Source of the DNA: Elusimicrobiota bacterium | GTDB taxonomy: Bacteria; Elusimicrobiota; Elusimicrobia; UBA1565; UBA9628 | Assembly (NCBI GenBank): GCA_027452025.1 | Contig: DAIDHI010000080.1 | Location: 58-64,057 of the forward strand | Length of the DNA: 64,000 bases | Reading direction: 5' to 3' | Shown here: piece by piece, positions 1-64,000 of the stretch | Layout: the number at the start of each line of letters is the position of its first letter | Position numbering within the stretch: the stretch's first letter is position 1 | Notes under the pieces: generated by a model | Database searches by the model: none | Told to the model about the DNA's origin: nothing | What the model saw: the letters and a program-made list of their open reading frames with translations, nothing else | Translations under genes and position numbers: made by a program

Positions 1-14
1 GCCGGCGAGGGCGA

Positions 15-470
15 CTACCCGCGGTGGGTGTCGAAGAAGAAGCGCAGGCCGACGACTCCCGTCCCGTCGACCCCGGCGTCAGGGGTCAAACGGAAGATGG
101 GGCCGGCCTCGACGAACGCCTGCACCGGATGCGCCGGGAGCCAATATTCGAGGCCGCCCACGGGCCGCAGCCCGAACTGGTCCTCGCGCAGCCGGAACCC
201 AAGCCCTCCATAGAGCCCGAAGGTTCCCTTGGGCGGCTTGGGCAAGATGTCCCAGGCATGCCACGTATAACCGGCGTGAAAGGACACTTCGCCGGCGCTG
301 TCGCCGAGTCCGGCGTCGAACGCCTGCGAAGGGCCGAGCCAGTATTGTCCCGTCACCCCGTCTTCCTCGCCCACTTCCACGCCCGCGCCCAGCTGCCCCG
401 CGTGCGGCTGAGCCGCGGCGGGAACGGCGGCGAGCGCGATCACGATTGCGGCTGCCAGTGTCTGCTTCAT
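15..470 (-). CDS. secreted small beta-barrel-like outer-membrane protein (hypothetical)
   Basis: 151-aa ORF with signal peptide MKQTLAAAIVIALAAVPAAAQP, Gly/aromatic-rich alternating segments and a ...GLRFFFD C-terminal region. No specific family recognised. Confidence 0.5.
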   Translation of the reverse strand: MKQTLAAAIVIALAAVPAAAQPHAGQLGAGVEVGEEDGVTGQYWLGPSQAFDAGLGDSAGEVSFHAGYTWHAWDILPKPPKGTFGLYGGLGFRLREDQFGLRPVGGLEYWLPAHPVQAFVEAGPIFRLTPDAGVDGTGVVGLRFFFDTHRG

Positions 471-647
471 ATCGACGCGATCCTGCTAAAACAAAGAAGG
501 GCCGCACGTTGAGCCCCTCGTTCCGGGCAACCCTTCCCGTCCTCAGGATACCCGGCCGCGGCGCCCGCCGCCAGTCAAATGGCGCTCAAATATCCATCGG
601 TTTCACATGTCGGCGCGCATTTGTTACACTGCAGCCCGGAGACCTTG

Positions 648-3287
648 ATGGCCATTGCCCTGCCCAGCCGCGAGCGCCCAGCTTCCGCCGCCGCCAGCGC
701 CTCCGCGCAAGGCGAGCGTGAGATGCTCTCCTGCGCGTCGCTGACTCCCGAAGCGGCGCTGGCCAAACTCAGCTCCTCCGACAAGGGCATTGCGGCCTCC
801 GAGGCGGACGAGCGACGCGCGCGCTGCGGCGACAACTCCGTCGAGAAGGAGCACAAGGCCGGCCCGCTGAAAGACCTGCTCCACCGCTGCAGCAATCCTC
901 TCGTCGTCCAACTGCTCATCATCGCCGCCGTCTCCCTGGCCATGGGAGACCAGGCCTCTGCGGCCGTCGTCGGCCTCATGGTGGTGCTCAGCGTGGCCCT
1001 TTCCTATTTCCAGGAGCGCCGCTCGGGCAAAGCCGTGGAGCGGCTGATGGCCATGGTCAAGACCACCTGCACGGCCCTGCGCGACGGCAAGGAGACCGAG
1101 GTGGCGCTGACGGCGCTGGTGCCGGGCGACGTCGTCGTCCTGGCCGCGGGCTCCATCATCCCCGCCGATCTGCGCCTCATCTCCGCCAAGGACTTCTTCG
1201 TCAGCCAGGCCGCGCTGACCGGAGAATCGATGCCGGTCGAGAAAAACGCCGCGCCCTGCGACACGGCGGGCAAGACCGCGCTCGACTTGACCAACGCCGC
1301 CTTTCTCGGCAGCAACGTCCTCAGCGGAACGGCGCGGGGCGTCGTCGTCAACACGGGAACGCGCACGTATTTCGGCTCCATTTCCCGAAAGCTCGCCGCC
1401 CAGCGCACGCTGACCAGCTTCGACCGCGGCATCGCGGATTTCACCTGGCTGATGGTGCGCTTCATGGTCGTCATGGTCGCCGCCGTCTTCCTCATCGTCG
1501 GCGCGACGAAGGGCAACTGGATCGAGGCTCTGCTCTTCGGGCTCGCCGTCGCCGTCGGCCTGACCCCCGAGATGCTGCCGATGATCGTGACGGTCAACCT
1601 CTCGAAAGGCGCCATCGCGATGTCTCGCAAGAAAGTCATCGTCAAGCGCCTCAACTCCATCCAGAATTTCGGCGCGATGGACATCCTGTGCACGGACAAG
1701 ACCGGGACGATGACGCAGGACAAGATCGTCCTGGAGCGCCACGTCGACGTCACCAATCGCGAGAGCGCCGACGTGCTGCGCTACGCGTACATGAACAGCT
1801 ATTACCAGACGGGCCTGCGCAATCTCATCGACAAGGCCATCCTCGCGCACTCGGACCTCGACGTCGAGCGCACCTGCCGCAAGGTCGACGAGATTCCCTT
1901 CGATTTCCAGCGCCGGCGCATGTCGGTCATCATCGACTACGAAGGCGATCACGTGCTCATCTGCAAGGGAGCCGTGGAAGAGGTCTTCAACGCCTGCAGC
2001 CGCTACCAGGTCGACGATGAGATCTATCCGCTCATCGACATGCTCAAGCACGACCTTCTCGACGAGTATGAGGACCTCAGCGCCGACGGCTACCGGGTGC
2101 TCGCCGTGGCCTACCGGGAATTCCCGCGCAGCAAGGAGGTCTTCTCGGCGGGCGACGAGAGCGACTTGGTTCTCCTGGGCTACGTGGCCTTTTTCGACCC
2201 GCCGAAGGAATCGGCATCGGCCGCCCTCGAGGCCCTGCGCAAGGCCGGCGTGGCGACCAAGATCCTGACCGGCGACAACGCCCTCGTGACGCAGAAGATC
2301 TGCCGGGAAGTCGGCTTGCCGGTGGATCACATCGTCACGGGCAACGAGCTGCAGGGCCTCTCCGACGCCGAACTGACGGCCGCCGCGCAGAAAGCCAACG
2401 TCTTCGCGAGGCTCTCGCCGGCGCAGAAGGAAGACATCATCCGCGCCCTGCAGCGCGGCGGTCACGTCGTCGGCTTTTTGGGCGACGGCATCAACGACGC
2501 CCCCGCGATGAAGACGGCGGACGTCGGCATCTCCGTCGACACGGCCGTCGACGTAGCCAAGGAAGCCGCCGACATCATCCTGCTCAAGAAGAGCCTGCTC
2601 GTTCTCGACGACGGCATCATGGAAGGACGCAAGGTTTTCGGCAACATCATCAAGTACATCCGCATGGGCGCCAGTTCCAACTTCGGCAACATGTTCAGCA
2701 TGGTGGGCTCCAGCTACATTCTTCCCTTCCTGCCCATGGCCCCGATCCAGGTGCTCGTCAACAACCTGCTCTATGATTTCTCGCAAATCGGCATTCCCCT
2801 GGACCGCATCGACGACGAATATACGCAGAAGCCTCGCAAATGGGACATCGGGCTCATCAAGAAGTTCATGATCTGGATCGGGCCGACGAGCTCGGTCTTC
2901 GACTACACGACCTTCGCGATCATGCTGTATTTCTTCGGCTGCATCAAATGGTCGTCGGCGGCCGCCTCCCAAAAGGTCTACTTCGAGAGCTTGTTCCACA
3001 CCGGCTGGTTCGTGGAGTCTCTGCTCACGCAGACGATGATCGTGCACATCATCCGCACCAAGAAGATCCCGTTCCTGCAGAGCGCGGCGAGCCCCGCCTT
3101 GATCCTGACCACCGTCGCCGTGATGGCCGCGGCCTGTCTTCTGCCCTATTCGCCGCTGGCCCATCCGCTCGGGCTCGTCGCCCTGCCTTGGACGTTCTGG
3201 CCCTGGATGGTCGTGACGATCCTGGCCTACTCGCTGCTGACGCATTTCGTCAAGATGAAGTATTTCGCCTACTTCGGGGCGGACTAA
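648..3287 (+). CDS. mgtA: Mg2+-importing P-type ATPase (MgtA/MgtB type)
   Basis: P-type ATPase motifs are present: ICTDKTGTMTQDKIVL (phospho-Asp), TGDN, GDGINDAPAMKTADVGISV, and 10-TM-like hydrophobic blocks. The N-terminal region resembles MgtA. The ORF opens at 579, but GC3 only becomes high after about 630, so ATG 648 is preferred (ATG 723 is also possible). Confidence 0.88.
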   Translation: MAIALPSRERPASAAASASAQGEREMLSCASLTPEAALAKLSSSDKGIAASEADERRARCGDNSVEKEHKAGPLKDLLHRCSNPLVVQLLIIAAVSLAMGDQASAAVVGLMVVLSVALSYFQERRSGKAVERLMAMVKTTCTALRDGKETEVALTALVPGDVVVLAAGSIIPADLRLISAKDFFVSQAALTGESMPVEKNAAPCDTAGKTALDLTNAAFLGSNVLSGTARGVVVNTGTRTYFGSISRKLAAQRTLTSFDRGIADFTWLMVRFMVVMVAAVFLIVGATKGNWIEALLFGLAVAVGLTPEMLPMIVTVNLSKGAIAMSRKKVIVKRLNSIQNFGAMDILCTDKTGTMTQDKIVLERHVDVTNRESADVLRYAYMNSYYQTGLRNLIDKAILAHSDLDVERTCRKVDEIPFDFQRRRMSVIIDYEGDHVLICKGAVEEVFNACSRYQVDDEIYPLIDMLKHDLLDEYEDLSADGYRVLAVAYREFPRSKEVFSAGDESDLVLLGYVAFFDPPKESASAALEALRKAGVATKILTGDNALVTQKICREVGLPVDHIVTGNELQGLSDAELTAAAQKANVFARLSPAQKEDIIRALQRGGHVVGFLGDGINDAPAMKTADVGISVDTAVDVAKEAADIILLKKSLLVLDDGIMEGRKVFGNIIKYIRMGASSNFGNMFSMVGSSYILPFLPMAPIQVLVNNLLYDFSQIGIPLDRIDDEYTQKPRKWDIGLIKKFMIWIGPTSSVFDYTTFAIMLYFFGCIKWSSAAASQKVYFESLFHTGWFVESLLTQTMIVHIIRTKKIPFLQSAASPALILTTVAVMAAACLLPYSPLAHPLGLVALPWTFWPWMVVTILAYSLLTHFVKMKYFAYFGAD

Positions 3288-3299
3288 AAGGCCCAAGCC

Positions 3300-4082
3300 A
3301 TGAAAAGCATGCTCAACGCCCTGCAGGAGGGACGGCTCATCGAGCTGCCCGACACGGACAAGGAGAAGTCGCTCAAGCTCCTGGCCCACCTCATCGAGGC
3401 CATCCCCGATCTCGGAGGCAATCCTGAGCTTGAGGAAGCGATGCTGGCGCGCGAGCGGGTCCAAAACACGGCCCTGGGCGTCGGCGTCGCCTGCCCGCAC
3501 GTGCGGGCGGCCTCCGGCTCCGGCGGAGAGCTGCTTTGCGCCGTGGGCTGGACGCCGGCCGGCATCGATTACGGCGCCCCCGACGGCAAGAAGGTCCACC
3601 TCGTCGTCATGTACTATATCCCCGACTCGCAGAAAGGGACCTATCTCAAGGAAGTGTCGGCGCTGGCCAACGCCATCCGCAAGGAAGGAGGCATACAATC
3701 CATCGCCTCCGCCGAGGACCTGGGCTCCGTGCGCGAGCGCCTGCTCGACTGGGTGCAGGCCGCCATCGACGCGAGCGTCCCGGAGGCCAAGGCGCGCATG
3801 ATCCGGCTGGAGGCGCGCCAAGCGGCGGTGGAAGCCGCCCCGTCCGGCGCGCCGGGCGCCGTCCAGGTCCTGCCCCTGACCGTGGTCACGCTGCCCGAGC
3901 GCCATATCGTGCTGTGCGCCAACCGCGAGCTCGCCGAGTTGCTCGAGCGAGACGAGACCCTGCCCGCCGCCCTCAAGGCGAAGACGCAATTCAACCGCGG
4001 CGGCTATCAGCTGGTTTTTCGCTGCGCGGCGGACTTCGACTCGCGTTCGCTCTACGAGTATCTGGCGGTCAAGGCGGGATGA
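3300..4082 (+). CDS. PTS EIIA type-2 (PtsN/EIIA-Ntr-like) domain protein with uncharacterised C-terminal extension
   Basis: The N-terminal ~150 aa show the EIIA-2 pattern, including GVGVACPHVR with the putative phospho-His. About 100 aa at the C-terminus have no recognisable family. The gene starts 13 nt after the mgtA stop. Confidence 0.65.
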   Translation: MKSMLNALQEGRLIELPDTDKEKSLKLLAHLIEAIPDLGGNPELEEAMLARERVQNTALGVGVACPHVRAASGSGGELLCAVGWTPAGIDYGAPDGKKVHLVVMYYIPDSQKGTYLKEVSALANAIRKEGGIQSIASAEDLGSVRERLLDWVQAAIDASVPEAKARMIRLEARQAAVEAAPSGAPGAVQVLPLTVVTLPERHIVLCANRELAELLERDETLPAALKAKTQFNRGGYQLVFRCAADFDSRSLYEYLAVKAG

Positions 4083-4133
4083 CCCCCCAGCCGCGGCGGC
4101 GAACTCCCCGGCGCGCCAGCGCCGGCCGAGGTC

Positions 4134-4865
4134 TCATTTCCTCCTGCCCATGATGCGCAGGATATCGAGAAAGAGGTTGATGAAATCCAAGTACAGGGTC
4201 AGCGCGCCGAGCACGGCCTCCTTGCGCTCCTGGTCGCTTCCGGGCACGGCGATGAGCTCCATCTGCCGGATCTTCTGCGTGTCGTAGGCGGTTAAGCCTA
4301 CGAAGACCAGCACGCCGATGTAGGTCGTCGCCCAGCCAAGGGCTCGGCTATGCAGGAAGAAGTTCACCACCGAAGCGATGATGATACCGATGAGGGCCAT
4401 CAAGCAGAGGTTTCCCACCCTGGTGAGGTCGGTCTGCGTCGCGTAGCCATACGCGCTCATCACCGCGAAGGTACCCGCCGTGACGAAGAAGGCGGAAGCA
4501 ATCGTGGATTGGGCGTAGGCCAGGAAGATCACGGACATGGTCACGCCGTTGAGCGCGGAGTAGAAGAGGAATAGGCCCGCGGCCGCCGAGGCGGAAAGCC
4601 TGTTGACCAGCCAGACCAAGCCGACCACCATGAGCAGCTCGACGCCCAAAAGGCCGAAAAAGAGGACTTGATCCCGGAGGATCATTGGAGCCAGGATCGG
4701 ATTGACTCCTATATAGGCGGCGACAGCGCCGGTGAGCGCGAGTCCTCCGGTCATCCAGCCGAAAACCTCGGCGAAGAAGCGGCGGTTCTCGGCGCTGTCG
4801 TGAGCCTGCAGGCCGGAACGGGCGTCTCTGAGCACGGCGGCGGCGTTGGCGGCGGCGTTTTCCAT
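4134..4865 (-). CDS. Bax inhibitor-1/YccA family membrane protein
   Basis: 7-TM pattern with the family-typical C-terminus ...YDTQKIRQM...GALTLYLDFINLFLDILRIMG. The ATG at 4865 (MENAAANAA) is chosen over the listed 5111 start, whose N-terminus is Arg-rich junk. Confidence 0.85.
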   Translation of the reverse strand: MENAAANAAAVLRDARSGLQAHDSAENRRFFAEVFGWMTGGLALTGAVAAYIGVNPILAPMILRDQVLFFGLLGVELLMVVGLVWLVNRLSASAAAGLFLFYSALNGVTMSVIFLAYAQSTIASAFFVTAGTFAVMSAYGYATQTDLTRVGNLCLMALIGIIIASVVNFFLHSRALGWATTYIGVLVFVGLTAYDTQKIRQMELIAVPGSDQERKEAVLGALTLYLDFINLFLDILRIMGRRK

Positions 4866-4958
4866 GCCGCCAGTGTGGCCCCGAAGCCGCAGTGCGTCAA
4901 GGGCGGCTAAGCCTTGACAGCACCAGGCCCCCCTGTTATATATGGAAAGCCGCCGCGC

Positions 4959-5666
4959 ATGAAAAATACGATCCTCGCCATCAGCCTGCTGTCGGTCTGC
5001 GCGCCGCTGCGCGCGCAGTTGCTCGTGCTCGATCCGGGCCACGGCGGCCACGATCTCGGGGCCGTCGTGCGCGGGCGCTACGAGAAGCGGCTCACGCTGG
5101 AGATCGCCCAAAAGCTCAAGGAAAAGCTAGAAAAAGAGGGGGCGTCGGTGGCGCTGACCCGCGATCACGACGTCTATCTGCCGCTCGACGAGCGCGTGAA
5201 TCTGGGCGAGCGCGGCGCCGCCTTCATCTCGCTGCATCTCAACGACGTGCGCTCGCGGCGCGAGCGCGGCATCACGGTCTACGCCTTCGGCCGCGACCGG
5301 CGCCGCATCCCGCGCCGCCGGCACCGATACGCCATCCCGCCGCTTCCCGCTCCGCCCATGCAGCAGCGGCGCCAGAGCGCGCGCCTGGCCGCCGCGTTCG
5401 TCGGCACGCTGCGCAGCCGAGGCTTCCGCGTCGACCCTCCGGCTCGCGCGGGCTTTTACGTGCTCAAGAATCCGGACGTTCCGAGCGTCCTCATCGAACT
5501 GGGCTACCTGAGCAACCCGCGGGAAGCGGCGCGCTTGGAAAGCCCCGCGTATCAGGACCGCCTGGCCGACGCCCTTGCCGCGAGCCTCAGGCGTTATTTC
5601 GGACCATTTGCCGGCTCCACGCTGCAGGCGAAAGCCTCCGCCCTCAGCGCCGGCCGCTTGCGTTGA
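4959..5666 (+). CDS. N-acetylmuramoyl-L-alanine amidase (Amidase_3 family)
   Basis: LVLDPGHGGHDLGAV, ...FISLHLN..., VLIELGYLSNPREA are classic Amidase_3 Zn-ligand and fold motifs. A signal peptide begins at MKNTILAISLLSVCA (ATG 4959). Confidence 0.85.
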   Translation: MKNTILAISLLSVCAPLRAQLLVLDPGHGGHDLGAVVRGRYEKRLTLEIAQKLKEKLEKEGASVALTRDHDVYLPLDERVNLGERGAAFISLHLNDVRSRRERGITVYAFGRDRRRIPRRRHRYAIPPLPAPPMQQRRQSARLAAAFVGTLRSRGFRVDPPARAGFYVLKNPDVPSVLIELGYLSNPREAARLESPAYQDRLADALAASLRRYFGPFAGSTLQAKASALSAGRLR

Positions 5667-5678
5667 CCGGAGATCGCC

Positions 5679-6074
5679 ATGCGAAGACTCCTTTTCGCCT
5701 TCTTCGCCTTGTCCGCCCTCGTCTCGGCGCGCCTCTTCGGCGGCCCGATGGACGGCACCGTCTGGGACGTCAAGGTCAAGCCCGACTCCTTTTTCGCGAT
5801 GTCGCATCGCGGCACTCTGATGTTCGCGCGAGGACGCCTCAGCGTAGCCACGGCCGCGTCGCCCGACTTCCAGCCCGGCTACTATACCGCGCAATCGGTC
5901 GACGGCACCACGGCCGACGCGGTCTGGAACGCCTCCCTTAAAGAGCCGGATCAAGGCGTCATGAACTGGCATGGGCTCGTCCGCGGAGATCGCATCGAGG
6001 GCTTCGCGGTCTGGTGGACTAGGTCGGGGAAAGCCCGGCGCTTCAGCTTCACCGGCTCTCGACGCGAAGGCTAG
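5679..6074 (+). CDS. hypothetical secreted protein
   Basis: 131-aa ORF with signal peptide [17 protein letters not shown] and high GC3. No family recognised. Confidence 0.5.
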
Positions 6075-6631
6075 TGCTGCTGGCGTTCTACAAGCCCTAC
6101 GGCGTGGTGTCTCAGTTCACTCCTCTGGCGGGACATCCCACCCTCGCCGGCTTCGGCCTGCCCAAGGGCGTCTACCCCTGCGGCCGCCTCGACCGCGACA
6201 GCGAAGGCCTGCTGCTGCTCACCGACGACGGGGCCCTCCAGCATCGGCTCAGCGACCCGAGATTCGGCCAAGCGCGGACCTACTGGGCCCAGGTGGAGGG
6301 GGCGGCGCAGGAAGCGGCGCTCGCCAGGCTGCGGCGAGGGCCCCGGCTTTCCGATGGCCCGACTAGGCCGTGCGAGGCCCGGAGGCTTTCGGCGGAGCCC
6401 GATCTTGCGCCGCGCGATCCGCCGATCCGCTACAGAAGGACGGTCGCCACTTCGTGGCTCGAGATCACGCTGACCGAAGGCCGCAACCGCCAGGTGCGGC
6501 GTATGACGGCCGCCGTCGGCCTGCCTACCCTGCGCCTGGTACGCGTGCGCCACGGCGGCGCCGGGCTCGAAGGGCTCGCGCCCGGAGAGTGGCGGCCGGT
6601 CCGTCCAGACACTGTCACGCGTTCGCGCTAG
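6074..6631 (+). CDS. RsuA/RluE-family pseudouridine synthase
   Basis: [17 protein letters not shown] catalytic-Asp motif and the ...[10 protein letters not shown] motif are present. The protein is short and lacks an S4 domain, as RluE does. GTG start. Confidence 0.8.
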
Positions 6632-6663
6632 GCCGGGTACGACGCCTTTGTTAGCATCGCGCC

Positions 6664-6945
6664 ATGTCCAACCGGGAATTTTTCTTCGTGGCGACGATGA
6701 CCCTGGGCCTGGCCTTCGCCAATCTCATGGGCCCGCATTGGCTGGTCCGCAAATTCGCGCCTGACGGCAGCTTCATCCTCTGGAAGGTGGTGCCGCGCCC
6801 GACCCTCCCCCGCCGGCGCCAACCTCAGACGCCGATGTCCTCGTTCCAGAGACGCGGATTGGAAGCGATGAAGCCGCGCATCAAGCCGATGCAAGCTTCG
6901 TCGCCGAGATCGACGATCTGGGCGCCTTGGGCGCGCAGCCAATGA
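6664..6945 (+). CDS. small hypothetical membrane protein (uncertain)
   Basis: ATG ORF with high GC3 in its first ~50 codons and one hydrophobic helix (FFFVATMTLGLAFANLM). Its 3' part overlaps the convergent deaminase gene by ~120 nt, so the real extent is doubtful. Confidence 0.3.
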   Translation: MSNREFFFVATMTLGLAFANLMGPHWLVRKFAPDGSFILWKVVPRPTLPRRRQPQTPMSSFQRRGLEAMKPRIKPMQASSPRSTIWAPWARSQ

Positions 6946-7262
6946 GGCGCGCCGGCGAAATTCACCGACTCGCCGACGACGACCTTCGGGATGCGGAACT
7001 GCACGACGGCCCCGGAACACAGGTAGCAGGGCATCAGGGTCGAATACAGCACGGTCCCTTCATAGCGGCCGACGCGTCCGGCCTGGCGCAGGCAGTCGAT
7101 CTCGGCGTGGGCCATGGGGTCTCCCTGCTGGACGCGCCGATTGCGGCCCCGGCCGATGATGCGCCCGTCCTTGACCAGCACCGAGCCGATCGGAATGCCG
7201 CCTTCCTGGAGGCCCTGGCGAGCCTCGTCGAGAGCCGCTCGCAGAAAGACGTCGTGTTCCAT
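6825..7262 (-). CDS. CDA-fold nucleoside/cytosine deaminase (yeast-FCY1-like / TadA-like)
   Basis: HAE (MAHAEIDC) and PCxxC (MPCYLCSGA) zinc motifs. The 145-aa length and the C-terminus resemble the small cytosine deaminase class. Confidence 0.8.
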   Translation of the reverse strand: MEHDVFLRAALDEARQGLQEGGIPIGSVLVKDGRIIGRGRNRRVQQGDPMAHAEIDCLRQAGRVGRYEGTVLYSTLMPCYLCSGAVVQFRIPKVVVGESVNFAGAPHWLRAQGAQIVDLGDEACIGLMRGFIASNPRLWNEDIGV

Positions 7263-7304
7263 GGCGATATGATATGATCTTTGCCGCTATATAAGGAGAG
7301 ATCA

Positions 7305-8012
7305 ATGAGAATGACCGCCGCCGTCGTCGCCCTCTTGCTCGGCTCGCAGGCCTTCGCCGACGCCGCCCCCGCGAAGAAGTCGTCGTCGACGGGGACGTCC
7401 TCGTCGATGAGCGCGGACCAGAAGACATTCTACGCCCTCGGCATGGCGTTGGCCGATAATCTGAAGGTGTTCAGCCTGACGCGCCCGGAAGTCAAGCTCG
7501 TGGAACGAGGCCTGGAAGACGCCACGCTGGGCCGGCCGACCTCGGTGACCCTGCAGGAATACGGTCCAAAGATCCGGGCCTTGGCGGAGCAGCGCATGGC
7601 TGCCCAGGCGAAGAAAGAAAAGGCGCGCGACGCCGCGTTCGCGACCAACGTCCTCAAGGAACCGGGCGCCAAGACGTATCCTTCGGGCCTGATCATGATC
7701 GTGCTCAAGCCCGGCAAGGGGCCCTCGCCCAAGGCGACGGACACCGTCAAGGTGGACTACGAAGGCAAGCTCACCAACGGCAAAGTCTTCGACAGCTCGA
7801 TTGCCCGCGGCCAGCCCGCGGAATTCCCGCTCAACGCCGTCATCCCGTGCTGGACGGAAGCCGTCCAGAAGATGAAGGTCGGAGAGACGGCCCGACTGAT
7901 CTGCCCGTCGAAGATCGCCTACGGCGACGAGGGCCGGCCGCCTCAGATTCCGGGCGGCGCGACGCTGGACTTTAAGGTCACCCTGCTCTCCATCGTCAAC
8001 AAGAAGCCCTGA
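7305..8012 (+). CDS. FKBP-type peptidyl-prolyl cis-trans isomerase (FkpA/Mip-like, periplasmic)
   Basis: Signal peptide, an N-terminal dimerisation-helix region and a C-terminal FKBP domain (VDYEGKLTNGKVFDSS...IPGGATLDFKVTLLSI). AAGGAG lies upstream of ATG 7305. Confidence 0.85.
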   Translation: MRMTAAVVALLLGSQAFADAAPAKKSSSTGTSSSMSADQKTFYALGMALADNLKVFSLTRPEVKLVERGLEDATLGRPTSVTLQEYGPKIRALAEQRMAAQAKKEKARDAAFATNVLKEPGAKTYPSGLIMIVLKPGKGPSPKATDTVKVDYEGKLTNGKVFDSSIARGQPAEFPLNAVIPCWTEAVQKMKVGETARLICPSKIAYGDEGRPPQIPGGATLDFKVTLLSIVNKKP

Positions 8013-8015
8013 CGA

Positions 8016-8381
8016 TCAGCCGCGCCGGCGCCGGTGCTGGCGCAAAAGGCAATCGTCGGATACGACGAGGAGGCCCGCTTTGCGGGCGCGCTCTTCGCCG
8101 GCCGGGTGCGTGATCCCGTCTTGCAGCCAAAGCGCCTTCGCCTTGATCTTGATGGCCTCGTCGATCACGGGACCCACGACCTCGGGGTTGCGAAAGACAT
8201 CGACGACGTCGACGGGAAACGGGATCGCCGACAGGCTCGGATAGCACGTCTGCCCCAGCAATTCCTCGTGCCCGGGATTGACGGGAACCACGCGGTAGCC
8301 CCGCTCCTGCAGGTAGGCGGCCACGTAGTGGCCGGGACGGTCGGGCTTGGGCGAGCAGCCCACGACGGCGATGGTCTTCAT
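8016..8381 (-). CDS. CoA-binding domain protein (YccU-like)
   Basis: MKTIAVVGCSPKPDRPGHYVAAYLQERGYRVVPVNP is the typical CoA_binding_2 N-terminus. ATG at 8381 is preferred over the listed 8606. Confidence 0.8.
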   Translation of the reverse strand: MKTIAVVGCSPKPDRPGHYVAAYLQERGYRVVPVNPGHEELLGQTCYPSLSAIPFPVDVVDVFRNPEVVGPVIDEAIKIKAKALWLQDGITHPAGEERARKAGLLVVSDDCLLRQHRRRRG

Positions 8382-8452
8382 CGCCAGAATCCGATCGACG
8401 ACGTCGGCCGGCGCGCCTCCGGGCGTCAACCGGCAGGCGGAGCCGTCGGCCA

Positions 8453-8830
8453 CTAGGCGCGGTACGCTTCGACCTGGACTTCGCCGTCCTCGATCTGGAC
8501 GTGCACGGAGACGACGCGCGAGCAGACCTCGCAATCCTCGTACATCGTCTGCCCGTCGGATTCCGACGTGACATGGACCTCGAAAGTCTCCCCGCAATAG
8601 GGGCACTCGACTTCGGCGTCCTCGTCGATGGCCGGCGTCTCCGGTGCGGCCGTGACCTCGGTCAAAACGGCTTCCAGGACCTTGGCCTGCCGGCTTTCCT
8701 CCCGCTCCTCCGCCGGCTCGGCGGTCCGGGCGGAAGCCGCCTTCCTGCGAACGGCTGGCCTCTTCGCGTGACTCGGCTTGGCTTTCACAAGCAATATATA
8801 CCCCCCACCTTTTTCCCGCGCAAGACCCAA
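8453..8830 (-). CDS. CPXCG-motif cysteine-rich (zinc-ribbon) protein
   Basis: C-terminal ECPYCGETFEV...YEDCEVCSRVVSVHV matches the CPXCG small-protein family. The start is uncertain (TTG 8830, GTG 8788 or later). The N-terminal half is low-complexity. Confidence 0.55.
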   Translation of the reverse strand: MGLAREKGGGYILLVKAKPSHAKRPAVRRKAASARTAEPAEEREESRQAKVLEAVLTEVTAAPETPAIDEDAEVECPYCGETFEVHVTSESDGQTMYEDCEVCSRVVSVHVQIEDGEVQVEAYRA

Positions 8831-8846
8831 AACTCCTGGGACCAGC

Positions 8847-11561
8847 CTATGCGCCTTTGCTCACCTTCTCGAGAGTCAGCCAGCGGTTGGTGCCCGCGAA
8901 CTTTTGGTGCATGCGCGTGCGCGGCTCGCCGTGGGGTGCTCCGAGCTCGGCCACCTGCAAGTCGGCCAGCGCCTCCAGGCCCTTCTTCTTGAACTCGCGC
9001 AGCGAGGCCTCGAGAGCCATGCCCACTGTGCGGAAGGCCAGCAGCGTCGAGAATTGCAGGACGTAGCCGAGACCGCCGAGCTCCTCGTTGGCGATGAGCC
9101 GGCCCTCTTGCTTGGCCTTGCCCCAATGCAGCGAGGGGGAGAGATTGAAGCCCAGCATCTGATCCGGGAAATACTTGTGCACGCCTTGGGCGAAGGCCCT
9201 CGGCCCGTCGATGCCGGTGTCGTTGAACTCGGCCCAAATGACGTCCACGCCCAGAGACGCCGCCTCCAGGGCCCGCGCGATCGCGTGGTCGACGCCCGGC
9301 CCGCGCCCCCCCGGCACGGCGCCGTCCACGGCGTCGGTGCGCGCGATCACGACGAGGTCCGTCTCCGTCGCCTGGGCGGCGGCCTTGACGGCGATGAGCT
9401 TCTCGATCCACTTGTGGGTAGGTACGAGCACCTTGTCTCGCTTGCTGCCGTGATGGGCGATGATGTGGCCGCACGTGCGCTCGGCCGGATCCTGGTCCTC
9501 GAGATGCACGCCGGCGGCGCCCGCGCGGATGAGCTCGCGCGCCAGCGTGAATGTCTGCGTCGGCCCGCCGAAGCCGGCCTCGATGTCGGCGAAGATCGGA
9601 GGCGCGGCCAGGACCTCGCCGTCGCGGTCGTAGAAGTGTCGGTCGCGCGTGCCCTCGATGCCGCGCAGGAGCTCCTGCACCAGCGAGACCATGGAATGTG
9701 AAGGATATATCCCGATGTCTGGATACATGTTGTGGGCGACGGCCAGCTGCCAGCCGCTGGCGTAGATCGCCTCGAAGCCGAGCTCGGTCAGCAGCGACGC
9801 CGTCACGGCGTCGTAGGCCCCCGCCGTGTGGAGGTAGGACTCCGCCGGATCGCTCCGCCGCCGGGCGAAGCGCGCCTTGAGCAGCGCCCTCAGCTTCTGC
9901 GCCGGATGCGTTTTTTCAAGCGGCGCATACATCTTCGCGAACTGCGCCGCGGGATAGGTCCACTTCTTGAAACCTTCGCTGGGAACGGCCGCCGTCTCGC
10001 TGATCATATCTTGGCTCCATTGGCTGGCGCGCTCATAGCGTCGCTCCAGCGCCTCTCTTTGTGCGCGCTCGCCGTTCTGGCGCTGCGCGCGCAGATCCTT
10101 GAAAATCTTCTTCAGCTCCTCGTCGAACCAGCCCGCGACGAGCTCGCGCGTGACGCGCTCTCCCTCCGCGGCCGCGACGGCGTGCCTGATGCGCTGCGCG
10201 ACCATCAGCCGGTAAATCCGGTCCGTCGCCAGATCCTCCATGAAGTTGCCGATGAGGTCGCCGTGCCGGTCGTAGCCTTTGATCATCCGAGCGCCGAGCC
10301 CCGAGAGCACGCCGAATCGATATTCGATCATGGTCCGGATCGCGTCCTTGGTCCCGGCGACGGTGATCGCCCCGATCCCGGTCGGCGCGGGAGTCAGATC
10401 GGGCTTGACCTCGGCGCGCGCGGGAAACGAATGGAGCTGGTTGGGGGCGGGGAATTGGGAAATGGCGGCCTCGTGTTGATCGGGATGCCCGGTCCAAGCC
10501 CCGTCGAAGCCGCAATCCGCTTCATTCTTCTTGTCCGCGGCCAGCCGCTCCATGGCTCGTCCGTTGACCGCGGCATCGCCGCGGTCGGGAAAGAGCGCCG
10601 TCATGCCCCCGATCGCCAGCGCCCCTCGCCGATGGCAGATCTCGACGAGCCGGCGGCGAACATTCTGAAAAAAAGGGATGTCGTGCGGAATCGTGTTACG
10701 GTCCGGCAGGATCCAGCCCGGGTCGGCGAGCTTGAACTCGAGGAGGCTGGCCATATAGTCCCAGCGGCCCAAATTGAGGCCGATCGCGTGTCGGCGAGCC
10801 TCGTAGAGGATCTCCTCGATCTGATAAGCTGCGGGCAGCGACTCGATAAGATACATGATTTTCGTCGTTCCCTCCGGCACGCCGATCGCCGCCTCCATCG
10901 CGGCCAGCGCGTCCGAAAACCACCGCGCCTCGGCGGCCGATTCCACTTTCGGGATGTAGAATCCGAGCTTAGCCTGCAGCCCCGGCGAGTGGACCGCCGC
11001 TTTACGCAGGTCCGCCGTCGGGAAAAAGACCGCGACCATGTCGAAGAGCGAGGCCGACACAATCTCTCCCGGGACGGCTCGCGTTTCGTCGAGATGCAGG
11101 CCGCGGGGGCGGTAATACATAGCCTGAGCGCTCGGCTTGACGCGGGCGGTCTTGCCCGTTTGGGGGTCGGCATAGGCGAGCGTGCCGCGAATGGCCAAGA
11201 CGGTGTTTTCTTGGGCCGTCCGCACGTGCTCCCACTCGGGCGAGATGGAGTCCTCTCCATCCGGCATGCATCCCGGATCGTCGGCGTTGCACATGCCGAC
11301 CAGGATCTTCGCGTTGTCGGCCGGACCGGTGATCTGATTGCGCTGGTCCTTGGCCCAGTCCGGCAGCCGGATCTTCCAGGCCCCGCTCGTCGCCTCCGAT
11401 TCCGGGAGGTAGTCGGGCATCCGTCCTGCGCGCGCGGACGCCAGGGCCGCGCGGCGCTGCTGCAACAGGGCCTGGCGCCTAGGCTCGAAGCGCCTGTGGA
11501 GAGGCAGCAGGAACCCGCGCAAGTCATCCGGAACAATCGCGACGCTTTGTGTCGTTTTCAT
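8847..11561 (-). CDS. bifunctional malate synthase (N-terminal, A-type) / isocitrate lyase (C-terminal) fusion
   Basis: aa 1-~520 align by eye to malate synthase A (RNQITGP, FYIPKVESAAEARWF, GLNLGRWDYMAS, GGMTALFP, DGAWTGHP). aa ~560-904 align to isocitrate lyase (ASGWQLA, ADIEAGFGG, VHLEDQ, TCGH catalytic Cys-His, VVIARTDA, GFNLSPS). It is a single uninterrupted 904-codon frame. Confidence 0.9.
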   Translation of the reverse strand: MKTTQSVAIVPDDLRGFLLPLHRRFEPRRQALLQQRRAALASARAGRMPDYLPESEATSGAWKIRLPDWAKDQRNQITGPADNAKILVGMCNADDPGCMPDGEDSISPEWEHVRTAQENTVLAIRGTLAYADPQTGKTARVKPSAQAMYYRPRGLHLDETRAVPGEIVSASLFDMVAVFFPTADLRKAAVHSPGLQAKLGFYIPKVESAAEARWFSDALAAMEAAIGVPEGTTKIMYLIESLPAAYQIEEILYEARRHAIGLNLGRWDYMASLLEFKLADPGWILPDRNTIPHDIPFFQNVRRRLVEICHRRGALAIGGMTALFPDRGDAAVNGRAMERLAADKKNEADCGFDGAWTGHPDQHEAAISQFPAPNQLHSFPARAEVKPDLTPAPTGIGAITVAGTKDAIRTMIEYRFGVLSGLGARMIKGYDRHGDLIGNFMEDLATDRIYRLMVAQRIRHAVAAAEGERVTRELVAGWFDEELKKIFKDLRAQRQNGERAQREALERRYERASQWSQDMISETAAVPSEGFKKWTYPAAQFAKMYAPLEKTHPAQKLRALLKARFARRRSDPAESYLHTAGAYDAVTASLLTELGFEAIYASGWQLAVAHNMYPDIGIYPSHSMVSLVQELLRGIEGTRDRHFYDRDGEVLAAPPIFADIEAGFGGPTQTFTLARELIRAGAAGVHLEDQDPAERTCGHIIAHHGSKRDKVLVPTHKWIEKLIAVKAAAQATETDLVVIARTDAVDGAVPGGRGPGVDHAIARALEAASLGVDVIWAEFNDTGIDGPRAFAQGVHKYFPDQMLGFNLSPSLHWGKAKQEGRLIANEELGGLGYVLQFSTLLAFRTVGMALEASLREFKKKGLEALADLQVAELGAPHGEPRTRMHQKFAGTNRWLTLEKVSKGA

Positions 11562-11637
11562 GGTCGCCTAGCGTAAGAAATACCGCCGCGGGACTCAACG
11601 GAGGATCGGATGCGGGAGAGTAAAAGTTTCTTGACGG

Positions 11638-12396
11638 CTAGATGGCGATGCGAAGGAGGTCGCGCGCCAGGCCGACCCGACGCCGACCGCGCACGAGGGC
11701 GCGCAGCTCGGCCTCCGAGCGTTCCGACAGGTGGGTCAGCAGCCCGCGCCGGCACGCGGACGCGCCAAGAGTCGCCAAGGCCAAGGGAGGCGTCAAATGC
11801 CCGGCCGCGGGCGAAAGAGAGGACAGGGTGCACTCGAGAAGGAAGAGATCGGCCTCGGCCGCGAAATCGGCCAATCCCGGATCGTAGCCGGCGTCTCCGG
11901 AATAAACAAAGCTCTTCCTCTTATACGAGAGCCGGTATGCCAGGGCCGGCGTCGGATGCGGGACCGAGCGCGCCGCGACGCGCCAGTCCGCGCCTCGCGC
12001 GTCGCGGCCGGCAGAGAGTTCCTCGACCTCAAGGCGGTAGCCCCGGGGCGACAGCCAGGGGCGATAGGCGCCGCGCAAATCGTGGAGGAATCGCGCGAAA
12101 TCCCGCGGGCCCCAGAGCCGCAGCCGCCGGCTCCTCGGGCGGGCCTCGTAGCGCAGGAAGAAGAGGAGCGCCGCCAAGTCCCCTACGTGGTCGGGGTGGC
12201 GATGCGAGATGAAGACGTCGGTCACGCGCGCCGGGTCCAGGCCCGCGCGCGCCATCTGCCGGACGGCGCCGAACCCTAGGTCGAAGAGCATGATCCGGCC
12301 GTCCAGCACGACGGCGTTGGCCGCGGCGTTGCGTACCGCAGCTTTCGGCCGCCGCGGCGCGAACGCGCTGCCTGATCCCAAGATGACCAATTCCAT
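11638..12396 (-). CDS. MBL-fold metallo-hydrolase (RNase Z/ElaC-like)
   Basis: MELVILGSGSA... and the HRHPDHVGD metal-binding motif. 252 aa. Confidence 0.75.
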   Translation of the reverse strand: MELVILGSGSAFAPRRPKAAVRNAAANAVVLDGRIMLFDLGFGAVRQMARAGLDPARVTDVFISHRHPDHVGDLAALLFFLRYEARPRSRRLRLWGPRDFARFLHDLRGAYRPWLSPRGYRLEVEELSAGRDARGADWRVAARSVPHPTPALAYRLSYKRKSFVYSGDAGYDPGLADFAAEADLFLLECTLSSLSPAAGHLTPPLALATLGASACRRGLLTHLSERSEAELRALVRGRRRVGLARDLLRIAI

Positions 12397-12417
12397 GGGA
12401 CAATGTTAGAATAACAA

Positions 12418-12476
12418 GGTGTCAGACTTTCACTTTTCACTTACCTTTAATAAGTGGAAAGTGAAAGTCTGACACC
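12418..12476. repeat. AT-rich 26-bp-stem palindromic hairpin element (GGTGTCAG...CTGACACC termini)
   Basis: Left arm GGTGTCAGACTTTCACTTTTCACTTA (12418-12443), 7-nt loop CCTTTAA, right arm TAAGTGGAAAGTGAAAGTCTGACACC (12451-12476). 25 Watson-Crick pairs plus one T.G. It lies between a divergent gene pair, 42 nt upstream of the acnA ATG. Confidence 0.85.
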
Positions 12477-12518
12477 GATCGGACCGGTCGCCGTTAAGTC
12501 GGCTCCAGGAGAAACTCC

Positions 12519-15269
<2,751 letters not shown>

Positions 15270-16738
15270 CCCAGGGGTCCTCCCGGATCTGGGCGTCCCG
15301 CTGCTCGATCTGAGCGTCGAGGCGTTCGCGCTCGTTGGCCGGCAGGAGCTCGTTTTCCTGGCGCCGGCGCGCGGCCCAGCGCCGCCACCGCGCCAAAAAG
15401 TCGTGCACGAGGCGCTGGCGCCAACGCGCGTGGAAGGCGGCCGCGAAGCGCGCCAGCCGCGCGTCCGTGGGCGAGGGCGGAACCTTCGGAGCCATGCCCA
15501 GATCTTGATAAGGCTCGACCAGGTCCGAGGCGAGCAATTCCCGACGGCGCTCGCAGGCCGAGACCAGGCGGCGCAGGGGCGCGTCCAGGATCAAGTCGGG
15601 CTGGACCTGCTCGAGGCGGACGTAGAAGCGGCATTGGCTGGCCTGGGCGTCGCGCTCGTCGTAAAACCGGTCGCCTCCGCCTCCGTCCAGGCGCCGGTCC
15701 AGGTGCTGCAGTTCGTGAAGCAGCACGCCCGCCAACTGCCCTGACGCGTATTCGACCCGGGTGCTGCCGTCGGGATAGCCGTAGCGCACGGGCTCGCCGC
15801 GGCGGCCCGGCAGAAGATGCCGCCGCTCGTCGAGCGGATTGACGGCGGCCAGGGGAACAGGACGGCCTTGAAGCCCGGCCCGAGCCAACTGCTTGGCCAG
15901 AACCTGGGCATTGACGGCCAGGCGCCCCTTGAGCATCGGCGTCTCGACGTAGCCGGGAGTGACGGTGATGATCCAGCCGTCTTGCGGCTGCGCGGGAGAA
16001 ACCGGCACGACGAGCCCGTAAGGCTGGCCGCGCGTGCCGTCCATGACCAAAAAGGTTTGGGTCCTTTTGAGGGCGGCCACCGCGGCCCACGCGTCCTCGG
16101 GGTCGGCCGCCTGGAGGACCAACCTCGCCAGCGAATCGAAGGGCGGGCGCAGTGGGGGCAAGTCGGCCGCGGTGGGGCGTCCGGGATGCGGCTGGCGCCA
16201 GGGCACGACGAACGGCTTGGGAGCTTCGGCCTCCTTGGGCGGGGCGGCTCCGGTGCTGACGGCCACCGCGGGCGTGCTCACGGCCACCGCGGCGGTGCTT
16301 TGGGCGATCTGCGCGGCCGCGGTCGGCGTGCTGACGCGGACCGCCGCAGCCTTCGCTTTGCGCGGCGGGATCTTGACCTTGGGCAGCGGCTGGCCTTGCG
16401 CCTCCCATGCGGTCTCGAGATAGCGCTCGCCCTCGGGCGTCAGGCAGAGCTTCTTGAGGTCCTCGACGGCGACCAGCTTGGCCGCCACCGCGGGGCCGAA
16501 GCGCGTCTGGCACCTCCTCCAAAAGGCCATCTCGGCGGCCTTGCGGATGTTTTCCGGAGCATGGCCGGCCTCGCAGTCCTCGTTCCAGAGCCTCTGGTCG
16601 ACCTGCCAGTCGTCGGCCAGATCCTTGGTGAAGGAAGCCTCGCACTTCTTGACGGCCTGGGTGGCGCAGCCGCTCAAGAGCAGCGCGCCGGCCGCGCAAA
16701 GGCCCAGCGCCCGGACGGCGCTGCGCGCGCCGGCGACC

Positions 16739-17887
16739 TTAGGCCCTCGAGCGAAACCGGGACAGTCGGAAGCGGTGGAGGTTGAGATCGGGCTTGCCTC
16801 CCATGATCATCTCCGCCATCGTCTTACCGACGAGCGGGGCGAACTTGAAGCCGTGGCCGGAAAAGCCCGCCGCCACGAAGCCGTTGGGCGCGTCGGGCAG
16901 GCGGTCCAGGATGAAGTCGTCGTCCTTGGTGTTGTCGTAATGGCAGACGGCGCCCTCGAACTCGGTGAAATCGGCGAGCTCGGGGATGTAGCGGCGGAAA
17001 AAAGCCCGGCATTTTTTCTCGAACGCCGGCGGAGCCTCGCGCGGCGAGCCCGGCTCCGGCTTGCCCGCAGGCCCCTTGCGATGATCGGCGACCTTGAGGA
17101 AGCCGTGGATATGCAGAGGGAAGCCATAGAAGCCGAGCGGCAGGGCCGCGAAGACCGGGAAATGCTCGGGCCGGTAGCGCCCGCGGTTGGCCGGCGGGCG
17201 CACGTAGAGCTGGAACTGCCGTGTCACCTTGATCGGCAGGCGGAAATCCTTAAGCAGCTCGGGAGTCCAGACGCCGCCGGCGAAGAGATAGGCGTCGCCG
17301 CGCCAGACCTTGCCCGTCGCGTCCTTGACGCCCTTGATGCCCGACTTCTTGTCGTGGAGCACGGCGGTGACGCGGGTCTGCGCCCGAAACTTAGCGCCCT
17401 TGCGCTGGGCCAGGGCGGCGTAAGCCGCCACGGCGCGCTGGGCCCAAATCATGCCGCCGTCCTTGTGGAACAAGCCGTACTTGATGGCGCGGGTGTTCAC
17501 CATCGGGTAATTGCGGCGCACCTCGTCCTTGCTCATCTTGACGACGGGCAGCTTCATCTCCTTGAGGACGTCGTAGCTCTGGTCCTCGTAGCCCTTCGTC
17601 TTCGTGGCCAGCTCGAGCATGCCGTTCTGGACGAGGATCTTGTCCTCCCACTCGGCGTTGAGACCCAGCCACAGCGGCAGCGCCTTGACCGCCATGTCGG
17701 TGTAGAAAGCGTCCTTGCCGTAGGTCAGGCGGAAGGCGCGCAGGTGGTCGCCGGAGGCCTGCCACTGATTGGGGACGTCGAACTGGTCGAGCAGGGTGAC
17801 CGCCCGGCCCTTTTGGGCCAGCCAGTAGGCGGCGGTCACGCCCACGATCCCGCCTCCGACGACGATGACGCCGTTGCTGTCGTTCAT
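16739..17887 (-). CDS. FAD-dependent oxidoreductase (DAO family; sarcosine/glycine-oxidase-like)
   Basis: N-terminal dinucleotide fold VIVVGGGIVGVTAAYWLAQKGRAVTLLD and C-terminal ...GFSGHGFKFAPLVG. ATG 17887 overlaps the upstream stop as ATGA. Confidence 0.8.
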   Translation of the reverse strand: MNDSNGVIVVGGGIVGVTAAYWLAQKGRAVTLLDQFDVPNQWQASGDHLRAFRLTYGKDAFYTDMAVKALPLWLGLNAEWEDKILVQNGMLELATKTKGYEDQSYDVLKEMKLPVVKMSKDEVRRNYPMVNTRAIKYGLFHKDGGMIWAQRAVAAYAALAQRKGAKFRAQTRVTAVLHDKKSGIKGVKDATGKVWRGDAYLFAGGVWTPELLKDFRLPIKVTRQFQLYVRPPANRGRYRPEHFPVFAALPLGFYGFPLHIHGFLKVADHRKGPAGKPEPGSPREAPPAFEKKCRAFFRRYIPELADFTEFEGAVCHYDNTKDDDFILDRLPDAPNGFVAAGFSGHGFKFAPLVGKTMAEMIMGGKPDLNLHRFRLSRFRSRA

Positions 17888-18282
17888 CTCAAAAATCGAG
17901 CTTCGATGCGCCTGAGGACTCCGTCGTAGCCGCCGGGCCCCGTCCGCAGCCATACGGCTCCTTCCTGCTCGGCGGCCCGGCCCAACCCGCCGTCCGCCGT
18001 CACGACCGTCACTCCCGCGCCGGAATACCGGCGGGCGCGCACGCGATCGAGGATCAGCGCGTCCGCCGGCTCCTCATGAGAGGCCCTCACACGCAGGTTC
18101 TCGGCCTCCCAGCGCCAGCCCCGCCTGGGGCCGTCGAAGAACAGCTCGACTTCCAACTGCCCTCCGGCCTCGGCGCAGATGCGCGAAAGAATCGTCACCA
18201 GGCGCTGCGCTTCCTCGTCTTCGTCCTGGGCATCCACCCCGCGCACGAGGTTGGTCCCATCCACACAATAAAGCCGCGACAT
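17884..18282 (-). CDS. NYN/PIN-like domain protein (YacP-like)
   Basis: 132 aa. MSRLYCVDGTNLVRG... and ...VTVVTADGGL resemble the YacP/NYN ribonuclease-like fold. Assignment is by pattern only. Confidence 0.5.
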   Translation of the reverse strand: MSRLYCVDGTNLVRGVDAQDEDEEAQRLVTILSRICAEAGGQLEVELFFDGPRRGWRWEAENLRVRASHEEPADALILDRVRARRYSGAGVTVVTADGGLGRAAEQEGAVWLRTGPGGYDGVLRRIEARFLR

Positions 18283-18380
18283 CGGATTATATCTTAAAGT
18301 CTAGCAAACCTGTGTTCATAGGACCGGGACCCAGGGGCCCTTGACACCCACGGCCGGGCTCTTTAAACTTTTCGCAGGCG

Positions 18381-20517
<2,137 letters not shown>

Positions 20518-20534
<17 letters not shown>

Positions 20535-20967
20535 GGATCGCCGCCCATTCGGCGGGCGCGACCGGCTGGACCGAGAGGCGAGAGCGCTTGAAGAGCGCCA
20601 TATTCTCGAGCTCGGGCATCCCGCGAAGCTCGTCTAAAGGGATCAGCCGCTTAAACCTGCGCCCGAAGCGCACGTCGACATGGAACCAGATGGGCGCGTC
20701 CATTTTGGCCTTGGGATCGAAATGGACGTCCTTGCGGTCGAATTGGGTCGCGTCGGGATAGGCCTCGCGCGCGACCTCGACGACGCCGGCGATGCCGGAA
20801 GGCTCGGCATTGGAATGGTAGAAGTAGGCCAGATCGCCCCTCTTCATCTCCTTCATGTAGTTGCGCGCCTGGTAGTTGCGCACGCCGCTCCAGCCCGTGA
20901 CCTTGTCGCGCGCGAGGTCGGCGATGGAGTAGGCCGACGGCTCCGACTTCATGAGCCAGTGGCGCAC
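20518..20967 (-). CDS. EVE (PUA-like) domain protein
   Basis: MRHWLMKSEPSAYSIADL...GVRNYQARNYMKEMKRGDLAYFYHS is the canonical EVE-domain N-terminus. Confidence 0.8.
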
Positions 20968-20968
20968 G

Positions 20969-22423
20969 TTATTTAGAGCCGTTGCTCTTGGGCCCGTAAG
21001 GATACCACCACGGCTTGGCCTTCTGCTCGAAGTCCCAGTGGACGTGCTTGGACTGCTGGAACTCCTCCAGGCCCTCTTCGCCGAGTTCCCGCGAGCCGCC
21101 GGTCGCCTTGTAGCCGCCGAAGGGACCGGCGTCGTTGTCGGTGAGCGGATCGTTGATCCAGATCGTGCCCGCCTGGACCTCCTCGAAGAACTTCTTGGCC
21201 TTGCGCGCGTCGTGCGTGTAGAGGTTGGCGCCGAGTCCGTAGATCGAGTCGTTGGCCAGCTTGATCGCGTCGTCGAAGTGCCGATAGGGCATGACGGGAC
21301 AGACCGGGCCGAAGGTCTCGTCGCGCATGACCGTCATCTTGTGGTCGACGTCGGCCAGCACGGTGGGCTCATAGAAGAAGCCCCGCGGCCGGTCCTTCGG
21401 CCGCTTGCCGCCGGCCAGGAGCTTGGCTCCCCTTTTGAGCGCGTCGCGCACGTGCTCCTCCACCTTCTCGCGGTAGACCCCGCCGATCATGGGCCCCACG
21501 TCGGTGGCCGGATCGAAGCCGTCGCCGAGCCGGAGGGACCTCGTGAAGTCGGCCAGCCTTTCCAGAAAGGGCTTATAGATATCCTTCTGGACGTAGACGC
21601 GCTCGGCCGACGTGCAGACCTGCCCGGTGTTGAGAAAAGAGGCCCAAGCCACGGCCTTGACGGCCACGTCGAGATCGGAGTCCTCGCAGACGACGAAGGC
21701 GTCCTTGCCGCCCAGCTCCAGGTGAGCCTTCTTGACCATGTCGGCGCAGATCCGCGAGATGCGCTTGCCGGTTTCCAGCGAGCCCGTGAAGGCGATGAGG
21801 GCGACGTCTGGATGCCGCACGATCGCCTCCCCCGCCGTCTCCCCCAGGCCGGTCACGATCTCGACGACGCCGGGAGGCAGGACGTCGAAGATCCTCTCGA
21901 AGGCGAGCGTCGAAAGCGGCGTCTGCTCGGCCGGCTTGAGCACGATGGTGTTTCCGGCGGCCAGCGCCGGAGCGAGCTTCCAGGCCATGAGCAGGATCGG
22001 GTAATTCCAGGGCACGATCGCGCCGACGACGCCGTAGGGCTCCTTGACGACGAGGTTGAGCTGCGAGGTCTCGATCGACGGGATCACGCGGCCGCGGCGG
22101 CCCCGCGCGAGCTCCGCGTAGAATTCAAAGCAGGAAGCCGACCAGCCCATCTCGTCCTTGTTCTCCCGAAAAGGCTTGCCGCCTTCCTGGGTGAGGACCT
22201 TGGCCAGGTCGTCGGCGCGGTCCTGGATGCGGCGGGCGATCTCGCGCAGCATCTGCGCCTTTTCGTGGGCCGGCGTCCGGCGCCAGCCGTCCCAGGCCTT
22301 CTTGGCGCGGGCGACGGCCTTGTGCACTTGCTCGGCCGGCATGTCGGGCACCTGGCCGATGATCTGCTCGGTGGCCGGATTGACGACGGATATGGCGGCG
22401 TTCTGGATTTTAGGCATGGTCAC
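20969..22423 (-). CDS. NAD(P)+-dependent aldehyde dehydrogenase
   Basis: ALDH blocks: VPWNYP, FTGSLETGK, ELGGKDAFVV, and the catalytic-Cys region FLNTGQVCTSAERVYV. 484 aa. Confidence 0.9.
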   Translation of the reverse strand: MTMPKIQNAAISVVNPATEQIIGQVPDMPAEQVHKAVARAKKAWDGWRRTPAHEKAQMLREIARRIQDRADDLAKVLTQEGGKPFRENKDEMGWSASCFEFYAELARGRRGRVIPSIETSQLNLVVKEPYGVVGAIVPWNYPILLMAWKLAPALAAGNTIVLKPAEQTPLSTLAFERIFDVLPPGVVEIVTGLGETAGEAIVRHPDVALIAFTGSLETGKRISRICADMVKKAHLELGGKDAFVVCEDSDLDVAVKAVAWASFLNTGQVCTSAERVYVQKDIYKPFLERLADFTRSLRLGDGFDPATDVGPMIGGVYREKVEEHVRDALKRGAKLLAGGKRPKDRPRGFFYEPTVLADVDHKMTVMRDETFGPVCPVMPYRHFDDAIKLANDSIYGLGANLYTHDARKAKKFFEEVQAGTIWINDPLTDNDAGPFGGYKATGGSRELGEEGLEEFQQSKHVHWDFEQKAKPWWYPYGPKSNGSK

Positions 22424-23697
22424 ACCTTCGAGAACGCCCGGCGGGCGGCCAGGATCGTGCGGTCGACGTCCTTGGGCCGATGAGCCGCCGACAAGAAGGC
22501 CGCCTCGAATTGCGCGGGCGGGAAATAGACGCCCTCCCGGAGCATCGCGTTGAAGAAGCGCGCGTAGCGCTTGGCGTCGGCCTTCTTGGCCGACGCGTAG
22601 TCAAAGACGGGAGAGTCGCAGAAAAAGACCGTGAACATGGAGCCGGCGGAGTTGACCCGCACCGGCACCTTGGCCGCGCGCGCGGCGCCCAGCAGGCCGG
22701 CGACGAGCCGCGTCGTGGCTTCGTTGAGGCCCCGGTAGGGCCGGTCGCGGCGCAGCAGGCGCAGGCACTCGAGGCCGGCGGCCACGGCGACGGGGTTACC
22801 GGAAAGCGTGCCGGCTTGATAAACGGGGCCGAGGGGCGCCACGAGCTCCATGATCTCGCGCCGTCCGCCGTAGGCCGCCAGCGGCAGGCCGCCTCCGACG
22901 ATCTTGCCGAGAGTCGTCAGATCCGGCGTGATGCCCAGGGCGTTTTGCGCCCCGCCGTAGCAAAGGCGAAAGCCGGTGATCACCTCGTCGAAGATGAGCA
23001 GGGCCTTGTGCCTCTTCGTCAGCGCGCGCAGCCCCTCGAGAAAGCCGGGCCTCGGCAGCACGACGCCCATATTGCCCACGAAGGGCTCGACGATGACGGC
23101 GGCGATCTTGCCGCCGAGCTTGGAAAACGTCCGACGCGCCGCCTCGAGATCGTTGTAGGGCAGGGTCAGGGTGGTCCGGGCCCAGGCGGCGGGCACTCCC
23201 GCGGAGTCCGGCACCCCGAGCGTCGTCGCCCCCGAGCCGGCCTGCACCAGCAGGCTGTCCACGTGGCCGTGATAGCAGCCCGAGAACTTCACGATCAGGT
23301 CCCGCGAGGTCGCGGCCCGCGCCACCCGCAGCGCGCTCATCACGGCCTCGGTGCCGGAGCTCGTCAGCCGCACGCGCTCCAAGGACGGGATCGCGCGCCG
23401 CAGCTCCTCGGCGAGCTCCACTTCGGCCTCGGTGGCCGCGCCGAACGTCGAGCCCCGCCGCAGCGCCTTGGCCGCCGCGGCGGCGATCTCCGGCCGCGCG
23501 TGGCCCAGGATCAGCGGCCCCCAGGAGAGGCAGTAGTCGATGTAAGCGCGGCCGTCGGCGTCGACGAGCCGGCAGCCTGAGCCTTCGACGGCGAAGCGCG
23601 GCGCGCCCCCCACGGCCCTGAAGGCCCGCACCGGGGAATTGACGCCGCCGACGAGGACTTTTTGCGCGCGAGAAAAGAGCTTTTGGGACCGGGTCAT
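22420..23697 (-). CDS. hemL: glutamate-1-semialdehyde 2,1-aminomutase
   Basis: MTRSQKLFSRAQKVLVGGVNSPVRAF..., LIFDEVITGFR, TLGKIVGGGLPLAAYGG (PLP-Lys). ATG 23697 is preferred over the listed 23736. Confidence 0.9.
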   Translation of the reverse strand: MTRSQKLFSRAQKVLVGGVNSPVRAFRAVGGAPRFAVEGSGCRLVDADGRAYIDYCLSWGPLILGHARPEIAAAAAKALRRGSTFGAATEAEVELAEELRRAIPSLERVRLTSSGTEAVMSALRVARAATSRDLIVKFSGCYHGHVDSLLVQAGSGATTLGVPDSAGVPAAWARTTLTLPYNDLEAARRTFSKLGGKIAAVIVEPFVGNMGVVLPRPGFLEGLRALTKRHKALLIFDEVITGFRLCYGGAQNALGITPDLTTLGKIVGGGLPLAAYGGRREIMELVAPLGPVYQAGTLSGNPVAVAAGLECLRLLRRDRPYRGLNEATTRLVAGLLGAARAAKVPVRVNSAGSMFTVFFCDSPVFDYASAKKADAKRYARFFNAMLREGVYFPPAQFEAAFLSAAHRPKDVDRTILAARRAFSKV

Positions 23698-23773
23698 AGG
23701 GCCTAAGGTACAATAAATAAGGAGGGTACGGGCCATGGTCCCGATCGGCGCGGTGCGGCGTTATCTGGACGCG

Positions 23774-24478
23774 ATGTCGTTTCGCCTCAAGCAGGCCGAG
23801 GAGCGCGCCCAATGGAACGCGTTTCCTTTCGTGACGATCTCCCGCCGCGCGGGGGCGGGCGGCCGCAGCCTGGCCGCGGCGCTCGAGGGCGAGATGCGCT
23901 CGCGCAGCCGCGATGACCCCGCTCTATTCCTCGACTGGCACGTCTTCGACGAGACCCTCCTGCGGCTGCTCACGGAGCATCCGGGCTCCAAGACCCGCTT
24001 CGAAGAGCTCCTGGCCGAGGAATACCGCTCGAAGGCGCAGGATTACGTGCACCAGCTCCTCACGGGCGGCCCGCCCCAGGATCTCGTGCTCGCCCGGGTC
24101 TTTCACTCGCTGCGCGCCGTGGCGGGCTTCGGCAAGGCCCTCATCATCGGCCGCAGCGGCGCCTGCCTGACGCGCGACCTGCACAAGGGCGTGCACGTCA
24201 GGCTGGTCGGCAGCGAGAAGCCGTGCGTGGACCGGCTCAGGGAGCGTTACGGCCTCGACGAAGGCGAAGCCCGCCGGCGCCGGCTCCAGCTCGACGCCTC
24301 CCGCGCCAGGCTCGTCGCGGCGTATTTCGAGCGCGACATCGACGACCCGCTGCTTTACGACTGCGTCTGGAACACCGATCGCGTCTCCTTCGAGGAGATC
24401 GCGCGGGCGGTTTGCGACCGTGTGGAGGAGAAGGCGCGGGCCTACTCGGTCAGCCAGCGCGCCGCTTCGAGCGCGTAA
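23774..24478 (+). CDS. cytidylate-kinase-like family protein (Cytidylate_kin2-type)
   Basis: [19 protein letters not shown] degenerate P-loop and overall pattern of the cytidylate kinase-like family. The start is either 23735 or 23774, and 23774 leaves room for the divergent promoter. Confidence 0.55.
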
Positions 24479-25416
24479 TAGGTGAGGATGAAGTCCGCCC
24501 CGGCGCGCTTGATCGAGCCGAGGGCTTCCAGGGCGATCTTTTTCTCGTCGATCCAGCCGTTCTTGGCGGCCGCCTTGATCATGGAGAACTCGCCCGAGAC
24601 CTGGTAGGCCGACGTGGGCAGGCCGAAGCGCTCGCGCACGGCGGCCAGCACGTCGAGGTAAGGCAGAGCCGGCTTGACCATGATCATGTCCGCGCCCTCC
24701 TCCACGTCGAGGGCGGCCTCGCGCAGGGCCTCGCGGAAATTGCCCGGGTCCATTTGATAGGTCGAGCGGTCGCCGAACTGCGGCGGAGACTCGGCGGCGT
24801 CTCGGAAAGGGCCGTAGAAGGCGCTGGCGTACTTGGCCGCGTAGGCGAGGATCGGCGTGTCGGCGAATCCCGCGCAGTCCAGCGCCCGCCTGATCGCCGC
24901 CACCTGCCCGTCCATCATACCCGAGGGCGCCACGACGTCGAAGCCGGCCTGGGCCTGGGAGACGGCCGTCTTGGCCGCCAGCTCCAGCGTCGGATCGTTG
25001 AGGACGCGGCCCTTCTCCACGATGCCGCAGTGCCCGTGATCGGTGTATTCGCAAAAGCAGAGATCGGCGATGACGCAAAGCTCCGGATGCCGGTCCTTGA
25101 CCGCGCGCGCCGCGCGCTGGACGATGCCGTCCTTGGCATAGGCGCCGCTGGCCTTGGCGTCCTTCTTGTCCGGGATGCCGAAGAGGATGACGGCCGGAAT
25201 CCCCAGCTTGACGACGGCGTCGGCCGCCTTGACGGCCTCGTCGACGGAATACTGGAAGTGGCCCGGCATGGACGCGATCGGCCGCTTTTCGCTCTTGCCG
25301 GGGCGCACGAAGAGCGGAAGGACGAAGTCCGTCGGGTGCAGGCGAGTCTCGCGCACCAGGCGCCGCAGGGCGGCAGCCGCGCGCAGGCGGCGCGGGCGAG
25401 TCGTGGGAAAGGCCAT
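24442..25416 (-). CDS. hemB: porphobilinogen synthase (delta-aminolevulinate dehydratase)
   Basis: RPRRLR..., [14 protein letters not shown] (Zn-type Cys motif), [17 protein letters not shown] and KPALPYLD active-site Lys blocks. Confidence 0.92.
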
Positions 25417-25436
25417 CTCGCCGTCATTTTACTATA

Positions 25437-26876
25437 ATGGTCCGCCCCATGAAAGAAGCCTTCACTTTCCACGATGTCCTCCTTGTCCCGAAGCGCTCCT
25501 CGATCCGCTCGCGCCGCGACGTCGACACCTCCGGGCGTTTCTCCAAGAACATCGCCCTGGAATGCCCCATCGTCTCCGCGAACATGGATACGGTCACGGA
25601 GGCGAAGATGGCCATCGCGCTCGCGCAGGCCGGGGGCCTGGGCGTCATCCACCGTTTTCTGACGATCGAGGAGCAGGTGGCCGAGGTGGCCAAGGTCAAG
25701 CGCGCCGAGAACATCGTCATCGAGAAGCCTTACACGGTGGGGCCCGACAACAGCGTGGATTTCGCCAGGCGCCTGATGGCCGAGCAGGAGGTTGGCGGCC
25801 TGCTGGTCGTCGACGCCGGGCAAAAGCTGCTGGGCATCGTCACCTCGCGCGACCTGCAGTTCCAAAAAGACGACACCCTCCCGATCAAGCGCGTAATGTC
25901 CAAGAAGCTCGTCACCGGCAAGGTCGGCCTGGACCTCGAGGAAGCCCAGGATATCCTGCGCGAGCACAAGATCGAGAAGCTTCCTCTCATCGACAAGGAC
26001 GGCAAGCTCGCCGGCCTCATCACCGCCAAGGACATCCGCAAGAAGAAGCACCATCCGCACGCCTCCAAGGACAAGAAGGGGCGGCTGATGGCCGGCGCCG
26101 CGGTGGGGGTCGTCGGGGATTTCATGGAGCGCTCCTCCGCGCTCATCGCGGCCGGCGCCGACGTCCTGGTCGTCGACGTGGCGCACGGCCATGCCGACCA
26201 CGTCATCGACGTCGTCAGGAAGATCAAGCGCAAGTGGCCGGGCGCGGAACTGGTGGCCGGAAACGTGGCGACTTACGAGGGCGCCAAGGACCTGGCCGGC
26301 GCCGGCGCCGACGGCGTCAAGGTAGGCGTCGGGCCGGGCTCGATCTGCAGCACCCGCATCGTCTCCGGCTCGGGGCTGCCGCAGCTCTCCGCCGTCATGG
26401 AGTGCGCCAAGATCACCCGCGAGCGCGGCATCCCGGTCTGCGCCGACGGCGGCATCCGGGACTCCGGAGACATCGCCAAGGCCCTGGCCGCGGGAGCTTC
26501 CTGCGTCATGCTCGGCTCTCTTTTTGCCGGCACCGAGGAAAGCCCGGGCTGGACCGTGGTGCGCGACGGAGCACGCTACAAGGTCTACCGGGGCATGGCC
26601 TCCCTGGGAGCGACGTTGTCGCGCAAGCGCAAGGAGCGCTCCGACGACGAGCTGGATCCCATCGAAGTGGCCGAGGTCGTGCCCGAGGGGGTGGAGTCCA
26701 TGGCGCCCTTCAAGGGTCCGGTGGCCGACGTGCTCTACCAGCTCCAGGGCGGCCTTCGCTCCGGCATGAGCTACTCCGGGGCGCGCACGCTCAAGGAGTT
26801 CTGGGACAACTCGGAGTTCGTCCGGATCACCGCCGCCGCTTGGGCGGAGTCGCGGCCGCATCATCTCGACCGCTGA
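25437..26876 (+). CDS. guaB: IMP dehydrogenase
   Basis: [10 protein letters not shown], a CBS pair, [14 protein letters not shown] catalytic Cys loop, [21 protein letters not shown]. An alternative start at ATG 25449 sits just downstream of ACTATAAT. Confidence 0.92.
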
Positions 26877-28197
26877 AGAGCGGAGAAAGCTCCGGAAACG
26901 CTTCCAGCAGCTGCTCGCCGCGCAAGCGGTCCAGCCTCGCCGTCATCGAGCGCAACGCCTCGAGCTCTCCGCGGCAATCGTCGCGCGAATTCAAAAAGGC
27001 AAGCGCCGACCGAAACGGCGCCGCCGCGGCCTCACCCAAGGGCTCGAGGCGGTCGACGTAGGCCCGGTAAGCATCGATGGCGCGCTCCAGCAGCTCCGGG
27101 CCGAGGACGTGCGCCCGGTAATAGCGCGGCCAGCGCAGGGCTTTGATGCGCATGCCGTCCGCGGCCAGGTAGCCTTTTTCAACCCAGTCGCGGTGAAAAT
27201 TGGGCAGGTGGAGCGCGTTAAAGACGCTCAGCGTCGAGGCCACGGCGAAATCCACCCGGGGGCACTCACGCATGAGGCGCTTGCGGTTGTCCACTATGCC
27301 GTCCCACTTCTGCCCTTTGCGCAGGTACTGCGCCCGCGCGCCCATGGCATCGAGGCTGGCGACAACGCGCACTTCGCGGAACTTCGTCCAATAGCGCAAG
27401 GCGTCCCGGGAGCCCAGGCGCAGCGTGGAAAAGTTGGTCGTGTAGAACAAGGCGACGTCGAAGCGCCTGCGCGACGCCAGGTAGTCGAGGACGTCGTAAT
27501 GCTCGCGGGCCAGAAGAGGCTCTCCCGCGCCGCCGAATTGGATCGTGTGAGCCTCGTCGAGATGCGGCTTGAGGACCTCCAAGAAGCGCGCGCCCCGCGC
27601 CCCGGGCTCGATGAGCCTGGGCCGGGGGACCTTGCCGAGACGCTCGCCCGCCATGGCCGCCAGGTCGGGATACCAGCCCGAGCTGAGCTCGGGGTTGCAG
27701 GTCCGGCAGCTGTAGTTGCAAAGGTTGGAAAAGGTCAGGTGCAGGTAGCGCAGACGGGGATCGCGGAGGCCGCCGTCCTTCCTTGTCTGCGCGACCGCGT
27801 CGAAAAAACCGGAGAACCGGTCGTTGGCCCAATTGCGCATGCTGTACCAGCCGAAGCTCTCATGGGCCTGGCAGCGCTCGCATTGCGCAAGCCTCTTGCC
27901 CGCCAGCATGTCCCGGCGCGCCTTCTTGAGGGTTGGCTGGTTGAGAAAGCCGTCCGCGCGCAGGCCCTCCAAGCGCCCCAGGGACTTGCCTCGCGCGTCC
28001 CAGCGGCAGCACGGCGCCAGCCCCCCGTCGGCGAGGTTGCGCACGGCGAGCCAGGGCAGTATGCAGAAGCCCGGCGCTCGTTTAAGCGCGGCGTCGGGGC
28101 TCAGGCCTTCTTCAGGAGCTTGTTCTTGCAGAGTTGCTCGACCAGTGACCCAATCTCCGCCTCGGCCGCGGCGCCAGACACCTCGAAGAGACCGCAA
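26827..28197 (-). CDS. radical SAM protein with N-terminal Cys-rich (twitch-like) domain
   Basis: N-terminal FCILPW...PCC...CERC block, then the radical SAM motif CNYSCRTC (Cx3Cx2C). The listed TTG start (28197) overlaps the PqqD gene by 97 nt. A CTG at 28104 would overlap the PqqD stop as CTGA. Confidence 0.75.
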   Translation of the reverse strand: MRSLRGVWRRGRGGDWVTGRATLQEQAPEEGLSPDAALKRAPGFCILPWLAVRNLADGGLAPCCRWDARGKSLGRLEGLRADGFLNQPTLKKARRDMLAGKRLAQCERCQAHESFGWYSMRNWANDRFSGFFDAVAQTRKDGGLRDPRLRYLHLTFSNLCNYSCRTCNPELSSGWYPDLAAMAGERLGKVPRPRLIEPGARGARFLEVLKPHLDEAHTIQFGGAGEPLLAREHYDVLDYLASRRRFDVALFYTTNFSTLRLGSRDALRYWTKFREVRVVASLDAMGARAQYLRKGQKWDGIVDNRKRLMRECPRVDFAVASTLSVFNALHLPNFHRDWVEKGYLAADGMRIKALRWPRYYRAHVLGPELLERAIDAYRAYVDRLEPLGEAAAAPFRSALAFLNSRDDCRGELEALRSMTARLDRLRGEQLLEAFPELSPLFSGRDDAAATPPKRRR

Positions 28198-28373
28198 AGC
28201 TCGTCGCGAGCCTCGGCCAGCGACAGGCCGCGGGTGAGGGAGTCCCAGATGGCCGCGCCCGTCTCATTGAGCGAGAAATAAGCGCTCGTGTCGGTGTCGA
28301 GGATCACCGTCTCTTTATCGACCTTCCTGAAGGCCACGTTATCAGGAATCTGGAACTTGTCGTTGAGCGTCAT
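28101..28373 (-). CDS. PqqD-family peptide-binding protein (RiPP recognition element-like)
   Basis: 90 aa. VAFRKVDKETVILDTDTSAYFSLNETGAAIWDSL...EIGSLVEQLCKNKLL follows the PqqD pattern. Confidence 0.75.
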   Translation of the reverse strand: MTLNDKFQIPDNVAFRKVDKETVILDTDTSAYFSLNETGAAIWDSLTRGLSLAEARDELCGLFEVSGAAAEAEIGSLVEQLCKNKLLKKA

Positions 28374-28385
28374 GTCGACCGGAGT

Positions 28386-29597
28386 CTACCTAAATATGGA
28401 TAACCGCAGGTAGGCCAGCGCGGCCGCCTCCCAGCGATAACGCGGCGAGCGCGCCAAGGCCGCCGCCCCGAGCCGCCGGCGCAAAGGGGCGTCTCGAAGC
28501 AGGCGCTCCAGCCCGGCGGCGAGCGCCGCCGGGTCCTTGGGCGCGACGAGCAGGCCCGTGCGCCCGTCCTGGACTACGTGGGCCAGCCCGCCGACGCGCG
28601 TCGCCAGGACGGGCTTCGCGCAGGCCATGGCTTCGACGGCGGCCATGCCGAATATCTCGAAGCGAGACGGCAGGACGAGGAAAAGGCACCGGCGCATCAA
28701 GGCGCGCAAGGCGGGGCGCTCGACGAGGCCTAAAAACCGCACGCGCCGGCCAAGGCCCAGCTTGGCGGCCAGCGACTGGAAATAGCCGTCGAAATGATCC
28801 GGGCCGCAGAGCACGAGCGTAACCCCGGGGAATCGCGCGCACACATCGCGCCAGGCGAGCAGCAGCAGGTCGATGCCTTTGTAGTAGTGAAGCCGCGCCG
28901 CGCAAAGGATGAAGCGCGAGCCCGCAGGCAGCGGAAGCGGCGCCGGGCGGCCCCGAAACTCGCCGGGGTCGAAGCCCGACGGCACGACGGCGACGCGGCG
29001 CGAGGCTCCGTCCGTGCGGCGGATGTCCTCGGCCACCGAGGGCGAGATCACGGTGACCCAGGCCGCGCGCCGAAACGCTTCGTCGAGAAGCCGCCAGCGC
29101 CGGCCGCGCTGAGGACGCTCGCCGGTGACCCGGTCCCAGGAATGAAAGGTCAGGCCTACGGGCACGCGGCGCGCCGAGCAGGCCCGCCAAAGCGCCGTGA
29201 GCTGGTTGTCTCGGAAGCAGCGCATGACGTGAAGATGGATCATGTCGGGCCGGAAGTCCGCGAGGGCCGAGGACAGCTGCGCGAAGATGCGCCGGCCGCG
29301 CCGGCGACGCTGCGAGCCGTTGCCCCCGAGGCGCCAGAAGCGGCCCCAGGGCCTGTCCTCGAAAAACGGCAGCCGCGCGCCGGGCGCCAACTGCGCCGCG
29401 GCGGCGACCGGGCAGCCGAGCTTGGCATAACCCGCGGCGAGGCCTGCGATGGTGGACTCGGCCGTCGGATCGCCGGCGAGGAACTCGGCGCAGATGAAAA
29501 CGCGGGGCCGGGCTAGGGGAGGACGGCCAGGGCGATGCCGGCCTGCGTGGCCAAATAGGTCAACGCGCCGTGGACCACCAGCACCGGCTTGAGCCAA
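28386..29597 (-). CDS. glycosyltransferase family 4 (GT-B, group 1)
   Basis: The C-terminal half carries the GT4 signature (LVLPSRFEIFGMAAVEAMACAKPVLATRVGGLAHVVQDGRTGLLV). The start is unresolved. High-GC3 coding in this frame begins only at ~29516, where there is no ATG/GTG/TTG, and the nearest canonical start is TTG 29597, inside the small ORF. Confidence 0.7.
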   Translation of the reverse strand: MAQAGAGGPRRVDLFGHAGRHRPGRPPLARPRVFICAEFLAGDPTAESTIAGLAAGYAKLGCPVAAAAQLAPGARLPFFEDRPWGRFWRLGGNGSQRRRRGRRIFAQLSSALADFRPDMIHLHVMRCFRDNQLTALWRACSARRVPVGLTFHSWDRVTGERPQRGRRWRLLDEAFRRAAWVTVISPSVAEDIRRTDGASRRVAVVPSGFDPGEFRGRPAPLPLPAGSRFILCAARLHYYKGIDLLLLAWRDVCARFPGVTLVLCGPDHFDGYFQSLAAKLGLGRRVRFLGLVERPALRALMRRCLFLVLPSRFEIFGMAAVEAMACAKPVLATRVGGLAHVVQDGRTGLLVAPKDPAALAAGLERLLRDAPLRRRLGAAALARSPRYRWEAAALAYLRLSIFR

Positions 29598-29635
29598 GGG
29601 CGCCTCTTGCGCTTCTTGTCCTTTCCCTTGGCCAT
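29513..29635 (-). CDS. 40-aa small ORF (candidate precursor peptide or membrane anchor): MAKGKDKKRKRRPWLKPVLVVHGALTYLATQAGIALAVLP
   Basis: Not in the supplied ORF track. It has an ATG start and a TAG stop, and 37 of 40 codons end in G/C by hand count, against roughly half in the overlapping GT4 frame. It lies between the GT2 and GT4 genes of the PqqD/radical SAM operon. The SD (GAGG) abuts the ATG, which is a weak context. Confidence 0.5.
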   Translation of the reverse strand: MAKGKDKKRKRRPWLKPVLVVHGALTYLATQAGIALAVLP

Positions 29636-29653
29636 CCTCGGAATTAAAGCAGG

Positions 29654-30622
29654 TCACGGGGCCCCTGTCAACGCCAGGACGCCTCGCAGAGCGGGAGAGG
29701 CGAAATAAGGGTGCGCCGCGGCGCGCGAAAGCCACTCGCGCGCCCGCGGCCCGTCGCCGCTTTTGAGGCAGAGACCGGCCATCGCCGCGTAGAACTGCGC
29801 CGGCGCGGGATGTCCCTTGACGGCCTCGGCGTAGCGCCTGATGGCCAGGTCGAAGCGTCCGGCGGCGGCGTGCCGGGCCGCCAGCCACTCCGCGCGGTCC
29901 CAAGGGTGGCTGTCGGGCAGCGGAAAGCGCGCGAGACGAGAGCCCCATTTCTCGAAGAACTTCAAGCGCGCCGCCCCGGAGTCCGGATTGCGCCGCAGAT
30001 GGTCGTGGATCACGGCGCTGCCGCCGTGATAGAGGACGGCGAGCCCCTTCAAGCGAGCCCTCAGGCAATAGTCGAGGTCCTCGAACTGGCAAGGGAAGAA
30101 CCTCTCGTCGAACGGACCGACGCGCGAAAACAGCGAGCGGCGCATGAGCCAGCAGGCGCCGATCACGCTTTCGCAGCGGCGGGTGTAGTCGCGCTGGCCC
30201 AGGTCGCGCTCTTCCTCCCCGGCGTTGCGGCTCCACGGAGAGCCCATCTCCGCGGCGTTGATCGTGCCGTCCGGCCGCGCCACCTTGCAGCCGACGATGA
30301 CGGCCTTACGGTCGCCCTCGGCGGCCCGGAGCATCCCTTCCAGCCAGCCAGCCGTGGCGCGGGCATCGTCATCGAGCAGGACCACCCAATCAGAGCGGAG
30401 TCGCCCGCGGACGGCGTTGACGGCGCCGGAAAATCCCAGGTTGCGGCGGTGGCGAACCGCCTCGACGTCGGCGCCTCGCAGCCACGACGCCGTTCCGTCG
30501 CGGGAGGCGTTGTCGACGATGATCAGCCGGTGCGGGACGGCCCGCGTGTGGCGTCGGACCGATTGCACGCACGACGCCAGAGCCCGTCTGGCGTCGTGCG
30601 TGACCACGACGATGTCGATCAT
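29654..30622 (-). CDS. glycosyltransferase family 2 with C-terminal helical-repeat tail
   Basis: MIDIVVVTHDA...LIIVDNASRDGT...VVLLDDDA (DxD) GT-A pattern. GAGGAG SD overlaps the upstream stop. Confidence 0.8.
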   Translation of the reverse strand: MIDIVVVTHDARRALASCVQSVRRHTRAVPHRLIIVDNASRDGTASWLRGADVEAVRHRRNLGFSGAVNAVRGRLRSDWVVLLDDDARATAGWLEGMLRAAEGDRKAVIVGCKVARPDGTINAAEMGSPWSRNAGEEERDLGQRDYTRRCESVIGACWLMRRSLFSRVGPFDERFFPCQFEDLDYCLRARLKGLAVLYHGGSAVIHDHLRRNPDSGAARLKFFEKWGSRLARFPLPDSHPWDRAEWLAARHAAAGRFDLAIRRYAEAVKGHPAPAQFYAAMAGLCLKSGDGPRAREWLSRAAAHPYFASPALRGVLALTGAP

Positions 30623-30629
30623 CGGCTCC

Positions 30630-32612
30630 TCAGCTGGCCGCGGCGGAAAACGCGGCGAAATCGCTCATGCGAGGCATCTTGCGCACATAGGCGACGGCCT
30701 GCATCCGGTCGAGCGCGAGGCGCTGGGCGACCGGCAGGCTCGACATGGGCATGGCCAGGAAAAGGAAAGAGTCGTCCTCTTCGAAGACCCAGCGCCGCTT
30801 GACGAGGTCTGCGAGCGCCCGGCGCACGCGCTTGGCCGAGCAGCGGGGAAACTTTTCTTGGCAGGCCCGCAGGACGCCGGGGAAGGGACGGATCTCGTCG
30901 CAGGCTTCCAGGATCGCGGCCTCAAGGCCCGTGACCAGGCGCTGCCGGTGCTCGATGCGCCGGGAAAGCCCGAGCGGACGCGAGTCGTAGACCTCCATGA
31001 AGCCGAGGCCCTTGCGATAGGCGAAATAGTTCTTCTGGTAGATCCGCTGCCAATGGTCGAATATCGGGCGTATCACGGGCTCGGCGTAGTCAGCCGGATC
31101 CGGCTGCCCTTCGACGCTCGGCGCCTCGAAGAAGTAGGCGATCTCGCCGCGCTTGAAGCGCGGCTCTGGGTAGAGGAAACGGTATTCCTCCATAGGCACG
31201 GGCTCCCGCAGCCCGAAGCGCCGCCAGTCGAAGTAGTAGGGGCTGAAGCGGTCGACCCGGATGACGTGGGCGTAAAACGGCGGCTGCAGGTGCGTCGCCG
31301 CCGCCATCGTATCGGCGATCCTGCGGTACTCGTCGGGCGACTCGCCGGGAAAGCCCCACAGCATCCCCCACGTCAGCTGAATGCGGCCCGCGCAGGCCTT
31401 GAGCGCCTGGAGGTTTTGGATGGTCTTGACGCCCTTGCGCATCAGCTTGAGGACGGGCGTGCTGAAGCTCTCGATGCCCGCTTGGATCGCCAGGATTCCG
31501 GCCTCGTGAAGAGTCTCGATCTGGGCCGCCGTCAAGTTCGCCTTGGTCTCGAAAAAAACGTGCCACTCGAGCTTGTGCTTCTTGCGAAACTCCGCCAGGA
31601 CGGCGGTGAGGCTGGTGAGGTGCTCCACGCTCAGGATGTTGTCGCAGGCATGCAGCCGGTAGGTCTTGTATCTCTCGAAGAGGAAGGCGATCTCGGCGGC
31701 GACGGCCTGCGCCGGCTTGGCGCGGAACGTCATGCCGTCGCGGTTGAGCCCGCAGAACGTGCAGTGCTGCTTCTGCCCCCACCAGCATCCGCGGGAGGCC
31801 TCGAAAGTCACCTGCGGCGAGACCCACGATGCCATGCCCGAGGCCTCAAGCTCACGGAAATAGTCGTCGTGGTCGGGAACTGGCACGCGGCGCATGTCGG
31901 CCAGGCGCGTCTCAGCGGGGTTTCGGGAGACGACGCCCTCGCCTGTCCGCGCCGAGACATGCGGCATCCCCTTCGGGAGCCGGCCGGAGCGGATGTGCCG
32001 CAGCAGCGCCGGAAACGCCTCCTCGGCCTCGCCTTCGACGACGTAGTCGACCCACTCGCAGCCCTTGAGCGTCGCCACCCCCATCTCGCCGTCGCAATTG
32101 GCTCCGCCGAGGACGATCGTCGTTTTCGGATGCTTGCGCTTGATGAGGCGGGCCAGCGCCAGAGAGGCGATGTGATTGTGGAACATGCTGCTGAAGCCGA
32201 CGACGTCGTAGCGCCCCCAGGGGACGTCGGCCAGGCAATGCTCGAGGAAAGCCGGCACGTCGTCGCGCACGAGCCTGCGCAGGCGCTCGCGCGGAAATTT
32301 TCCAAGGTTCTTGGCGAACACGGGCTCGGCGAGGACGTCCTCGAGCTCGTCAGGCAGCTCCTTGAGGCCGCCCGGGCCGAAAAGATGATAGGCGAAGGCC
32401 CACTGCGCGAAATGCCCGTAGGGAGCGAGCGCGAAGGCGTCGAGAAGGTCGTCGGCCCACCGGCCGAAGCGCAAGTTGAGGTAGTGGACGTCGCAAGGCA
32501 TCCCTTCACGCGCGAGGACGCTTTTGAGCACGCCGACTCCGAGCGGAGGCCGGTCGGGCGCGGCCCAAGGCATGACGACCAAGGCGACGCGGAGGCTGCG
32601 CGGTTTGGACAT
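30630..32612 (-). CDS. B12-binding-domain radical SAM enzyme (class B; resembles RiPP C-methyltransferase-type)
   Basis: N-terminal LRVALVVMPWAAPDRPPLGVGVLKSVLAREGMPCDVHYLNLRF (cobalamin-binding-like Rossmann region), then SRGCWWGQKQHCTFCGLN (Cx7Cx2C cluster motif). 660 aa from ATG 32612. The listed 840-aa ORF has a junk N-terminus. Confidence 0.85.
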   Translation of the reverse strand: MSKPRSLRVALVVMPWAAPDRPPLGVGVLKSVLAREGMPCDVHYLNLRFGRWADDLLDAFALAPYGHFAQWAFAYHLFGPGGLKELPDELEDVLAEPVFAKNLGKFPRERLRRLVRDDVPAFLEHCLADVPWGRYDVVGFSSMFHNHIASLALARLIKRKHPKTTIVLGGANCDGEMGVATLKGCEWVDYVVEGEAEEAFPALLRHIRSGRLPKGMPHVSARTGEGVVSRNPAETRLADMRRVPVPDHDDYFRELEASGMASWVSPQVTFEASRGCWWGQKQHCTFCGLNRDGMTFRAKPAQAVAAEIAFLFERYKTYRLHACDNILSVEHLTSLTAVLAEFRKKHKLEWHVFFETKANLTAAQIETLHEAGILAIQAGIESFSTPVLKLMRKGVKTIQNLQALKACAGRIQLTWGMLWGFPGESPDEYRRIADTMAAATHLQPPFYAHVIRVDRFSPYYFDWRRFGLREPVPMEEYRFLYPEPRFKRGEIAYFFEAPSVEGQPDPADYAEPVIRPIFDHWQRIYQKNYFAYRKGLGFMEVYDSRPLGLSRRIEHRQRLVTGLEAAILEACDEIRPFPGVLRACQEKFPRCSAKRVRRALADLVKRRWVFEEDDSFLFLAMPMSSLPVAQRLALDRMQAVAYVRKMPRMSDFAAFSAAAS

Positions 32613-32657
32613 TTTGTTGCAAGGGGACGTCGCTGAAGTATTATAGTATATCGCCCT

Positions 32658-33209
32658 ATGGAGATCGTCGAGGAAGCCAGCGATATTTTCAGCTTTCAGC
32701 TCCTCTCGCCGAGCTATTGCCAAAAACTCGTCCGGTGGGCTTCGCGGGACCTCCGGTGGAATCGCGGGCGCGTGTACGCCGGTCCGCGGCGCCTGCAGGA
32801 CGCCGCCTCCCGCCGCTGCCTGGAGCGCACGGTCGCCGGCCTGCCCCCTCCCTGGAACGAGCTGGCGCAGGCTTGCCGCGAAAAGGCGCTTTCCGCGGCG
32901 CGGCTGTGCTGGCGCGAGCGCTTCAGGCGGCTGACCGGAGCGCGTCTGGTGCGCTACGACCCCGGCGGCTATTTCAAGATGCATTGCGACTTCCTCCCCA
33001 GCCTGCGGGTCAAGCCGCGCTTCCTGAGCCTGGTCTGCTATCTCAACGAAGACTTCTCGGGCGGGCGCACGGCCTTCCCGCGGCAAGCCCACGACATCGT
33101 CCCAAAGACCGGGAAAGCCGTCCTCTTCCCGTCCTCGATCACGCACCCTCACGAAGCCCAGGCCGTCCGAGAGGGGACCCGCTACGTGATCGTGGCCTGG
33201 GTCGAATGA
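32658..33209 (+). CDS. 2OG-Fe(II) oxygenase (prolyl-4-hydroxylase-like)
   Basis: YFKMHCD (HxD) ... ITHPHEA (distal His) ... RYVIVAWV, a double-stranded beta-helix pattern. 183 aa. Confidence 0.75.
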   Translation: MEIVEEASDIFSFQLLSPSYCQKLVRWASRDLRWNRGRVYAGPRRLQDAASRRCLERTVAGLPPPWNELAQACREKALSAARLCWRERFRRLTGARLVRYDPGGYFKMHCDFLPSLRVKPRFLSLVCYLNEDFSGGRTAFPRQAHDIVPKTGKAVLFPSSITHPHEAQAVREGTRYVIVAWVE

Positions 33210-33964
33210 GGGGCCGCCGCCCCGCGGTCTGCGTCGTCATCCCGACCTTCGACCGCATCGAGTTCCTCAAGCCCTGCCTGGAGTCCGTCTACGCGCAGAC
33301 GTTTCGCGGCTTCGAAATCGTCGTCGTGGACGACGGCTCGACCGACGGCACGGCGCGCTGGCTTGCCTCGCGGCGGCTGCCGCGCCTGACCTTGCTGCGC
33401 AACGCGCGCAACCGCGGCCCGGCCAGAGCCCGCAACCGCGCCCTCGCCGCGGCTTCGGCGCAGCTCTTGGCGTTCCTCGATTCGGATGACCTCTGGCGGC
33501 CCGGCTATCTGGACGCGATGACGCGCGCCTTTCGCGATCCGGGCATCGTGGCCGCGTTCTCGGGCTACGACCGCATCGACGAGCGCGGACGCCTGCGCCG
33601 CGGCGCCGGGCGCCCGCGCCGCAACCTGGCCCTGGAGGCGGTCGCGGGCCTCGAGACCCCGCCGCCGCCCTCGACGATGGTCATCCGAAGGCAGGCCTGC
33701 CGAGAGCTCGGCGGCTTCGACGAGCGCTTCGGACGGGTAAACGAGGACATCGACTTCCTGCTGCGCGCGGGCCTGCGCTACGGACCCGCCTCCTTCCGCC
33801 TCCAGCCGCGCAAGCTTGTCTTGCGCCGGCGTCATGGCGGCCAGATCAGCCGCCGCCTGCAAATCGAGCCTCTCGACACCGCCTGGCTCAACCTCAAGCA
33901 TCGCTGGTGGCTCGAGCTCCTGGCCGAAGGCGCTGGGCCCGGGCCCAGCGCGCTTAGGCCCTAA
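33206..33964 (+). CDS. glycosyltransferase family 2
   Basis: VCVVIPTFDRIEFLKPCLESVYAQTFRGFEIVVVDDGSTDGT ... FLDSDD GT-A motifs. The ATG overlaps the upstream stop (ATGA). Confidence 0.82.
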   Translation: MRGRRPAVCVVIPTFDRIEFLKPCLESVYAQTFRGFEIVVVDDGSTDGTARWLASRRLPRLTLLRNARNRGPARARNRALAAASAQLLAFLDSDDLWRPGYLDAMTRAFRDPGIVAAFSGYDRIDERGRLRRGAGRPRRNLALEAVAGLETPPPPSTMVIRRQACRELGGFDERFGRVNEDIDFLLRAGLRYGPASFRLQPRKLVLRRRHGGQISRRLQIEPLDTAWLNLKHRWWLELLAEGAGPGPSALRP

Positions 33965-34005
33965 GCCCCTGGGGCGCGCGGCGTGTTGCCGTTAAAATAG
34001 TCCAG

Positions 34006-35943
34006 ATGCTCAGAATATTGGCAGCTCTCCTGCTCGCCTGCCCGGCCGCCGCCGGCCAACTCCAGCAGGCCCCGGGGCCAGTCGAAGTCCCCTCTTTGCC
34101 CGCCGCGCAGGCCGCCGTTTTCCCGCGGCTCGACGCCCCGGCCGCGGCCGCGTCGCCCCAGGCGACGGCTTCCCAGGCGCCTCAAGCGCCCGCCGCGGCC
34201 GAAGCGGCGGAGCCGGCGGCCGCTCCGGCGCCGGCAGCCTTCGAGGCCCGGCCCTCCTTCGCGCGCCGCCTGCTCTATTCCAACTTCGCCGCGCGGCGCA
34301 TGGCGGCGCGCCTGCTCGACCGAAACCTTGGCTCCGCCCTCGGCGACCGGCTGTCATCGGAGCCGGCGCTGGCCCCTCACGCGCGGTTTTGGAGCGACCA
34401 ATCCGTGCGCATCGAGCTCGTCCCGGCCAAGGCCCTCGGTGCCTCGACGCGCGCGGCGAGCTACTCCCACAACCGGCGAGTCGTCCGGATCAACCGCGAC
34501 CGGGCCGCGCGCTGGCTCTGCGAGATCGCCGCCCAGGGAGCCCCTTTCGCGCAAGGCATCGACGTCCTGACCGAGAAACTCTTGCCGCTGCTGGCCCACG
34601 AGTTGCGCCACGGAATCACCAAGACCCAATGGCAGCGCGCCCTGGGCCATCGCCTCCCGATCGAGGCGCGCGAAAACGAGGTCCTCTCCTTCGCCGACGA
34701 GCTGCGCGTCTGGCAGGGGCTCAAGGATCGGCCGTCGGCGAGCGCCGAGCTCAGCCACCTCGACGAGCATCACCGGATCGTCGCCTCCTACTGGGCGCGG
34801 GACGGCTGGGCCGGTCTGGACTCGATCATCGACCAGGTGTATCGCCAGCCCGCCTTGCTCGGAGACCGGCAGGCCGTGCACGACGCCGCGCTCGCGGCCG
34901 CGGTCCGGACGCTCGGCGGCTCCGAGATCTCCGGCCTCCCCCAGACGCTCGCCGCGGCCTCCGGCGACGAGTCTTGGAGCCGCTTTCAGGAAGGCTTCCG
35001 CCCGCTCTATGAGGAGCAAAAGCGGGCCGTGGCGCCGGCGCCCGAGGAGACGCATCCGGCCTCGGCCATCGTCGCCGCGCTCAAGGCGACGGCGCTCAGG
35101 CGCCTGGCCTTCCGGCCTTGGGTCGTTCATCGCCTTCTGCCGCGCCTGCTCGGCGGCGCCGTGGTCAAGACCATGACCGCGGAGCTCGCGCGTCTCGCCT
35201 CGACCGGAGAGGAGGCCGCGTATCTGGCGCGCCAAGGTCCGGCGATCAAGCTCGACGGCGCTCCGCGCCTCGACGCGCACGACATGGCGCTCTACGACCG
35301 GGGCGCGCGCGACACGATCTATCTCAACCGCGACCGGCTGGGCGTCTGGCTGGCCTACCGTCTCATCGAGGGAGACTCGCCCAGGCAAGCCGCGCGCACG
35401 GTCGGCCTGAAGTTCCTTCCCACTCTCGCACACGAAGTGCGTCACGCGATCACCGACGGCCAATGGCTCGAGCGTTTGGGGTTCACCTTCATGGGCGGCA
35501 ACATCGAGACGGAGATGATCTCCCACGCGCAGACCGTCCGGGTCATCGGCGAGGTCAGGGCCAGGCACGAAAAGGAGCTTTCCTCGCGCCCGATCCCCGG
35601 ACTCGACGACCACCACGACGAGCTGCTCGAGCTTTGGCGGCAGGGCGGCTGGAGCGCCCTGGGCGCCTACGTGCGCCGCGAATACGAGACGCGCGTCTCC
35701 ATCCTCCGGACGGAGCGCGGCGAGCTCCACAACGTCATGAGCGCCATCGGCCTCGTCACCGCCGTGGGCATGTCCCAGGAAAAGGACGCCGCCGCGGCGA
35801 TGCGCGCCGTCTACGGCGACTTCCGCGCGTTTTTCTCCCAGCTCGACGACGCGGCCTCCTGGGAGGCCTTCCGCGGCCGCTTTTCCGGCGTCTACGCGCG
35901 CCAACTGCGCGCCGTCAGCCCCCGCCTTCCTTCCGCCCGCTGA
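34006..35943 (+). CDS. secreted protein with two tandem HExxH modules (hypothetical metallopeptidase-like)
   Basis: Signal peptide MLRILAALLLACPAAAG and an Ala/Pro-rich linker, followed by two homologous ~250-aa halves. Each half has ...NRDR...WL...LLAHELRHGI / LAHEVRHAI. Confidence 0.6.
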   Translation: MLRILAALLLACPAAAGQLQQAPGPVEVPSLPAAQAAVFPRLDAPAAAASPQATASQAPQAPAAAEAAEPAAAPAPAAFEARPSFARRLLYSNFAARRMAARLLDRNLGSALGDRLSSEPALAPHARFWSDQSVRIELVPAKALGASTRAASYSHNRRVVRINRDRAARWLCEIAAQGAPFAQGIDVLTEKLLPLLAHELRHGITKTQWQRALGHRLPIEARENEVLSFADELRVWQGLKDRPSASAELSHLDEHHRIVASYWARDGWAGLDSIIDQVYRQPALLGDRQAVHDAALAAAVRTLGGSEISGLPQTLAAASGDESWSRFQEGFRPLYEEQKRAVAPAPEETHPASAIVAALKATALRRLAFRPWVVHRLLPRLLGGAVVKTMTAELARLASTGEEAAYLARQGPAIKLDGAPRLDAHDMALYDRGARDTIYLNRDRLGVWLAYRLIEGDSPRQAARTVGLKFLPTLAHEVRHAITDGQWLERLGFTFMGGNIETEMISHAQTVRVIGEVRARHEKELSSRPIPGLDDHHDELLELWRQGGWSALGAYVRREYETRVSILRTERGELHNVMSAIGLVTAVGMSQEKDAAAAMRAVYGDFRAFFSQLDDAASWEAFRGRFSGVYARQLRAVSPRLPSAR

Positions 35944-36011
35944 GGGAACTTTTTTACCCCCTCGTTCGTATACCTAGGGTCGAGACCTTCGACAAGGAGG
36001 AGGAAGAAGCC

Positions 36012-36371
36012 ATGAAACGGACACGTTGGGCGTTGACGTTGGGCCTGCTGCTCGCCACCGCGGCGGCGACGCAGGCCAAGGGCCGCAAGGCGGATCAGGC
36101 TCTGCCGGACTCGGCGTTCGCGTCGATCGAGCAGGGGCCGCAGGGCCAGAAGATCCGGCGCCTGCCCTACCGCGACTCGTCGGGCGTGGTCGACCCCAAG
36201 CGCCTGCGCGCCGCGCTGCGCATGTGGAAGCGCGTCAAATGGCAGGACCCCACGGATGCGCAGCCGGCGCTGGCCCTGCTCACGCAGGCCAAGCAGCGGC
36301 TGTGCCAAGAGGGCAAGATGAAGTGCGGCAAGGGCCGCAAGAAGGGCAAGCCCAAGAAAGCCAAGGTCTGA
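36012..36371 (+). CDS. small secreted basic protein (hypothetical)
   Basis: AAGGAGGAGG SD, signal peptide MKRTRWALTLGLLLATAAATQA, Lys-rich C-terminus. Confidence 0.5.
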   Translation: MKRTRWALTLGLLLATAAATQAKGRKADQALPDSAFASIEQGPQGQKIRRLPYRDSSGVVDPKRLRAALRMWKRVKWQDPTDAQPALALLTQAKQRLCQEGKMKCGKGRKKGKPKKAKV

Positions 36372-36389
36372 GACGGCCGCGAAAGCGGC

Positions 36390-36426
36390 GCGGCCTCTCC
36401 GCTCGCGCGGAGAGGCCGCTCATTTT
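36390..36426. terminator. GC-rich hairpin between convergent transcripts (likely bidirectional terminator)
   Basis: 13-bp stem GCGGCCTCTCCGC / GCGGAGAGGCCGC with loop TCGC, followed on the + strand by TCATTTTA. It sits between the stop of the 36012-36371 gene and the 3' end of rnpB. Confidence 0.5.
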
Positions 36427-36797
36427 AGGGAGAGCCTGTACCCCGAATTCTGTTCCCCCCTCGCGGAGGGCGAGGATCATTTCTCTGATGCGGCTACCGA
36501 GGAGCCGCCCCGCCTCTCGGCGGGACCGCGCGGGCCGCGCGAGCTCCCACACTGCCTTGCTCCGGACGGGGTTTGCCGTGACGCCGTCCCTCGCGGGACG
36601 GCCGGTGGGCTCTTGCCCCACCTTTTCACCCTTGCACTCCGCACGGTCTGCGGAGTGCGGTTGTTCTCTGTGGCACTTTCCGTCGGCGAAGCGTATGGTC
36701 TTCGCCTCCCCGCCTTTCGACGGGCGTCCTGCCCTGCGGAGTTCGGAAGTTCCTCCCCCCGCGACGCGTCGCGGAAGGCGATCCCCCGGCTCTCCCT
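36427..36797 (-). ncRNA. rnpB: RNase P RNA (bacterial type A-like)
   Basis: The reverse complement contains GGAAAGTGCCACAGAGAACAACCGC, GCAAGGGTGAAAAGGTGGGGCAAGAGCCCACC, GGCAAACCCCGTCCGGAGCAAGG and ACAGAATTCGGGGTACAGG. P1 pairing is AGGGAGAGCC...GGCTCTCCCT. The ends are approximate. Confidence 0.85.
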
Positions 36798-36802
36798 AAA
36801 TC

Positions 36803-37540
36803 TTACGCCGCCGGAGCCGAGGCCTTGGCCAGGATCTCGGGGCGATAGAGGATGCGCTGGCAGCTCTCGCAGGTGACCAGGCTTTTGAGCTTGGTCGCCT
36901 CGACGATGACCTGGGGCGCCAGATTGATGCGGCAGGCGCTGCAGATCGCGGCCTCGATGGGCACCACGGCGTCCGGCTTGCCGCGGGAGCGGATGTGATC
37001 GTAGACGCGCATGGCCTGCGGAGGGATCGGAGCCGCGTCTTGGTCGCGCACGGCCTTGGCGGCGTCGTATTCCGCCTGGGCCTGCTTGAGGCGCCCCTCG
37101 TGGGCGGCGATCTCGGCCTCGAACTTCTTGGCCTCGGCGGCCACCTCGGCGGCGGCGGCCTTTTCGTCCTTGCGCGCCCCGTCGATCTGCTCCATCAGCA
37201 TCAAGATCTCGGTCTCGATCTCGCCGGCCGCCTGCTTGGCGAATCCGATCTCGGTCTGGAGAGCCTTGAAAGCCTCGTTGGTCTTGACCGTGTTGAGCTC
37301 GGCGCCGTGCTTCTTGGCCTGCTCTTCCTTCTGGGCGAGTTCGAGCTCCTTTTCCTTCTTCTTCTTTTCCAGGGCGATCGTCCTGGCCTTGGTCTCGCCG
37401 GCCCTGGCCTTCTCGGCCTCGAGCTGCGCCTTGAGATTGGCGATCATGACGGGAATCTTGTCCAGGACGGCCTTGAGCTTGTCGAGCGCGAAATCCTGCT
37501 TCTGGAGCTCGATAAGTTTAAGCAAGCTCTCCTTGTTCAT
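36803..37540 (-). CDS. coiled-coil / C4 zinc-ribbon protein (DUF164 family)
   Basis: A long coiled-coil (LKAQLEAEKARAGETK...) followed by CSACRINL...CESCQRILY, a Cys4 ribbon. Confidence 0.8.
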   Translation of the reverse strand: MNKESLLKLIELQKQDFALDKLKAVLDKIPVMIANLKAQLEAEKARAGETKARTIALEKKKKEKELELAQKEEQAKKHGAELNTVKTNEAFKALQTEIGFAKQAAGEIETEILMLMEQIDGARKDEKAAAAEVAAEAKKFEAEIAAHEGRLKQAQAEYDAAKAVRDQDAAPIPPQAMRVYDHIRSRGKPDAVVPIEAAICSACRINLAPQVIVEATKLKSLVTCESCQRILYRPEILAKASAPAA

Positions 37541-37565
37541 CGTTTTATTATACTATAGAAACGTC
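37541..37565. promoter_or_regulatory. 25-bp divergent intergenic region with face-to-face -10 boxes (candidate leaderless promoters)
   Basis: Sequence CGTTTTATTATACTATAGAAACGTC. On the - strand, TATAAT ends 6 nt before ATG 37540. On the + strand, TACTAT ends 9 nt before ATG 37566. No SD is present on either side. Confidence 0.35.
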
Positions 37566-38084
37566 ATGGCGGCCTCAAAAGTCGTTTTGCTCGTCGGCCA
37601 CGGGGGAATCCCCAAGGATTGCCCGCCGCAGCTCGTCTCCGAGTTCAAGCGCGAGGAGGCCCGGGCGGCCGGAAAGCCCTCCGCGCGCCTCCTCGAGCTC
37701 GACGCCCGCCTGCGCCAATGGCCCCGGACGCCGGAAAACGACCCCTATAAGCCCGGCTTGGAGGCCGTGGCGGCCTCCCTCGCCGCGGCCCTGCCGGAGC
37801 ACGACGTCGTCACCGCCTACAACGAATTCTGCGCGCCAAGCCTCGAGCAGGCCTTCGACGAGGCCGTGGCGGGCGGCGCCCGCCAGATCATTGTGATCAC
37901 CACCATGTACACGCGCGGGGGCATCCACAGCGAAAAGGAAATCCCAGCGATCCTGGAGGGCCTGCGCCGGCGCCATCCGGGAGTCGAGGCCCGCTACGTC
38001 TGGCCCTTCGATGCCGCGGCGATCGGGGAGTTCCTGGCCCGGGAAGTGCGCCGTACCGAGACGGACGCGCCGGCCCCGGCATGA
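37566..38084 (+). CDS. CbiX/SirB-type sirohydrochlorin chelatase-like protein
   Basis: VVLLVGHGGIP... and ...IIVITTMYTRGGIHSEKEIP match the small CbiX(S) pattern. 172 aa. Confidence 0.65.
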   Translation: MAASKVVLLVGHGGIPKDCPPQLVSEFKREEARAAGKPSARLLELDARLRQWPRTPENDPYKPGLEAVAASLAAALPEHDVVTAYNEFCAPSLEQAFDEAVAGGARQIIVITTMYTRGGIHSEKEIPAILEGLRRRHPGVEARYVWPFDAAAIGEFLAREVRRTETDAPAPA

Positions 38085-39865
38085 AGCTCTGGCTGACCTT
38101 GGCCGCGCTCCTGGCAGCCGCGACGCCCGCGCAAGCTTTCTTCTCCCACGCCCGAAAGGCCGCTTCCCCGCCGGCCGCGCCCGCGCCGCCGCCCGAACCC
38201 CTCGATCCGCTGACGACGGCCGAGATCGACGGCGCGGCGCAGGCGCTGCGCGACTCGCGGCTTTTCAGCGATTCCGCCGTCTACCTTTCCATCGCCCTCC
38301 AGGAGCCGTCCAAAGACGAGCCGGGCGCGGGCAAAAGGCTCGCCGCCGCCGTCATCTATGACCGCGCGCGCCGCGAGACCTCGGAGGCCGTCGTCGACGT
38401 CGCCAACCGCAAGCTCGAGTCGTGGCGCCTGGTCCCCGGCATAGAGCCCGGGCTTTCCGACGAGGAGCTCTCGCGGGCGCGGAAACTGGCGTTGTCCGAC
38501 TCCCGCTTCAAGGCGGCGATGGCGGCGCGCGGCCGCAAGACCTGGGACGATCTCGAGGTCGACGGCTGGTCGCCCGGGCCGCTCGACGCGGCGCGCAACT
38601 CGCCGCACCGGGTGGCGCGTCTGGACTTCTACGTGCCCGCGGCGCGCGGCCGCGTCCTCATCGACGGGCTGCAGGCGCTGGCCGACCTGACCGAGGGCAC
38701 GGTCGTCGAGCTGCTCGACGCCGGCGGGCCGCCTCTGCCGCCGCCGGCCCAGGCCCAGGCCCCGGCCCCCGCGCCGCCGCCGCAGCCGGCCAAGAAGAAG
38801 AAAAAACGGGAGGAAGCCCCCGCGCCTGCGGCGCCCTCCTACCCGTTCGAGGTCGCCGGCCACGAACTGCGCTGGCGAGGATGGACGCTGCGCTACGCGC
38901 TGACGCCGCGCGAAGGGCTCGTCCTCTACGAGGTCTCGCGCGACGGCCGGGGGATCGCCGACCGGGCGAGCCTTTCCGAGACGTTCGTCGTCTACGGCGA
39001 CGCGCGGCCGCAGTGGGCCGACCGCTCGGTTTTCCAGGAAGGCGAGCGCGGCCTGGGCCTGCGCGATATCCCGCTCGATCCCGCCCTGGACGCTCCCTCG
39101 CAAGCCGCCTTTTTCGACGAACCGGGCCCGGGGCCGGACGGCCGGGGCCGGATGCTGACGCGCGCCGTCGCCGTCTTCGAGCGAGACGCCGGCCGCGGAG
39201 CCGTCCGCCGCCTCAAGGAGCTCGTCCTCGAATCCAAGGCGCAGGCCGGACCCGAGACCTACGTCACGCGCTGGACCCTGGGCGACGACGGCGAGCTCGA
39301 CGCCGGCGTCGACGTCTCGCAAGACGACCCGGAGGCGCCGCCGCACCAGCATTTCTTCAATTTCAGGGTGGATTTCGACGTCGACGGCAGCACCGACTCG
39401 GTGGCCGAGCTGGAGGCCGCGCCCGGACGGATGACCCTGCTGTCGACGCCCCTGGAAAACCGCTCCCAGGCCCGTCGCGACGTCGACGAGGCGGCGGGCC
39501 GCCGGTGGCTCGTGACGGCGTCCTCCCCCTCGGCCGACGCCTCCCGAGGCTACCTGATCATCCCGGAGGGCAACGCGGCGCCGCTTTCGCCCGCCTTCTC
39601 GCCCGCGCGCCGCGCCGCGCCCTTCATCGGTCACCAGCTTTGGATCACGGCCTACCGCCCCGACGAGCTTTACGCGGCCGGAGAGTTCCCGGGCCGCCGC
39701 GCGCGCGCCGGAGGCGTCGAGCGCTGGACCCAGCGCGACGAGCCGATCCGCGACGCAGACCTCGTCGTCTGGTACACGCTGGGAGCCACGCATCTGCCCA
39801 GGGCCGACGGCTCCGCCCGCCGCCCGCTTTCCTGCCGCCTGCGCCTGGTCCCCGCCGGGCGCTAG
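38081..39865 (+). CDS. copper amine oxidase-fold protein (divergent; secreted)
   Basis: Signal peptide MKLWLTLAALLAAATPAQA. The C-terminal domain carries HQHFFNFRVDFDVDG (HxH copper ligands) and VVWYTLGATHLPRADG (third His). The canonical NY(D/E)Y TPQ motif is not seen. Confidence 0.6.
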   Translation: MKLWLTLAALLAAATPAQAFFSHARKAASPPAAPAPPPEPLDPLTTAEIDGAAQALRDSRLFSDSAVYLSIALQEPSKDEPGAGKRLAAAVIYDRARRETSEAVVDVANRKLESWRLVPGIEPGLSDEELSRARKLALSDSRFKAAMAARGRKTWDDLEVDGWSPGPLDAARNSPHRVARLDFYVPAARGRVLIDGLQALADLTEGTVVELLDAGGPPLPPPAQAQAPAPAPPPQPAKKKKKREEAPAPAAPSYPFEVAGHELRWRGWTLRYALTPREGLVLYEVSRDGRGIADRASLSETFVVYGDARPQWADRSVFQEGERGLGLRDIPLDPALDAPSQAAFFDEPGPGPDGRGRMLTRAVAVFERDAGRGAVRRLKELVLESKAQAGPETYVTRWTLGDDGELDAGVDVSQDDPEAPPHQHFFNFRVDFDVDGSTDSVAELEAAPGRMTLLSTPLENRSQARRDVDEAAGRRWLVTASSPSADASRGYLIIPEGNAAPLSPAFSPARRAAPFIGHQLWITAYRPDELYAAGEFPGRRARAGGVERWTQRDEPIRDADLVVWYTLGATHLPRADGSARRPLSCRLRLVPAGR

Positions 39866-39938
39866 TCATCCGGGCGTCCCGACCTTTTGACGCGGCCGCC
39901 ATGGCCGCTCCTATGGCGCGCCGATATGATGAGGCGCC

Positions 39939-41699
39939 ATGTCCCGACGCCGCCGCGCCCCGCTCCTGCTGGCCGCCGCGCTGCTGGGGGCGGGGCCGGC
40001 GTCGGCGAGGACGTCGAGCAGGGCTGCCGCGGTCGAGCAGCTGTGCCCCCGCATCCGCTTCGTAGGCCCGGCGATCGACCTCGACGACGTCGAGAAGCGC
40101 CTGGTCTGCGGAGATCCGAGCCGCCCGGCCTGGAGCCGCATCCCGCTCAACCAGGCCGAGCAGTTCATGCGCGCGTTCCTGCAGAGGCGCGGGCGCAATT
40201 TCCCGACCTTCAAGGCCGTCGACGACACCCTGGAGGTGCGCATCGGGACGCCGACCTACGTGACGAAGATGACGACCACGGGACTGGAGGGCATTTTGGA
40301 CATGAGCAAGCGCCGCCACATCGTCGGCGAGCTCATGACCCCGGCGGAGCTCGACAAGTTCACCAGCGCCGTCAAGTTCGAGCTCCAGAGCCGCGGCTAC
40401 GCCTGCCCCAAGATCAGCGTGACCGGCGACGCCCGCACGGGCGAGGTGCACGCCTCAGTCGATCCCGGGCCGCGCTACACGATGAGCGACATCGCCACGC
40501 CGCCGCCTCCGGGCATCGACCCGGACATCTTCCGCCGCTATTGGGCCTTCGAGCCCAGCCAGCCATTCGACACGCGCCTGCTGTCTTTGACCTCCGACCG
40601 CATCCAGACCGACGCGCTCTTCCTGAGCGCCTATTACGAGGTCGCGTGCACGACCACGGGGCTGCACATCACCCAAAGGGTCGTCGAGGCTCCTCCGCGC
40701 GAGGTGCGCATCGGCGTGGGGGCCGACACCGAAGGCTATCTGCGCGGCCGCGCCGAGTGGAAGCATTCCCGGATAGGCTACCGCGCCAGCTCCATCGACG
40801 TCACGGCCTTCGACTCCTTCCTCGAACAGTCGGTCGACGGCAACATGAAGTACTACCTGCGGCCTTCCGACCGCATCTACCTGATGCCGCGGGTCTTCCT
40901 GCGGCGCGAGAGCTACACTCCCTACGAAGCCGCCCACTCCGAGGCCGCGATCCTGCCCAGCTGGACTTGGGACGGCACCGACCTCCACGTCGAGACGCGC
41001 GGCGGCCCGGGCATCGAATATTTCAACACCTTGCGCGGCGAGGGCCCGATCGACGACAAGTTCCTCAGCTTCGACACTCAGGCCAAGGTGATGTCGCACC
41101 TCTACGAATATTACGAGCGCGACCCGCGCGAAGGCTGGACGGCCTCGTTCCAATCCAAGTCCCGCGTCTCCGGAGCTTATTCCGACCTGACGGCGCACAT
41201 GATGCGCGTCGACGAGGAGGATCTCTGGAACCTCGGGCGCTACAGCCCGCCGCTGGCCGTCCTGGCGATCCGAGGCTTTGCCGGCACCACCTGGCTCTCC
41301 GACCCCTCTCTGGCCTTCACCAAGCTCCCGCCGAGCATGCGCTTCTTCATGGGCGGCGACGCTAATTTCCGCGGAGCCCCGCTCATGGAGCTGCCCAACG
41401 ACGCCGGCGGGTTTTTGACGGCCGTCTATCAAGGCGTCGAGCTGCGCGCGGGCGACCTCCTTCCCTACGGGCTGCAGCCGCTCGTCTTCATGGACGGCGC
41501 GATGGGAGGCGAGAGCGCCTTCCACCTCGACCCCGCCGTCTACTGGGCTCCGGGAGCGGGCCTGCGCTGGGCGCTGCCCTTCGGCTCCATGCGCGCCACG
41601 ATCGCGCGGGGCCTGACCTGGGCGCGAGGCCAGCAGACCCTGCCGACCTTGAATCTGCCTCGCTGGCAGTTCTTCTTCACGTTCGGACAGGAATTCTGA
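39939..41699 (+). CDS. tamA: Omp85/BamA-family outer-membrane protein (TamA-like)
   Basis: Signal peptide, POTRA-like N-terminal repeats, a C-terminal beta-barrel ending ...WQFFFTFGQEF, and a position immediately upstream of a TamB-like gene. Confidence 0.7.
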   Translation: MSRRRRAPLLLAAALLGAGPASARTSSRAAAVEQLCPRIRFVGPAIDLDDVEKRLVCGDPSRPAWSRIPLNQAEQFMRAFLQRRGRNFPTFKAVDDTLEVRIGTPTYVTKMTTTGLEGILDMSKRRHIVGELMTPAELDKFTSAVKFELQSRGYACPKISVTGDARTGEVHASVDPGPRYTMSDIATPPPPGIDPDIFRRYWAFEPSQPFDTRLLSLTSDRIQTDALFLSAYYEVACTTTGLHITQRVVEAPPREVRIGVGADTEGYLRGRAEWKHSRIGYRASSIDVTAFDSFLEQSVDGNMKYYLRPSDRIYLMPRVFLRRESYTPYEAAHSEAAILPSWTWDGTDLHVETRGGPGIEYFNTLRGEGPIDDKFLSFDTQAKVMSHLYEYYERDPREGWTASFQSKSRVSGAYSDLTAHMMRVDEEDLWNLGRYSPPLAVLAIRGFAGTTWLSDPSLAFTKLPPSMRFFMGGDANFRGAPLMELPNDAGGFLTAVYQGVELRAGDLLPYGLQPLVFMDGAMGGESAFHLDPAVYWAPGAGLRWALPFGSMRATIARGLTWARGQQTLPTLNLPRWQFFFTFGQEF

Positions 41700-44074
41700 T
41701 GCGTACCCTGCGGCGCGCCGTCAAACGGCTCCTCCAGGCCCTCGGCCTGCTCCTCACGCTGACGACCGCGCTCCTGACGGCCTTCATCGCCCGTCCCGAA
41801 TGGTTCCTGACCTCGAGTCGCGTCGAGAGGCTGGCGCGCCGGTTCGGCAAGGCCTATCAGCCCTCATGGACGAGCTTCCATTTCGAGATCGTGTCCCGAA
41901 GCTTCCGCGACAAGACCGTCTCGGTCCGCGTGAAAGACCTGCGCTTCGACGATCCCGCCGCCGGCGCTTCCGGACTGGCGTCCACGGCGGCCGTGACCGT
42001 CAGCTTCCGCCTCGGCCTGCGTCCCCTCGTCCGGCTGACCAGGCTGGACTCGGCCGAGCTCGACGCGCGCTGGCTGCGGCTCGACGAGCGCGGGCCGCGC
42101 CCGGCCAAGCCGGCCAGGAAGACGGTGGAGCGCTACGTCTCGCTGCCGAACCTCCTGCCCGGGCCGGCGCGCTCGATGACATTCGGGGTCGTCGACCTGC
42201 GCGCCCGGCGATTCGTGATCCTGCGCTCGAGCGGCTCTCTGTCCGGCTCGGCCTGGGCGCGCTATCCGTGGCGCAGCCGGCCGCAGCTCGACGCCGCCTC
42301 CGACGTGATCTCGCGCTCGGCCGCGGGCGCCTCGCGCTGGCGCGCCCGCGCGGCCGTGACCTCCGACGTGTTCCAGAAAGGCGGCCTGACCTATCTCCAG
42401 GCGCGGGCGGACTTGGCGGGCCCGGGCTCGACGGCCAAGCTGAGCGCGCGGGTGTTCCAATCCGGGCCCCGGCAGACCCGGCTTCGCGCCGTCGCCGGCG
42501 GCCGCATCGGCGGGCACGCTTTCACCGCCGACCTAGCCGGCTCGCAGACGCCCGCGGCCTACGCCCTGCGCGGCTCGCTGGCCGTACTCGCTCCGACGCC
42601 GCGGCTGCGCTCCGTCTCCTTGGACGACTGCCGCCTCGACGTTCCCCTGCGCAAGGGCTCCCTTTCGCCGCGCGCGCTGACGCTCGATTGCCAGCTCGCG
42701 CTGGCGCCCGCGCCGTTCGGCCCGTCGCCCAACGCCGTTCCCAAGACCATCGCGGGGCGCGTCGCCTTCGACGCCGACGTCAAGAGCTACACGCTGGAGG
42801 GCAAGCCCGACGCCTTCGACGCCCGCCTAGACGCTGCGCTTGGGCCGATGCGCGGCTGGTACCGGTTCGACGCGCGCCTCCAGCTCCAGGCCTCCGGACG
42901 GCTCGCCGCGCTGCCCGCGAGCCTCAAAGCCCGGCACCGCTTGAGCGCCCGCCTGCGCGTGGCGCGCTTCCGCGACCTGGTCGAGTTCCTCAAAGGCACG
43001 AAATACGCCATTCCAGCCCCGCTCAACGTCCTGGAAGGCTCGATCGGCGCCTCGTTTTACGGCTCGGGCGACGCGCGCAGCCCCTCCCAGACGTTCGATT
43101 ATCGCGCGGGAACGGACCTCTCGGGCGCCGGCGAGCGCCTGAAGGTCTCCGTCGCCGGCTCGCTGCTCGCCAAGCGGCTCTTCGAGCCCTCGCGCTCCTT
43201 TTTTGACCGCACCGACGTCGACTTGGAGGAGGTGTCCGTCGAGCTGCCCTATCTGCGCCTGGGGCCGCTGCCGAAGGTGTTCGTCGACAGCCGGATCCAG
43301 ACCGGAGCCGCTTCGCGGCGCGCGGTCGACCCCGTGCCCCCCCCGCCCGCCGAGGCCGTGGCGGGCTCCACCGCGTCCGTGGTCGACTACGACGCGCGCG
43401 TGTTCACCTCCTCGCCCGCCGTGGTCCGGTCCAATCTCGCCAAGACGCCGGTCCCGGTCTCTCTGCGCCTGCGCGCCAGGCCGCAAGCCGTGAGCGGCAC
43501 GATCGCGATCGGGCGCTTCGAAGCCGAGCTGTTCCGGCAGCTGGCCGTCATCGACCACGTGATCCTGACCGAGCACCCGGGCGCCTCGGCGCTCGGCCTC
43601 GACGGCCTCGTCACCTATAAGCGTCCGGAAGCGACGATCTACATCCATCTGCTCGGCAGCACCTCCAAGCCGCAGGTCGCCCTGTCCAGCGACCCTCCGA
43701 TGACGCGAGACGAGATCCTGGCCCTGCTGCTCTACGGCCAGCCGCCGGACGCGCTCGACGAAGATCAGCGCAGCAACGTCGGAAACGCCTCCAACGGCAT
43801 GGCCGCGGGAGCCTTCGGCCTGGCCTCGCTCTATCTCTTCGCCTCCACGCCCGTGGAATACGTGGGCTACGATCCGGCGACGCAGACCTACGCCGTGCGG
43901 CTGAAGCTTCCGGGCGGGGTGCACATGCAGCTGGGCTCCTCGGCGCTGCAGGAATCGCGCACGCTCACGCTGCGCAAGCGGCTGGCGCCCCATTGGCAGA
44001 TCGAGACGCAAGCCGCGACCAGCCAGCAAGGCAACGCCATCACCACGTTCCTCGAGTGGTTCGAACGCTACTAG
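41699..44074 (+). CDS. tamB: translocation and assembly module TamB-like protein (DUF490 C-terminus)
   Basis: N-terminal membrane anchor, a long beta-rich body, and a C-terminal ...SDPPMTRDEILALLLYGQP... block typical of DUF490/TamB. The start overlaps the tamA-like stop. Confidence 0.7.
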   Translation: MRTLRRAVKRLLQALGLLLTLTTALLTAFIARPEWFLTSSRVERLARRFGKAYQPSWTSFHFEIVSRSFRDKTVSVRVKDLRFDDPAAGASGLASTAAVTVSFRLGLRPLVRLTRLDSAELDARWLRLDERGPRPAKPARKTVERYVSLPNLLPGPARSMTFGVVDLRARRFVILRSSGSLSGSAWARYPWRSRPQLDAASDVISRSAAGASRWRARAAVTSDVFQKGGLTYLQARADLAGPGSTAKLSARVFQSGPRQTRLRAVAGGRIGGHAFTADLAGSQTPAAYALRGSLAVLAPTPRLRSVSLDDCRLDVPLRKGSLSPRALTLDCQLALAPAPFGPSPNAVPKTIAGRVAFDADVKSYTLEGKPDAFDARLDAALGPMRGWYRFDARLQLQASGRLAALPASLKARHRLSARLRVARFRDLVEFLKGTKYAIPAPLNVLEGSIGASFYGSGDARSPSQTFDYRAGTDLSGAGERLKVSVAGSLLAKRLFEPSRSFFDRTDVDLEEVSVELPYLRLGPLPKVFVDSRIQTGAASRRAVDPVPPPPAEAVAGSTASVVDYDARVFTSSPAVVRSNLAKTPVPVSLRLRARPQAVSGTIAIGRFEAELFRQLAVIDHVILTEHPGASALGLDGLVTYKRPEATIYIHLLGSTSKPQVALSSDPPMTRDEILALLLYGQPPDALDEDQRSNVGNASNGMAAGAFGLASLYLFASTPVEYVGYDPATQTYAVRLKLPGGVHMQLGSSALQESRTLTLRKRLAPHWQIETQAATSQQGNAITTFLEWFERY

Positions 44075-44086
44075 GCGGAGCTTGAT

Positions 44087-44155
44087 GGTGTCAGGCCTTG
44101 AATTGTTTGACTTGTTTGCCGAGCAAACAAGTCAAACAATTCAAGGCCTGACACC
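44087..44155. repeat. AT-rich perfect 33-bp-stem palindromic hairpin element (GGTGTCAG...CTGACACC termini)
   Basis: GGTGTCAGGCCTTGAATTGTTTGACTTGTTTGC (44087-44119), loop CGA, then the exact reverse complement (44123-44155). It fills the 89-nt gap between the convergent tamB-like and DUF2267 genes. There is no U-tract. Confidence 0.9.
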
Positions 44156-44163
44156 AAGCCCAG

Positions 44164-44679
44164 TCAGTAGCCGCCGGGAACGGCGCCGTAGGGACCCGGC
44201 ACGGACGGAGCCGGCCGCTCGGGCGGGATCGCCGGCTCCGCTTCCTCGCGGGAAAGCTCCGACCAGAATTGCCGGATCTCGCGGGGCAAGATGAACCGGA
44301 TCGCCCGTACTTCGCCCGGGGATAAATGCTCCTCGACGACCCGGAACACCGCCCGCGCCGCGAGCGCGCCGTCGAGACCCGGCTGGCCGCGCAGGGCGTC
44401 GCCGATCGCGCGCAAGAACCGGTCCTTGGTGTAGCGCCGGGGCTTGCGCCGCGGCTTCCAGCCGTCGAAAAAGACGCCTCGCACGAGCAGCGGCATCTGG
44501 GACGAGAACTTGGCCGTCTCGTCGACGGGCATGCAGTCGCGCAGCGCATGCAGCACGGCCCTCAGCGCCGAATAGGCGCGGGGCCGGTCCGTCGAGTGGA
44601 TCTCCGACTCCACCCCCTTGATCCAGAGGTTCGTCTTTTGGAGCGACGAATCGAAGACGTCGATGTTCCTCACCGCCAT
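44164..44679 (-). CDS. DUF2267 domain protein
   Basis: ...RPRAYSALRAVLHALRDCMPVDETAKFSSQMPLLVRGVFFDGWKP... matches the DUF2267 pattern. Confidence 0.72.
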   Translation of the reverse strand: MAVRNIDVFDSSLQKTNLWIKGVESEIHSTDRPRAYSALRAVLHALRDCMPVDETAKFSSQMPLLVRGVFFDGWKPRRKPRRYTKDRFLRAIGDALRGQPGLDGALAARAVFRVVEEHLSPGEVRAIRFILPREIRQFWSELSREEAEPAIPPERPAPSVPGPYGAVPGGY

Positions 44680-44710
44680 AAATCCTCCCTCACTGGATTG
44701 TATCGGGCGG

Positions 44711-45655
44711 CTAGACCGACGGGACTGGGCGAGCTTGCAACTGTTTTGTGGCGGGAATGAGACGCTGGATCGCCTCCGCCATCCCCCTCGCGGCGGCTTC
44801 CTCGCCCGCGGCGTTGGGCCACGGCAGGCCCGGACGCAGCCGATAGCGCTTGAGCGGCGGCCTCAGGTCGCCGACCCCGTCATGAAAGGGAAGGCCGCAG
44901 GCGGCCGCGTACGTCCGGTAGGCCTGACGGACGGGCTCGGCGTCTCGAAGCGACCGCAAGGCGGGATCGGGGAACAGGACGACGACCCCCGGAACGCGGG
45001 CGCGGCGCAGGATCCTCGCGACGAGCGCCAAGTTGTCCCGGATCGACTTCGGATGAAACGGGATCGCGGGCCTGGGCCGCGACCAATAGGAGCGTTCCAT
45101 GTACCAGCGCAGCAAGACGCTGTGCGTCCTGAGGAAGTTCTTGAGGCGGGGAAAAGGATACCGCGCCTTGGCCAGAGGAGGCCCTTGGTCCAAGGCGGCT
45201 TCGAAGACCACGAGATCGGGGTGCCATTGCAGCGCCCGCGCCTTGAGGAACTCCCGCTCCTGGCCGAACTGGTAATGGTACATCGAAGCGTTGATCACAA
45301 CCAGCCGCATGCCCCGCGGCGGCCGGAGCAGGCCTTCCAGGCGGCGGACGAAGCCGGCCGCCTCCGGCAGCCCCAAAGCGAACGCCGGCTCGTCTCCGAC
45401 GACGACGACCCGGTATTCGCCGGCGGGCTTGGCCTTCGGGATGTCGCGCTCGCGCAGGCCGTCGGCGTTGATGCGGGTAAACGCCCCTTCCTTCATGCCG
45501 GCGGCCCCAGGACGCAGCTCGAAGCCGAGGCCGGGATCGAGGCTGTCCTCGTAGACGAGCGCGTCCTCGTGAATCACGGCCCTGGCGACGGCCTCCGCGC
45601 AGGCGGCCGCGGCGACAAGCGCGCAGGCGGCCGCGGCTATGGTCCTCGGCAACAT
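44711..45655 (-). CDS. secreted SGNH-hydrolase-like protein (hypothetical)
   Basis: Signal peptide and a VVVVGDEPAF block in place of the GDS motif. The flavodoxin-like alternation is weak evidence. Confidence 0.4.
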   Translation of the reverse strand: MLPRTIAAAACALVAAAACAEAVARAVIHEDALVYEDSLDPGLGFELRPGAAGMKEGAFTRINADGLRERDIPKAKPAGEYRVVVVGDEPAFALGLPEAAGFVRRLEGLLRPPRGMRLVVINASMYHYQFGQEREFLKARALQWHPDLVVFEAALDQGPPLAKARYPFPRLKNFLRTHSVLLRWYMERSYWSRPRPAIPFHPKSIRDNLALVARILRRARVPGVVVLFPDPALRSLRDAEPVRQAYRTYAAACGLPFHDGVGDLRPPLKRYRLRPGLPWPNAAGEEAAARGMAEAIQRLIPATKQLQARPVPSV

Positions 45656-45773
45656 CTCGTGCTCAGATTATCAACTTTTCCGGCAACCCACAACCCGGGC
45701 ATAAATCACTGACGAAACGGCTATCCCGCCGGCTTCGCCTCGGGCGCCTATAATTCGAGCAAGGAGGAAAACC

Positions 45774-46346
45774 ATGAACTCTTGGAAACCATGCATAAGA
45801 CGGGCGCTCGCGGCCGTCGGCGCGACGGCGCTGGCGCTGAGCGTGCTGGCGCTGCCGTCCGCCGTGTCCGCGGACACCGAAAGCGACGCGCACCCGCATA
45901 CGGGCGTGTCGATCGGAGGCAACGCGACGTACTTTCACGGCAACAAGGGCACGGCCGACGGCTGGTACGGCGGGGCGGACCTGCGGCTGCAATTCGCTCC
46001 CGCCTTGGCGCTGGAAGGCTCGGTCAACTACCAGCAGGATCGTTCCATCGACTACTACCCGGTCCAGGCGTCGCTGCTGGTCTACCTGACGCCGCAATAT
46101 CGCTTGAGCCCCTACATCCTGGGCGGCGGCACGTGGTATCTTCAAAGCGGGCCGGGCAACATGGGCAATTCGTTCGGGCCGCACGCGGGCGCAGGCCTGG
46201 AGCTCTATCTCAGCCGCGACTGGTCCATCGACAGCTCGTGGCGCTACATGTGGCTCCAGAACACCGGCACGGGCACGAACTACTTCAACCGCAGCTACAG
46301 CAGCAACACCTGGATGGTGCAGTCGGGCCTGCACTACCACTTCTAA
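45774..46346 (+). CDS. small outer-membrane beta-barrel protein
   Basis: Signal peptide ...LALPSAVSA, alternating aromatic/Gly strands, C-terminal ...SGLHYHF. Confidence 0.65.
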   Translation: MNSWKPCIRRALAAVGATALALSVLALPSAVSADTESDAHPHTGVSIGGNATYFHGNKGTADGWYGGADLRLQFAPALALEGSVNYQQDRSIDYYPVQASLLVYLTPQYRLSPYILGGGTWYLQSGPGNMGNSFGPHAGAGLELYLSRDWSIDSSWRYMWLQNTGTGTNYFNRSYSSNTWMVQSGLHYHF

Positions 46347-47236
46347 AAGAGGCGGACCGCGCCCCGGACGCCGCTGGAATCGCCGTGCCGGGCCCGGGCC
46401 AGCTTGGTGCGGACGTCGTCGGAGAAGACGTAGCGCCCCCAGAGCCGCGGGACGGACTGATAGAGCCGCGCGAGGTTGGAGAGCCCGCCGCCGAGCACGA
46501 TCACCTCGGGATCGAGGACGTTGATGACGGTGGCCAGCGCCCGGGCGAGGCGGTCCTCGTAGCGCTCAAGCGCCGCCGCCGCCCGAGGCTCTCCGGCGGC
46601 GGCCCGACGCGCGACCTCCTCGGACGCGACCCGCGTTTTCGCGCCCGGCTCGTAGTCGCGCGCCAGGCCCGGGCCCGACAAGAAGGTCTCGATGCAGCCG
46701 CGCTTGCCGCAGTAGCAGGACGGTCCCGGGCGCTCGTCGTCGGCCGGCCAGGGCAGCGGGTTGTGCCCCCACTCGCCGGTGATGGCGTTGGGGCCGGAGA
46801 GGATGCGTCCCGAAACCACCACGCCCCCGCCCACGCCCGTGCCGAGGATCGCGCCGAAGACGCAAGAGGCTCCGGCGGCGGCCCCGTCGGCCGCTTCCGA
46901 AAGGGCGAAACAGTCGGCGTCGTTGGCCAGCCGCACCGGCCGGCCCAGCGCCCGCGCCAAGTCCCGGTCCAGGGGCTTGCCGATGAGGCACGTCGAGTTG
47001 GCGTTCTTGACGAGGCCGGTGGCGGGCGAGAGCGCGCCCGGCATGGCGACGCCGATTCCCGCCGCCCGCGCTCCCGTCCGCTCCTCGGCCCGCCGGACGA
47101 GGCCGACGATGGCCGAAAGCGTCGCCTCGTAATCGCCGGCCGGCGTGGGCACGCGCTCCCGGAAGAGCTCCCGGTCCCCGCCGTCCAGGACGGCGGCCTC
47201 GATCTTGGTGCCGCCCAAGTCGACGCCGATGCGCAC
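46343..47236 (-). CDS. mak: ROK-family sugar kinase (fructokinase/mannokinase Mak-like)
   Basis: MRIGVDLGGTKIE, VKNANSTCLIGKPL, RLANDADCFALSEA, GEWGHNPLPW, CYCGKRGCIETFLSG (Zn motif), ARHGDSSGVRGA. From memory this closely parallels E. coli Mak/YajF. Confidence 0.8.
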   Translation of the reverse strand: MRIGVDLGGTKIEAAVLDGGDRELFRERVPTPAGDYEATLSAIVGLVRRAEERTGARAAGIGVAMPGALSPATGLVKNANSTCLIGKPLDRDLARALGRPVRLANDADCFALSEAADGAAAGASCVFGAILGTGVGGGVVVSGRILSGPNAITGEWGHNPLPWPADDERPGPSCYCGKRGCIETFLSGPGLARDYEPGAKTRVASEEVARRAAAGEPRAAAALERYEDRLARALATVINVLDPEVIVLGGGLSNLARLYQSVPRLWGRYVFSDDVRTKLARARHGDSSGVRGAVRLF

Positions 47237-47253
47237 GCCGCTAGACTAGCCTA

Positions 47254-47733
47254 TTATGGCGACGTCTGCACGCCCCCCGAAGGCGTCGCCGCCGCGCCCT
47301 GGCCGGCCGCCCCCGCCGCCGGGCGCTTGACCTCGACGAGGACCAAGTCGCAGGCATGATCGCCCGTGGCCGCGGCGCCGCGCTGGGCGGCGTCCGACCA
47401 GATGACTTGGTCCTTCTTCGTGTTCAGGTCCCACGTCCGTCCGTCCGCGGACTCCAGCCGCAGAGAGCAGTCCTGAAGCGAATACATCATCTCGTTGGGC
47501 GTATCCGGCATCGTGACGCGCTGGCCGGGACTGATCGACAGCCGGCTCACGCGCACTTGCGCGTTGTCGTAGATGGGCTGCGCCTGGCCCGGCAAGGGCG
47601 CCTCTCCGGCCGGCTGCACGTTGGTGGCGGACGGGGAACTCGACGACGCCTGGGCCGTGGCCTCGCCGGCGCGGGTGTGAGCGCACGCGCACCCCAGCAC
47701 GGCGGCCGCGGCCAAGAGAAACAGTCTCTTCAT
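47254..47733 (-). CDS. hypothetical lipoprotein (small beta-rich/cupin-like)
   Basis: AAGGAGG SD, MKRLFLLAAAAVLGCACAH lipobox. ATG 47733 is preferred over the listed 47943. Confidence 0.5.
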   Translation of the reverse strand: MKRLFLLAAAAVLGCACAHTRAGEATAQASSSSPSATNVQPAGEAPLPGQAQPIYDNAQVRVSRLSISPGQRVTMPDTPNEMMYSLQDCSLRLESADGRTWDLNTKKDQVIWSDAAQRGAAATGDHACDLVLVEVKRPAAGAAGQGAAATPSGGVQTSP

Positions 47734-47804
47734 GGCTGCCTCCTTTGCGACGCCTCCAGTATAGCCGGACGGACGCGACGATCCTCGGACGGGGCGCAAA
47801 CGAG

Positions 47805-48467
47805 TCAGTGAAGCAGCGCGGCCCAGTCCAGCCGCAGAAGGTCGCCGATGCGCGGGACCGCGACGTCGGCCCAGTCCCCCCGCGAGACACCCGCCGCGTA
47901 ATGCCCCTGGCGGGGCCACACGGTGATCACGCGGTCCTTCCACGCTCTCTTGACGGCCTTCAGGATGCGCGGCTTGTCGTCGACGAGCACATAGCGCCGG
48001 GCGGGATACAGACGCTCGACGTCGCGCAGGTTCTTCTCCTTGTGCACGTAGACGAGGGCCCGGCCGCCCGTCGCGCGGGAAAGGCCCGACGCGCGGGTCT
48101 TGAGCGGCTGGAACACGGCGTCGCCGTCGGTGAAGAGCACGGTCCTCCCGAGGCGGCGCAAAAGCCCGAGGACCCGCCGCGCGCGCGGGTAGACGCGGCG
48201 GGCGAAGGGATAGTCGATCAAGAAGGCGGAGACTTGGGCGAAATGCTGGTCGGCGGGATAGCGCGCCCGATAGCGCTGGACGGCGCCCAGATAGTCGGCG
48301 TAGCCGAGCTCCCGGCGCAGGCTCTCGAAGATGCGCCAGTAAAGCCTCTGGCGCGCGGCGCCGATCTGGCGATTGAGATGCCGGCGCAAGTCGGCCGCCA
48401 CCGTGTCGTTGTCGAGCAGGGTGTTGTCGACGTCGAGCAGGAAGACGACGCGGCCGATGCGCTTCAC
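47805..48467 (-). CDS. HAD-superfamily hydrolase
   Basis: VVFLLDVDNTLLDND (DxDxT motif I) and a downstream ...VLFTDGD... region. 220 aa. Confidence 0.7.
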   Translation of the reverse strand: MKRIGRVVFLLDVDNTLLDNDTVAADLRRHLNRQIGAARQRLYWRIFESLRRELGYADYLGAVQRYRARYPADQHFAQVSAFLIDYPFARRVYPRARRVLGLLRRLGRTVLFTDGDAVFQPLKTRASGLSRATGGRALVYVHKEKNLRDVERLYPARRYVLVDDKPRILKAVKRAWKDRVITVWPRQGHYAAGVSRGDWADVAVPRIGDLLRLDWAALLH

Positions 48468-49000
48468 GAGCCGAGCACGGCCTCCGGCCTGAGATAATGG
48501 CAGGTGTAGCCGCCGGGGTCCTTCTGCAGGTAGTCCTGATGGTAATCTTCGGCGGGATAAAACGGCCCCGCGGGCGAGATCTCGGTGACCAGCGGCGCGC
48601 CCCAGCCGCCCGCCTCGTCGATCCTCCTCTTGAGCGCCTCGGCGGCCTTGCGCTGCTCCTCGGTATGGAAGAAGATCGCCGAGCGGTAGGAGGTGCCGAC
48701 GTCGTTGCCCTGCCGGTTGAGGGTCGTCGGATCGTGCATGCGGAAGAACCAGCGCAGGAGGACCTCGAAGGGCAGCCGGTCCGGGTCGTATTCGACGCGC
48801 ACGGCCTCGGCGTGGCCCGTGGCGCCGGAATGGACGGCCTCGTAGCGCGGGTTGGGCGTGCGCCCCCCGGTATAGCCGACTTCCGTGCGCGTCACGCCGG
48901 GGATGCGGCGCAGCAGCTCCTGCATGCCCCAGAAGCAGCCTCCCGCCAGGTCCACCGTCTCCGTCCGCTTGCGCTCGGTCATGTCCTCGGTCTCCGCCAA
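48464..49000 (-). CDS. msrA: peptide-methionine (S)-S-oxide reductase
   Basis: GGCFWGMQE active-site motif, GHAEAVRVEYDP, YHQDYL. Confidence 0.92.
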   Translation of the reverse strand: MAETEDMTERKRTETVDLAGGCFWGMQELLRRIPGVTRTEVGYTGGRTPNPRYEAVHSGATGHAEAVRVEYDPDRLPFEVLLRWFFRMHDPTTLNRQGNDVGTSYRSAIFFHTEEQRKAAEALKRRIDEAGGWGAPLVTEISPAGPFYPAEDYHQDYLQKDPGGYTCHYLRPEAVLGS

Positions 49001-49048
49001 ATGGTATAGTGCGCTGCCGGGGAAAAATTACTTTAAAAGGAAGACGAC

Positions 49049-49474
49049 ATGCCAGGGCACTTCAAGAAACGCCGCCACGCGCCGGGACCGAGCAAGAACG
49101 AGGAGAAGATCATGCGCGCCCGCCGCGCCGAGAATCAAACCCGCCTGGGCTCCCGCCACGCCGCCGTGCGTCAACTGCGCGCGGAATTGGTGTTCCTCGA
49201 CGCCCACCAGACGGAGCTCGACCGCAAGGCCGTGACCCGCGGACCCTCGGACGCCGCCTCGCTTTCCTTCTCCTGTCCCGGCCTCTGCGGGCGCAGCGTC
49301 TTCGACCTGGAGCCGCTGCTTTTGCAGAACGTGGCGTCCCGAGCGCCCTCCTTCGAGGTCGGTCTAAAATGCGCGGCGCAGGTCGCCTCCTCCGGCCAGC
49401 CCTGCGGCTGCGAGCTCAAGGGCCGCATCGACATCGACTACTTCCCGGCCGAGAACCCCGCCCCCGGCGCCTGA
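49049..49474 (+). CDS. hypothetical Cys-containing protein
   Basis: 141-aa ATG ORF with consistently high GC3. No family recognised. Confidence 0.45.
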   Translation: MPGHFKKRRHAPGPSKNEEKIMRARRAENQTRLGSRHAAVRQLRAELVFLDAHQTELDRKAVTRGPSDAASLSFSCPGLCGRSVFDLEPLLLQNVASRAPSFEVGLKCAAQVASSGQPCGCELKGRIDIDYFPAENPAPGA

Positions 49475-49634
49475 CGCTCCGGGCTCGAGGGCAGCCTGCT
49501 TTTCCGCCCGACAGCCCGGGTCCCTTGGCCCGCGCGGAGGGCGCGCACGACGGCGAATCTATGATCCCCATCATGGTCGCCGCATTGCCGCACTGGTAAA
49601 CTTCGAAAGCCCAGGAGGGCCCGACCCGCCAACC

Positions 49635-50300
49635 GTGCTGTCATCAAAGGAGATTCGCCGCTTCCTCGCCTGCATCAAGCCCTTCGCCGCGCTGCCCAGC
49701 CGGGAGCTCGACCGCGTCGCCAGCCACGCCGTGAGCCGGCGATTCCTGGACGGGGAGACGGTCTACGAGGAAAGCGCCGCGGCCGAGAGCATCTGGATCG
49801 TCCATCAGGGCCGCGTCGTCGTCTTTAAGAACGCGCCGCTCCAGGGCCGCTTCCCGATCGAGTCGCTGGGCCCGGGCGAGGTCTTCGGCGCCTTCTGCCG
49901 CCTCGGCGAGGATTCCGGGAAATACCCCTGCTCGGCCCTGGCCGCAGGCAAGGCGACGATCATCCGCCTGCCCGAGCGCTCCTTCTTCGAGCCTTACGAC
50001 GGCAACTCCGCCTTCGCCCGCCAGGCTTGCGCGCTCTGCTCGGTGCGCCTGGCGATCACGCTCACTCTCAGGAACGTCGATCAAGCGCCGGTCGAGACGC
50101 GCGTCGCCCACACGCTCGCGCGCCTGCACCGCGTCTACGGGGCGACGATCCCCTTGACCAAGCGCGAGCTCGCCGAGCTCGTCGGCTCAGCCCTAGAGAC
50201 CACCTTCCGGGCGCTGGCCAAACTCCAGCGCCAGGGAGTGGTCTTTTCCTCGCGCGGCAGGATCGAGATCAAGAAGCCGGAGCGGCTGACGGCTTCTTAG
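49635..50300 (+). CDS. Crp/Fnr-family transcriptional regulator
   Basis: A cNMP-binding-like beta-roll (GETVYEESAAAESIWIVHQGRVVVFK) and a C-terminal HTH (LTKRELAELVGSALETTFRALAKLQRQGVV). GTG start. Confidence 0.8.
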   Translation: MLSSKEIRRFLACIKPFAALPSRELDRVASHAVSRRFLDGETVYEESAAAESIWIVHQGRVVVFKNAPLQGRFPIESLGPGEVFGAFCRLGEDSGKYPCSALAAGKATIIRLPERSFFEPYDGNSAFARQACALCSVRLAITLTLRNVDQAPVETRVAHTLARLHRVYGATIPLTKRELAELVGSALETTFRALAKLQRQGVVFSSRGRIEIKKPERLTAS

Positions 50301-50302
50301 CC

Positions 50303-50902
50303 CTACTCGACGCGAAAGACCTGCCCCGTCTGCGCGCCCTCCACGCTCTTGGCGTAGGCCAGCGCCACCCGCGCGCCGGCCACGGGCTCGTAGCCCCGGA
50401 AATAGGGCCCGAAATCCTTCATCGACTCGGCGAGCACTCCGGGGCAAACGGCGTTGATGCGCCGGCCGCGCGAAAGCTCCACGGCCGCCGCGACGCAGAA
50501 CGAGTTGATCGCGCCGTTGACCATGGAAGCGGAGCTGCCGAAGCGGATCGGGTCGCGGTCGAGGATTCCGGAGGTCAGAGTGAAGGAGCCTCCGTCGCTG
50601 ACGTGCTCGCGGCCGAGGAGCACCAGGTTGACCTGCCCCATGAGCTTGTCCTTGAGGCCGATCTCGAAGCCGCTTGCGTCGAGCTGCTCGAGCGGCGCGA
50701 ACTTCACGCGCCCGGCCGCCGACACGACGGCGTCGACTTTGCCGAGCTTCGCGAACGCCGCCCTGATCGACTCGACCGAGGTGATGTCGACGCGAATGTC
50801 GCCCGTCTTGCTGCCGCCCGAAACGATCTCGTGCCGCGAGCCCAGCTCCGCGGCCACGGCCCGCCCGATGGTGCCCGACGCGCCCACGAGGAATATTTTC
50901 AT
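50303..50902 (-). CDS. short-chain dehydrogenase/reductase (atypical, ~200 aa)
   Basis: MKIFLVGASGTIGRAV Rossmann motif ... RINAVCPGV. Confidence 0.78.
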   Translation of the reverse strand: MKIFLVGASGTIGRAVAAELGSRHEIVSGGSKTGDIRVDITSVESIRAAFAKLGKVDAVVSAAGRVKFAPLEQLDASGFEIGLKDKLMGQVNLVLLGREHVSDGGSFTLTSGILDRDPIRFGSSASMVNGAINSFCVAAAVELSRGRRINAVCPGVLAESMKDFGPYFRGYEPVAGARVALAYAKSVEGAQTGQVFRVE

Positions 50903-50944
50903 GGGCCGATTATGACAATTCCAGGGGGCGGGCCGCGACGCCGG

Positions 50945-51496
50945 CTACTGATTTCCGCCAGAGGGCTGCGTCGACTCGCCGAGCTTGCCCTGCAGACGCT
51001 TGGCCTCGCCCAGGTGCCGGGCGACGGTCTCCCGGGTGCTCTCGATGAACCGCCGGAATTCCTTGTTCGACGTGGAAGCCAGGGCCGAATCGAGCTTGTC
51101 GAGCGCCTGCTGGTGCTCCTTGATCTGCGCTTCGATGTAGGCGGCGTCGAAGCCGCCGGCGCCCCGCGCCTGCAGCTGCTGCGTCGTCTCCTGCGCCTGG
51201 CTCGACAAGGCCTGGACCTCCGACGTCGCCTCCGGCTGTATTCCCTGGCGCTTGTCGACGGACGCCAACTGGGAGTCGTTCTTGCTGTGGTCTCGCAGCA
51301 TCATATGGGCGAAGCGCTTGACCGCCGGCGACTGGGCGCTCTGCTCGGCGACCTTCGCCTGGGAGATCTCCGCGTGGTTGATCGCCTGGATCATCGCCGC
51401 CGTCTGCGCGTCCGCGGGGCCCTGGTTGGAAGTCCCTTGAGCGAAAGCCGTCGCCGCCAGCGCCGCCGCCGAGACCGCCAAGATCAATCTGTTCAT
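50945..51496 (-). CDS. DUF4142 domain protein (periplasmic)
   Basis: Signal peptide MNRLILAVSAAALAATAFA, ...INHAEISQAKVA...FAHMMLRDHS... pattern, AAGGAGG SD before ATG 51496. Confidence 0.72.
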   Translation of the reverse strand: MNRLILAVSAAALAATAFAQGTSNQGPADAQTAAMIQAINHAEISQAKVAEQSAQSPAVKRFAHMMLRDHSKNDSQLASVDKRQGIQPEATSEVQALSSQAQETTQQLQARGAGGFDAAYIEAQIKEHQQALDKLDSALASTSNKEFRRFIESTRETVARHLGEAKRLQGKLGESTQPSGGNQ

Positions 51497-51676
51497 AGTG
51501 TTCCTCCTTGGTTGGGCGGTCATTCTACCAGCGCGCCGCGACGGCCCGGCGTCGGCCGCGTAAGCAAGGCCGGACGGACGTCGCCGGCGTTGAATTACCT
51601 GGAGTTGCGGAAAATCGGCGGTCCCCGTCAAGCAAAAGCCCTTCCGCGAGGAAGGGCTTATCCGGCAGGGTCGAGA

Positions 51677-51751
51677 TGGTGGGCAGTATAGGATTCGAAC
51701 CTATGACCCCTGTCGTGTGAGGACAGTGCTCTACCGCTGAGCTAACTGCCC
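51677..51751 (-). tRNA. tRNA-Val (anticodon CAC), CCA-encoded
   Basis: Reverse complement: GGGCAGT TA GCTC AGCGGTA GAGC A CTGTC CTCACAC GACAG GGGTC ATAGG TTCGAAT CCTAT ACTGCCC A CCA. This gives a full cloverleaf with a 7-bp acceptor stem and a TTCGAAT T-loop. Confidence 0.9.
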
Positions 51752-51803
51752 GCAAAGCGGTTCGTTGATTATAGCAATTTCCCGATTTGCCACTCGCAGC
51801 CAA

Positions 51804-51833
51804 TTGACAACCCAAGTTCTCCCTTATTAGTAT
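51804..51833 (+). promoter_or_regulatory. candidate sigma70-type promoter of the regulator/radical-SAM operon
   Basis: TTGACA (51804-51809), an 18-nt spacer, then TAGTAT (51828-51833), inside an unusually AT-rich ~110-nt intergenic region. A small inverted repeat ATTGAAACAAT lies just downstream. Confidence 0.35.
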
Positions 51834-51862
51834 TTTCAGAACTTATTGAAACAATAGAAACC

Positions 51863-52378
51863 ATGAGCGACAGGCTTAAGGCGGCGAAGGCGCGGTTCGT
51901 GTCCACCTGGGGCGAGATGGCGTCCCATTGGGGCATCAACAAGACGATGGCGCGCATCCATGCGCTGCTCATCGCCTCCGACGCCGCGCTCTCGGTCGAC
52001 GAGATCATGGCAACGCTCTCGATCAGCCGCGGTAACGCCAGCATGAACCTGCGGGCGCTGATGGACTGGGGCCTGGTCAGGCGCGTTTCGGTGGGCAGCG
52101 AGCGGCGCGAGTATTTCCAGAGCGAGAAGGACGTCTGGAACATGTGCTGCCGCATCGCGCGCGAGCGCAAGAAGCGGGAGATCGAGCCCGTGATCGGCGC
52201 TCTGGAGGAATGCCTGCGCGAAGCCGGGGAAGGCCAGGACTCGGCGGCCTTCCGGCGCCGGACCAAGGAGCTCTTGGAGCTGGTCAAGACCCTCGATTTC
52301 GTGCTCGGCAAGGTCGCCGCGCAAGAGAAGAACGCCGTCATGCCGCGCGTGCTGACGCTGCTCAAGGCCATGTCATGA
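51863..52378 (+). CDS. GbsR/MarR-like winged-helix transcriptional regulator
   Basis: FVSTWGEMASHWGINKTMARIHALLIASDAALSVDEIMATLSISRGNASMNLRALMDWGLVRRV is the GbsR-type wHTH pattern. Confidence 0.7.
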   Translation: MSDRLKAAKARFVSTWGEMASHWGINKTMARIHALLIASDAALSVDEIMATLSISRGNASMNLRALMDWGLVRRVSVGSERREYFQSEKDVWNMCCRIARERKKREIEPVIGALEECLREAGEGQDSAAFRRRTKELLELVKTLDFVLGKVAAQEKNAVMPRVLTLLKAMS

Positions 52379-53319
52379 CTCCCGCTTCTTTATTAAAGGT
52401 GGAGGACTCGCTCTCCCGCGTTCGCGCGGGCCTGGAGAGCCGCGCCCTGCGCATCGAGGGCCGGGTCGGCCGGGAGCTGGCGGCCTTCGTGGCCCGCCCG
52501 GGAAAGATGCTGCGCTCGCGCTTCTGCCTGCTTTTGGGCGGCGCGCTGGGCGTGCCGCGGGACAAGGCCGAGGCGGCCGCCCGGGCGCTGGAGCTGGTGC
52601 ACAACGCCAGCCTCCTCCATGACGACTGCATCGACGAGGCCACGCTTCGCCGCAGCCGGCCCACGCCCAACGCCCTTTTCAACATCCCGACGGCGCTGCT
52701 CATCGGCGATCTGGCTTTTTCCCAAGGCCTCGAGGAGGCCGTGGACGTTTCGCCGAGCGCGGCCAAGCTCCTGGCCGCGGCGGTGCGCGAGATGTCGGTC
52801 GGGGAGCTTCAGGAGGAGTTCCTCAAGGGCGACGCCGACTTGACCGTCGACGCCTACATCGGCGTCTGCTCGCGCAAGACCGGCGCGCTCTTCGAGTGGG
52901 CCGGGGCGGTGCTCTCGGAGCTGAGCCCCTTTCCCCACGAGCAGGCGGACCCGCCGCGGCTGGCCTGCGCGGCCGGCATCCTCCTTCAGGTCGTCGACGA
53001 CATCCACGACTACACCCTGGGCGAGCGGGTGTCGGGCAAGGACGAGGGCCAGGACGTCAAGAACCGGCGGCTGACGCTGCCCTGCCTCTACGCCCTGGCC
53101 GACGCGCGGGCCCGCGAGGAGTTTCTCAAGCTTTGGCGAGGCGGCGACGCGACGGGAGTGGGACGGTTCCTCGTCGAGGGCGGGTTCGTCGCGAAGGCGC
53201 GCGGGAAGGGGCGGGAGCTGGCCGACTCCATGACGGCGATGGCGCGCGCCCTGCCCTGCCGCGCCGAGGCCTCCCAATTGGCCTTCTTCATCGACCTGCT
53301 GGTCAAGAGGGAATTTTGA
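52375..53319 (+). CDS. polyprenyl diphosphate synthase (trans-isoprenyl, FARM/SARM type)
   Basis: First Asp-rich motif LLHDDCIDE and second motif VVDDIHD. 314 aa. The ATG overlaps the regulator stop (ATGA). Confidence 0.88.
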   Translation: MTPASLLKVEDSLSRVRAGLESRALRIEGRVGRELAAFVARPGKMLRSRFCLLLGGALGVPRDKAEAAARALELVHNASLLHDDCIDEATLRRSRPTPNALFNIPTALLIGDLAFSQGLEEAVDVSPSAAKLLAAAVREMSVGELQEEFLKGDADLTVDAYIGVCSRKTGALFEWAGAVLSELSPFPHEQADPPRLACAAGILLQVVDDIHDYTLGERVSGKDEGQDVKNRRLTLPCLYALADARAREEFLKLWRGGDATGVGRFLVEGGFVAKARGKGRELADSMTAMARALPCRAEASQLAFFIDLLVKREF

Positions 53320-53320
53320 G

Positions 53321-53761
53321 ATGTCTTACGAGGCCCTGGTCAAGAAAGCGTGGGCGAGCGGGACGTTCAAGCTCGACGAGGCCGAGGCCGGAAAGGCCGA
53401 TCCGTCGGCGGCCGTCAGTCGCGAGGCCGTGCGCCGGGAGATGGAACAGATCGCGGAGAGGGAGACCTGGGACGCCGCAAGCTGCTTCTCCGCCCATAAA
53501 GAGGGAATCATGAAACTAGCTCCGTTCGTGAAGTTCCGTGAAGAGAAGTTCGGCGCCGTGCTCTTTGAGACGCGCTCGGAGAAGGTCTATACGCTCAGCC
53601 CGAGCGGCGCCGCCGTCGTGCGGGAAGTGGTCGCCGGGGCCACTTCCAGCGACCTGCCGGCCAGGCTCAAGCAGAAGTTCGAGGACCCCACCGGGAAGAT
53701 GGAGCAGGAAGCGGCAAGCTTCCTGGCCCAGCTCAAGGACAAGGGCCTCGTCGTCGAGTAG
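53321..53761 (+). CDS. PqqD-family peptide chaperone (RRE) with 63-aa N-terminal extension
   Basis: The C-terminal 83 aa (MKLAPFVKFREEKFGAVLFETRSEKVYTLSPSGAAVVREV...FLAQLKDKGLVV) show the PqqD/MftB pattern. The N-terminal 63 aa have high GC3, so they are probably translated. There is an internal alternative start at 53510. Both ATGs are preceded by AAGAGGGAAT. Confidence 0.7.
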   Translation: MSYEALVKKAWASGTFKLDEAEAGKADPSAAVSREAVRREMEQIAERETWDAASCFSAHKEGIMKLAPFVKFREEKFGAVLFETRSEKVYTLSPSGAAVVREVVAGATSSDLPARLKQKFEDPTGKMEQEAASFLAQLKDKGLVVE

Positions 53762-53767
53762 GGCGCC

Positions 53768-54739
53768 GTGACCGCGCAAGCTCCCGAAAGCGCGCCGCAG
53801 ACGGGCACCGAGGATCTCGGCGCCCCGCTCTACGTCGCCTGGCAGATCACCAACGAGTGCAACCTGGCCTGCCTACACTGCATCGAGGAGTCCGGGCCGG
53901 GAAAGGCCTTCAAGGACGAGCTGACCACCGAGGAGGCTTACCGCCTCATCGACCAGCTCGCGCAAGGCGAGGTGCCCTACGTCTCCTTCTCGGGCGGCGA
54001 GCCGATGGTCCGGCCGGACTTCTTCGGCATGGTCGAGAGAATCACTCGGGGCGGCGTCGGGCTCAAGATCGAGACCAACGGCCATTACCTAACCGCTGAC
54101 AACTGCCGCCGCCTCAAGGACCTGGGCGTCAAGGCCGTCCAGGTCTCCCTCGACGGCGCCAGCCCCGCCTCGTTCAACAAGATGCGGGTCCACGGCCGCT
54201 TCGAGTCGGCGCTGGAAGGCATCGGCCGGCTGCGCGAGGCGGGCGTGCCGATCGAAATCAACTTCGTGCCGGCGAAGTTTAATATCCGCGAGATCGGCGC
54301 CGCCGTCGACTTGGCCTACCGGCTCGGGGCGTATTCGTTCTATACCGGCAAGCTGATGTATACCGGCAACGCCGTGCGCACCTGGGGCATCACCGCCCCC
54401 GACGAGGCGGAGTATCCCGCCTACTTCGCCGCGCTCAAGGAGAAGGCCAAGGAGTACGAAGGCCGCATGCGCGTCTACTACCACGAGATGGGGCTGCTCG
54501 AGGAGCTGCGCTACCGCCTGAAAAACCCCGCCGCCCTCTTCATCGTCCTGCCCAACGGCAAGGTCAAGCTCATCAACGCCCTGCCCTTTATCTGCGGCGA
54601 CCTGCGCCGCCAGAGCCTGGGCCAGGTCTGGCAGAGCTTCCAGCTCGCCTGGAAAAGCCCGCGGGTCAGCGCCTTCATCGACGAGCTCGCCGCCGACCCC
54701 TCGATCCTGTCTCGTCTGCACCGCTGGGAGGAGGTCTAG
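53768..54739 (+). CDS. radical SAM enzyme, PqqE/AhbD-like core, SPASM cysteines absent (paralog 1)
   Basis: YVAWQITNECNLACLHC (Cx3Cx2C), SFSGGEP, KIETNG, VQVSLDG. The C-terminal region ...VLPNGKVKLINALPFICGDL keeps only one Cys. Confidence 0.85.
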   Translation: MTAQAPESAPQTGTEDLGAPLYVAWQITNECNLACLHCIEESGPGKAFKDELTTEEAYRLIDQLAQGEVPYVSFSGGEPMVRPDFFGMVERITRGGVGLKIETNGHYLTADNCRRLKDLGVKAVQVSLDGASPASFNKMRVHGRFESALEGIGRLREAGVPIEINFVPAKFNIREIGAAVDLAYRLGAYSFYTGKLMYTGNAVRTWGITAPDEAEYPAYFAALKEKAKEYEGRMRVYYHEMGLLEELRYRLKNPAALFIVLPNGKVKLINALPFICGDLRRQSLGQVWQSFQLAWKSPRVSAFIDELAADPSILSRLHRWEEV

Positions 54740-54745
54740 GCGGAC

Positions 54746-55633
54746 ATGAGCCTCGTCGGCAAGGCCGCGGCGCTGGTGCGCTACCGCTTCTTTCTCTACG
54801 CGGGCCTCCTGCCCTATCTGCTGGGCGCGGCCTGGGCCTACGGCGTGGACCGGCAGTTTCGGCCCGGCGTCTTCTGGCTCGGCCTGCTCGGGATCTTCCT
54901 CGCCGTCGTCGGAGTCGAGAGCTTCAACGAGTATTTCGACGCGAAGATGGGGACCGACCGGGTCTTCAATCCCGACGCCGACGAGAACATCCCGGAGTGG
55001 ATGTTCTCGCTCGGCGTGGCCGCCTTCGCGCTGGCCGCGGCGGTCGGCTTCTACCTGGCCTGGGAAGGCGGCTGGCCCGTGGTCCTCTATACTCTGCTCG
55101 GCGGCGCCGCCGCCGTCTGGTACGTGGGCCCGCCCGTGCGCTGGGTCTACCGGGGCCTTGGCGAGGCCGTGATCGGGCTGTCCTACGGCCCGTGGATGAC
55201 GCTGGGCTCGGTGCAGCTGCACACGCACCGTTTTTCCTGGGGCGCGCTGGCCGCGTCGCTCGTCCCCGGCCTGCTGATCATGGCGCTGGCCGTGGTCAAC
55301 AACATCCCCGATTATCATCAGGACCGGCTGGTCGGCAAGAGGAACCTCGTCGTGAGGCTGGGCCGGGAGAAGGGACGGCTGCTCTACCTCGCCTTGTCGG
55401 GGCTGGGCTTGGCCGTGATCGTCGCCGGAGCGGCGGCGGGGACGTTCCCGCGCCTTTGCCTGCTGGCCGCGCTGCCCGGCGCCGCCCTTTGGTGGGCGAG
55501 CCTGCGCGCCGGCCGGGACACCTGGGACACGCCCCGCGCCTTCCTGCCGGCCATCAAGAGCATCGTGCAATGCTACGCCTTGACGACGCTGATCTTCGCC
55601 TTGGCGGTGGCGTTCGGAGCGCGCCTGGCATGA
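54746..55633 (+). CDS. UbiA-superfamily aromatic prenyltransferase, MenA-like
   Basis: NEYFDAKMGTD (compare MenA NDYGDAVKGSD) and NNIPDYHQDRLVGKRNLVVRLG (compare MenA NNLRDINSDRENGKNTLVVRLG, recalled from E. coli). 8-9 TM helices. Confidence 0.85.
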   Translation: MSLVGKAAALVRYRFFLYAGLLPYLLGAAWAYGVDRQFRPGVFWLGLLGIFLAVVGVESFNEYFDAKMGTDRVFNPDADENIPEWMFSLGVAAFALAAAVGFYLAWEGGWPVVLYTLLGGAAAVWYVGPPVRWVYRGLGEAVIGLSYGPWMTLGSVQLHTHRFSWGALAASLVPGLLIMALAVVNNIPDYHQDRLVGKRNLVVRLGREKGRLLYLALSGLGLAVIVAGAAAGTFPRLCLLAALPGAALWWASLRAGRDTWDTPRAFLPAIKSIVQCYALTTLIFALAVAFGARLA

Positions 55634-56592
55634 GGATCGATTCCCTGAGCGCCCCGGCGATGGTCGCCTGGCAGCTCACGCGCGACTGCAACCTCGCCTG
55701 CCTGCACTGCTGCACGGACTCCGCGCCGGGCCGGGCGCTGCCCGGCGAGCTGCCGCGCGAGAGAGCCCTGTCTCTGGCGCGCGAGATCGCCGAGGCGGGC
55801 GTGCCTTACGCGCTGATCGCCGGCGGCGAGCCGAGCTTGGTCTCGCATTTCGGCGAGGTCTGCGCCGCGCTTTCCCAGGGCGGCGTCTGGCTCAAGGTCG
55901 AGACCAACGGCCAGAGCTTCGACGTCTCGGCGCTGCGCGGCCTGCGCGTGCGCTCGGTGCAAGTCTCGCTCGACGGCGCGACTCGGCGCGTCTACGCCCG
56001 ACAGCGGCCGGGCGGCGACCTGGAGAAGGCCCTGGCCTGCGGCCGCGCCGTGCGCGCCGCCGGGCTGCCCCTGGAGATCACGTTCGCCCCCACTCTCCTC
56101 AACATCGACGAGGCCGGCGCCGTCATCGACTTGGCCCTGGAGCTCGGAGCCTTCCGCTTCAACACCGGAAGGCTCATGCGATTGGGCACCGCCGCCAAGC
56201 TCTGGCAGCGCCTGGAGCCTTCGCAGGAGCGCTACGAAAGGTTCCTCGCGCTGCTCGAGCGGCGCGAGCGCGAGCTGGCCGGACGCCTGGAGCTGTGCTT
56301 CCGGCCGTTTTCGCTGCCCGAGGATGCCCGGGCCCTCAGACGCGAGCCCCCGGGGACCTTGCTGATCCTCCCCGACGGCCGCGTGAAAGTGGCCGCGCCG
56401 CTGCCCTACACCTGTTTCGACGTGACGAAACGTCCGTTTCTCGAGGCGTGGGACGCGTATCGCAAGTCTTTCGGCGATCCGCGCGTCCTGCGCGCCTTCG
56501 AGCGCCTCGCCGCCGACCCCGCGTCGTCGGCGAAGGCCAATGAGTGGGTCGACCTGGAGTCCGTCGCCTTCGATTTGCCGGCCGTGGTCTGA
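55630..56592 (+). CDS. radical SAM enzyme, PqqE/AhbD-like core, SPASM cysteines absent (paralog 2)
   Basis: MVAWQLTRDCNLACLHC, IAGGEP, KVETNG, VQVSLDG, ...ILPDGRVKVAAPLPYTCFDV. The ATG overlaps the prenyltransferase stop (ATGA). Confidence 0.85.
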   Translation: MRIDSLSAPAMVAWQLTRDCNLACLHCCTDSAPGRALPGELPRERALSLAREIAEAGVPYALIAGGEPSLVSHFGEVCAALSQGGVWLKVETNGQSFDVSALRGLRVRSVQVSLDGATRRVYARQRPGGDLEKALACGRAVRAAGLPLEITFAPTLLNIDEAGAVIDLALELGAFRFNTGRLMRLGTAAKLWQRLEPSQERYERFLALLERRERELAGRLELCFRPFSLPEDARALRREPPGTLLILPDGRVKVAAPLPYTCFDVTKRPFLEAWDAYRKSFGDPRVLRAFERLAADPASSAKANEWVDLESVAFDLPAVV

Positions 56593-56612
56593 CCGGCAGA
56601 CAGGAGTCAAGC

Positions 56613-56735
56613 ATGAACGACCAGAAGAAGACCGTGACCGTCGTGAAGGCCGAGCCGAAGCTCGTTTGGCAGACCCCCTCCCTGGAGGAGGTCTCCGATC
56701 GGGTGATGGCGCAGCCTTACATCCGGTTCACGTGA
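56613..56735 (+). CDS. 40-aa candidate precursor peptide (PqqA-like): MNDQKKTVTVVKAEPKLVWQTPSLEEVSDRVMAQPYIRFT
   Basis: AGGAG SD lies 7 nt upstream of ATG 56613. 37 of 40 codons end in G/C by hand count. The TGA stop overlaps the GTG start of the next radical SAM gene (GTGA). It is visible only as the tail of the listed ORF 56544-56735. Confidence 0.6.
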   Translation: MNDQKKTVTVVKAEPKLVWQTPSLEEVSDRVMAQPYIRFT

Positions 56736-57700
56736 CGCACGGGAGAGGGGCGTCCGTGGGCGACTACGGCGCCCCTCTCTTTCTGGCCTGGCAGCTGACC
56801 AACCGCTGCACGGGCAGCTGCCTGCACTGCTGCGAGGAATCCGGGCCCGACAAGGCTTGGCCCGACGAGATGAGCCGCGAGCAGTGCTTGTCGCTGGCCC
56901 GGCAGATCGCGCGCATGGGCGTGCCTTACGTGGCCTTCGGCGGCGGCGAGCCGATGGGCTCGCCCCACGTCTGGGAGATCTTCGAGATCCTGGCGCGCGG
57001 CGGCGTCGAGATCAAGATCGAGACCAACGGGCTGCTCCTGGACGACGCGGCCTGCGACCGGCTCAAGGCCTTGAACGTCGCCTGCGTGCAGATCTCCATC
57101 GACGGGGCGACGGCCGCCGTTCACGAGGGCCTGCGTCCCGGCTCCGGCTACGCGCCGGCCTGGGAGGCGATCGACCGCCTGGTCTCGCGCGGCCTGGGTC
57201 CCGAGCTCGTTTTCATCCCCACCAAGCTCAACGTCTCCGGCGCCGTCGCCGTCTATGAGCAAGCGGCGCGGCGGGGCGTGCGCACGTTCGTGACGGGGCC
57301 GCTCATGCGCCTGGGGCGGGCCGCCGCGGCCTGGGAGGCCCTGGCCTGCTCCGAGGAGCAATGGGCCGCCGCGGCCGAGGCCCTGCGGCAGGCCTCGCTG
57401 CGCGAAAAAGGCCCGCGCCTGGCGCTCTATCCTTGGGGCATCCAGGCCGAGATGAAGACCCGCGCCGAAAGCCCGCAGGCCATGGTGCTGGTCGTGCCCA
57501 ACGGCCGGGTCAAGCTCCTCAACGCCCTGCCCTTCGCCGCCGCCGACCTCAAGACCGAGACGCTGGCCGCGGCCTGGCCGAAGGTCGCCGCCGCCTGGCG
57601 GCGGCCCGAGGTCCAGGACTTCGTGCGCCGCGCGCAAAGCGACCCCGGTCTTCTGCGCCACGCCAACGAGTGCTGGGACGTGGCCCTCGCCGGCGCCTAA
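56732..57700 (+). CDS. radical SAM enzyme, PqqE/AhbD-like core, SPASM cysteines absent (paralog 3)
   Basis: LFLAWQLTNRCTGSCLHC, FGGGEP, KIETNG, VQISIDG, ...VVPNGRVKLLNALPFAAADL (no Cys at the SPASM-entry position). GTG 56732 is preferred, and GTG 56756 is also in frame. Confidence 0.85.
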   Translation: MTHGRGASVGDYGAPLFLAWQLTNRCTGSCLHCCEESGPDKAWPDEMSREQCLSLARQIARMGVPYVAFGGGEPMGSPHVWEIFEILARGGVEIKIETNGLLLDDAACDRLKALNVACVQISIDGATAAVHEGLRPGSGYAPAWEAIDRLVSRGLGPELVFIPTKLNVSGAVAVYEQAARRGVRTFVTGPLMRLGRAAAAWEALACSEEQWAAAAEALRQASLREKGPRLALYPWGIQAEMKTRAESPQAMVLVVPNGRVKLLNALPFAAADLKTETLAAAWPKVAAAWRRPEVQDFVRRAQSDPGLLRHANECWDVALAGA

Positions 57701-57744
57701 AACTCGCTGCGACGGGCGGCAAAACTGCTATCCTGAGACGTCGC

Positions 57745-58191
57745 ATGGCGGCTCTCTTTCCTCACGGCTGGATCCATTACTTGGCGGGCGGCCTGCTCAT
57801 CGGCTGCGGGGTCTCGCTGATCTATCTCTGCACCGGCGTGGCCGCCGGCACGAGCTCTTTTTTCAGCGCGCAGTGGTCCTGGTTCTCGCGCCTGGGCTTT
57901 TTTAGGCAGGAGCGCTGGCGCGAGGAACGCGGCTGGCGGCTGATCTACGCCGCCGGCCTGGTCGCCGGAGCGCTGCTTTGGCGGCTCGAGACCGGCGTCT
58001 GCCTGACGACGTCCGTGGAGCCGCGCAGGCTCCTCGTCGGCGGCCTGCTGGCCGGCTTCGGTGCGCGCCTTTCGGGCGGCTGCACGGCCGGCCACGGCAT
58101 CTGCGGCCTCGCCTCTCTCAAGAAGGAGTCTTTCGTGGCCGTTCCCGTCTTCCTGCTCACGGCGATCCTCGTGGCGAGGCTCCTGCCGTGA
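57745..58191 (+). CDS. YeeE/YedE-family (sulfur-compound transport) membrane protein, half-size subunit 1
   Basis: GGLLIGCGVSLIYL... and ...LSGGCTAGHGICGL conserved Cys motifs of the YeeE/YedE family. 148 aa. Confidence 0.75.
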   Translation: MAALFPHGWIHYLAGGLLIGCGVSLIYLCTGVAAGTSSFFSAQWSWFSRLGFFRQERWREERGWRLIYAAGLVAGALLWRLETGVCLTTSVEPRRLLVGGLLAGFGARLSGGCTAGHGICGLASLKKESFVAVPVFLLTAILVARLLP

Positions 58192-58598
58192 AGCGCGCCG
58201 CCGCGGCGCTCTTGGGCGGCGTCCTCTTCGGCCTGGGCCTGGCCGTTTCCGGCATGGTCCGGCCCGAGACCGTCCTCGATTTCCTCCACCTGCGCGACAT
58301 GGGCCTTTTGCTCGTGCTCGGCGGGGCGGCGGGCGTCAGCCTCCTCGCCTTCCAGCTCGCGCCGCGGCTGCTCGGCCGGCCGGCGTTCGGAGGAAGCTTC
58401 GAGCCGCATCCCGGGCGCCTGAGCGGACGCACCTTCGCCGGCGCGGCGATCTTCGGGGCGGGCTGGGGCCTGTGCGGAGTCTGCCCGGGGCCGGCCGTGG
58501 CGGGCCTGGGCGCGGGCCTGACGGCGCTCTTGTGGTCCGTCGCCGGGCTCGCGCTCGGCGCCTGGCTGCACGGGCTCTATCAAGAGCTGGCCGGCTAG
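58188..58598 (+). CDS. YeeE/YedE-family membrane protein, half-size subunit 2
   Basis: LLGGVLFGLGLAVSGM...GAGWGLCGVCPGPA motif. The GTG overlaps the upstream stop (GTGA). Confidence 0.7.
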   Translation: MKRAAAALLGGVLFGLGLAVSGMVRPETVLDFLHLRDMGLLLVLGGAAGVSLLAFQLAPRLLGRPAFGGSFEPHPGRLSGRTFAGAAIFGAGWGLCGVCPGPAVAGLGAGLTALLWSVAGLALGAWLHGLYQELAG

Positions 58599-58599
58599 C

Positions 58600-59760
58600 T
58601 CAGGTTCCGATCTTGTCGCTGCGCGCCGGCAGGGGATTGTCCCCCGGCCGGAACGGATGAGCCAGCAGGTAATGCGCGTAGCGCTGCACGCCCCACAACG
58701 GCGGCTGGCGCAGCGCCTGCCGGTAGGCGTCCCGGGCGTCCGCCCGGCGTCCGAGCAAGTCCAGCGACTCGCCCTTGAACAAGCTCAAGACGCTGCAGAA
58801 GCGCTGGCCGCGCGGCACGAATTGCGCGGCCCGTTCGTAGTCGACGAGGGCTTCCTGGGGCCGGCCCTCCATCTGGCGGGCCAGGCCGAGGAAGCCGCGG
58901 CCGATGGCGCGGTCGAGCGGCCGGTAGAACGGCGCTTTGGCGCGCGCGTGGTCCAGATACCGGCGCGCCTGCTCGCCTAGGCCCTGCGCGTCGCCCAGGC
59001 GCACGAGCCCGACGAGCCGCAGGAAGGCGAAGAAGGGGCTGCCGGGATAGCGCTTGCCGGCGTCCTCCAGGATCTGCCAGGCCTCCTGGGGCTTCTTCTC
59101 GAAGGTCCAGTCGATGGCGACGAGCAGGAGCTTGGCGGCCATGGCGCTGAAGCGGCCTTGCGAGGCCAGCGCCAATTCGTGAAGACCGCGCGCCTTGCCG
59201 CCGCCGCCCATGAAGGCCAGGAAGCGCACGATGCGAGACAGCGTGGCCAGGTAGTAGTCGAAGGCTCCAAGGCCGAGATAGGCGTCGTCGAGGGCCGGGT
59301 CGAGGGAAACGGCGCGCCGCTCCGCCTTGTAGGCGCGGCGGCCGTCGAAGTAGGCGCGCACCCATTTCTGGCGCGCGGCCTCCCAGCGCCCGCGCAGGCC
59401 GTAGGCCGCGCCCAGATAAAGGTAGGCCTCGGGATCCTTGGCGTGGCCGCGCGCGTAGGACGAGGCGTCGGCGATCGCCGTCGAGACGGCGGCGGTGAAC
59501 CTCGCTTCCTCCGGGCTGCCCGGAAGCGCCAGGAGGTTTTCCATGCGCCACCAGGTCGCCGTGGCGTAGCCCAGGGAGAGCACGGGGTCGCCGGGGCGCT
59601 GCGCCATCAAGACGGCGAAGTCCTGTTCCGCGCCGTCGTAGTCGCACATGTAGAGCGCGTCGATGCCCTTGGTGACGGCGGCCTGGTCCTCGGGCGTCAT
59701 GGCTCGGGCCGCGCCAGGGATCGCGAGCAGCGCCGCCAACGCCAGGCCCCGAAGGTTCAC
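58600..59760 (-). CDS. secreted TPR-like helical-repeat protein (hypothetical)
   Basis: Signal peptide MNLRGLALAALLAIPGAARA and repeated A-x-x-x-Y/A-x-x-A helical hairpin patterns. Confidence 0.5.
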   Translation of the reverse strand: MNLRGLALAALLAIPGAARAMTPEDQAAVTKGIDALYMCDYDGAEQDFAVLMAQRPGDPVLSLGYATATWWRMENLLALPGSPEEARFTAAVSTAIADASSYARGHAKDPEAYLYLGAAYGLRGRWEAARQKWVRAYFDGRRAYKAERRAVSLDPALDDAYLGLGAFDYYLATLSRIVRFLAFMGGGGKARGLHELALASQGRFSAMAAKLLLVAIDWTFEKKPQEAWQILEDAGKRYPGSPFFAFLRLVGLVRLGDAQGLGEQARRYLDHARAKAPFYRPLDRAIGRGFLGLARQMEGRPQEALVDYERAAQFVPRGQRFCSVLSLFKGESLDLLGRRADARDAYRQALRQPPLWGVQRYAHYLLAHPFRPGDNPLPARSDKIGT

Positions 59761-59860
59761 GGGGGCATCATACCCGATTTTGAAGCGTGATTTTATCGCC
59801 TAGCCGCGCCGAGTTTTGTTAGGATGATCTCAAGCCGTTTCCATTTCAGGAGGAATCTCA

Positions 59861-60241
59861 ATGCCAATCACCACAGATCGTCAGACGTCCGTCGCGGGAG
59901 CCGTGGACTATTTCCGCGCCAAGCTCCAGTTCGAGACGACGCCGCACCAAGTCAAGGCCGCCGTCGAGCATGGCGACATCGTGCTCCTCGACGTGCGCGA
60001 CGCCGAGTCCTACAAGGCCGAACGCATCCCCGGCGCCAAGAACGTCCCCATGACCGAGCTCGAGAAGCACCTCAAGAGCCTGCCCAAGGACAAGACCCTC
60101 GTGACCTACTGCTGGAACATCACCTGCGCCATGGCGCCCAAGGCGGCCCTCATGCTGGCCGAGAAAGGCTTCCAGGTCCAGGAGCTCGTCGGCGGCCTGG
60201 AGGAATACCGCAAGAAGTTTCCCACCGAAAAGGCCAAGTAG
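59861..60241 (+). CDS. rhodanese-like domain protein
   Basis: VLLDVRDAESYKAERIPGAKNVP ... TLVTYCWNITCAMAPKAA (active-site Cys loop). Confidence 0.85.
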   Translation: MPITTDRQTSVAGAVDYFRAKLQFETTPHQVKAAVEHGDIVLLDVRDAESYKAERIPGAKNVPMTELEKHLKSLPKDKTLVTYCWNITCAMAPKAALMLAEKGFQVQELVGGLEEYRKKFPTEKAK

Positions 60242-60259
60242 ATCGCCTGTCGCCGTCTC

Positions 60260-60294
60260 GACCCCGCTCGCCCCGCGAGCGGGGTCTTTTTTTT
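60260..60294 (+). terminator. Rho-independent terminator
   Basis: GACCCCGCTCG / CGAGCGGGGTC 11-bp stem, loop CCCCG, followed by T8 (60287-60294). The T-run overlaps the stop codon of the convergent gene. Confidence 0.85.
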
Positions 60295-61502
60295 CAGCGC
60301 AAGACCAGCCGCGAGTCCGGCGGCCACAGGCGCGGCGTCTGATCCCGGCCGAAGCCCCGGGCCGCGTCCTCGACGCGCGGCGCGAGATAGCGCTCGAGGC
60401 CCGCGGCCGTCACGCGGCCGGAGGCGTCGGCGGCCTCGCCGTCGAGGCCCTTGAGCAGGTAATACGTGAAGGCGCCATGGCCGACGCGGTCGAGCGAGAC
60501 GGAGACTTGCCTCGGGCCGGAGGCCGTCAGGACGGTCAGCGTGGGGTCGCGAGGCAGAGCTGATTCGACCCGCGTGACCAGCGGGCGGACGTTGGAGGCC
60601 AGGACCGAGCGCGGGCCCGCGCCCGAAAAGCAGGCGTCGAGCGCGACGAAGGTTTGGCGCGCGCCGAGCTCGGAAAGGTCGGCATAGAGGCGTTTGAGCG
60701 GGAAGCCAGTTTTCTTGAGGTAGTTCGCATCGCCGTCCCAGGGCACCAGATAAGCCGCGCCGGTGACCGGGTCCGGCGCTCCGTGGCCGGAAAAGAAGAA
60801 ATAGACCCGGCTGTCCTCCTTGACGCGGCGAGGCAGCCACAGCTCCAGGTATTTCTCCAGGCTCGCCAGCCCGGCCTTGTCGTCGGCCAGGAAGACCACG
60901 TTGCGCGGCGGCACGCCCAGGGCGAGCAGGTGCCGGTAGACGGCCCGGGCGTCGCGCACGGCGTAGCGCGCGTCGGGCAGGTCCGAATAATGCTCGACGC
61001 CGACGGCCACGGCCAGGTCGTGCGGCCGCTGCGGCAGCCGGTAGTCCGGCTCGGCCAGCGGGTCCTCGGAGCCGGGCAGCGGCCCGGGCGCGGACGGCTG
61101 GGCCCCGGCCGCCGGCAGCGAGGCGAGCAGGCCGGGGTCGGAGAGCAGCCGGCGGGCGACCTTCCGCGACAAGTCGCGCATCGCGCCCGACCACGTCCAG
61201 AGGCTGCGCGTCTCGACTGAAAAAAGCCGCCGCGAGCGGGCGCCGTCGTAGACGTCCGCGGTGAATCCCACGCCGCGCCCGAGCTCTATTTGCAGGTCGC
61301 AGTCCCGCTTGCCCTGCCGCGCGCGGTCAAACTCCGCGGCGTAGCGCAGAAACAGGGGAACCAGCGGCTCGTCGTCGGCGGTCTTGGCCGAGACGCAGAC
61401 CGCGGCGTCGAACCCCGCGCGCGCCGGCGCGGCGGCGGGCCCGAAGGACGACAGAAGGAGCAGAAGCGCGGCGGTCATGCGGCGGGGCGGGGCTAGCCGC
61501 AA
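60294..61502 (-). CDS. secreted caspase-like (peptidase C14) domain protein
   Basis: Signal peptide. A C14 His-Cys dyad context is present: YFFFSGHGAPD and FVALDACFSGAG. The start is 61502 or 61478. Confidence 0.72.
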   Translation of the reverse strand: MRLAPPRRMTAALLLLLSSFGPAAAPARAGFDAAVCVSAKTADDEPLVPLFLRYAAEFDRARQGKRDCDLQIELGRGVGFTADVYDGARSRRLFSVETRSLWTWSGAMRDLSRKVARRLLSDPGLLASLPAAGAQPSAPGPLPGSEDPLAEPDYRLPQRPHDLAVAVGVEHYSDLPDARYAVRDARAVYRHLLALGVPPRNVVFLADDKAGLASLEKYLELWLPRRVKEDSRVYFFFSGHGAPDPVTGAAYLVPWDGDANYLKKTGFPLKRLYADLSELGARQTFVALDACFSGAGPRSVLASNVRPLVTRVESALPRDPTLTVLTASGPRQVSVSLDRVGHGAFTYYLLKGLDGEAADASGRVTAAGLERYLAPRVEDAARGFGRDQTPRLWPPDSRLVLR

Positions 61503-62493
61503 GGGTAGCCCCGGCCGCGGCTCCCGTCAAGGCGTCGAGGGCCCAGCGCGCGGCGCCGGTCGCCACGGCGAGGTCCCCCAGCCGCGCCGGGACGACGCGC
61601 ACGACGCGCGCGATCGGGGCCAAGGCATGGCGGCGCATGGTCTTTTCGGCCTCCGGCACGATGATGTCCCCCAAGGCCTTCACCAGGCCTCCGCCGAGGA
61701 CGACCATGTCGGGATTGAGAAAGTTCACGAGGTTGGCGAGCACCAGGCCCACGACGCTTGCGCGGCTGCGCACGAGCTCCTCCAGCTGAGCGTCGCCCTT
61801 GCGGATGGCGCGGGCCATGACGTCGGCGCGGATGTCGAGGAGGTTGGCCCCCGCCTCGCGAAACAGCGCGGGCGCCCACTGCTTGGCCGCGAGCGCCGCG
61901 GCCTGCGCGGCCACGGCGTGGCGGCTGGCGATGTCGTCGAAGAGACCCTGCCGCCCGGAGCCCGAGAGCGGCCCCAAGGCGTCGAGCAGGTAGTGGCCGA
62001 TCTCGCCGGCGAGGCCCGAGGAGCCCTGGTAAAGCCGGCCTTCGAGGATGATCGCCCCTCCGATGCCCGTGCCCAGGAATAGGCCGATCACGTTGCGCGC
62101 CAGCGCCGCCGCGCCGAGCTTGAACTCGCCGTAGAGGCCCATTTGCGCGTCGTTGCCGACGAAAACGGGGCAGCCGGTCGCGCGGCGCAGGCGGGCGGCG
62201 ATCGGGAAGTCGCGGATGAATGGGATGTTGGGGCAGGACGCCAGCGCGCCGGACTCGGCGTCGATGAAGCCCGCGCAGCCGGCGCCCACGGCTTGGATTT
62301 CGAGGCGCTCGCGGCGGGCGCGGGCTGCCAGCCTTTGCACGCTCTCATCGAGCCTGGCCGAGAACAGGCGCAGGCCCTTATCGGGCTCCGAGCGGTGCAG
62401 CAGCGACTCGACGGGCCGCAGCTTCTCGTCGAAAAGCGCCGCCAGCACTTTGGAGCCGCCCAGATCCAGGCCCAGGTAAGCCCGCCCGCTCAT
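61327..62493 (-). CDS. ROK-family kinase/regulator-like protein (no Zn Cys motif) with Arg-rich tail
   Basis: YLGLDLGGSKV, VGNDAQMGLYGE, LGTGIGGAIILEG, GEIGHYLLD, VVLGGGL. The last ~60 aa are Arg-rich and overlap the start of the caspase-like gene by ~176 nt. Confidence 0.7.
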   Translation of the reverse strand: MSGRAYLGLDLGGSKVLAALFDEKLRPVESLLHRSEPDKGLRLFSARLDESVQRLAARARRERLEIQAVGAGCAGFIDAESGALASCPNIPFIRDFPIAARLRRATGCPVFVGNDAQMGLYGEFKLGAAALARNVIGLFLGTGIGGAIILEGRLYQGSSGLAGEIGHYLLDALGPLSGSGRQGLFDDIASRHAVAAQAAALAAKQWAPALFREAGANLLDIRADVMARAIRKGDAQLEELVRSRASVVGLVLANLVNFLNPDMVVLGGGLVKALGDIIVPEAEKTMRRHALAPIARVVRVVPARLGDLAVATGAARWALDALTGAAAGATLAASPAPPHDRRASAPSVVLRARRRAGARGVRRRGLRLGQDRRRRAAGSPVSALRRGV

Positions 62494-62553
62494 GATTGAA
62501 TTTTACCGCCGCCAAGATGACGGGCGCTTGCCCGCGAGGTCGCGATCGGTCGC

Positions 62554-63861
62554 CTAGCGAGCGGCGGCGTCGGCCTGGGTGGCGACCGGCAGGGCGGGCC
62601 GGTCCTGGTAGGCGGCGACGAAATTGCGCATGATCGTGACGACGTAAGCGCGCGTCTCCGCCGGCAGGCTGCGCCCGCGGGTGACGAACTGGTCGACGCG
62701 CCCCATGCCCGCGTTGTAGGCCGCCAGCGCGAGGATGACGGCCTTGACGGCCTGCGTCATCTGGCTCGTCGCGTCATAGCCGCCGCGGCGCACCTGGCGG
62801 TAGGCGACCTCGACGACGTCGTCGGCGTCCCTGCGGACCGCGGCCCCGAACTCGGCCATGACCTGCTGCGCGGAACGGCCGGAATAGCGCTCCAAGAGCA
62901 TCCGGAAGATGCCCGTGCCCTTATCGACGTTCTCGCGCGGCCGCAGCATCTGCGCGCGCGTCGTGTTCCAATCGCCGGGGACCACCTGCATCAGGCCGAC
63001 GGCCTGCCGGCCGCTGATCGCCGCCGTCTTGAAGTCGGATTCGATCCGGGCCATGGAGGTCACGAGCCGCGCGGCGGCGGCGCGTGCCTTGCCGAAAGAC
63101 CGAGACGCCGCGTCCAAGGCCAGGGTGTAGACTTGGCCATAGGACAGCCGCCGGGCGGCGGCCGCGTCGGGGACGGCCGCCGCGGGAACAGGGGCGAGAT
63201 CGGGCGACGAGGCCCCCGGCCAGCGCCTGGCGGGCTCGAAATCCCGCGCGACCATGGTGGAAAGGGCGTCGAGGCGGCGGCGCTCGGCGACGGGCAGGCG
63301 GTCGGCCAGGACGCCGAGGTCCACGTCGCCTCGTCCGGACTGCAGCGCGGCCACGATGCCCTCGGCCTTGGCCTTGGCGCGCGAGGCCGCCGGCCCGCGG
63401 CGCCGGCTGAGGCTTTCAACGATCGCCTTTTCGCTAGCCGTCAGGGCTTTCGCCTGCAGCCGAGCAACATAGCCCTGGACGCCCAGGGCCATGTAGCGGC
63501 CGTCCTGGGCCTGGGATTCATAGCTGAGGCGCAGGGCGCAGGAGAGGGCGGCCTTGAAGCGCTCGCCCTGCTTATTGAGCTGGGTCAGATACATGGGAGC
63601 GGCGGTGACTTTCCGGACCTCCTCCATCTCGCCCCTATAATAGGCGTAGCCTTGCGGGCACTGCGCCTCGGGCCCCGGGCTCTTATCGAGAGTTTCCGGC
63701 AGGAGCTGAAGGTAGCCCGCGGCGTCGGAGTTGAGCTGGAGCCTTTCTTGACGGACGGCCTCGGAAAACGGCACCGTCTGCGGCTTGGCGGCGCCGAGGC
63801 CCTCGGCGAAAGCGCCCTGGGCGGGGAACGCCAGGACCGCGGCGAGCAGGACCGTCTTCAT
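62554..63861 (-). CDS. lytic transglycosylase (SLT domain) with N-terminal helical region
   Basis: Signal peptide MKTVLLAAVLAFPAQGAFA. Catalytic block MARIESDFKTAAISGRQAVGLMQV and ...AAYNAGMGRV. GGGAGG SD before ATG 63861. Confidence 0.8.
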   Translation of the reverse strand: MKTVLLAAVLAFPAQGAFAEGLGAAKPQTVPFSEAVRQERLQLNSDAAGYLQLLPETLDKSPGPEAQCPQGYAYYRGEMEEVRKVTAAPMYLTQLNKQGERFKAALSCALRLSYESQAQDGRYMALGVQGYVARLQAKALTASEKAIVESLSRRRGPAASRAKAKAEGIVAALQSGRGDVDLGVLADRLPVAERRRLDALSTMVARDFEPARRWPGASSPDLAPVPAAAVPDAAAARRLSYGQVYTLALDAASRSFGKARAAAARLVTSMARIESDFKTAAISGRQAVGLMQVVPGDWNTTRAQMLRPRENVDKGTGIFRMLLERYSGRSAQQVMAEFGAAVRRDADDVVEVAYRQVRRGGYDATSQMTQAVKAVILALAAYNAGMGRVDQFVTRGRSLPAETRAYVVTIMRNFVAAYQDRPALPVATQADAAAR

Positions 63862-64000
63862 CCTCCCCAGTATGCCCCCGGCCGCTCCCGCGGCGGCTGA
63901 GGCCAAGGGCCCATTCCCGGTTGGGACTAAAGGCCTAGGCGCGCAAGCGGCCTGCCGGCTGGCTGGCATGCTCTAAGGATAAGGGACATTCGGCGGGCCC

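Follow-up and report, generated by a model that had tools for sequence, protein, structure and literature searches.

A conserved 40-codon ORF with a lasso-type leader motif, probably a RiPP-type precursor peptide gene, adjoins a GT4 glycosyltransferase gene lacking a canonical start codon

Genes and features at the locus

The window (the whole 64,000-nucleotide stretch of DNA that was analysed) includes a small ORF located between two glycosyltransferase genes and close to genes for a PqqD-family protein, two radical SAM enzymes and an oxygenase. The genes and the promoter at this locus are as follows.

29513..29635, minus strand: small ORF of 40 codons plus TAG (MAKGKDKKRKRRPWLKPVLVVHGALTYLATQAGIALAVLP), encoding a putative RiPP-type precursor peptide (GC3, homologs)
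28386..29507, minus strand: GT4 coding region, orthologous from P-R-V-F-I-C on and without a canonical 5' start (Pfam Glycos_transf_1, Glyco_transf_4)
28101..28373, minus strand: discrete PqqD-family RRE protein, 90 aa (PF05402, E = 1.5e-14)
26827..28197 (maximal ORF), minus strand: radical SAM protein with an N-terminal twitch domain (NF033640, 304 bits, cut-off 170)
29643..29671, minus strand: sigma-70-like promoter, TTGACA-17 nt-TTTAAT, with a TG immediately upstream of the -10 box (pattern search)
29654..30622, minus strand: GT2 glycosyltransferase with a C-terminal TPR region (domain search)
30630..32612, minus strand, start at 32612 or 32582: B12-binding radical SAM protein, annotated as a RiPP-maturation C-methyltransferase (TIGR03975)
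32658..33209, plus strand: 2OG-Fe(II) oxygenase of the prolyl/lysyl-hydroxylase type, divergently transcribed (PF13640)
33206..33964, plus strand: second GT2 glycosyltransferase (domain search)

The small ORF runs on the minus strand from an ATG at 29635 to a TAG at 29513. The original prediction regarded it as unlisted, but it already exists as a 40-aa NCBI-derived protein (P0001) on a 64,502-bp contig. Its predicted codon usage was confirmed, with G or C ending 37 of the 40 codons in the peptide frame versus 19 of 42, about half as had been claimed, in the frame that continues into the GT4 gene over the same stretch. A switch of coding frame had been placed at about 29513-29516 and is visible in the sliding GC3 profile between about 29540 and 29510. 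A run of four Cs (29516..29519) is followed by the TAG.

The peptide gene is preceded by what is, by pattern, the best sigma-70-like promoter of the window. No other match with one or no mismatch to TTGACA-N17-TATAAT was found on either strand of the 64 kb, and none was found in 100 shuffles. The promoter lies inside the 3' end of the gene for the GT2 with the TPR region and its -10 box ends only 7 nt before the peptide ATG, and the transcript is therefore probably leaderless or near-leaderless. A stricter consensus promoter scanner made no call here, owing to the T at position 2 of the -10 box. Three related loci (L009, L011 and L012) carry TGCTATACT 6 nt before the ATG.

Among the neighbouring enzymes, the B12-binding radical SAM protein matched TIGR03975 over its full length (584 bits, cut-off 282), and TokK is its nearest solved structure. 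The family match of the radical SAM protein with the N-terminal twitch domain begins only at residue 43, and its true start is therefore probably near 28070. The nearest solved structures to the 2OG oxygenase are the procollagen lysyl hydroxylase LH3 and prolyl 4-hydroxylase (E about 1e-4). For the PqqD-family protein, the top NCBIfam matches were lasso PqqD chaperones, at scores below the cut-offs, and among solved structures the lasso RREs TbiB1 (5v1u, E = 1.7e-7) and TfuB1 (6jx3) come nearest.

A family of small peptides

A word-index search with the peptide alone retrieved only the peptide itself. Homologs were reached via the contigs that carry GT4 orthologs and then by profile searches; for the metagenome scan a five-sequence peptide alignment was used, as the nine-sequence alignment was too divergent. 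Ten metagenome relatives were found, giving a family of 11 members of 40-47 aa with the window peptide included, and about 11 members is all that surfaced among billions of proteins. No model in Pfam or NCBIfam covers the peptide, and literature searches on the gene set and on the TIGR03975 context returned no description of this peptide family or gene set. Two further candidates (L020 and L021, which contain …SYLKPLLVIHNS…) were not accepted as family members, as the start of the ORF is unclear, the partner enzymes are missing and the scores are weak. Another match, P0072, is a 738-aa repeat protein and was discarded as a false positive.

The alignments divide the peptide into the following parts.

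29540..29599, minus strand: conserved central block, P13 to A32 (alignments; weak, sub-threshold matches to lasso-precursor leader models)
29579..29596, minus strand: W14-L-K-P17-V-L19, which fits the leader motif [Y/W]xxPx[L/V/I/F/A] (alignment; motif definition from PMC13381572)
29516..29539, minus strand: variable C-terminal tail, G33 to P40, GIALAVLP, ending Pro-TAG (tail variation among relatives)

Residues 13-32 are near-invariant, and the N-terminal 12 and the last eight residues vary. In the relatives the near-invariant block reads (R/K)P-[Y/W]-x-K-P-L-L-x-x-H-G-S-L-T-F-L-A-T-Q-A and is flanked by a variable N-terminus rich in Lys and Asp and by a variable 8-residue tail, with GTALATLP, GTALAVLP, EIASAFIP, EIAAMATP, EIAAMAVP, EVASAVIP and TNASALIP represented amongst the tails. 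K16, P17, L19 and H22 are invariant in the nine-sequence alignment and in L018 and L019, and hence in all 11 members. The central block from P13 to A32 would form the leader and recognition region, and all or part of the G33-P40 tail is the putative core to be modified. The boundary between leader and core is uncertain, because the conserved block reaches almost to the C-terminus.

The W-x-K-P sequence had been singled out in the original prediction, and it does coincide with the motif [Y/W]xxPx[L/V/I/F/A] that is bound by discrete lasso-type RREs (PMC13381572). The relatives carry Y-(V/I/Q)-K-P-L-L at this position, the Trp of the window peptide being Tyr in all ten. The second locus near 56613 that was also pointed out earlier does contain a further WxxPxL peptide, together with another PqqD gene. 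The Tyr found 13 residues after the Trp did not prove to be a conserved feature of the family, as seven of the ten relatives have Phe in its place. Matches to the NCBIfam lasso-precursor models were weak and confined to the leader part; NF033534 gave 21.9 bits with the window peptide (E = 1e-4, cut-off 30) and 14-16 bits with the relatives.

With the family HMM, exactly one peptide copy was found per locus (E = 1e-20 to 1e-27), and in all nine loci for which DNA is available the peptide has its own stop codon, which answers the question of whether homologous loci hold it as a separate, fused or absent ORF. Synonymous codon differences equalled or outnumbered non-synonymous ones in all nine comparable pairs (for example, 9:4 for L018 versus L019 and 13:7 for L009 versus L013) except the window versus L019 (6:8). 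Because it is conserved in ten other sequences, the ORF is not a chance ORF, and these comparisons identify it as a real, conserved and separately encoded gene.

Conserved partner genes

A B12-binding radical SAM protein of the TIGR03975 type was found at every peptide locus with enough flanking sequence (the window, L009/L010, the P0005 contig, L014, L016, L018 and L019), and the orthologs in L009, L014, L016, L018 and L019 are 43-53% identical to that of the window. The GT4 gene lies directly 3' of the peptide gene in the window, L009/L010, the P0005 contig, L016, L018 and L019. The exception is L014, where the peptide gene adjoins genes for the B12-binding radical SAM protein, a PqqD protein and ABC proteins and no GT4 gene is present on the 8-kb contig.

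PqqD genes accompany the peptide in the window, L009/L010, the P0005 contig, L014 and L016. L018 and L019 are the two nearest relatives, and there tblastn and HMM searches up to 10 kb from the peptide detected none. The 2OG oxygenase is found in the window and on the P0005 contig, with orthologs in L009, L018 and L019. Orthologs of the radical SAM protein with the N-terminal twitch domain are shared by the window, L018 and L019, and the second GT2 has partial matches in L016, L018 and L019. GT2 and further radical SAM enzymes occur in most of the peptide loci. The earlier view of the small ORF as an independent coding gene functionally tied to a PqqD-family protein is upheld.

The start of the GT4 gene

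The absence of a start codon from the GT4 gene, which had been noted as a problem, is real. The GT4 frame contains no ATG, GTG or TTG between a TTG at 29597 and a TTG at 29390. In the frame-signal gene map these nearest canonical starts are 33 codons upstream and 36 codons downstream of the onset of the coding signal, and among about 60 mapped genes the GT4 gene alone has its nearest canonical starts more than 30 codons away in both directions. A contig scan with the GT4 as query found only distant GT4s (at most 36% identity) and no syntenic locus. The orthologs P0005, P0006 and P0007 are 49-54% identical, 372-375 aa long and lack any N-terminal extension. They start with M/V/L-R-(V/I)-L, exactly at the P-R-V-F-I-C of the window. 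Three features at the 5' end of the gene are relevant here.

29505..29512, minus strand: 5-nt spacer remnant CCCGG, then the codon CCC where relatives have the GT4 start (DNA alignment)
29595..29608, minus strand: AAGAGG (29603..29608), a 5-nt gap and TTG (29595..29597), within the peptide ORF but in frame with the GT4
29388..29390, minus strand: TTG apparently used in the NCBI call of the GT4 (P0004, 334 aa) (ortholog comparison)

Where the window has CCC, the relatives have GTG (L009, L011, L012, L018 and L019), TTG (L013) or ATG (L016). The spacer between the peptide and GT4 genes is 13-63 nt in the relatives, with a canonical GT4 start in all seven loci, and 5 nt in the window, corresponding to a deletion of 8 nt relative to L009 and L013 and of 30 nt relative to L018. 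The alignment shows the start-less GT4 gene to be the product of a small deletion that is specific to the lineage of this contig and took the start codon with it. Starting at the TTG at 29390 removes the first 42 conserved residues of the GT4, and the 334-aa protein called on the NCBI contig is almost certainly wrong at its N-terminus. For annotation, the lesson is that a gene start lost through a small deletion has left a misleading call on the source contig.

Among the possible fates of the GT4, the favoured one, at a little under even odds, is that it is now inactive or that the missing start is an assembly artefact. Somewhat less probable, at around one chance in three, is translation from the SD-preceded TTG at 29597, out of frame within the peptide gene. 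This is the sole canonical start available upstream, and it spans the Pro codon CCT and the window-specific Trp codon TGG; the relatives have the Tyr codons TAC or TAT there and consequently no TTG. Non-canonical initiation or re-initiation appears improbable, and a -1 slip at the end of the peptide gene more improbable still. ATC (29495..29493) was considered as a non-canonical start, but it has no SD, would clip the first beta-strand and is unlikely to be used.

Interpretation of the peptide gene

Two readings that join the small ORF to the GT4 had been proposed. According to one, the ORF supplies the GT4 with its N-terminal transmembrane anchor, and a 1-nt error in the C run (four Cs assembled, five real) splits a single gene. 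One extra C at 29516..29519 does give an in-frame ...AVLP-LARPRVFICAEF..., and it would provide a GT4 that otherwise has no start codon. However, the GT4 orthologs of 372-375 aa begin at the P-R-V-F of the window without any such extension, and a separate peptide ORF ending with Pro and a stop is found in the window and in six of the eight other loci with DNA. These include the closest relatives of the window peptide, which are 68-71% identical. Relatives differ from the window by the 8-30-nt deletion and not by a 1-nt indel, and the other long genes of the window (hemL, hemB, guaB and both radical SAM genes) are intact, so the assembly is not indel-ridden. The split anchor was therefore not borne out and is highly improbable. 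The other proposal, a programmed -1 frameshift at C-CCC-UAG, would have the Pro-tRNA re-pair one base back at a slow Pro-stop, producing a low-frequency peptide-GT4 fusion that offsets the lost start. Termination is known to be slow where a C-terminal Pro precedes the stop codon. Re-pairing at CCC would be perfect, and a shift of -1 leads into the frame of the GT4; moreover, the first 42 codons of the GT4 look coding (GC3 0.8-1.0, conserved residues), so that some translation of this region is expected. While the sequence is thus compatible with a slip, the arrangement is found in no relative, the GT4 having an independent start in all seven loci, and there is no canonical X-XXY-YYZ heptamer. 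The RNA of the region (29430..29525) is unremarkable (fold z = 0.60, with 142 of 200 shuffles folding at least as well), and there is no evident rationale for an N-terminal fusion of a precursor to an enzyme. We regard this proposal as very unlikely.

Separate translation of the peptide would also be consistent with a small membrane-associated partner or anchor subunit, unmodified, that recruits or regulates a soluble GT4. The basic N-terminus, the uncharged 24-residue tail with a maximum Kyte-Doolittle 19-residue mean of 1.54 in the window and the position of the peptide gene immediately 5' of the GT4 gene in every locus but L014 are all in keeping with such a role. Set against this, the hydrophobicity of all ten members scored is 1.15-1.54, under the usual threshold of 1.6, and charged residues occur in the tails of P0071, P0073, P0074 and the L009 group. 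In L014 the peptide gene is found beside the B12-binding radical SAM, PqqD and ABC genes with no GT4 on the 8-kb contig, and a membrane partner leaves the RRE-type motif and the PqqD partner unexplained. It is an unlikely reading, albeit less so than either of the fusions. A PqqA-like role, with the peptide giving rise to a cross-linked cofactor of the PQQ type, was suggested by the resemblance of W-L-K-P-V-L to the W-K-K-P of PqqA, by the Tyr further along the peptide and by the PqqD-family neighbour. This chemistry found no support in the family: the Trp is Tyr in ten of ten relatives, Tyr27 is Phe in seven of ten and no Glu is conserved, leaving no conserved counterpart of the Glu-x-x-x-Tyr pair that is cross-linked in PqqA. 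There is no PqqB, PqqC or PqqE equivalog, the radical SAM proteins gave matches to TIGR03975 and NF033640 but not to PqqE, and the PqqD is similar to the B1 proteins of lasso systems. We consider this the least credible of the alternatives.

The explanation that we favour, with a probability of roughly 0.75, is that the product of the ORF serves as the precursor, or substrate, peptide in a biosynthetic gene cluster of the RiPP type. Discrete RREs are known to scaffold modifying enzymes (PMC7470986). In the pathway that we propose, the discrete PqqD protein would bind the W14-L-K-P-V-L19 strand, in the way that lasso RREs bind YxxPxL leaders, and present the C-terminal part of the peptide to the radical SAM enzymes, which would C-methylate it and might carry out other radical chemistry too. 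The oxygenase may then hydroxylate a Pro or Lys residue, and the GT4 and GT2 would glycosylate the peptide, probably at the new hydroxyl or at a Thr or Ser. The predicted product is a short, heavily tailored glycopeptide, neither a lasso peptide nor PQQ, which ABC-2 transporters might export in related loci.

Features expected of a RiPP system that are present in the sequence are a short coding ORF, an RRE-type motif, a clustered PqqD gene and a conserved recognition region followed by a variable core. No leader peptidase was identified in any of the peptide loci. Counter to a RiPP reading, a basic N-terminus with a hydrophobic C-terminal half would also suit a small membrane-associated protein, and the set of GT2, GT4, carbamoyltransferase, sulfatase and ABC-2 transporter genes overlaps with that of polysaccharide loci.

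An orphan 40-codon ORF thereby becomes the anchor of a recurring gene set made up of a putative precursor with a lasso-type leader, a B12-binding radical SAM C-methyltransferase and a glycosyltransferase. If the RiPP reading is correct, the products would represent a candidate new class of short, C-methylated, hydroxylated and glycosylated ribosomal peptides. A more elaborate version appears very doubtful. It combines a new RiPP class (with a lasso-type leader, a B1-like RRE, a B12-binding radical SAM C-methyltransferase, a collagen-type hydroxylase and GT4/GT2) with a GT4 made by a -1 slip of the Pro-tRNA at C-CCC-UAG, as a low-abundance fusion of precursor and enzyme.

Comparison with known systems

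The window peptide resembles the lasso precursors that work with B1 RREs (TbiA/TbiB1, TfuA/TfuB1) in having the [Y/W]xxPx[L/V/I/F/A] motif with a Gly a few residues on, and in both cases a discrete PqqD-family protein, about 90 aa long, is encoded as the partner. Unlike in lasso systems, neither a cyclase (asparagine-synthetase-like) nor a B2 peptidase is encoded in the operon of the window, its flanks or the related loci. The putative core is only 8-9 residues and has no Asp or Glu as a macrolactam acceptor in the window, L018 or L019; the window tail after T-Q is AGIALAVLP, with no acidic residue, whereas a lasso core starts with G, A, S or C and has an Asp or Glu at positions 7-9. The conserved Thr also lies one residue further from the motif than in lasso leaders, and the scores of both the peptide and the PqqD are under the family cut-offs.

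Linear polyphosphorylated peptides (LPP) are non-lasso RiPPs with a YxxP leader and a discrete RRE. In this cyclase-less pathway, a leader of the lasso-like YxxPx(V/L) kind works with a discrete RRE to give a linear tailored peptide, and the choice of W or Y in the motif is functionally meaningful (PMC13381572). The LPP precursors, like the family described here, combine a conserved N-terminal region with a variable C-terminus. The differences are the presence here of the B12-binding radical SAM methyltransferase, GT4/GT2, the 2OG oxygenase and other radical SAM proteins, and the location on high-GC metagenome contigs. If the RiPP reading is correct, this would be the second case, after LPP, of a lasso leader/RRE module reused outside lasso biosynthesis.

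The PqqA/PqqD/PqqE system shares with the window a small W-x-K-P peptide, a PqqD-family binder and radical SAM partners, but the Glu/Tyr pair is not kept here, PqqB, PqqC and PqqE are missing and the Trp is replaced by Tyr in the relatives.

The TIGR03975 class is presumably linked to the B12-binding radical SAM C-methyltransferases PoyB/C of polytheonamide biosynthesis, a pathway that also has the hydroxylase PoyI. Proteusin tailoring of this kind resembles the proposed pathway in that a B12-binding radical SAM protein of the TIGR03975 class and a 2OG-Fe(II) hydroxylase act on a hydrophobic ribosomal peptide. In contrast to proteusins, the peptide here is far shorter, has an RRE-type leader and is associated with glycosyltransferases, and none of the ten family peptides scanned gave an NCBIfam match to an NHLP or Nif11 leader.

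In collagen-type hydroxylation and O-glycosylation (LH3, mimivirus L230 and prolyl 4-hydroxylases) the resemblance lies in the oxygenase, whose closest matches, though weak (E about 1e-4), are hydroxylases that act on peptidyl-lysine and peptidyl-proline. Unlike the collagen system, the setting is a bacterial RiPP-like operon. An oxygenase resembling peptidyl hydroxylases that is encoded beside glycosyltransferases suggests a similar logic, in which the peptide would be hydroxylated and then glycosylated.

A separate gene upstream of GT4

The small ORF, which runs on the minus strand from ATG 29635 to TAG 29513, encodes MAKGKDKKRKRRPWLKPVLVVHGALTYLATQAGIALAVLP. G or C ends 37 of its 40 codons (window G+C, 68%), versus 19 of 42 in the frame that continues into the GT4 gene over the same stretch, and a sliding profile placed the switch of the high-GC3 frame between approximately 29540 and 29510. 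The original prediction had reported this ORF, the codon-usage contrast, the frame switch and a GT4 gene with no canonical start, and as all four were reproduced these observations were correct.

Used alone as the query of a word-index search, the peptide matched only itself, as a 40-aa protein on a 64,502-bp NCBI contig. On the contigs of GT4 orthologs, an ORF of 41–43 codons was found just 5′ of GT4. The peptide of L009 and L010, two loci of relatives from metagenomes, is MANEKDAGAPKRKPYVKPLLILHGSLTFLATQAEIASAFIP (57% identity to the window peptide). Profile searches added P0068, P0069, P0070, P0071, P0073 and P0074, and a metagenome scan added L018 (MASDKDKKKKKRPYVKPLLIIHGSLTFLATQAGTALATLP) and L019 (…SYQKPLLIVHGSLTFLATQAGTALAVLP), which share 68–71% identity with the window peptide. 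The very large protein collections searched yielded about 11 members in total, and the family HMM detected exactly one copy per locus, both in the window and in the related loci. Weak matches (…SYLKPLLVIHNSRGYCGCL…) with a Y-x-K-P-L-L-x-x-H motif at 4218..4295 in L020 and 4485..4592 in L021 have no clear start codon, and the partner enzymes are absent from both contigs; they could represent a distant relative or a chance match.

Synonymous codon differences equalled or outnumbered non-synonymous ones in all comparable pairs (9:4 for L018 and L019, 13:7 for L009 and L013) except the window and L019 (6:8), which indicates that the reading frame is under selection. Each of the nine loci for which DNA is available ends the peptide ORF with a stop of its own: seven use TAG, one uses TAA and one TGA. 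Judged by these comparisons, the small ORF is a conserved gene, separate from GT4.

The TAG stops are those of the window, L009, L011, L012, L016, L018 and L019, and six of these seven directly follow a Pro codon. TAG is usually the rarest stop codon of G+C-rich genomes, and Pro followed by a stop is a slow-termination context. In L011 (705..757, MARRPGVKPATASLP) and L012 (411..463, MARKPRVKPATASIP), a 15-codon mini-ORF ending in a stop codon separates the stop of the peptide from the start of GT4. Two full-length small ORFs are found in tandem on both the P0071 contig and the contig of P0005, a full-length GT4 ortholog, and the mini-ORF looks like what an internal deletion has left of a second precursor gene in tandem.

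Operon and conserved partners

The genes of the cluster are as follows.

Minus strand, first in operon: B12-binding radical SAM (rSAM) protein, full-length TIGR03975 match (584 bits, cut-off 282)
29654..30622, minus strand, second: GT2 with a TPR tail
29513..29635, minus strand, third: small ORF, between GT2-TPR and GT4
28386 to ~29507, minus strand, fourth: GT4
28101..28373, minus strand, fifth: PqqD protein, 90 aa
Minus strand, sixth: rSAM protein with N-terminal twitch domain (NF033640)
Divergently transcribed from the operon: 2OG oxygenase (prolyl/lysyl-hydroxylase type) and a second GT2

TIGR03975 is labelled 'RiPP maturation radical SAM C-methyltransferase'. A B12-rSAM of this type (43–53% identity) was found at every peptide locus whose flanks are long enough: the window, L009/L010, the P0005 contig, L014, L016, L018 and L019. 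GT4 lies directly 3′ of the peptide in the same loci except L014. PqqD is present in the window, L009/L010, the P0005 contig, L014 and L016, and no PqqD gene was found within 10 kb of the peptide in L018 or L019. The 2OG oxygenase, weakly similar to procollagen lysyl hydroxylase and prolyl hydroxylases (E ~1e-4), is shared by the window, L009, the P0005 contig (two copies), L018 and L019, and the N-twitch rSAM by the window, L018 and L019. Other loci included genes for SPASM rSAMs, a sulfatase, a carbamoyltransferase, an amine oxidase and ABC-2 transporters.

The maximal N-twitch rSAM ORF overlaps the PqqD 3′ end by 97 nt (28101..28197, minus strand); its real start is probably near 28070, as the family match begins only at residue 43. 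In L018, a B12-binding domain ORF (8374..8964) and an rSAM ORF (8921..9919) lie immediately 5′ of the peptide (8374..9919); they overlap each other in different frames and look like a second B12-rSAM gene, split or frameshifted. Adjoining the window cluster, 34006..35943 (plus strand) encodes a 645-aa protein whose N-terminus resembles a signal peptide and which contains two HExxH motifs, LAHELRHGITK and LAHEVRHAITD. Neither Pfam nor NCBIfam gave a match, and the related loci lack a counterpart; the protein could be a peptidase.

A lasso-type leader motif

The N-terminal 12–20 residues of the peptides are variable and Lys/Asp-rich, and are followed by a nearly invariant central block, (R/K)-P-[Y/W]-x-K-P-L-L-x-x-H-G-S-L-T-F-L-A-T-Q-A. 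The final eight residues vary (GIALAVLP, GTALATLP, EIASAFIP, EIAAMATP, TNASALIP and others) and end in Pro in most. The window peptide falls outside all Pfam and NCBIfam families. PqqA-like Glu-Tyr chemistry is unsupported, since the motif Trp is found only in the window peptide (Tyr in all other members) and Tyr27 is Phe in seven relatives.

The block contains [Y/W]xxPx[L/V/I/F/A], the leader motif bound by discrete lasso-peptide RREs (PqqD-family leader-binding domains); a non-lasso family, the linear polyphosphorylated peptides (LPP), re-employs it, and W versus Y tunes RRE specificity (PMC13381572). Three other results agree with this. Lasso-precursor models matched five of the 11 family peptides, over the leader portion only and all below cut-off (window peptide, E = 1e-4, 21.9 bits, cut-off 30). 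Among solved structures, the window PqqD is closest to TbiB1 (E = 1.7e-7) and TfuB1, both of them lasso RREs, and in NCBIfam it scores best, though below the cut-offs, against lasso PqqD chaperones.

The start of GT4

Between TTG 29597 and TTG 29390 the GT4 frame lacks any further ATG, GTG or TTG, and in a simple coding-signal gene map GT4 is the only window gene whose nearest canonical starts are more than 30 codons off both ways. A search with GT4 found three orthologs of 372–375 aa (49–54% identity), none with an N-terminal extension, that start M/V/L-R-(V/I)-L, aligned exactly with P-R-V-F-I-C in the window. The relatives use GTG (L009, L011, L012, L018, L019), TTG (L013) or ATG (L016) where the window has CCC (29507..29505), and the spacer from the peptide stop to GT4 is 5 nt in the window versus 13–63 nt in relatives (8 nt shorter than in L009/L013, 30 nt shorter than in L018). 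High GC3 and conserved residues persist through the first 42 GT4 codons, and therefore the 334-aa GT4 call on the NCBI contig (P0004, from TTG 29390) is probably incorrect, unless the gene has been inactivated recently.

The likelihood that GT4 was recently inactivated, or that the gap is an assembly deletion, approaches even. Translation from TTG 29597, which would give GT4 a 30-residue N-terminal extension, is possible but doubtful; AAGAGG stands 5 nt before this codon, which arises from window-specific CCT-TGG (Pro-Trp) codons. Non-canonical initiation or re-initiation appears unlikely. The programmed -1 frameshift proposed originally is highly improbable: tRNA re-pairing could occur at C-CCC-UAG, but there is no stimulatory RNA structure (z = 0.6) and the arrangement is absent from every relative. 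The earlier suggestion that the peptide is a GT4 anchor split by an indel finds no counterpart in the orthologs or in the peptide stop codons, and a 1-nt error dividing one fused gene is scarcely credible, because no homolog has the fused architecture and other long window genes are intact.

Candidate promoter and transcript start

The site at 29643..29671 (minus strand) is the only one in the window within one mismatch of TTGACA-N17-TATAAT (none in 100 shuffles). Its -10 box ends 7 nt 5′ of the peptide ATG, and L009, L011 and L012 carry TGCTATACT 6 nt 5′ of theirs. A stricter scanner made no call here or at the TATAAT-like sites described below, so the site remains a candidate promoter of the peptide gene. 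Several window genes have a TATAAT-like hexamer ending 6–10 nt 5′ of the start codon and no Shine-Dalgarno, for example at 37540 and 59760 (minus strand) and 25437 and 32658 (plus strand). Several of the boxes are only 6–7 nt from the start codon. Their closeness suggests a leaderless transcript for the peptide gene and that leaderless mRNAs are frequent in this organism.

A second RiPP-like locus

An unrelated RiPP-like locus, which includes a polyprenyl synthetase gene, occupies 52396..58598 (plus strand).

53321..53761, plus strand: PqqD-domain protein
53768..54739, 55630..56592 and 56756..57700, plus strand: three radical SAM/SPASM proteins
54746..55633, plus strand: UbiA/MenA-like prenyltransferase
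56613..56735, plus strand: 40-aa peptide MNDQKKTVTVVKAEPKLVWQTPSLEEVSDRVMAQPYIRFT with a WxxPxL motif, no NCBIfam match

The predicted pairing of this peptide with a PqqD protein was thus confirmed. It is unusual for a peptide gene to be grouped with genes for rSAM enzymes and prenylation.

Proposed function

We propose, with a probability of about 0.75, that the small ORF encodes the precursor of a RiPP-type tailored glycopeptide made via PqqD, rSAM, oxygenase and glycosyltransferase proteins. The peptide is conserved, has a gene of its own and bears an RRE-type motif, and adjoining genes encode an RRE and tailoring enzymes. Discrete RREs combine leader binding with scaffolding of modifying enzymes (PMC7470986). 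PqqD would bind residues 14–19, the B12-rSAM would C-methylate the C-terminal part, on which the twitch rSAM may likewise act, the oxygenase would hydroxylate Pro or Lys, and GT4 and GT2 would glycosylate the peptide, giving a short tailored glycopeptide. The main rival, a small membrane partner of GT4, is improbable, as hydrophobicity is under the usual transmembrane threshold family-wide and charged residues occur in several tails.

Literature searches turned up no account of this gene set, and RiPP families as yet uncharacterised are not rare. The system is best described as a putative RRE-dependent RiPP system, combining a lasso-type leader with a different enzyme set. It resembles lasso precursors in the leader motif and the lasso-RRE-like PqqD partner, but a lasso system was rejected because the tail has no acidic acceptor and no cyclase or B2 peptidase was found in the window or related loci. 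With LPP it would share the employment of a lasso-type leader motif outside lasso biosynthesis (PMC13381572).

Follow-up and report, generated by a model that had tools for sequence, protein, structure and literature searches.

A perfect hairpin between convergent Elusimicrobiota genes is probably a miniature, gene-less derivative of a TIRtron

We analysed a stretch of 64,000 nucleotides from an Elusimicrobiota bacterium (hereafter the window), in which a long perfect hairpin at positions 44087–44155 lies between two convergent genes. We put the probability at roughly 78% that this hairpin derives from a TIRtron as a miniature form without genes, built from two head-to-head copies of a terminal inverted repeat (TIR) of the TIRYT type. 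The family itself is already described, if little studied; new here are a T-for-G variant of its end motif and the host phylum, Elusimicrobiota.

In the searched passages of three papers, the family is characterised as follows. TIRYTs are RAYT-like genes with long terminal inverted repeats, and the resulting units are called TIRtrons; their TIRs carry the motif GGGGWSAS and form moderately abundant families of single copies, dimers and clusters (Di Nocera, De Gregorio & Rocco 2013, PMC3733652). Most TIRYTs fall in TnpA-REP subclass 2.1, whose C-terminal domains are Bac_DnaA_C, HTH_23 or HTH_28, and GGGG[AT][CG]A[CG] is said to be unlike a DnaA box (Quentin et al. 2018, PMC6006769). The searched text of this 2018 survey does not mention Elusimicrobiota. 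Subclass 2.1 equals RAYT Group 1, which is the most widely distributed group and has some members on plasmids (Bertels et al. 2017, PMC5581495).

The hairpin and its sister element

As the original prediction had read it, the hairpin has two arms of 33 nt, each the exact reverse complement of the other, on either side of a 3-nt loop (Table 1). The inverted-repeat search of the window returned a stem of 34 nt at 100% complementarity rather than 33, because T44086 and A44156 pair too. No inverted repeat in the 64 kb is longer, and the runner-up is a second hairpin at 12418–12476, the sister element. The RNA fold of the 44087 hairpin reaches −79.7 kcal/mol (z = −13.7 against shuffled sequence) and its single-stranded DNA fold −40.6 kcal/mol (z = −16.3), which was equalled by none of 200 shuffles. 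All pairs in the stem are Watson-Crick, with no G-U pair. Lone arms of the window hairpins do not fold (44087 arm, −0.8 kcal/mol and z = +0.4; other arm, z = +0.1). The arm thus behaves as a TIR and not as a self-folding REP.

The expected setting was also found: the hairpin stands between the stop codons of a TamB-like and a DUF2267 gene, and with 46% G+C (39% in the sister element) it is A/T-rich relative to the window at about 68%. Past the stem there is no T/A tract on either strand (plus, AAGCCCAG; minus, ATCAAGCT), and the matches of a terminator scan use partial internal stems only, in line with the earlier statement that this is no textbook intrinsic terminator. A promoter scan gave no promoter-like site near this copy. 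Rfam returned no family at the gathering threshold, only generic microRNA-precursor matches below it, and a literature search with the hairpin sequence found only unrelated primer matches. From the sequence alone, we dismissed an integron attC site (no RYYYAAC/GTTRRRY), a protelomerase site (such sites have no loop), a retron msd (no reverse transcriptase nearby) and CRISPR repeats.

Table 1. Coordinates of the hairpins, their parts and other features of the window.
Feature	Position	Strand	Details
Left arm, one TIR copy	44087–44119	+	GGTGTCAGGCCTTGAATTGTTTGACTTGTTTGC
Loop CGA	44120–44122	+	Read from the sequence and the RNA fold
Right arm, second TIR copy, head to head	44123–44155	+	Exact reverse complement of the left arm
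13-nt terminal module	44087–44099	+	GGTGTCAGGCCTT; complement at 44143–44155
Subfamily-specific core	44100–44117	+	9-nt word doubled in tandem, GAATTGTTT GACTTGTTT; complement at 44125–44142
TamB-like gene	41699–44074	+	PF04357, E = 5e-9; stop 12 nt upstream of the hairpin; P0001 100% identical
DUF2267 gene, convergent	44164–44679	−	PF10025, E = 5.9e-29; stop 8 nt from the hairpin
Sister element	12418–12476	+	GGTGTCAGACTTT, then CACTTTT CACTTA, 7-nt loop, reverse complement with one mismatch
Predicted promoter	12383–12412	+	ATGACC, 18-nt spacer, TAGAAT, upstream TG; consensus match and conservation
MBL-fold gene	11638–12396	−	
Aconitase gene (acnA)	12519–15269	+	
Class A bacterial RNase P RNA	36423–36797	−	
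tRNA gene	51680–51751	−	
G+C-rich perfect 16-bp hairpin	30566–30602		CACGCACGACGCCAGA, 5-nt loop; unrelated to the TIR family

The sister element is the second-longest inverted repeat of the window, with arms of 26 nt, a length of 59 nt and a single-stranded DNA fold of z = −10.7. It sits between the divergent MBL-fold and aconitase genes, a position unlike a terminator's, and no T tract follows it. The predicted −10 box TAGAAT ends 5 nt ahead of the element and is conserved in relatives. All named top matches of the aconitase belong to Elusimicrobia or Elusimicrobiota (67–78% identity). Three related Elusimicrobia keep the divergent MBL/acnA pair; in a fourth, another gene lies upstream of acnA. 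In the alignment, the sister element is missing from the orthologous acnA-upstream spacer of all four (L245, L246, L247 and L248), each of which has the extended −10 box AAATGnTAnAAT and then 3–43 nt to the acnA start, with no hairpin. With the element taken out, the spacing in the window is 47 nt, versus 43 nt in the closest relative. Across 77 kb from the four relatives we found neither the TIR motif nor a stem of at least 16 bp. The hairpin-free spacer in four relatives thus indicates that the 12418 copy is an insertion, located at about the predicted start of acnA transcription.

The original prediction had set a mobile family against unrelated hairpins occupying the same site in related genomes. 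At the 12418 site, the comparison of orthologous intergenic regions gave a presence/absence difference, the four relatives having no hairpin at all. For the 44087 site the search yielded no usable ortholog: the sole TamB relative is 38% identical and has another downstream gene. As a separate observation, five Elusimicrobia have kept AAATGnTAnAAT ahead of acnA, namely the window (12400–12412), L245 (~9950–9965), L246 (~9982–9995), L247 (~5320–5335) and L248 (~9990–10000), and in those that have the divergent MBL-fold gene, only 13–16 nt separate the box from the gene start.

A shared end, its distribution and its transposase genes

Both window hairpins share a 13-nt end, GGTGTCAGRCYTT, in two versions that differ by two transitions. 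The identity of the outer 8 bp, noted previously, is therefore part of a longer zone, and the cores inside it differ, as had been described. The tip GGTGTCAG has four matches in the window, solely at the four arm tips, versus 1.09 expected. There are no extra half-sites in the window beyond chance, and its two dimers have different cores. The tip fits the published GGGGWSAS at seven of eight positions, position 3 being T (GGTG, not GGGG). This motif is a signature of many, not all, TIRtron ends and no strict requirement; within the family, position 3 is G or T. The tip of an Elusimicrobia copy in L001, GGGGTCAG, is an exact fit. This contig belongs to the Elusimicrobiota assembly with the 38% identical TamB relative, and its copy combines GGGGTCAGGCCTT and AACTTAATTAACTTATTT in a perfect 31-bp stem. 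Direct repeats or target-site duplications were found neither at the two window copies nor at about 30 other copies, as is expected of HUH elements.

Genomes and metagenomes from over ten phyla, five Elusimicrobia assemblies included, contain hundreds of hairpins closed by the 13-nt end. A scan of 185,579 species genomes with GTCAGRCYTT-N20-50-AARGYCTGAC gave at least 119 loci. Among the matches listed, about 86 hits are Planctomycetota doublets of GTAG-tagged REPs, GTAGGTCAGGCTTTCCAGCCTGAC (class A), and about 40 are built like the window elements (class B): G[GT]GGTCAGRCYTT leads into a T-rich core that varies between elements, and a loop and the reverse complement follow. The hosts of class B are Elusimicrobia (L001, L036, L040, L068, L106), Desulfobacterota, Firmicutes, Chlorobi, Nitrospinota, Rokubacteria, Acidobacteria, beta- and gammaproteobacteria, Dehalococcoidia, Actinomycetota and Isosphaeraceae. 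As in the window, GGTG...CACC is found in three of the five copies from Elusimicrobia, and L068 has GGTG on one arm. In metagenomes, the strict pattern GGTGTCAGRCYTT...AARGYCTGACACC occurs at no fewer than 120 loci with dozens of core subfamilies; chance would give well below one hit of the strict GGTG...CACC pattern per 10^12 bases.

Of 154 elements, 146 have distinct flank contexts. This, together with the recurrence of one end on many cores, agrees with the suggestion made earlier that such palindromes, with constant ends and changing cores, form a family that is mobile or recognised by a protein. The family element is symmetric and is found in either orientation. Flank logos gave no conserved target sequence, and flank positions carry little information; a likeness of the left window flank (TTGAT) to the ISDra2 target proved not to be general across copies. 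Carriage by phages is unsupported, as very few copies were found in viral contigs. Searching all collected loci for empty sites with joined flanks gave no unoccupied copy, only shared single flanks and tandem tip duplications.

Two side observations concern the scan. The 25-nt arms GGGGTCAGACCTTGACATTTGACAT are identical in L048 5603–5657 (Desulfoscipio, Firmicutes) and L050 1365–1426 (Nitrospinota), which suggests a recent transfer of one subfamily or mis-binning. The GTAG-tagged REP of class A is abundant in Planctomycetota (L003, L006–L010 and about 80 other loci), usually as inverted doublets, and at L057 6525–7330 a fragment of a RAYT-like gene lies between tandem and inverted copies. It has GGTCAGGCTTT in common with the window family, an overlap partly imposed by the search pattern.

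The mobile-family reading is further borne out by the genes next to the shared end. In a Desulfotignum genome (L004), a 303-aa ORF between two class B hairpins encodes a protein with Pfam domains Y1_Tnp (E = 8e-16) and Bac_DnaA_C. Its best NCBIfam match is the model for REP-associated tyrosine transposases, below the cut-off, and its family comprises 2308 proteins at E ≤ 1e-10, several of which are labelled 'REP element-mobilizing transposase RayT'. The hairpins beside this gene open with GGGGTCAGGCCTT, which equals GGTGTCAGGCCTT of the window at 12 of 13 positions. GGTGTCAGGCCTT likewise matches the ends in L242, L241 and L244; the ends around the Y1_Tnp genes of L004, L242, L241, L244 and L243, all genomes other than that of the window, are GGGGTCAGGCCTT, GGGTCAGGCCTT or GGGGTCAGGCTT. 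In the isolate Desulfotignum phosphitoxidans (L244), the gene is bracketed by GGGGTCAGGCTT hairpin dimers with 26- and 28-bp stems and one or no mismatch, and about nine more copies or half-copies lie within 21 kb, a density of at least 10 copies in that span. The TIRYT of this species is P0096, and the hairpin starts with GGGGTCAGGCTTGGCTTATTGGCTTATTG.

In a 5.77-Mb genome (L243), GGGGTCAGGCTTTCCTTGTTGTCG arrays lie upstream of a homologous gene and inverted copies downstream. On plasmids of Sporomusa termitida (L241) and Legionella adelaidensis (L242), the homologous genes stand between inverted repeats GGGGTCAGGCCT and AGGGTCAGGCCTTGCCTTTTG, respectively. The repeats of these three loci fit [GA]GGGTCAGGC[CT]T, as inverted repeats or arrays. 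A Planctomycetaceae assembly (L104) has several ACGTCAGGCTTTGGTTTTTGGTTTTTGG arms in inverted orientation around its homologous gene; it carries ACGTCAGGCTTT, of which only the inner ten bases, GTCAGGCTTT, are common with the family. The 11–13-nt end thus surrounds Y1 genes in five genomes of three phyla, and the sixth, from Planctomycetota, has the inner ten bases only. The transposases of these loci are 27–50% identical to the L004 protein, with the outer 11–13 nt kept in five of the six loci. Among the proteins scanned with Pfam, those of Desulfotignum and the 5.77-Mb genome also have the DnaA-like helix-turn-helix. Distant homologues on Rhodospirillum, Pseudomonas and Skermanella plasmids retain GGGG[TA]CAG only.

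The sole gene found repeatedly between such repeats is the Y1/HUH gene. An all-against-all ORF comparison gave no recurrent neighbour gene, nor a recurrent DDE gene, as is expected of dispersed repeats. Neither the window nor the five Elusimicrobia loci yielded a TIRYT or any other Y1 gene in searches by tblastn and by profile (E up to 10), and among the loci examined no intact transposase gene is bounded by exact GGTGTCAG-type repeats. The nearest cases come from L182 and L216. At L182 2424–2729 (minus strand), a Y1/HUH remnant in which NHFH and GHIWQGRF survive is truncated precisely where a GGTGTCAG hairpin begins; either a transposase gene was hit by an insertion or a TIRtron has decayed here. 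The Y1 gene of L216 is preceded by GGTGACAG repeats; directly upstream of it, at 6395–6470, are GAAAAGGTGACAGCCACCAAATTGGTGG repeats with a small hairpin in each, a GGTGWCAG variant of the published motif.

We also compared the arms of 36 subfamily representatives. A word of 5–9 nt, mostly 7–8, is tandemly doubled in the arm, mostly straight after the 13-mer. The mean best direct-repeat score is 4.06 versus 3.08 in shuffles, and none of 200 shuffle sets reached the observed value. Examples are GGCTTATT GGCTTATT in L244, GACATTT GACAT in L048 and the doubled word of the sister element (Table 1). Searched passages of the TIRtron, TnpA-REP and RAYT literature do not mention this two-part arm. In a downstream TIRtron end on a Rhodospirillum rubrum plasmid (L258, ~1300–1360), GTTTTACTC occurs three times in tandem beside AAAAGGGGTCAGACCCC, so the tandem-word feature is also present in a more distant transposase branch.

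The best-sampled subfamily, GGTGTCAGACTTTGTTYTTGGTT, comes from peat metagenomes and is of the Isosphaeraceae type (47 contexts, e.g. L130, L135, L166, L126 and L169). Here, the repeated unit extends past the hairpin by 6–8 nt on each side, and these extensions come in matched pairs such as GCTCCGC...CCTCCGCC. The mobile unit of this subfamily is thus 6–8 nt longer per side than the palindrome, and asymmetric. The flank pairs observed were gctccgc...cctccgcc, gagggat...tggcac or acgcac, and agggac...acgcac or gcgcac. Many family members also have tandem duplications beside them, in which each unit joins 7–12 nt of outer flank to the initial 12 nt of the tip. They occur at L227 2452–2530, L182 2420–2530, L243 9701–9930 and 11184–11260, and in L130, L162 and L179; in one example, CGAGTGAT+GGTGTCAGACTT is present four times. 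We know of no described mechanism for such duplications, which could be footprints of repeated cleavage and rejoining.

Known systems and rival explanations

The window elements resemble TIRtron TIRs in their non-self-folding arms, their arrangement as long-hairpin dimers, their intergenic position and their lack of target duplications, and differ from the published ones by the T at position 3. Based on this match, we assign both window hairpins to the TIR dimers of that family. They also resemble REPINs (Bertels & Rainey 2011, PMC3116915), which are non-autonomous hairpins of two inverted, transposase-recognised copies dispersed between genes, and whose partner, a Y1/HUH gene present in one copy, likewise has these repeats on either side (RAYT Groups 2 and 3). 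However, a classical REP is a short palindrome with a 5′ GTAG or GTGG, whereas the window arm is non-folding with the tag GGKG, and a TIRYT-type partner carries an extra DNA-binding domain. We therefore do not regard the window hairpins as classical REPs or REPINs, since the lone arm does not fold and has no GTAG tag.

Hairpin recognition by an enzyme of the Y1/HUH superfamily without target duplication is also a property of IS200/IS605 and its gene-less derivatives, the palindrome-associated transposable elements. Their ends are two different subterminal hairpins without TIRs, whereas the window ends are inverted copies of one sequence. The outer non-palindromic extensions of the GGTGTCAGACTTTGTTYTTGGTT subfamily resemble the guide and cleavage sites of IS608, which adjoin its hairpin. 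Correia/NEMIS and other bacterial MITEs are similar in being short intergenic inverted-repeat elements that fold in mRNA and alter the expression of neighbours. But Correia/NEMIS elements are moved by DDE transposases with target duplications (TA in Correia elements), and none was found at the window copies.

The last difference also bears on the view that the hairpin is a MITE moved by a DDE transposase of the IS630/Tc1 or Tn3 family. Such a MITE would explain an element made almost wholly of terminal inverted repeats, the combination of conserved tips and a variable inner TIR is typical of DDE families, and the ends of Tn3-family elements likewise begin with GGGG. We nevertheless consider this view very unlikely, given the missing target-site duplications at the window copies and some 30 others, the nearly information-free flanks and the recurrence of the Y1/HUH gene, with no recurrent DDE neighbour, between such repeats. 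It is improbable, though less so, that the host evolved the hairpin in place as a bidirectional terminator or mRNA-stabilising structure, with its likeness to the 12418 element being convergent or a shared regulatory design. Convergent genes on either side, a distance of 8–12 nt to each stop codon and the very stable RNA fold would suit such a role, which REP-type repeats are known to gain (PMC3733652). Family members are also found in convergent more often than in divergent settings (17 versus 9), in a crude ORF-based count that is unreliable in high-G+C contigs and called 37 elements 'inside an ORF'. A terminator is difficult to reconcile with the lack of a U tract on either strand, an A+T-rich stem in a 68% G+C genome, a sister copy between divergent genes just past a −10 box, and a 13-nt end common to transposase-flanking repeats of other phyla. 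The exclusive Watson-Crick pairing fits a constraint on DNA.

For a structured small RNA or double-stranded RNA substrate, such as an RNase III target with the stem base as recognition site, we see about as little chance as for a DDE-moved MITE. The long perfect duplex, the conserved stem base and the sub-threshold matches to generic microRNA-precursor hairpins would be compatible with it, but no Rfam family reached the threshold, the element is symmetric on both strands and found in either orientation, it is linked to a DNA transposase gene, and there is no promoter-like site near the 44087 copy. Nearly all of a 64.5-kb contig from an NCBI metagenome assembly is taken up by the window, and chimeric reads can make perfect palindromes, so a palindromic junction created during contig building also had to be weighed. 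Both flanking genes are intact with normal ends, and the same family occurs in isolate genomes, finished plasmids and hundreds of independent assemblies, which leaves an assembly artefact with almost no probability.

Proposed mechanism and significance

We propose a TIRtron-derived hairpin whose arm consists of a 13-nt module conserved across phyla, GGKGTCAGRCYTT, followed by a subfamily word present twice in tandem. The partner enzyme would be a Y1/HUH TIRYT (RAYT Group 1, TnpA-REP subclass 2.1) with a C-terminal DnaA-like helix-turn-helix; in the genome of the window, such a partner is putative. By analogy with IS200/IS605 and REP-associated transposases, the element would fold into a hairpin when its DNA is single-stranded, as in the lagging-strand template. 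A TIRYT whose gene lies at another place in the genome would then bind the foot of the stem, cut, and rejoin the DNA without a target-site duplication, so that the element would be moved or copied into intergenic DNA. By the same analogy, the catalytic Y1 domain might recognise the 13-mer, and the helix-turn-helix might recognise the doubled word.

After insertion, both convergent mRNAs would have the hairpin at their 3′ ends. By analogy with REP biology, the structure may block 3′ exonucleases, hinder read-through or disturb translation termination, the latter because the hairpin starts 8–12 nt past each stop codon. REPs placed at most 15 nt from a stop codon reportedly have an effect (Liang et al. 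2015). Such transcript-level effects would be secondary and not the origin of the sequence. It is by analogy that we infer mobility, present activity and a terminator or mRNA effect for the window hairpins. Since their cores differ, the two copies may be old relics of two lineages; with 77 kb of four relatives free of copies, this lineage may carry few old relics only.

More tentatively, the observations can be joined into one reading that we regard as possible but rather unlikely as a whole. RAYT Group 1 was previously reported without REP-like partners; here, Group 1/TIRYT enzymes would keep REPIN-like hairpin populations in more than ten phyla. The end of these elements would be modular: the 13-nt module, read by the catalytic domain, would stay near-constant even at about 30% enzyme identity, and the doubled 5–9-nt word would co-evolve with the DnaA-like helix-turn-helix and set the match between element and enzyme. 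The duplications of flank and 12-nt tip would be footprints of abortive cleavage and rejoining.

The TIRtron reading would explain two A+T-rich perfect hairpins of an uncultured Elusimicrobiota genome as mobile-element debris and not as bespoke regulatory signals, and it guards against their annotation as terminators or small RNAs. It would extend the known range of a little-studied family to Elusimicrobiota and offers a hypothesis on DNA selection by Y1 transposases to which a DnaA-like domain has been added. With one copy 8–12 nt from two stop codons and the other at about the predicted acnA transcript start, the window provides natural test cases for effects on neighbour expression.

A minor observation concerns the flanks of the 44087 hairpin. 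Positions 44066–44083 and 44156–44172 pair mutually (GCTACT with AGTAGC and GCTT with AAGC), with both stop codons included, and the TamB-like and DUF2267 genes both terminate in ...GCTAC-stop. This pairing could be due to chance, or it could be the remnant of an older hairpin that was hit by the insertion.

Follow-up and report, generated by a model that had tools for sequence, protein, structure and literature searches.

We found that a small precursor peptide (p), a PqqD-family chaperone (D), a SPASM-less radical SAM enzyme (R) and a MenA-like prenyltransferase of the UbiA family (U) form a conserved and widespread unit, which is apparently undescribed. We consider the chances about even that its product is a prenylated, peptide-derived housekeeping molecule of the membrane, most likely a redox cofactor or a quinone-like carrier. 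The unit was recognized in a 64,000-nucleotide stretch of DNA from an Elusimicrobiota bacterium, hereafter the window, where it takes an expanded form of the four-component cassette, S-D-R-U-R-p-R, S being the polyprenyl diphosphate synthase. The ten + strand open reading frames of the original prediction are all present, and their domains agree in Pfam and NCBIfam. With a candidate promoter, they are:

51804..51833, + strand: sigma-70-like promoter TTGACA-18-TAGTAT (10/12 consensus matches) within the AT-rich spacer that precedes the operon
51863..52378, + strand: MarR/ArsR/GbsR-type HTH regulator (MarR_2, HTH_20; CudC-like, 45 bits), with an ATGA overlap with the next gene
52375..53319, + strand: polyprenyl diphosphate synthase (PF00348, E = 5.8e-41)
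53321..53761, + strand: PqqD-family peptide chaperone, or RRE (PF05402, E = 2.5e-9, residues 79-144)
53768..54739, + strand: radical SAM enzyme R1 (Radical_SAM; CNLACLHC; without SPASM cysteines)
54746..55633, + strand: MenA-like UbiA-family membrane prenyltransferase (PF01040)
55630..56592, + strand: radical SAM enzyme R2 (Radical_SAM; CNLACLHC; CxxxCxxC in 54/54 orthologs)
56613..56735, + strand: precursor peptide, 40 aa, no Pfam or NCBIfam family match
56732..57700, + strand: radical SAM enzyme R3 (Radical_SAM; CTGSCLHC; CxxxCxxC in 54/54 orthologs)
57727..58191 and 58188..58598, + strand: two half-size YeeE-like membrane proteins (Sulf_transp and DUF6691)

The tight junctions that had been claimed were read back from the sequence: ATGA at 52375 and 55630, GTGA at 56732 and 58188, gaps of 1, 6 and 6 nt, and a 20-nt gap before the peptide with AGGAG 9 nt upstream of the ORF. 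At the GTGA of 56732 the start of R3 overlaps the stop codon of the peptide. Two sigma-70-like sites, called solely by consensus match, were found in the spacer region, as compared with 0.4 expected from shuffles.

Comparison with other loci revealed two layouts, p-D-R-U with a single radical SAM gene (type A) and D-R-U-R-p-R (type B, as in the window). In both, the peptide, PqqD, radical SAM and UbiA genes behave as the single functional unit that had been proposed, and all four were together in 45 of 45 complete loci, a locus being complete if 1.3 kb or more flanks it on each side. The synthase, also put forward as a companion, recurs alongside in both layouts: Elusimicrobiota loci of type B have it next to the cassette, as do roughly one in four of the longer loci of type A. 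Other proposed members fell away. The regulator lies upstream only in the window and in five close Elusimicrobiota loci (L014, L078, L092, L114 and L201), and is a lineage-specific accessory confined to an Elusimicrobiota subclade; in the compared loci, conservation with the cassette does not extend to the two YeeE halves. Of the YeeE-like ORFs, the first (57727-58191) has an uncertain start. Nor are three radical SAM paralogs a required set, as in many phyla a single one accompanies the same peptide core.

Conservation of the 40-aa ORF had been singled out as a check that could refute the prediction; the ORF proved to be real and under strong purifying selection. Its leader reads W19-x-x-P22-x-L-E-E-V-S, and its core, V31-MAQPYIRFT40 (56703-56732), is followed immediately by the stop codon. 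A DNA pattern search of contigs representing one genome per species detected the MAQPYIRFT-stop peptide in at least 119 species genomes, the calculated chance expectation for this pattern (40.4 bits of information) being about 0.8 matches. All of the matches terminate a small ORF with the stop codon right behind, and the 27-nt core occurs in 89 distinct DNA versions. Leader positions W, P, E, D/E, V and S/T, which the search did not impose, are 93-100% conserved. Moreover, among metagenome loci ascertained through their radical SAM gene and having enough upstream DNA, the peptide was found in 63 of 63, with an identical core in 62. The label "PqqA-like" is justified for the leader motif W-x-x-P-x-L alone. 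The leader also weakly matches a model of YxxPxL-type lasso-peptide leaders.

The cassette peptide spans at least 10 bacterial phyla and the Hadarchaeota, its carriers including Elusimicrobiota, Proteobacteria, Planctomycetota, Omnitrophota, Lentisphaerae, Bacillota and one archaeon. Searches of Pfam and NCBIfam returned no model covering the peptide and none at cut-off for the cassette enzymes. In line with the suspicion that the cassette had not already been named, no known RiPP or cofactor family matches it by NCBIfam, leader models or literature, and in the literature searched, mostly outside subscription journals, we found no description of it. Conserved genes for a protease, a transporter or exporter, a leader peptidase or immunity are lacking among the recurrent neighbor ORFs, and within the cassette there is no conserved hydroxylase, protease or PqqB/PqqC-like gene. 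The cassette thus offers no evident enzyme for oxidising or excising a quinone head group, which is a point against the cofactor reading. An invariant core with no conserved protease, transporter or immunity gene suggests a housekeeping product rather than an antibiotic. Possibly, the product is instead a lipidated RiPP, cross-linked and polyprenylated but still a peptide, with a membrane-anchored structural, signalling or antimicrobial role. A precursor with an RRE, a radical SAM enzyme and a tailoring transferase is typical RiPP cluster architecture, and enzymes for excision are not conserved near the cassette. The ten consecutive invariant residues, ending exactly at the C-terminus, suggest that much of the core survives; they accord with a product, or a recognition element, that exceeds one ring derived from the Tyr, which counts against a cofactor. 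Antibiotic and signalling cores vary, however, whereas this one stays the same all the way from Hadarchaeota to Proteobacteria; the lack of a conserved exporter, leader peptidase or immunity gene weighs against this reading too, and the operonic fusion with nqr described below points towards core energy metabolism. A lipidated RiPP seems unlikely to us.

The three radical SAM proteins are paralogs, as claimed, with 37-41% pairwise identity. In the Pfam domain check proposed for the cluster, polyprenyl_synt, PqqD, Radical_SAM and UbiA were found but SPASM was not: none of R1, R2 and R3 has a SPASM match, and the SPASM cysteines are absent from all three. CxxxCxxC is present in 161 of 162 orthologs of the type B paralogs and in all 56 type A enzymes. 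The top NCBIfam match of R2, R3 and the type A enzyme is MftC (83-130 bits, cut-off 265), while AhbD (147 bits) and NirJ2 (132 bits) are among the top matches of R1. An AlphaFold2 model of R1 (pLDDT 92.4) has SkfB (TM 0.73), PqqE (6c8v, second-best) and SuiB as its closest solved folds. An AhbC/AhbD/NirJ identity for these enzymes was rejected, with scores of at most 147 bits against cut-offs of 500-650 and RiPP maturases as the nearest solved folds. Tetrapyrrole tailoring, with radical SAM enzymes of this type and a UbiA resembling heme O or chlorophyll synthase, would draw on the R1 matches and on the presence of hemB elsewhere in the window (24442-25416). Yet hemB is 27 kb away and unlinked in the other loci examined, the PqqD partner and the invariant peptide are always present, the BchG and ChlG models reach just 32-36 bits with UbiA, the radical SAM proteins lack auxiliary-cluster cysteines, and the nearest solved folds, those of R1, are peptide maturases. 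We regard tetrapyrrole tailoring as extremely improbable.

The best NCBIfam models for UbiA are MenA models, although it falls far under every MenA cut-off (109 against 264 bits; 63.5 against 102). Alignment with E. coli MenA (25% identity) brings both Asp-rich catalytic motifs into register, and identity with the cassette UbiAs of other phyla is 41-43%; 54 type B orthologs keep these motifs. About 14 residues that form an insertion in MenA are missing from UbiA. With DHNA prenyltransferases as its nearest models, UbiA may act on a conventional small-molecule acceptor, which counts against a peptide acceptor. The synthase has NASLLHDDCIDE as its FARM context and VVDDIHD as its second motif, and its best NCBIfam matches are long-chain synthases, every one below cut-off. 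It is probably of the long-chain type, because small residues occupy positions -4/-5 of the first DDxxD, an established rule for trans-prenyl synthases.

These features would also suit an ordinary menaquinone (DHNA) prenyltransferase with its ordinary tail synthase. The peptide, PqqD and radical SAM genes would then make an unrelated soluble product, or would build a known quinone, for example (demethyl)menaquinone, from a peptide in a new way. Consistent with this, a UbiE/MenG-type methyltransferase comes after the cassette in L003, linkage to nqr suits any quinone, and the cassette-bearing genus Rhodovibrio is reported with MK-10 besides Q-10, a combination presumably shared by Rhodothalassium and Rhodopila. 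In contrast, the low MenA scores and the missing insertion speak against it, as does the company of UbiA, which is with the peptide genes in 45/45 loci and is interleaved between radical SAM genes in type B. Since UbiA is never apart from the peptide genes, chance co-location cannot explain the pairing. In addition, men/mqn genes were not found in the 64-kb window or among the recurrent neighbor ORFs, and no plausible route from the MAQPYIRFT core to a naphthoquinone is known. Either version of this reading, the ordinary menaquinone enzyme or the new route to a known quinone, appears quite improbable.

An operon for NADH:quinone reductase (nqr) contains p-D-R-U, or is immediately followed by it, in at least 8-10 lineages, with overlaps of 4 nt. 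The cassette of L188 sits between nqrE and nqrF, joined by such overlaps; in L171, L178, L180 and L181 the cassette is also within nqr operons, and elsewhere it directly follows nqrF. The linkage comprises at least six clusters at 80% radical SAM identity together with genomes of Planctomycetota, Lentisphaeria and Omnitrophota. It was observed only for the single-radical SAM layout, in PVC-related and unnamed lineages, and neither in the window nor in Proteobacteria, which weighs against a general respiratory role. It is conceivable that the cassette is an accessory or maturation system for NQR-type complexes, its prenylated peptide being a small subunit anchored by the lipid, or a factor in their assembly, and not a diffusible cofactor, as translational coupling between nqrE and nqrF, or a place after nqrF, where apbE and nqrM are found in other bacteria, might suggest. 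However, most cassette loci (Elusimicrobiota, Proteobacteria, Bacillota, Aminicenantia and the archaeon) have no nqr genes nearby, and we hold this role to be very unlikely.

The closest known systems include those that make cofactors from peptides. Like PQQ biosynthesis, the cassette has a short, conserved peptide with W-x-x-P in its leader and an essential Tyr, a core conserved as in a cofactor precursor, a stand-alone PqqD and a PqqE-class radical SAM enzyme, in keeping with the rank of PqqE among the R1 folds. The W-to-Y spacing is 17 residues and four residues follow the Tyr, an arrangement that Klebsiella PqqA presumably shares. Nevertheless, the cassette matches neither PqqA nor PqqE family models, hhalign aligns only the leader with PqqA (11% probability), Met stands at the position of the cross-linking Glu of PqqA, SPASM clusters and pqqB, pqqC and pqqF genes are absent, and the prenyltransferase, missing from PQQ systems, is obligatory. 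Mycofactocin biosynthesis (MftA, MftB, MftC) likewise combines a peptide, a PqqD-like chaperone and a radical SAM enzyme whose substrate is a C-terminal core with a Tyr, and MftC is the top match noted above; the cassette scores under the MftC cut-off, its core ends in IRFT and not GVY, so that the Tyr is not C-terminal, and it lacks MftD, MftE and MftF genes and SPASM cysteines but adds a prenyltransferase.

With menaquinone and ubiquinone prenylation the cassette shares a UbiA-superfamily enzyme with MenA-type Asp motifs, an adjoining long-chain-type synthase, the occasional methyltransferase and operon linkage to a quinone reductase; it differs in that UbiA is always accompanied by ribosomal-peptide maturation genes, with no genes for a chorismate-derived head group nearby. 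Prenylated RiPPs also carry an isoprenoid on a ribosomal peptide, at Trp or Tyr. ComX/ComQ and the cyanobactins depend on soluble ComQ-type or ABBA-fold enzymes, C5-C15 donors and variable peptide cores, whereas the cassette has an integral-membrane UbiA-type enzyme, a long-chain-type synthase and an invariant core. Finally, the PqqD-family protein scores best against lasso-peptide PqqD models (35 bits for the best NCBIfam model), and W-x-K-P-x-L in the peptide leader is similar to the recognition motif YxxPxL. The N-terminal extension of the PqqD-family protein, about 64 residues long (MSYEAL..AW.SG.F), is specific to high-GC Elusimicrobiota, being kept in relatives and absent from Proteobacteria and type A loci. 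The radical SAM cross-linkers SkfB and SuiB are top structural matches of R1, and Y-I-R in the core presumably fits the aromatic-x-x three-residue cross-link motif of triceptide-type systems. Unlike these systems, the cassette has no lasso cyclase, protease or auxiliary Fe-S clusters, while its core is invariant and a membrane prenyltransferase is added.

For a prenylated, peptide-derived cofactor or carrier, we propose the following chemical steps, order and physiological role. The PqqD/RRE protein would bind the leader motif W-x-x-P-x-L-E-(D/E)-V-S and hand the invariant core (V/I)MAQPYIRFT to the SPASM-less radical SAM enzyme or enzymes. These would modify the core, with the Tyr as the likeliest target, by a C-C cross-link or another radical remodelling of the kind carried out by PqqE, MftC or SkfB. 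The membrane UbiA would then join a long polyprenyl chain, supplied by the adjacent synthase, with either the modified aromatic group or a released fragment. The linkage to nqr lends this proposed chemistry some indirect support. The resulting product may work with respiratory complexes such as Na+-NQR.

All ten ORFs claimed in the original prediction on the plus strand between 51863 and 58598 were present, and domain searches upheld the assignment of each. The features of this region are:

51677-51751, minus strand: tRNA-Val(CAC), bordering the operon's promoter-like region on its upstream side
51804-51833: sigma-70-like site, in the promoter-like region just past the opposite-strand tRNA-Val
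plus strand, first gene of the operon: MarR/ArsR-type regulator
plus strand: polyprenyl-diphosphate synthase (PF00348, E = 5.8e-41)
plus strand: PqqD protein (PF05402, aa 79-144)
53768-54739, 55630-56592 and 56732-57700, plus strand: three radical SAM proteins (R1, R2 and R3), with CxxxCxxC in each
plus strand: UbiA-family protein, with MenA as the best models
plus strand: precursor peptide ORF, 40 aa, no family
57727-58191 and 58188-58598, plus strand: two Sulf_transp/DUF6691 (YeeE/YedE) half-proteins, with a GTGA overlap between them

The junctions were also exactly as described, with ATGA overlaps at 52375 and 55630, GTGA overlaps at 56732 and 58188, three junctions separated by 1, 6 and 6 nt, and AGGAG within the 20-nt gap that precedes the peptide gene. 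Rfam searches over the window for a riboswitch or other RNA element returned only the tRNA-Val and a class A RNase P RNA (36423-36797, minus strand, 182 bits). The GC content of the contig is about 68%, and the named relatives of its UbiA protein are Elusimicrobia.

The order synthase-PqqD-radical SAM-UbiA-radical SAM-peptide-radical SAM recurs in two other Elusimicrobiota contigs found via UbiA homologs. Their flanks are entirely different and the YeeE/YedE halves are absent, which places these halves outside the system; the regulator recurs in only a few close relatives. Both had been counted in the original cluster, and both were rejected as core parts, not being kept with the cassette. The true unit is smaller than that cluster and far more widespread. 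In this window only, the cassette is followed by what resembles a small sulfur or thiosulfate uptake module, made of the YeeE/YedE-type pair (57727-58598) and a rhodanese gene (59861-60241). Other genes of the window are:

8847-11561, minus strand: 904-aa ORF with a malate synthase domain at aa 148-376 (N- and C-terminal domains also) and an isocitrate lyase/PEP-mutase domain at aa 552-777, apparently glyoxylate-shunt enzymes fused in one protein
12519-15269: aconitase, adjoining the malate synthase-isocitrate lyase ORF
18381-20534, plus strand: TPR-Ser/Thr kinase fusion of 717 aa, unrelated to the cassette
20518-20967, minus strand: EVE-domain protein, unrelated to the cassette
29654-30622: family 2 glycosyltransferase with a TPR domain, beside the following gene
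30630-33152, minus strand: 840-aa B12-binding radical SAM protein, unrelated to R1-R3
38081-39865, plus strand: copper amine oxidase homolog (Cu_amine_oxid, E = 1.9e-59), unusual for Elusimicrobiota
60294-61502, minus strand: caspase-family (Peptidase_C14) protein, unrelated to the cassette

Copper amine oxidases carry the Tyr-derived cofactor topaquinone, and the presence of the homolog implies an oxygen-exposed lifestyle.

The radical SAM family is small, with 62 representatives at 50% clustering with E <= 1e-30. A distant branch, about 40% identical, was found in Aminicenantia, Omnitrophota, Planctomycetota, Sedimentisphaerales and Dethiobacter, in contigs where the neighbourhood reads small ORF-PqqD-radical SAM-UbiA. 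The small ORFs of these contigs share the last nine residues of the window's 40-aa ORF, MAQPYIRFT, so that this ORF is conserved in homologous neighbourhoods. We scanned one genome per GTDB species with a degenerate DNA pattern for MAQPYIRFT, and at least 119 stretches matched, against a chance expectation, computed from the pattern's 40.4 bits, of about 0.8 matches in 2 x 596 Gb. All were the very end of a small ORF, with a stop codon directly after. Among these matches, counted by record titles, 54 were from Proteobacteria, 40 from Elusimicrobiota, 6 from Omnitrophota, 4 from Planctomycetota, 3 from Lentisphaerae and 6 from unclassified bacteria, and 6 were single matches in other groups (Bacillota, Thermodesulfobacteriota, Aminicenantia, Hydrogenedentota, a MAG labelled Ktedonobacter and a Hadarchaeota archaeon). 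Among the proteobacterial matches are Burkholderiales, Casimicrobiaceae, Usitatibacter, Steroidobacteraceae, Rhodovibrio, Rhodopila, Acidocella and the cultured Rhodothalassium salexigens DSM 2132.

Conservation extends to upstream residues that the search did not impose. In 122 sequences, W at -22, P at -19, S/T at -13 and V/I at -10 are found in 100%, D/E at -15 in 99%, V at -14 in 98% and E at -16 in 93%. The 27-nt core occurs in 89 distinct DNA versions, indicating selection at the protein level. To remove ascertainment bias, 80 metagenome loci were gathered via the radical SAM protein alone; the peptide was found in 63, and in each of the remaining 17 the sequence ahead of the radical SAM gene was shorter than 600 nt. 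The core was identical in 62 of the 63 peptides, and the other reads MSQPYIRFT (locus L196, 449-638, ...VMSQPYIRFT, an A to S change). One database peptide of the set P0390-P0509 ends in ...PYIRFN, and all others examined were identical. Core variants are very rare. The 120 database copies listed, of 391, are all unnamed or annotated as "hypothetical protein".

The peptide had been called PqqA-like. However, no Pfam or NCBIfam PqqA model matched it even at E <= 10, and a profile search of PDB chains bearing on PqqA homology found nothing. When the peptide was aligned by hhalign with four PqqA sequences, the leader alone aligned, with 11% probability; the Met of the peptide core occupies the PqqA Glu position. 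The W-x-K-P-x-L of the leader has a weak match (E = 0.003) to the beginning of a lasso-leader model. A few genomes have extra precursor genes unlinked to the cassette. Two loci (L011 around 1302 and L046 around 977, in peptide-oriented coordinates) hold lone peptide copies with no PqqD, radical SAM or UbiA gene nearby, and in L011 an ORF with a CxxCH heme motif, resembling a NapC/NirT-type cytochrome c, precedes the copy by about 0.5 kb. Two peptide loci each are present in the genomes behind L043/L046, L045/L086 and L009/L075.

Mapping of the four protein families (peptide, PqqD, radical SAM and UbiA) onto all loci distinguished two layouts. Type A, peptide-PqqD-radical SAM-UbiA, sometimes with a second radical SAM gene, is found in PVC-group phyla, Omnitrophota, Bacillota, Aminicenantia, some Elusimicrobiota and the archaeon. 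Type B, the window's layout, runs PqqD-radical SAM-UbiA-radical SAM-peptide-radical SAM and is found in Elusimicrobiota and Proteobacteria. All four components were present in 45 of the 45 loci with at least 1.3 kb on both sides. A synthase gene adjoins the cassette in type B loci of Elusimicrobiota and in roughly one in four of the longer type A loci. In R. salexigens DSM 2132 (L080), the 8-kb block covers radical SAM-peptide-radical SAM of the cassette, and one type A locus (L003, a contig with archaeal-type DUFs) adds a UbiE/MenG-type methyltransferase. Clustering of the flanking ORFs gave as recurrent families the polyprenyl synthase, nqr genes and, in some type A loci, a histidine kinase; no protease, hydroxylase or transporter was conserved beside the cassette. 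By eye, proteobacterial flanks (L040, L073 and L080) are mixed, with ORFs resembling 2-oxoacid:ferredoxin oxidoreductase, formate dehydrogenase and sensor kinases. A tblastn search of a plasmid collection with UbiA gave no match.

R1, R2 and R3 are 37-41% identical in pairs, and CxxxCxxC is kept in 161 of 162 orthologs of the type B paralogs and in 56 of 56 type A enzymes. A search for SPASM (PF13186) had been proposed; neither the domain nor its cysteines occur in any of the window's three proteins. The last 130 aa of the orthologs mostly hold just 1-3 Cys, which makes auxiliary clusters unlikely. The AhbD, NirJ, MftC and PqqE models gave 47-147 bits, against cut-offs of 265-650: PqqE (TIGR02109) scored 90, 52 and 47 bits for R1, R2 and R3 (cut-off 381), and MftC (TIGR03962) 126, 83 and 111 bits (cut-off 265). 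An AlphaFold2 model of R1 (pLDDT 92.4) was nearest to SkfB (TM 0.73, 301 columns), PqqE and SuiB, all peptide maturases, and a sequence search of PDB chains returned the same top two, SkfB and PqqE.

The main alternative raised at the outset was that the radical SAM proteins tailor tetrapyrroles, as AhbC, AhbD and NirJ do, since hemL, hemB and a CbiX-like gene had been thought to lie in the window. The hemB (ALAD) gene is genuine (24442-25416, minus strand). The supposed hemL is probably a class-III aminotransferase (22420-23736, minus strand) with an aldehyde dehydrogenase (20969-22423) directly downstream, a pairing seen more typically in GABA or amine catabolism, and no CbiX-like gene was found among the ORFs scanned. 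The best tetrapyrrole scores were 147 bits for AhbD and 132 for NirJ2, each against 500, short of equivalog level, and the auxiliary-cluster cysteines are lacking, with no C-terminal Cys cluster present. With peptide-maturase folds nearest, we rejected the tetrapyrrole reading.

The PqqD protein exceeded the cut-off of its Pfam model (PF05402, 37.8 bits against 23.4) and fell below those of the PQQ-specific TIGR03859 (20 against 46) and of MftB (TIGR03967, 22 against 33). Its best-scoring models were those of lasso-peptide PqqD proteins. Taken with the score of the leader, this is the picture expected, at the level of sequence, of an RRE and its recognition sequence. An N-terminal extension of about 64 aa (53321-53512 in the window; MSYEAL-x-K/R-AW-x-SG-x-F...) is conserved only in high-GC Elusimicrobiota (the window, L001, L002, L008, L014, L018, L053, L110 and L113), and is missing from Proteobacteria, low-GC Elusimicrobiota and all type A cassettes. 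The cassette is a conserved four-gene unit with a near-invariant peptide and maturation proteins of the RiPP type.

The UbiA protein is 41-43% identical to cassette UbiAs from other phyla and shares 25% identity with authentic E. coli MenA, whose two Asp-rich motifs it matches in register: NEYFDAKMGTD aligns with NDYGDAVKGSD, and the second motif, NNIPDYHQDRLVGKRNLVVRLG, with NNLRDINSDRENGKNTLVVRLG. These UbiA-superfamily motifs, in a MenA-type context, are kept across orthologs. Nevertheless, the protein scored under every MenA cut-off (NF004751, 109 bits against 264; TIGR00751, 63.5 against 102), as did the type A UbiA of L003 (121 against 264), and a MenA insertion of about 14 residues is missing from it. 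The 64-kb window yielded no men, mqn or ubi genes. The translated synthase carries two DDxxD motifs, LLHDDCIDE and VVDDIHD. Small residues at positions -5 and -4 of the first motif predict a long product in such synthases; here (NASLLHDD) they are A and S, and a long-chain product is accordingly predicted from the sequence.

Clustering of the type A flanks revealed homologs of NqrA, B, C, D and F. NqrB, at 365 bits, passed its cut-off of 350; for the others Nqr models were the best matches. Five loci (L171, L178, L180, L181 and L188) have the cassette between nqrD/E and nqrF. It comes directly after nqrF in L126, L129, L144, L160, L161 and L175, and also in L009 (Planctomycetota), L087 (unclassified) and L088 (Omnitrophota). 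The L041 cassette (Lentisphaeria) comes after nqrA-D, in a locus where no match to nqrF was found. Three of the junctions in L188 are 4-nt overlaps.

Genes of the nqr-linked cassette in locus L188
3941-4531: nqrE
4551-4703: peptide
4714-4986: PqqD
4983-5945: radical SAM
5942-6913: UbiA
6910-8001: nqrF

The linked loci form at least 6 clusters at 80% radical SAM identity (minimum 55%), in addition to the named genomes, and all have the single-radical SAM form (peptide-PqqD-radical SAM-UbiA); no nqr linkage is visible in the window. The NqrA-like subunit of the linked operons has ferredoxin-type Cys motifs and also matches RnfC/RsxC models, so that the complexes may be NQR/RNF intermediates. A MenA-like prenyltransferase, a recurrent synthase of putative long-chain type and, in several lineages, fusion with a quinone-reductase operon are features of the cassette.

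The cassette resembles PQQ or mycofactocin biosynthesis (peptide, PqqD and radical SAM) joined to prenylation of the MenA type, and yet it differs from each known system, and none of its proteins reached an NCBIfam equivalog cut-off. It shares with PQQ the PqqD chaperone, but not the E-x-x-x-Y core of PqqA or a PqqE with SPASM; PqqB and PqqC are absent from the window's operon and from the recurrent neighbour families. Its peptide ends in ...PYIRFT, whereas MftA of mycofactocin ends in ...GVY. With RiPP systems in general it has in common a precursor with leader and core, an RRE/PqqD protein, a putative modifying enzyme and RiPP-maturase-like folds. We know of no RiPP or cofactor pathway with a UbiA-family enzyme. 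A literature search, outside which most subscription journals lay, found no account of the cassette, no paper combining UbiA, a precursor peptide and radical SAM, and no mention of the motif; a paper on Bathyarchaeia, considered as a prior description, concerns PQQ only. A prior description of the cassette is possible.

We propose that one or more chaperone-guided radical SAM enzymes would modify the peptide core, with Tyr the likeliest site, and that UbiA would polyprenylate the modified product or a fragment of it. The outcome would be a housekeeping molecule anchored in the membrane and probably acting as a redox cofactor or quinone-like carrier. The invariance of the core across domains of life, and the lack of exporter, protease or immunity genes conserved nearby, fit a cofactor and not an antibiotic or signal. 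A simple quinone fits less well, because no hydroxylase or excision enzyme is conserved and because the invariance of ten residues suggests importance beyond a single ring. Rhodothalassium and Rhodopila contain MK-10 alongside Q-10. The same has been reported for Rhodovibrio. This co-occurrence, in three genera only, is compatible with a tie between the cassette and a menaquinone-type lipid in Alphaproteobacteria.

To our knowledge, only two free cofactors, PQQ and mycofactocin, derive from ribosomal peptides. It is conceivable, if on balance doubtful, that the cassette makes a third ribosomally encoded cofactor family and the first to be anchored by an isoprenoid: a product whose head group is carved from MAQPYIRFT by radical SAM enzymes and polyprenylated by a MenA-like enzyme, serving as an oxygen-independent quinone-like carrier, for example the acceptor of Na+-NQR-type complexes, in an archaeal lineage, some Proteobacteria and many uncultivated bacterial phyla. 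Should the product be no more than a lipidated peptide, the enzymology would still be new, since a UbiA-family enzyme would be at work in a RiPP pathway; an isoprenoid electron carrier of ribosomal origin, if proven, would be categorically new. The cultured carrier R. salexigens DSM 2132 makes the question directly testable. A core invariant from an archaeon to Proteobacteria, a membrane prenyltransferase and insertion into nqr operons together suggest a widespread and unrecognised component of membrane bioenergetics. If it is a quinone-like carrier, it would represent a new oxygen-independent route to a respiratory lipid cofactor and could explain how quinone-dependent complexes are charged in poorly understood groups such as groundwater Elusimicrobiota, Omnitrophota and Planctomycetota, and predictions of respiration from men, mqn or ubi genes would need revision.
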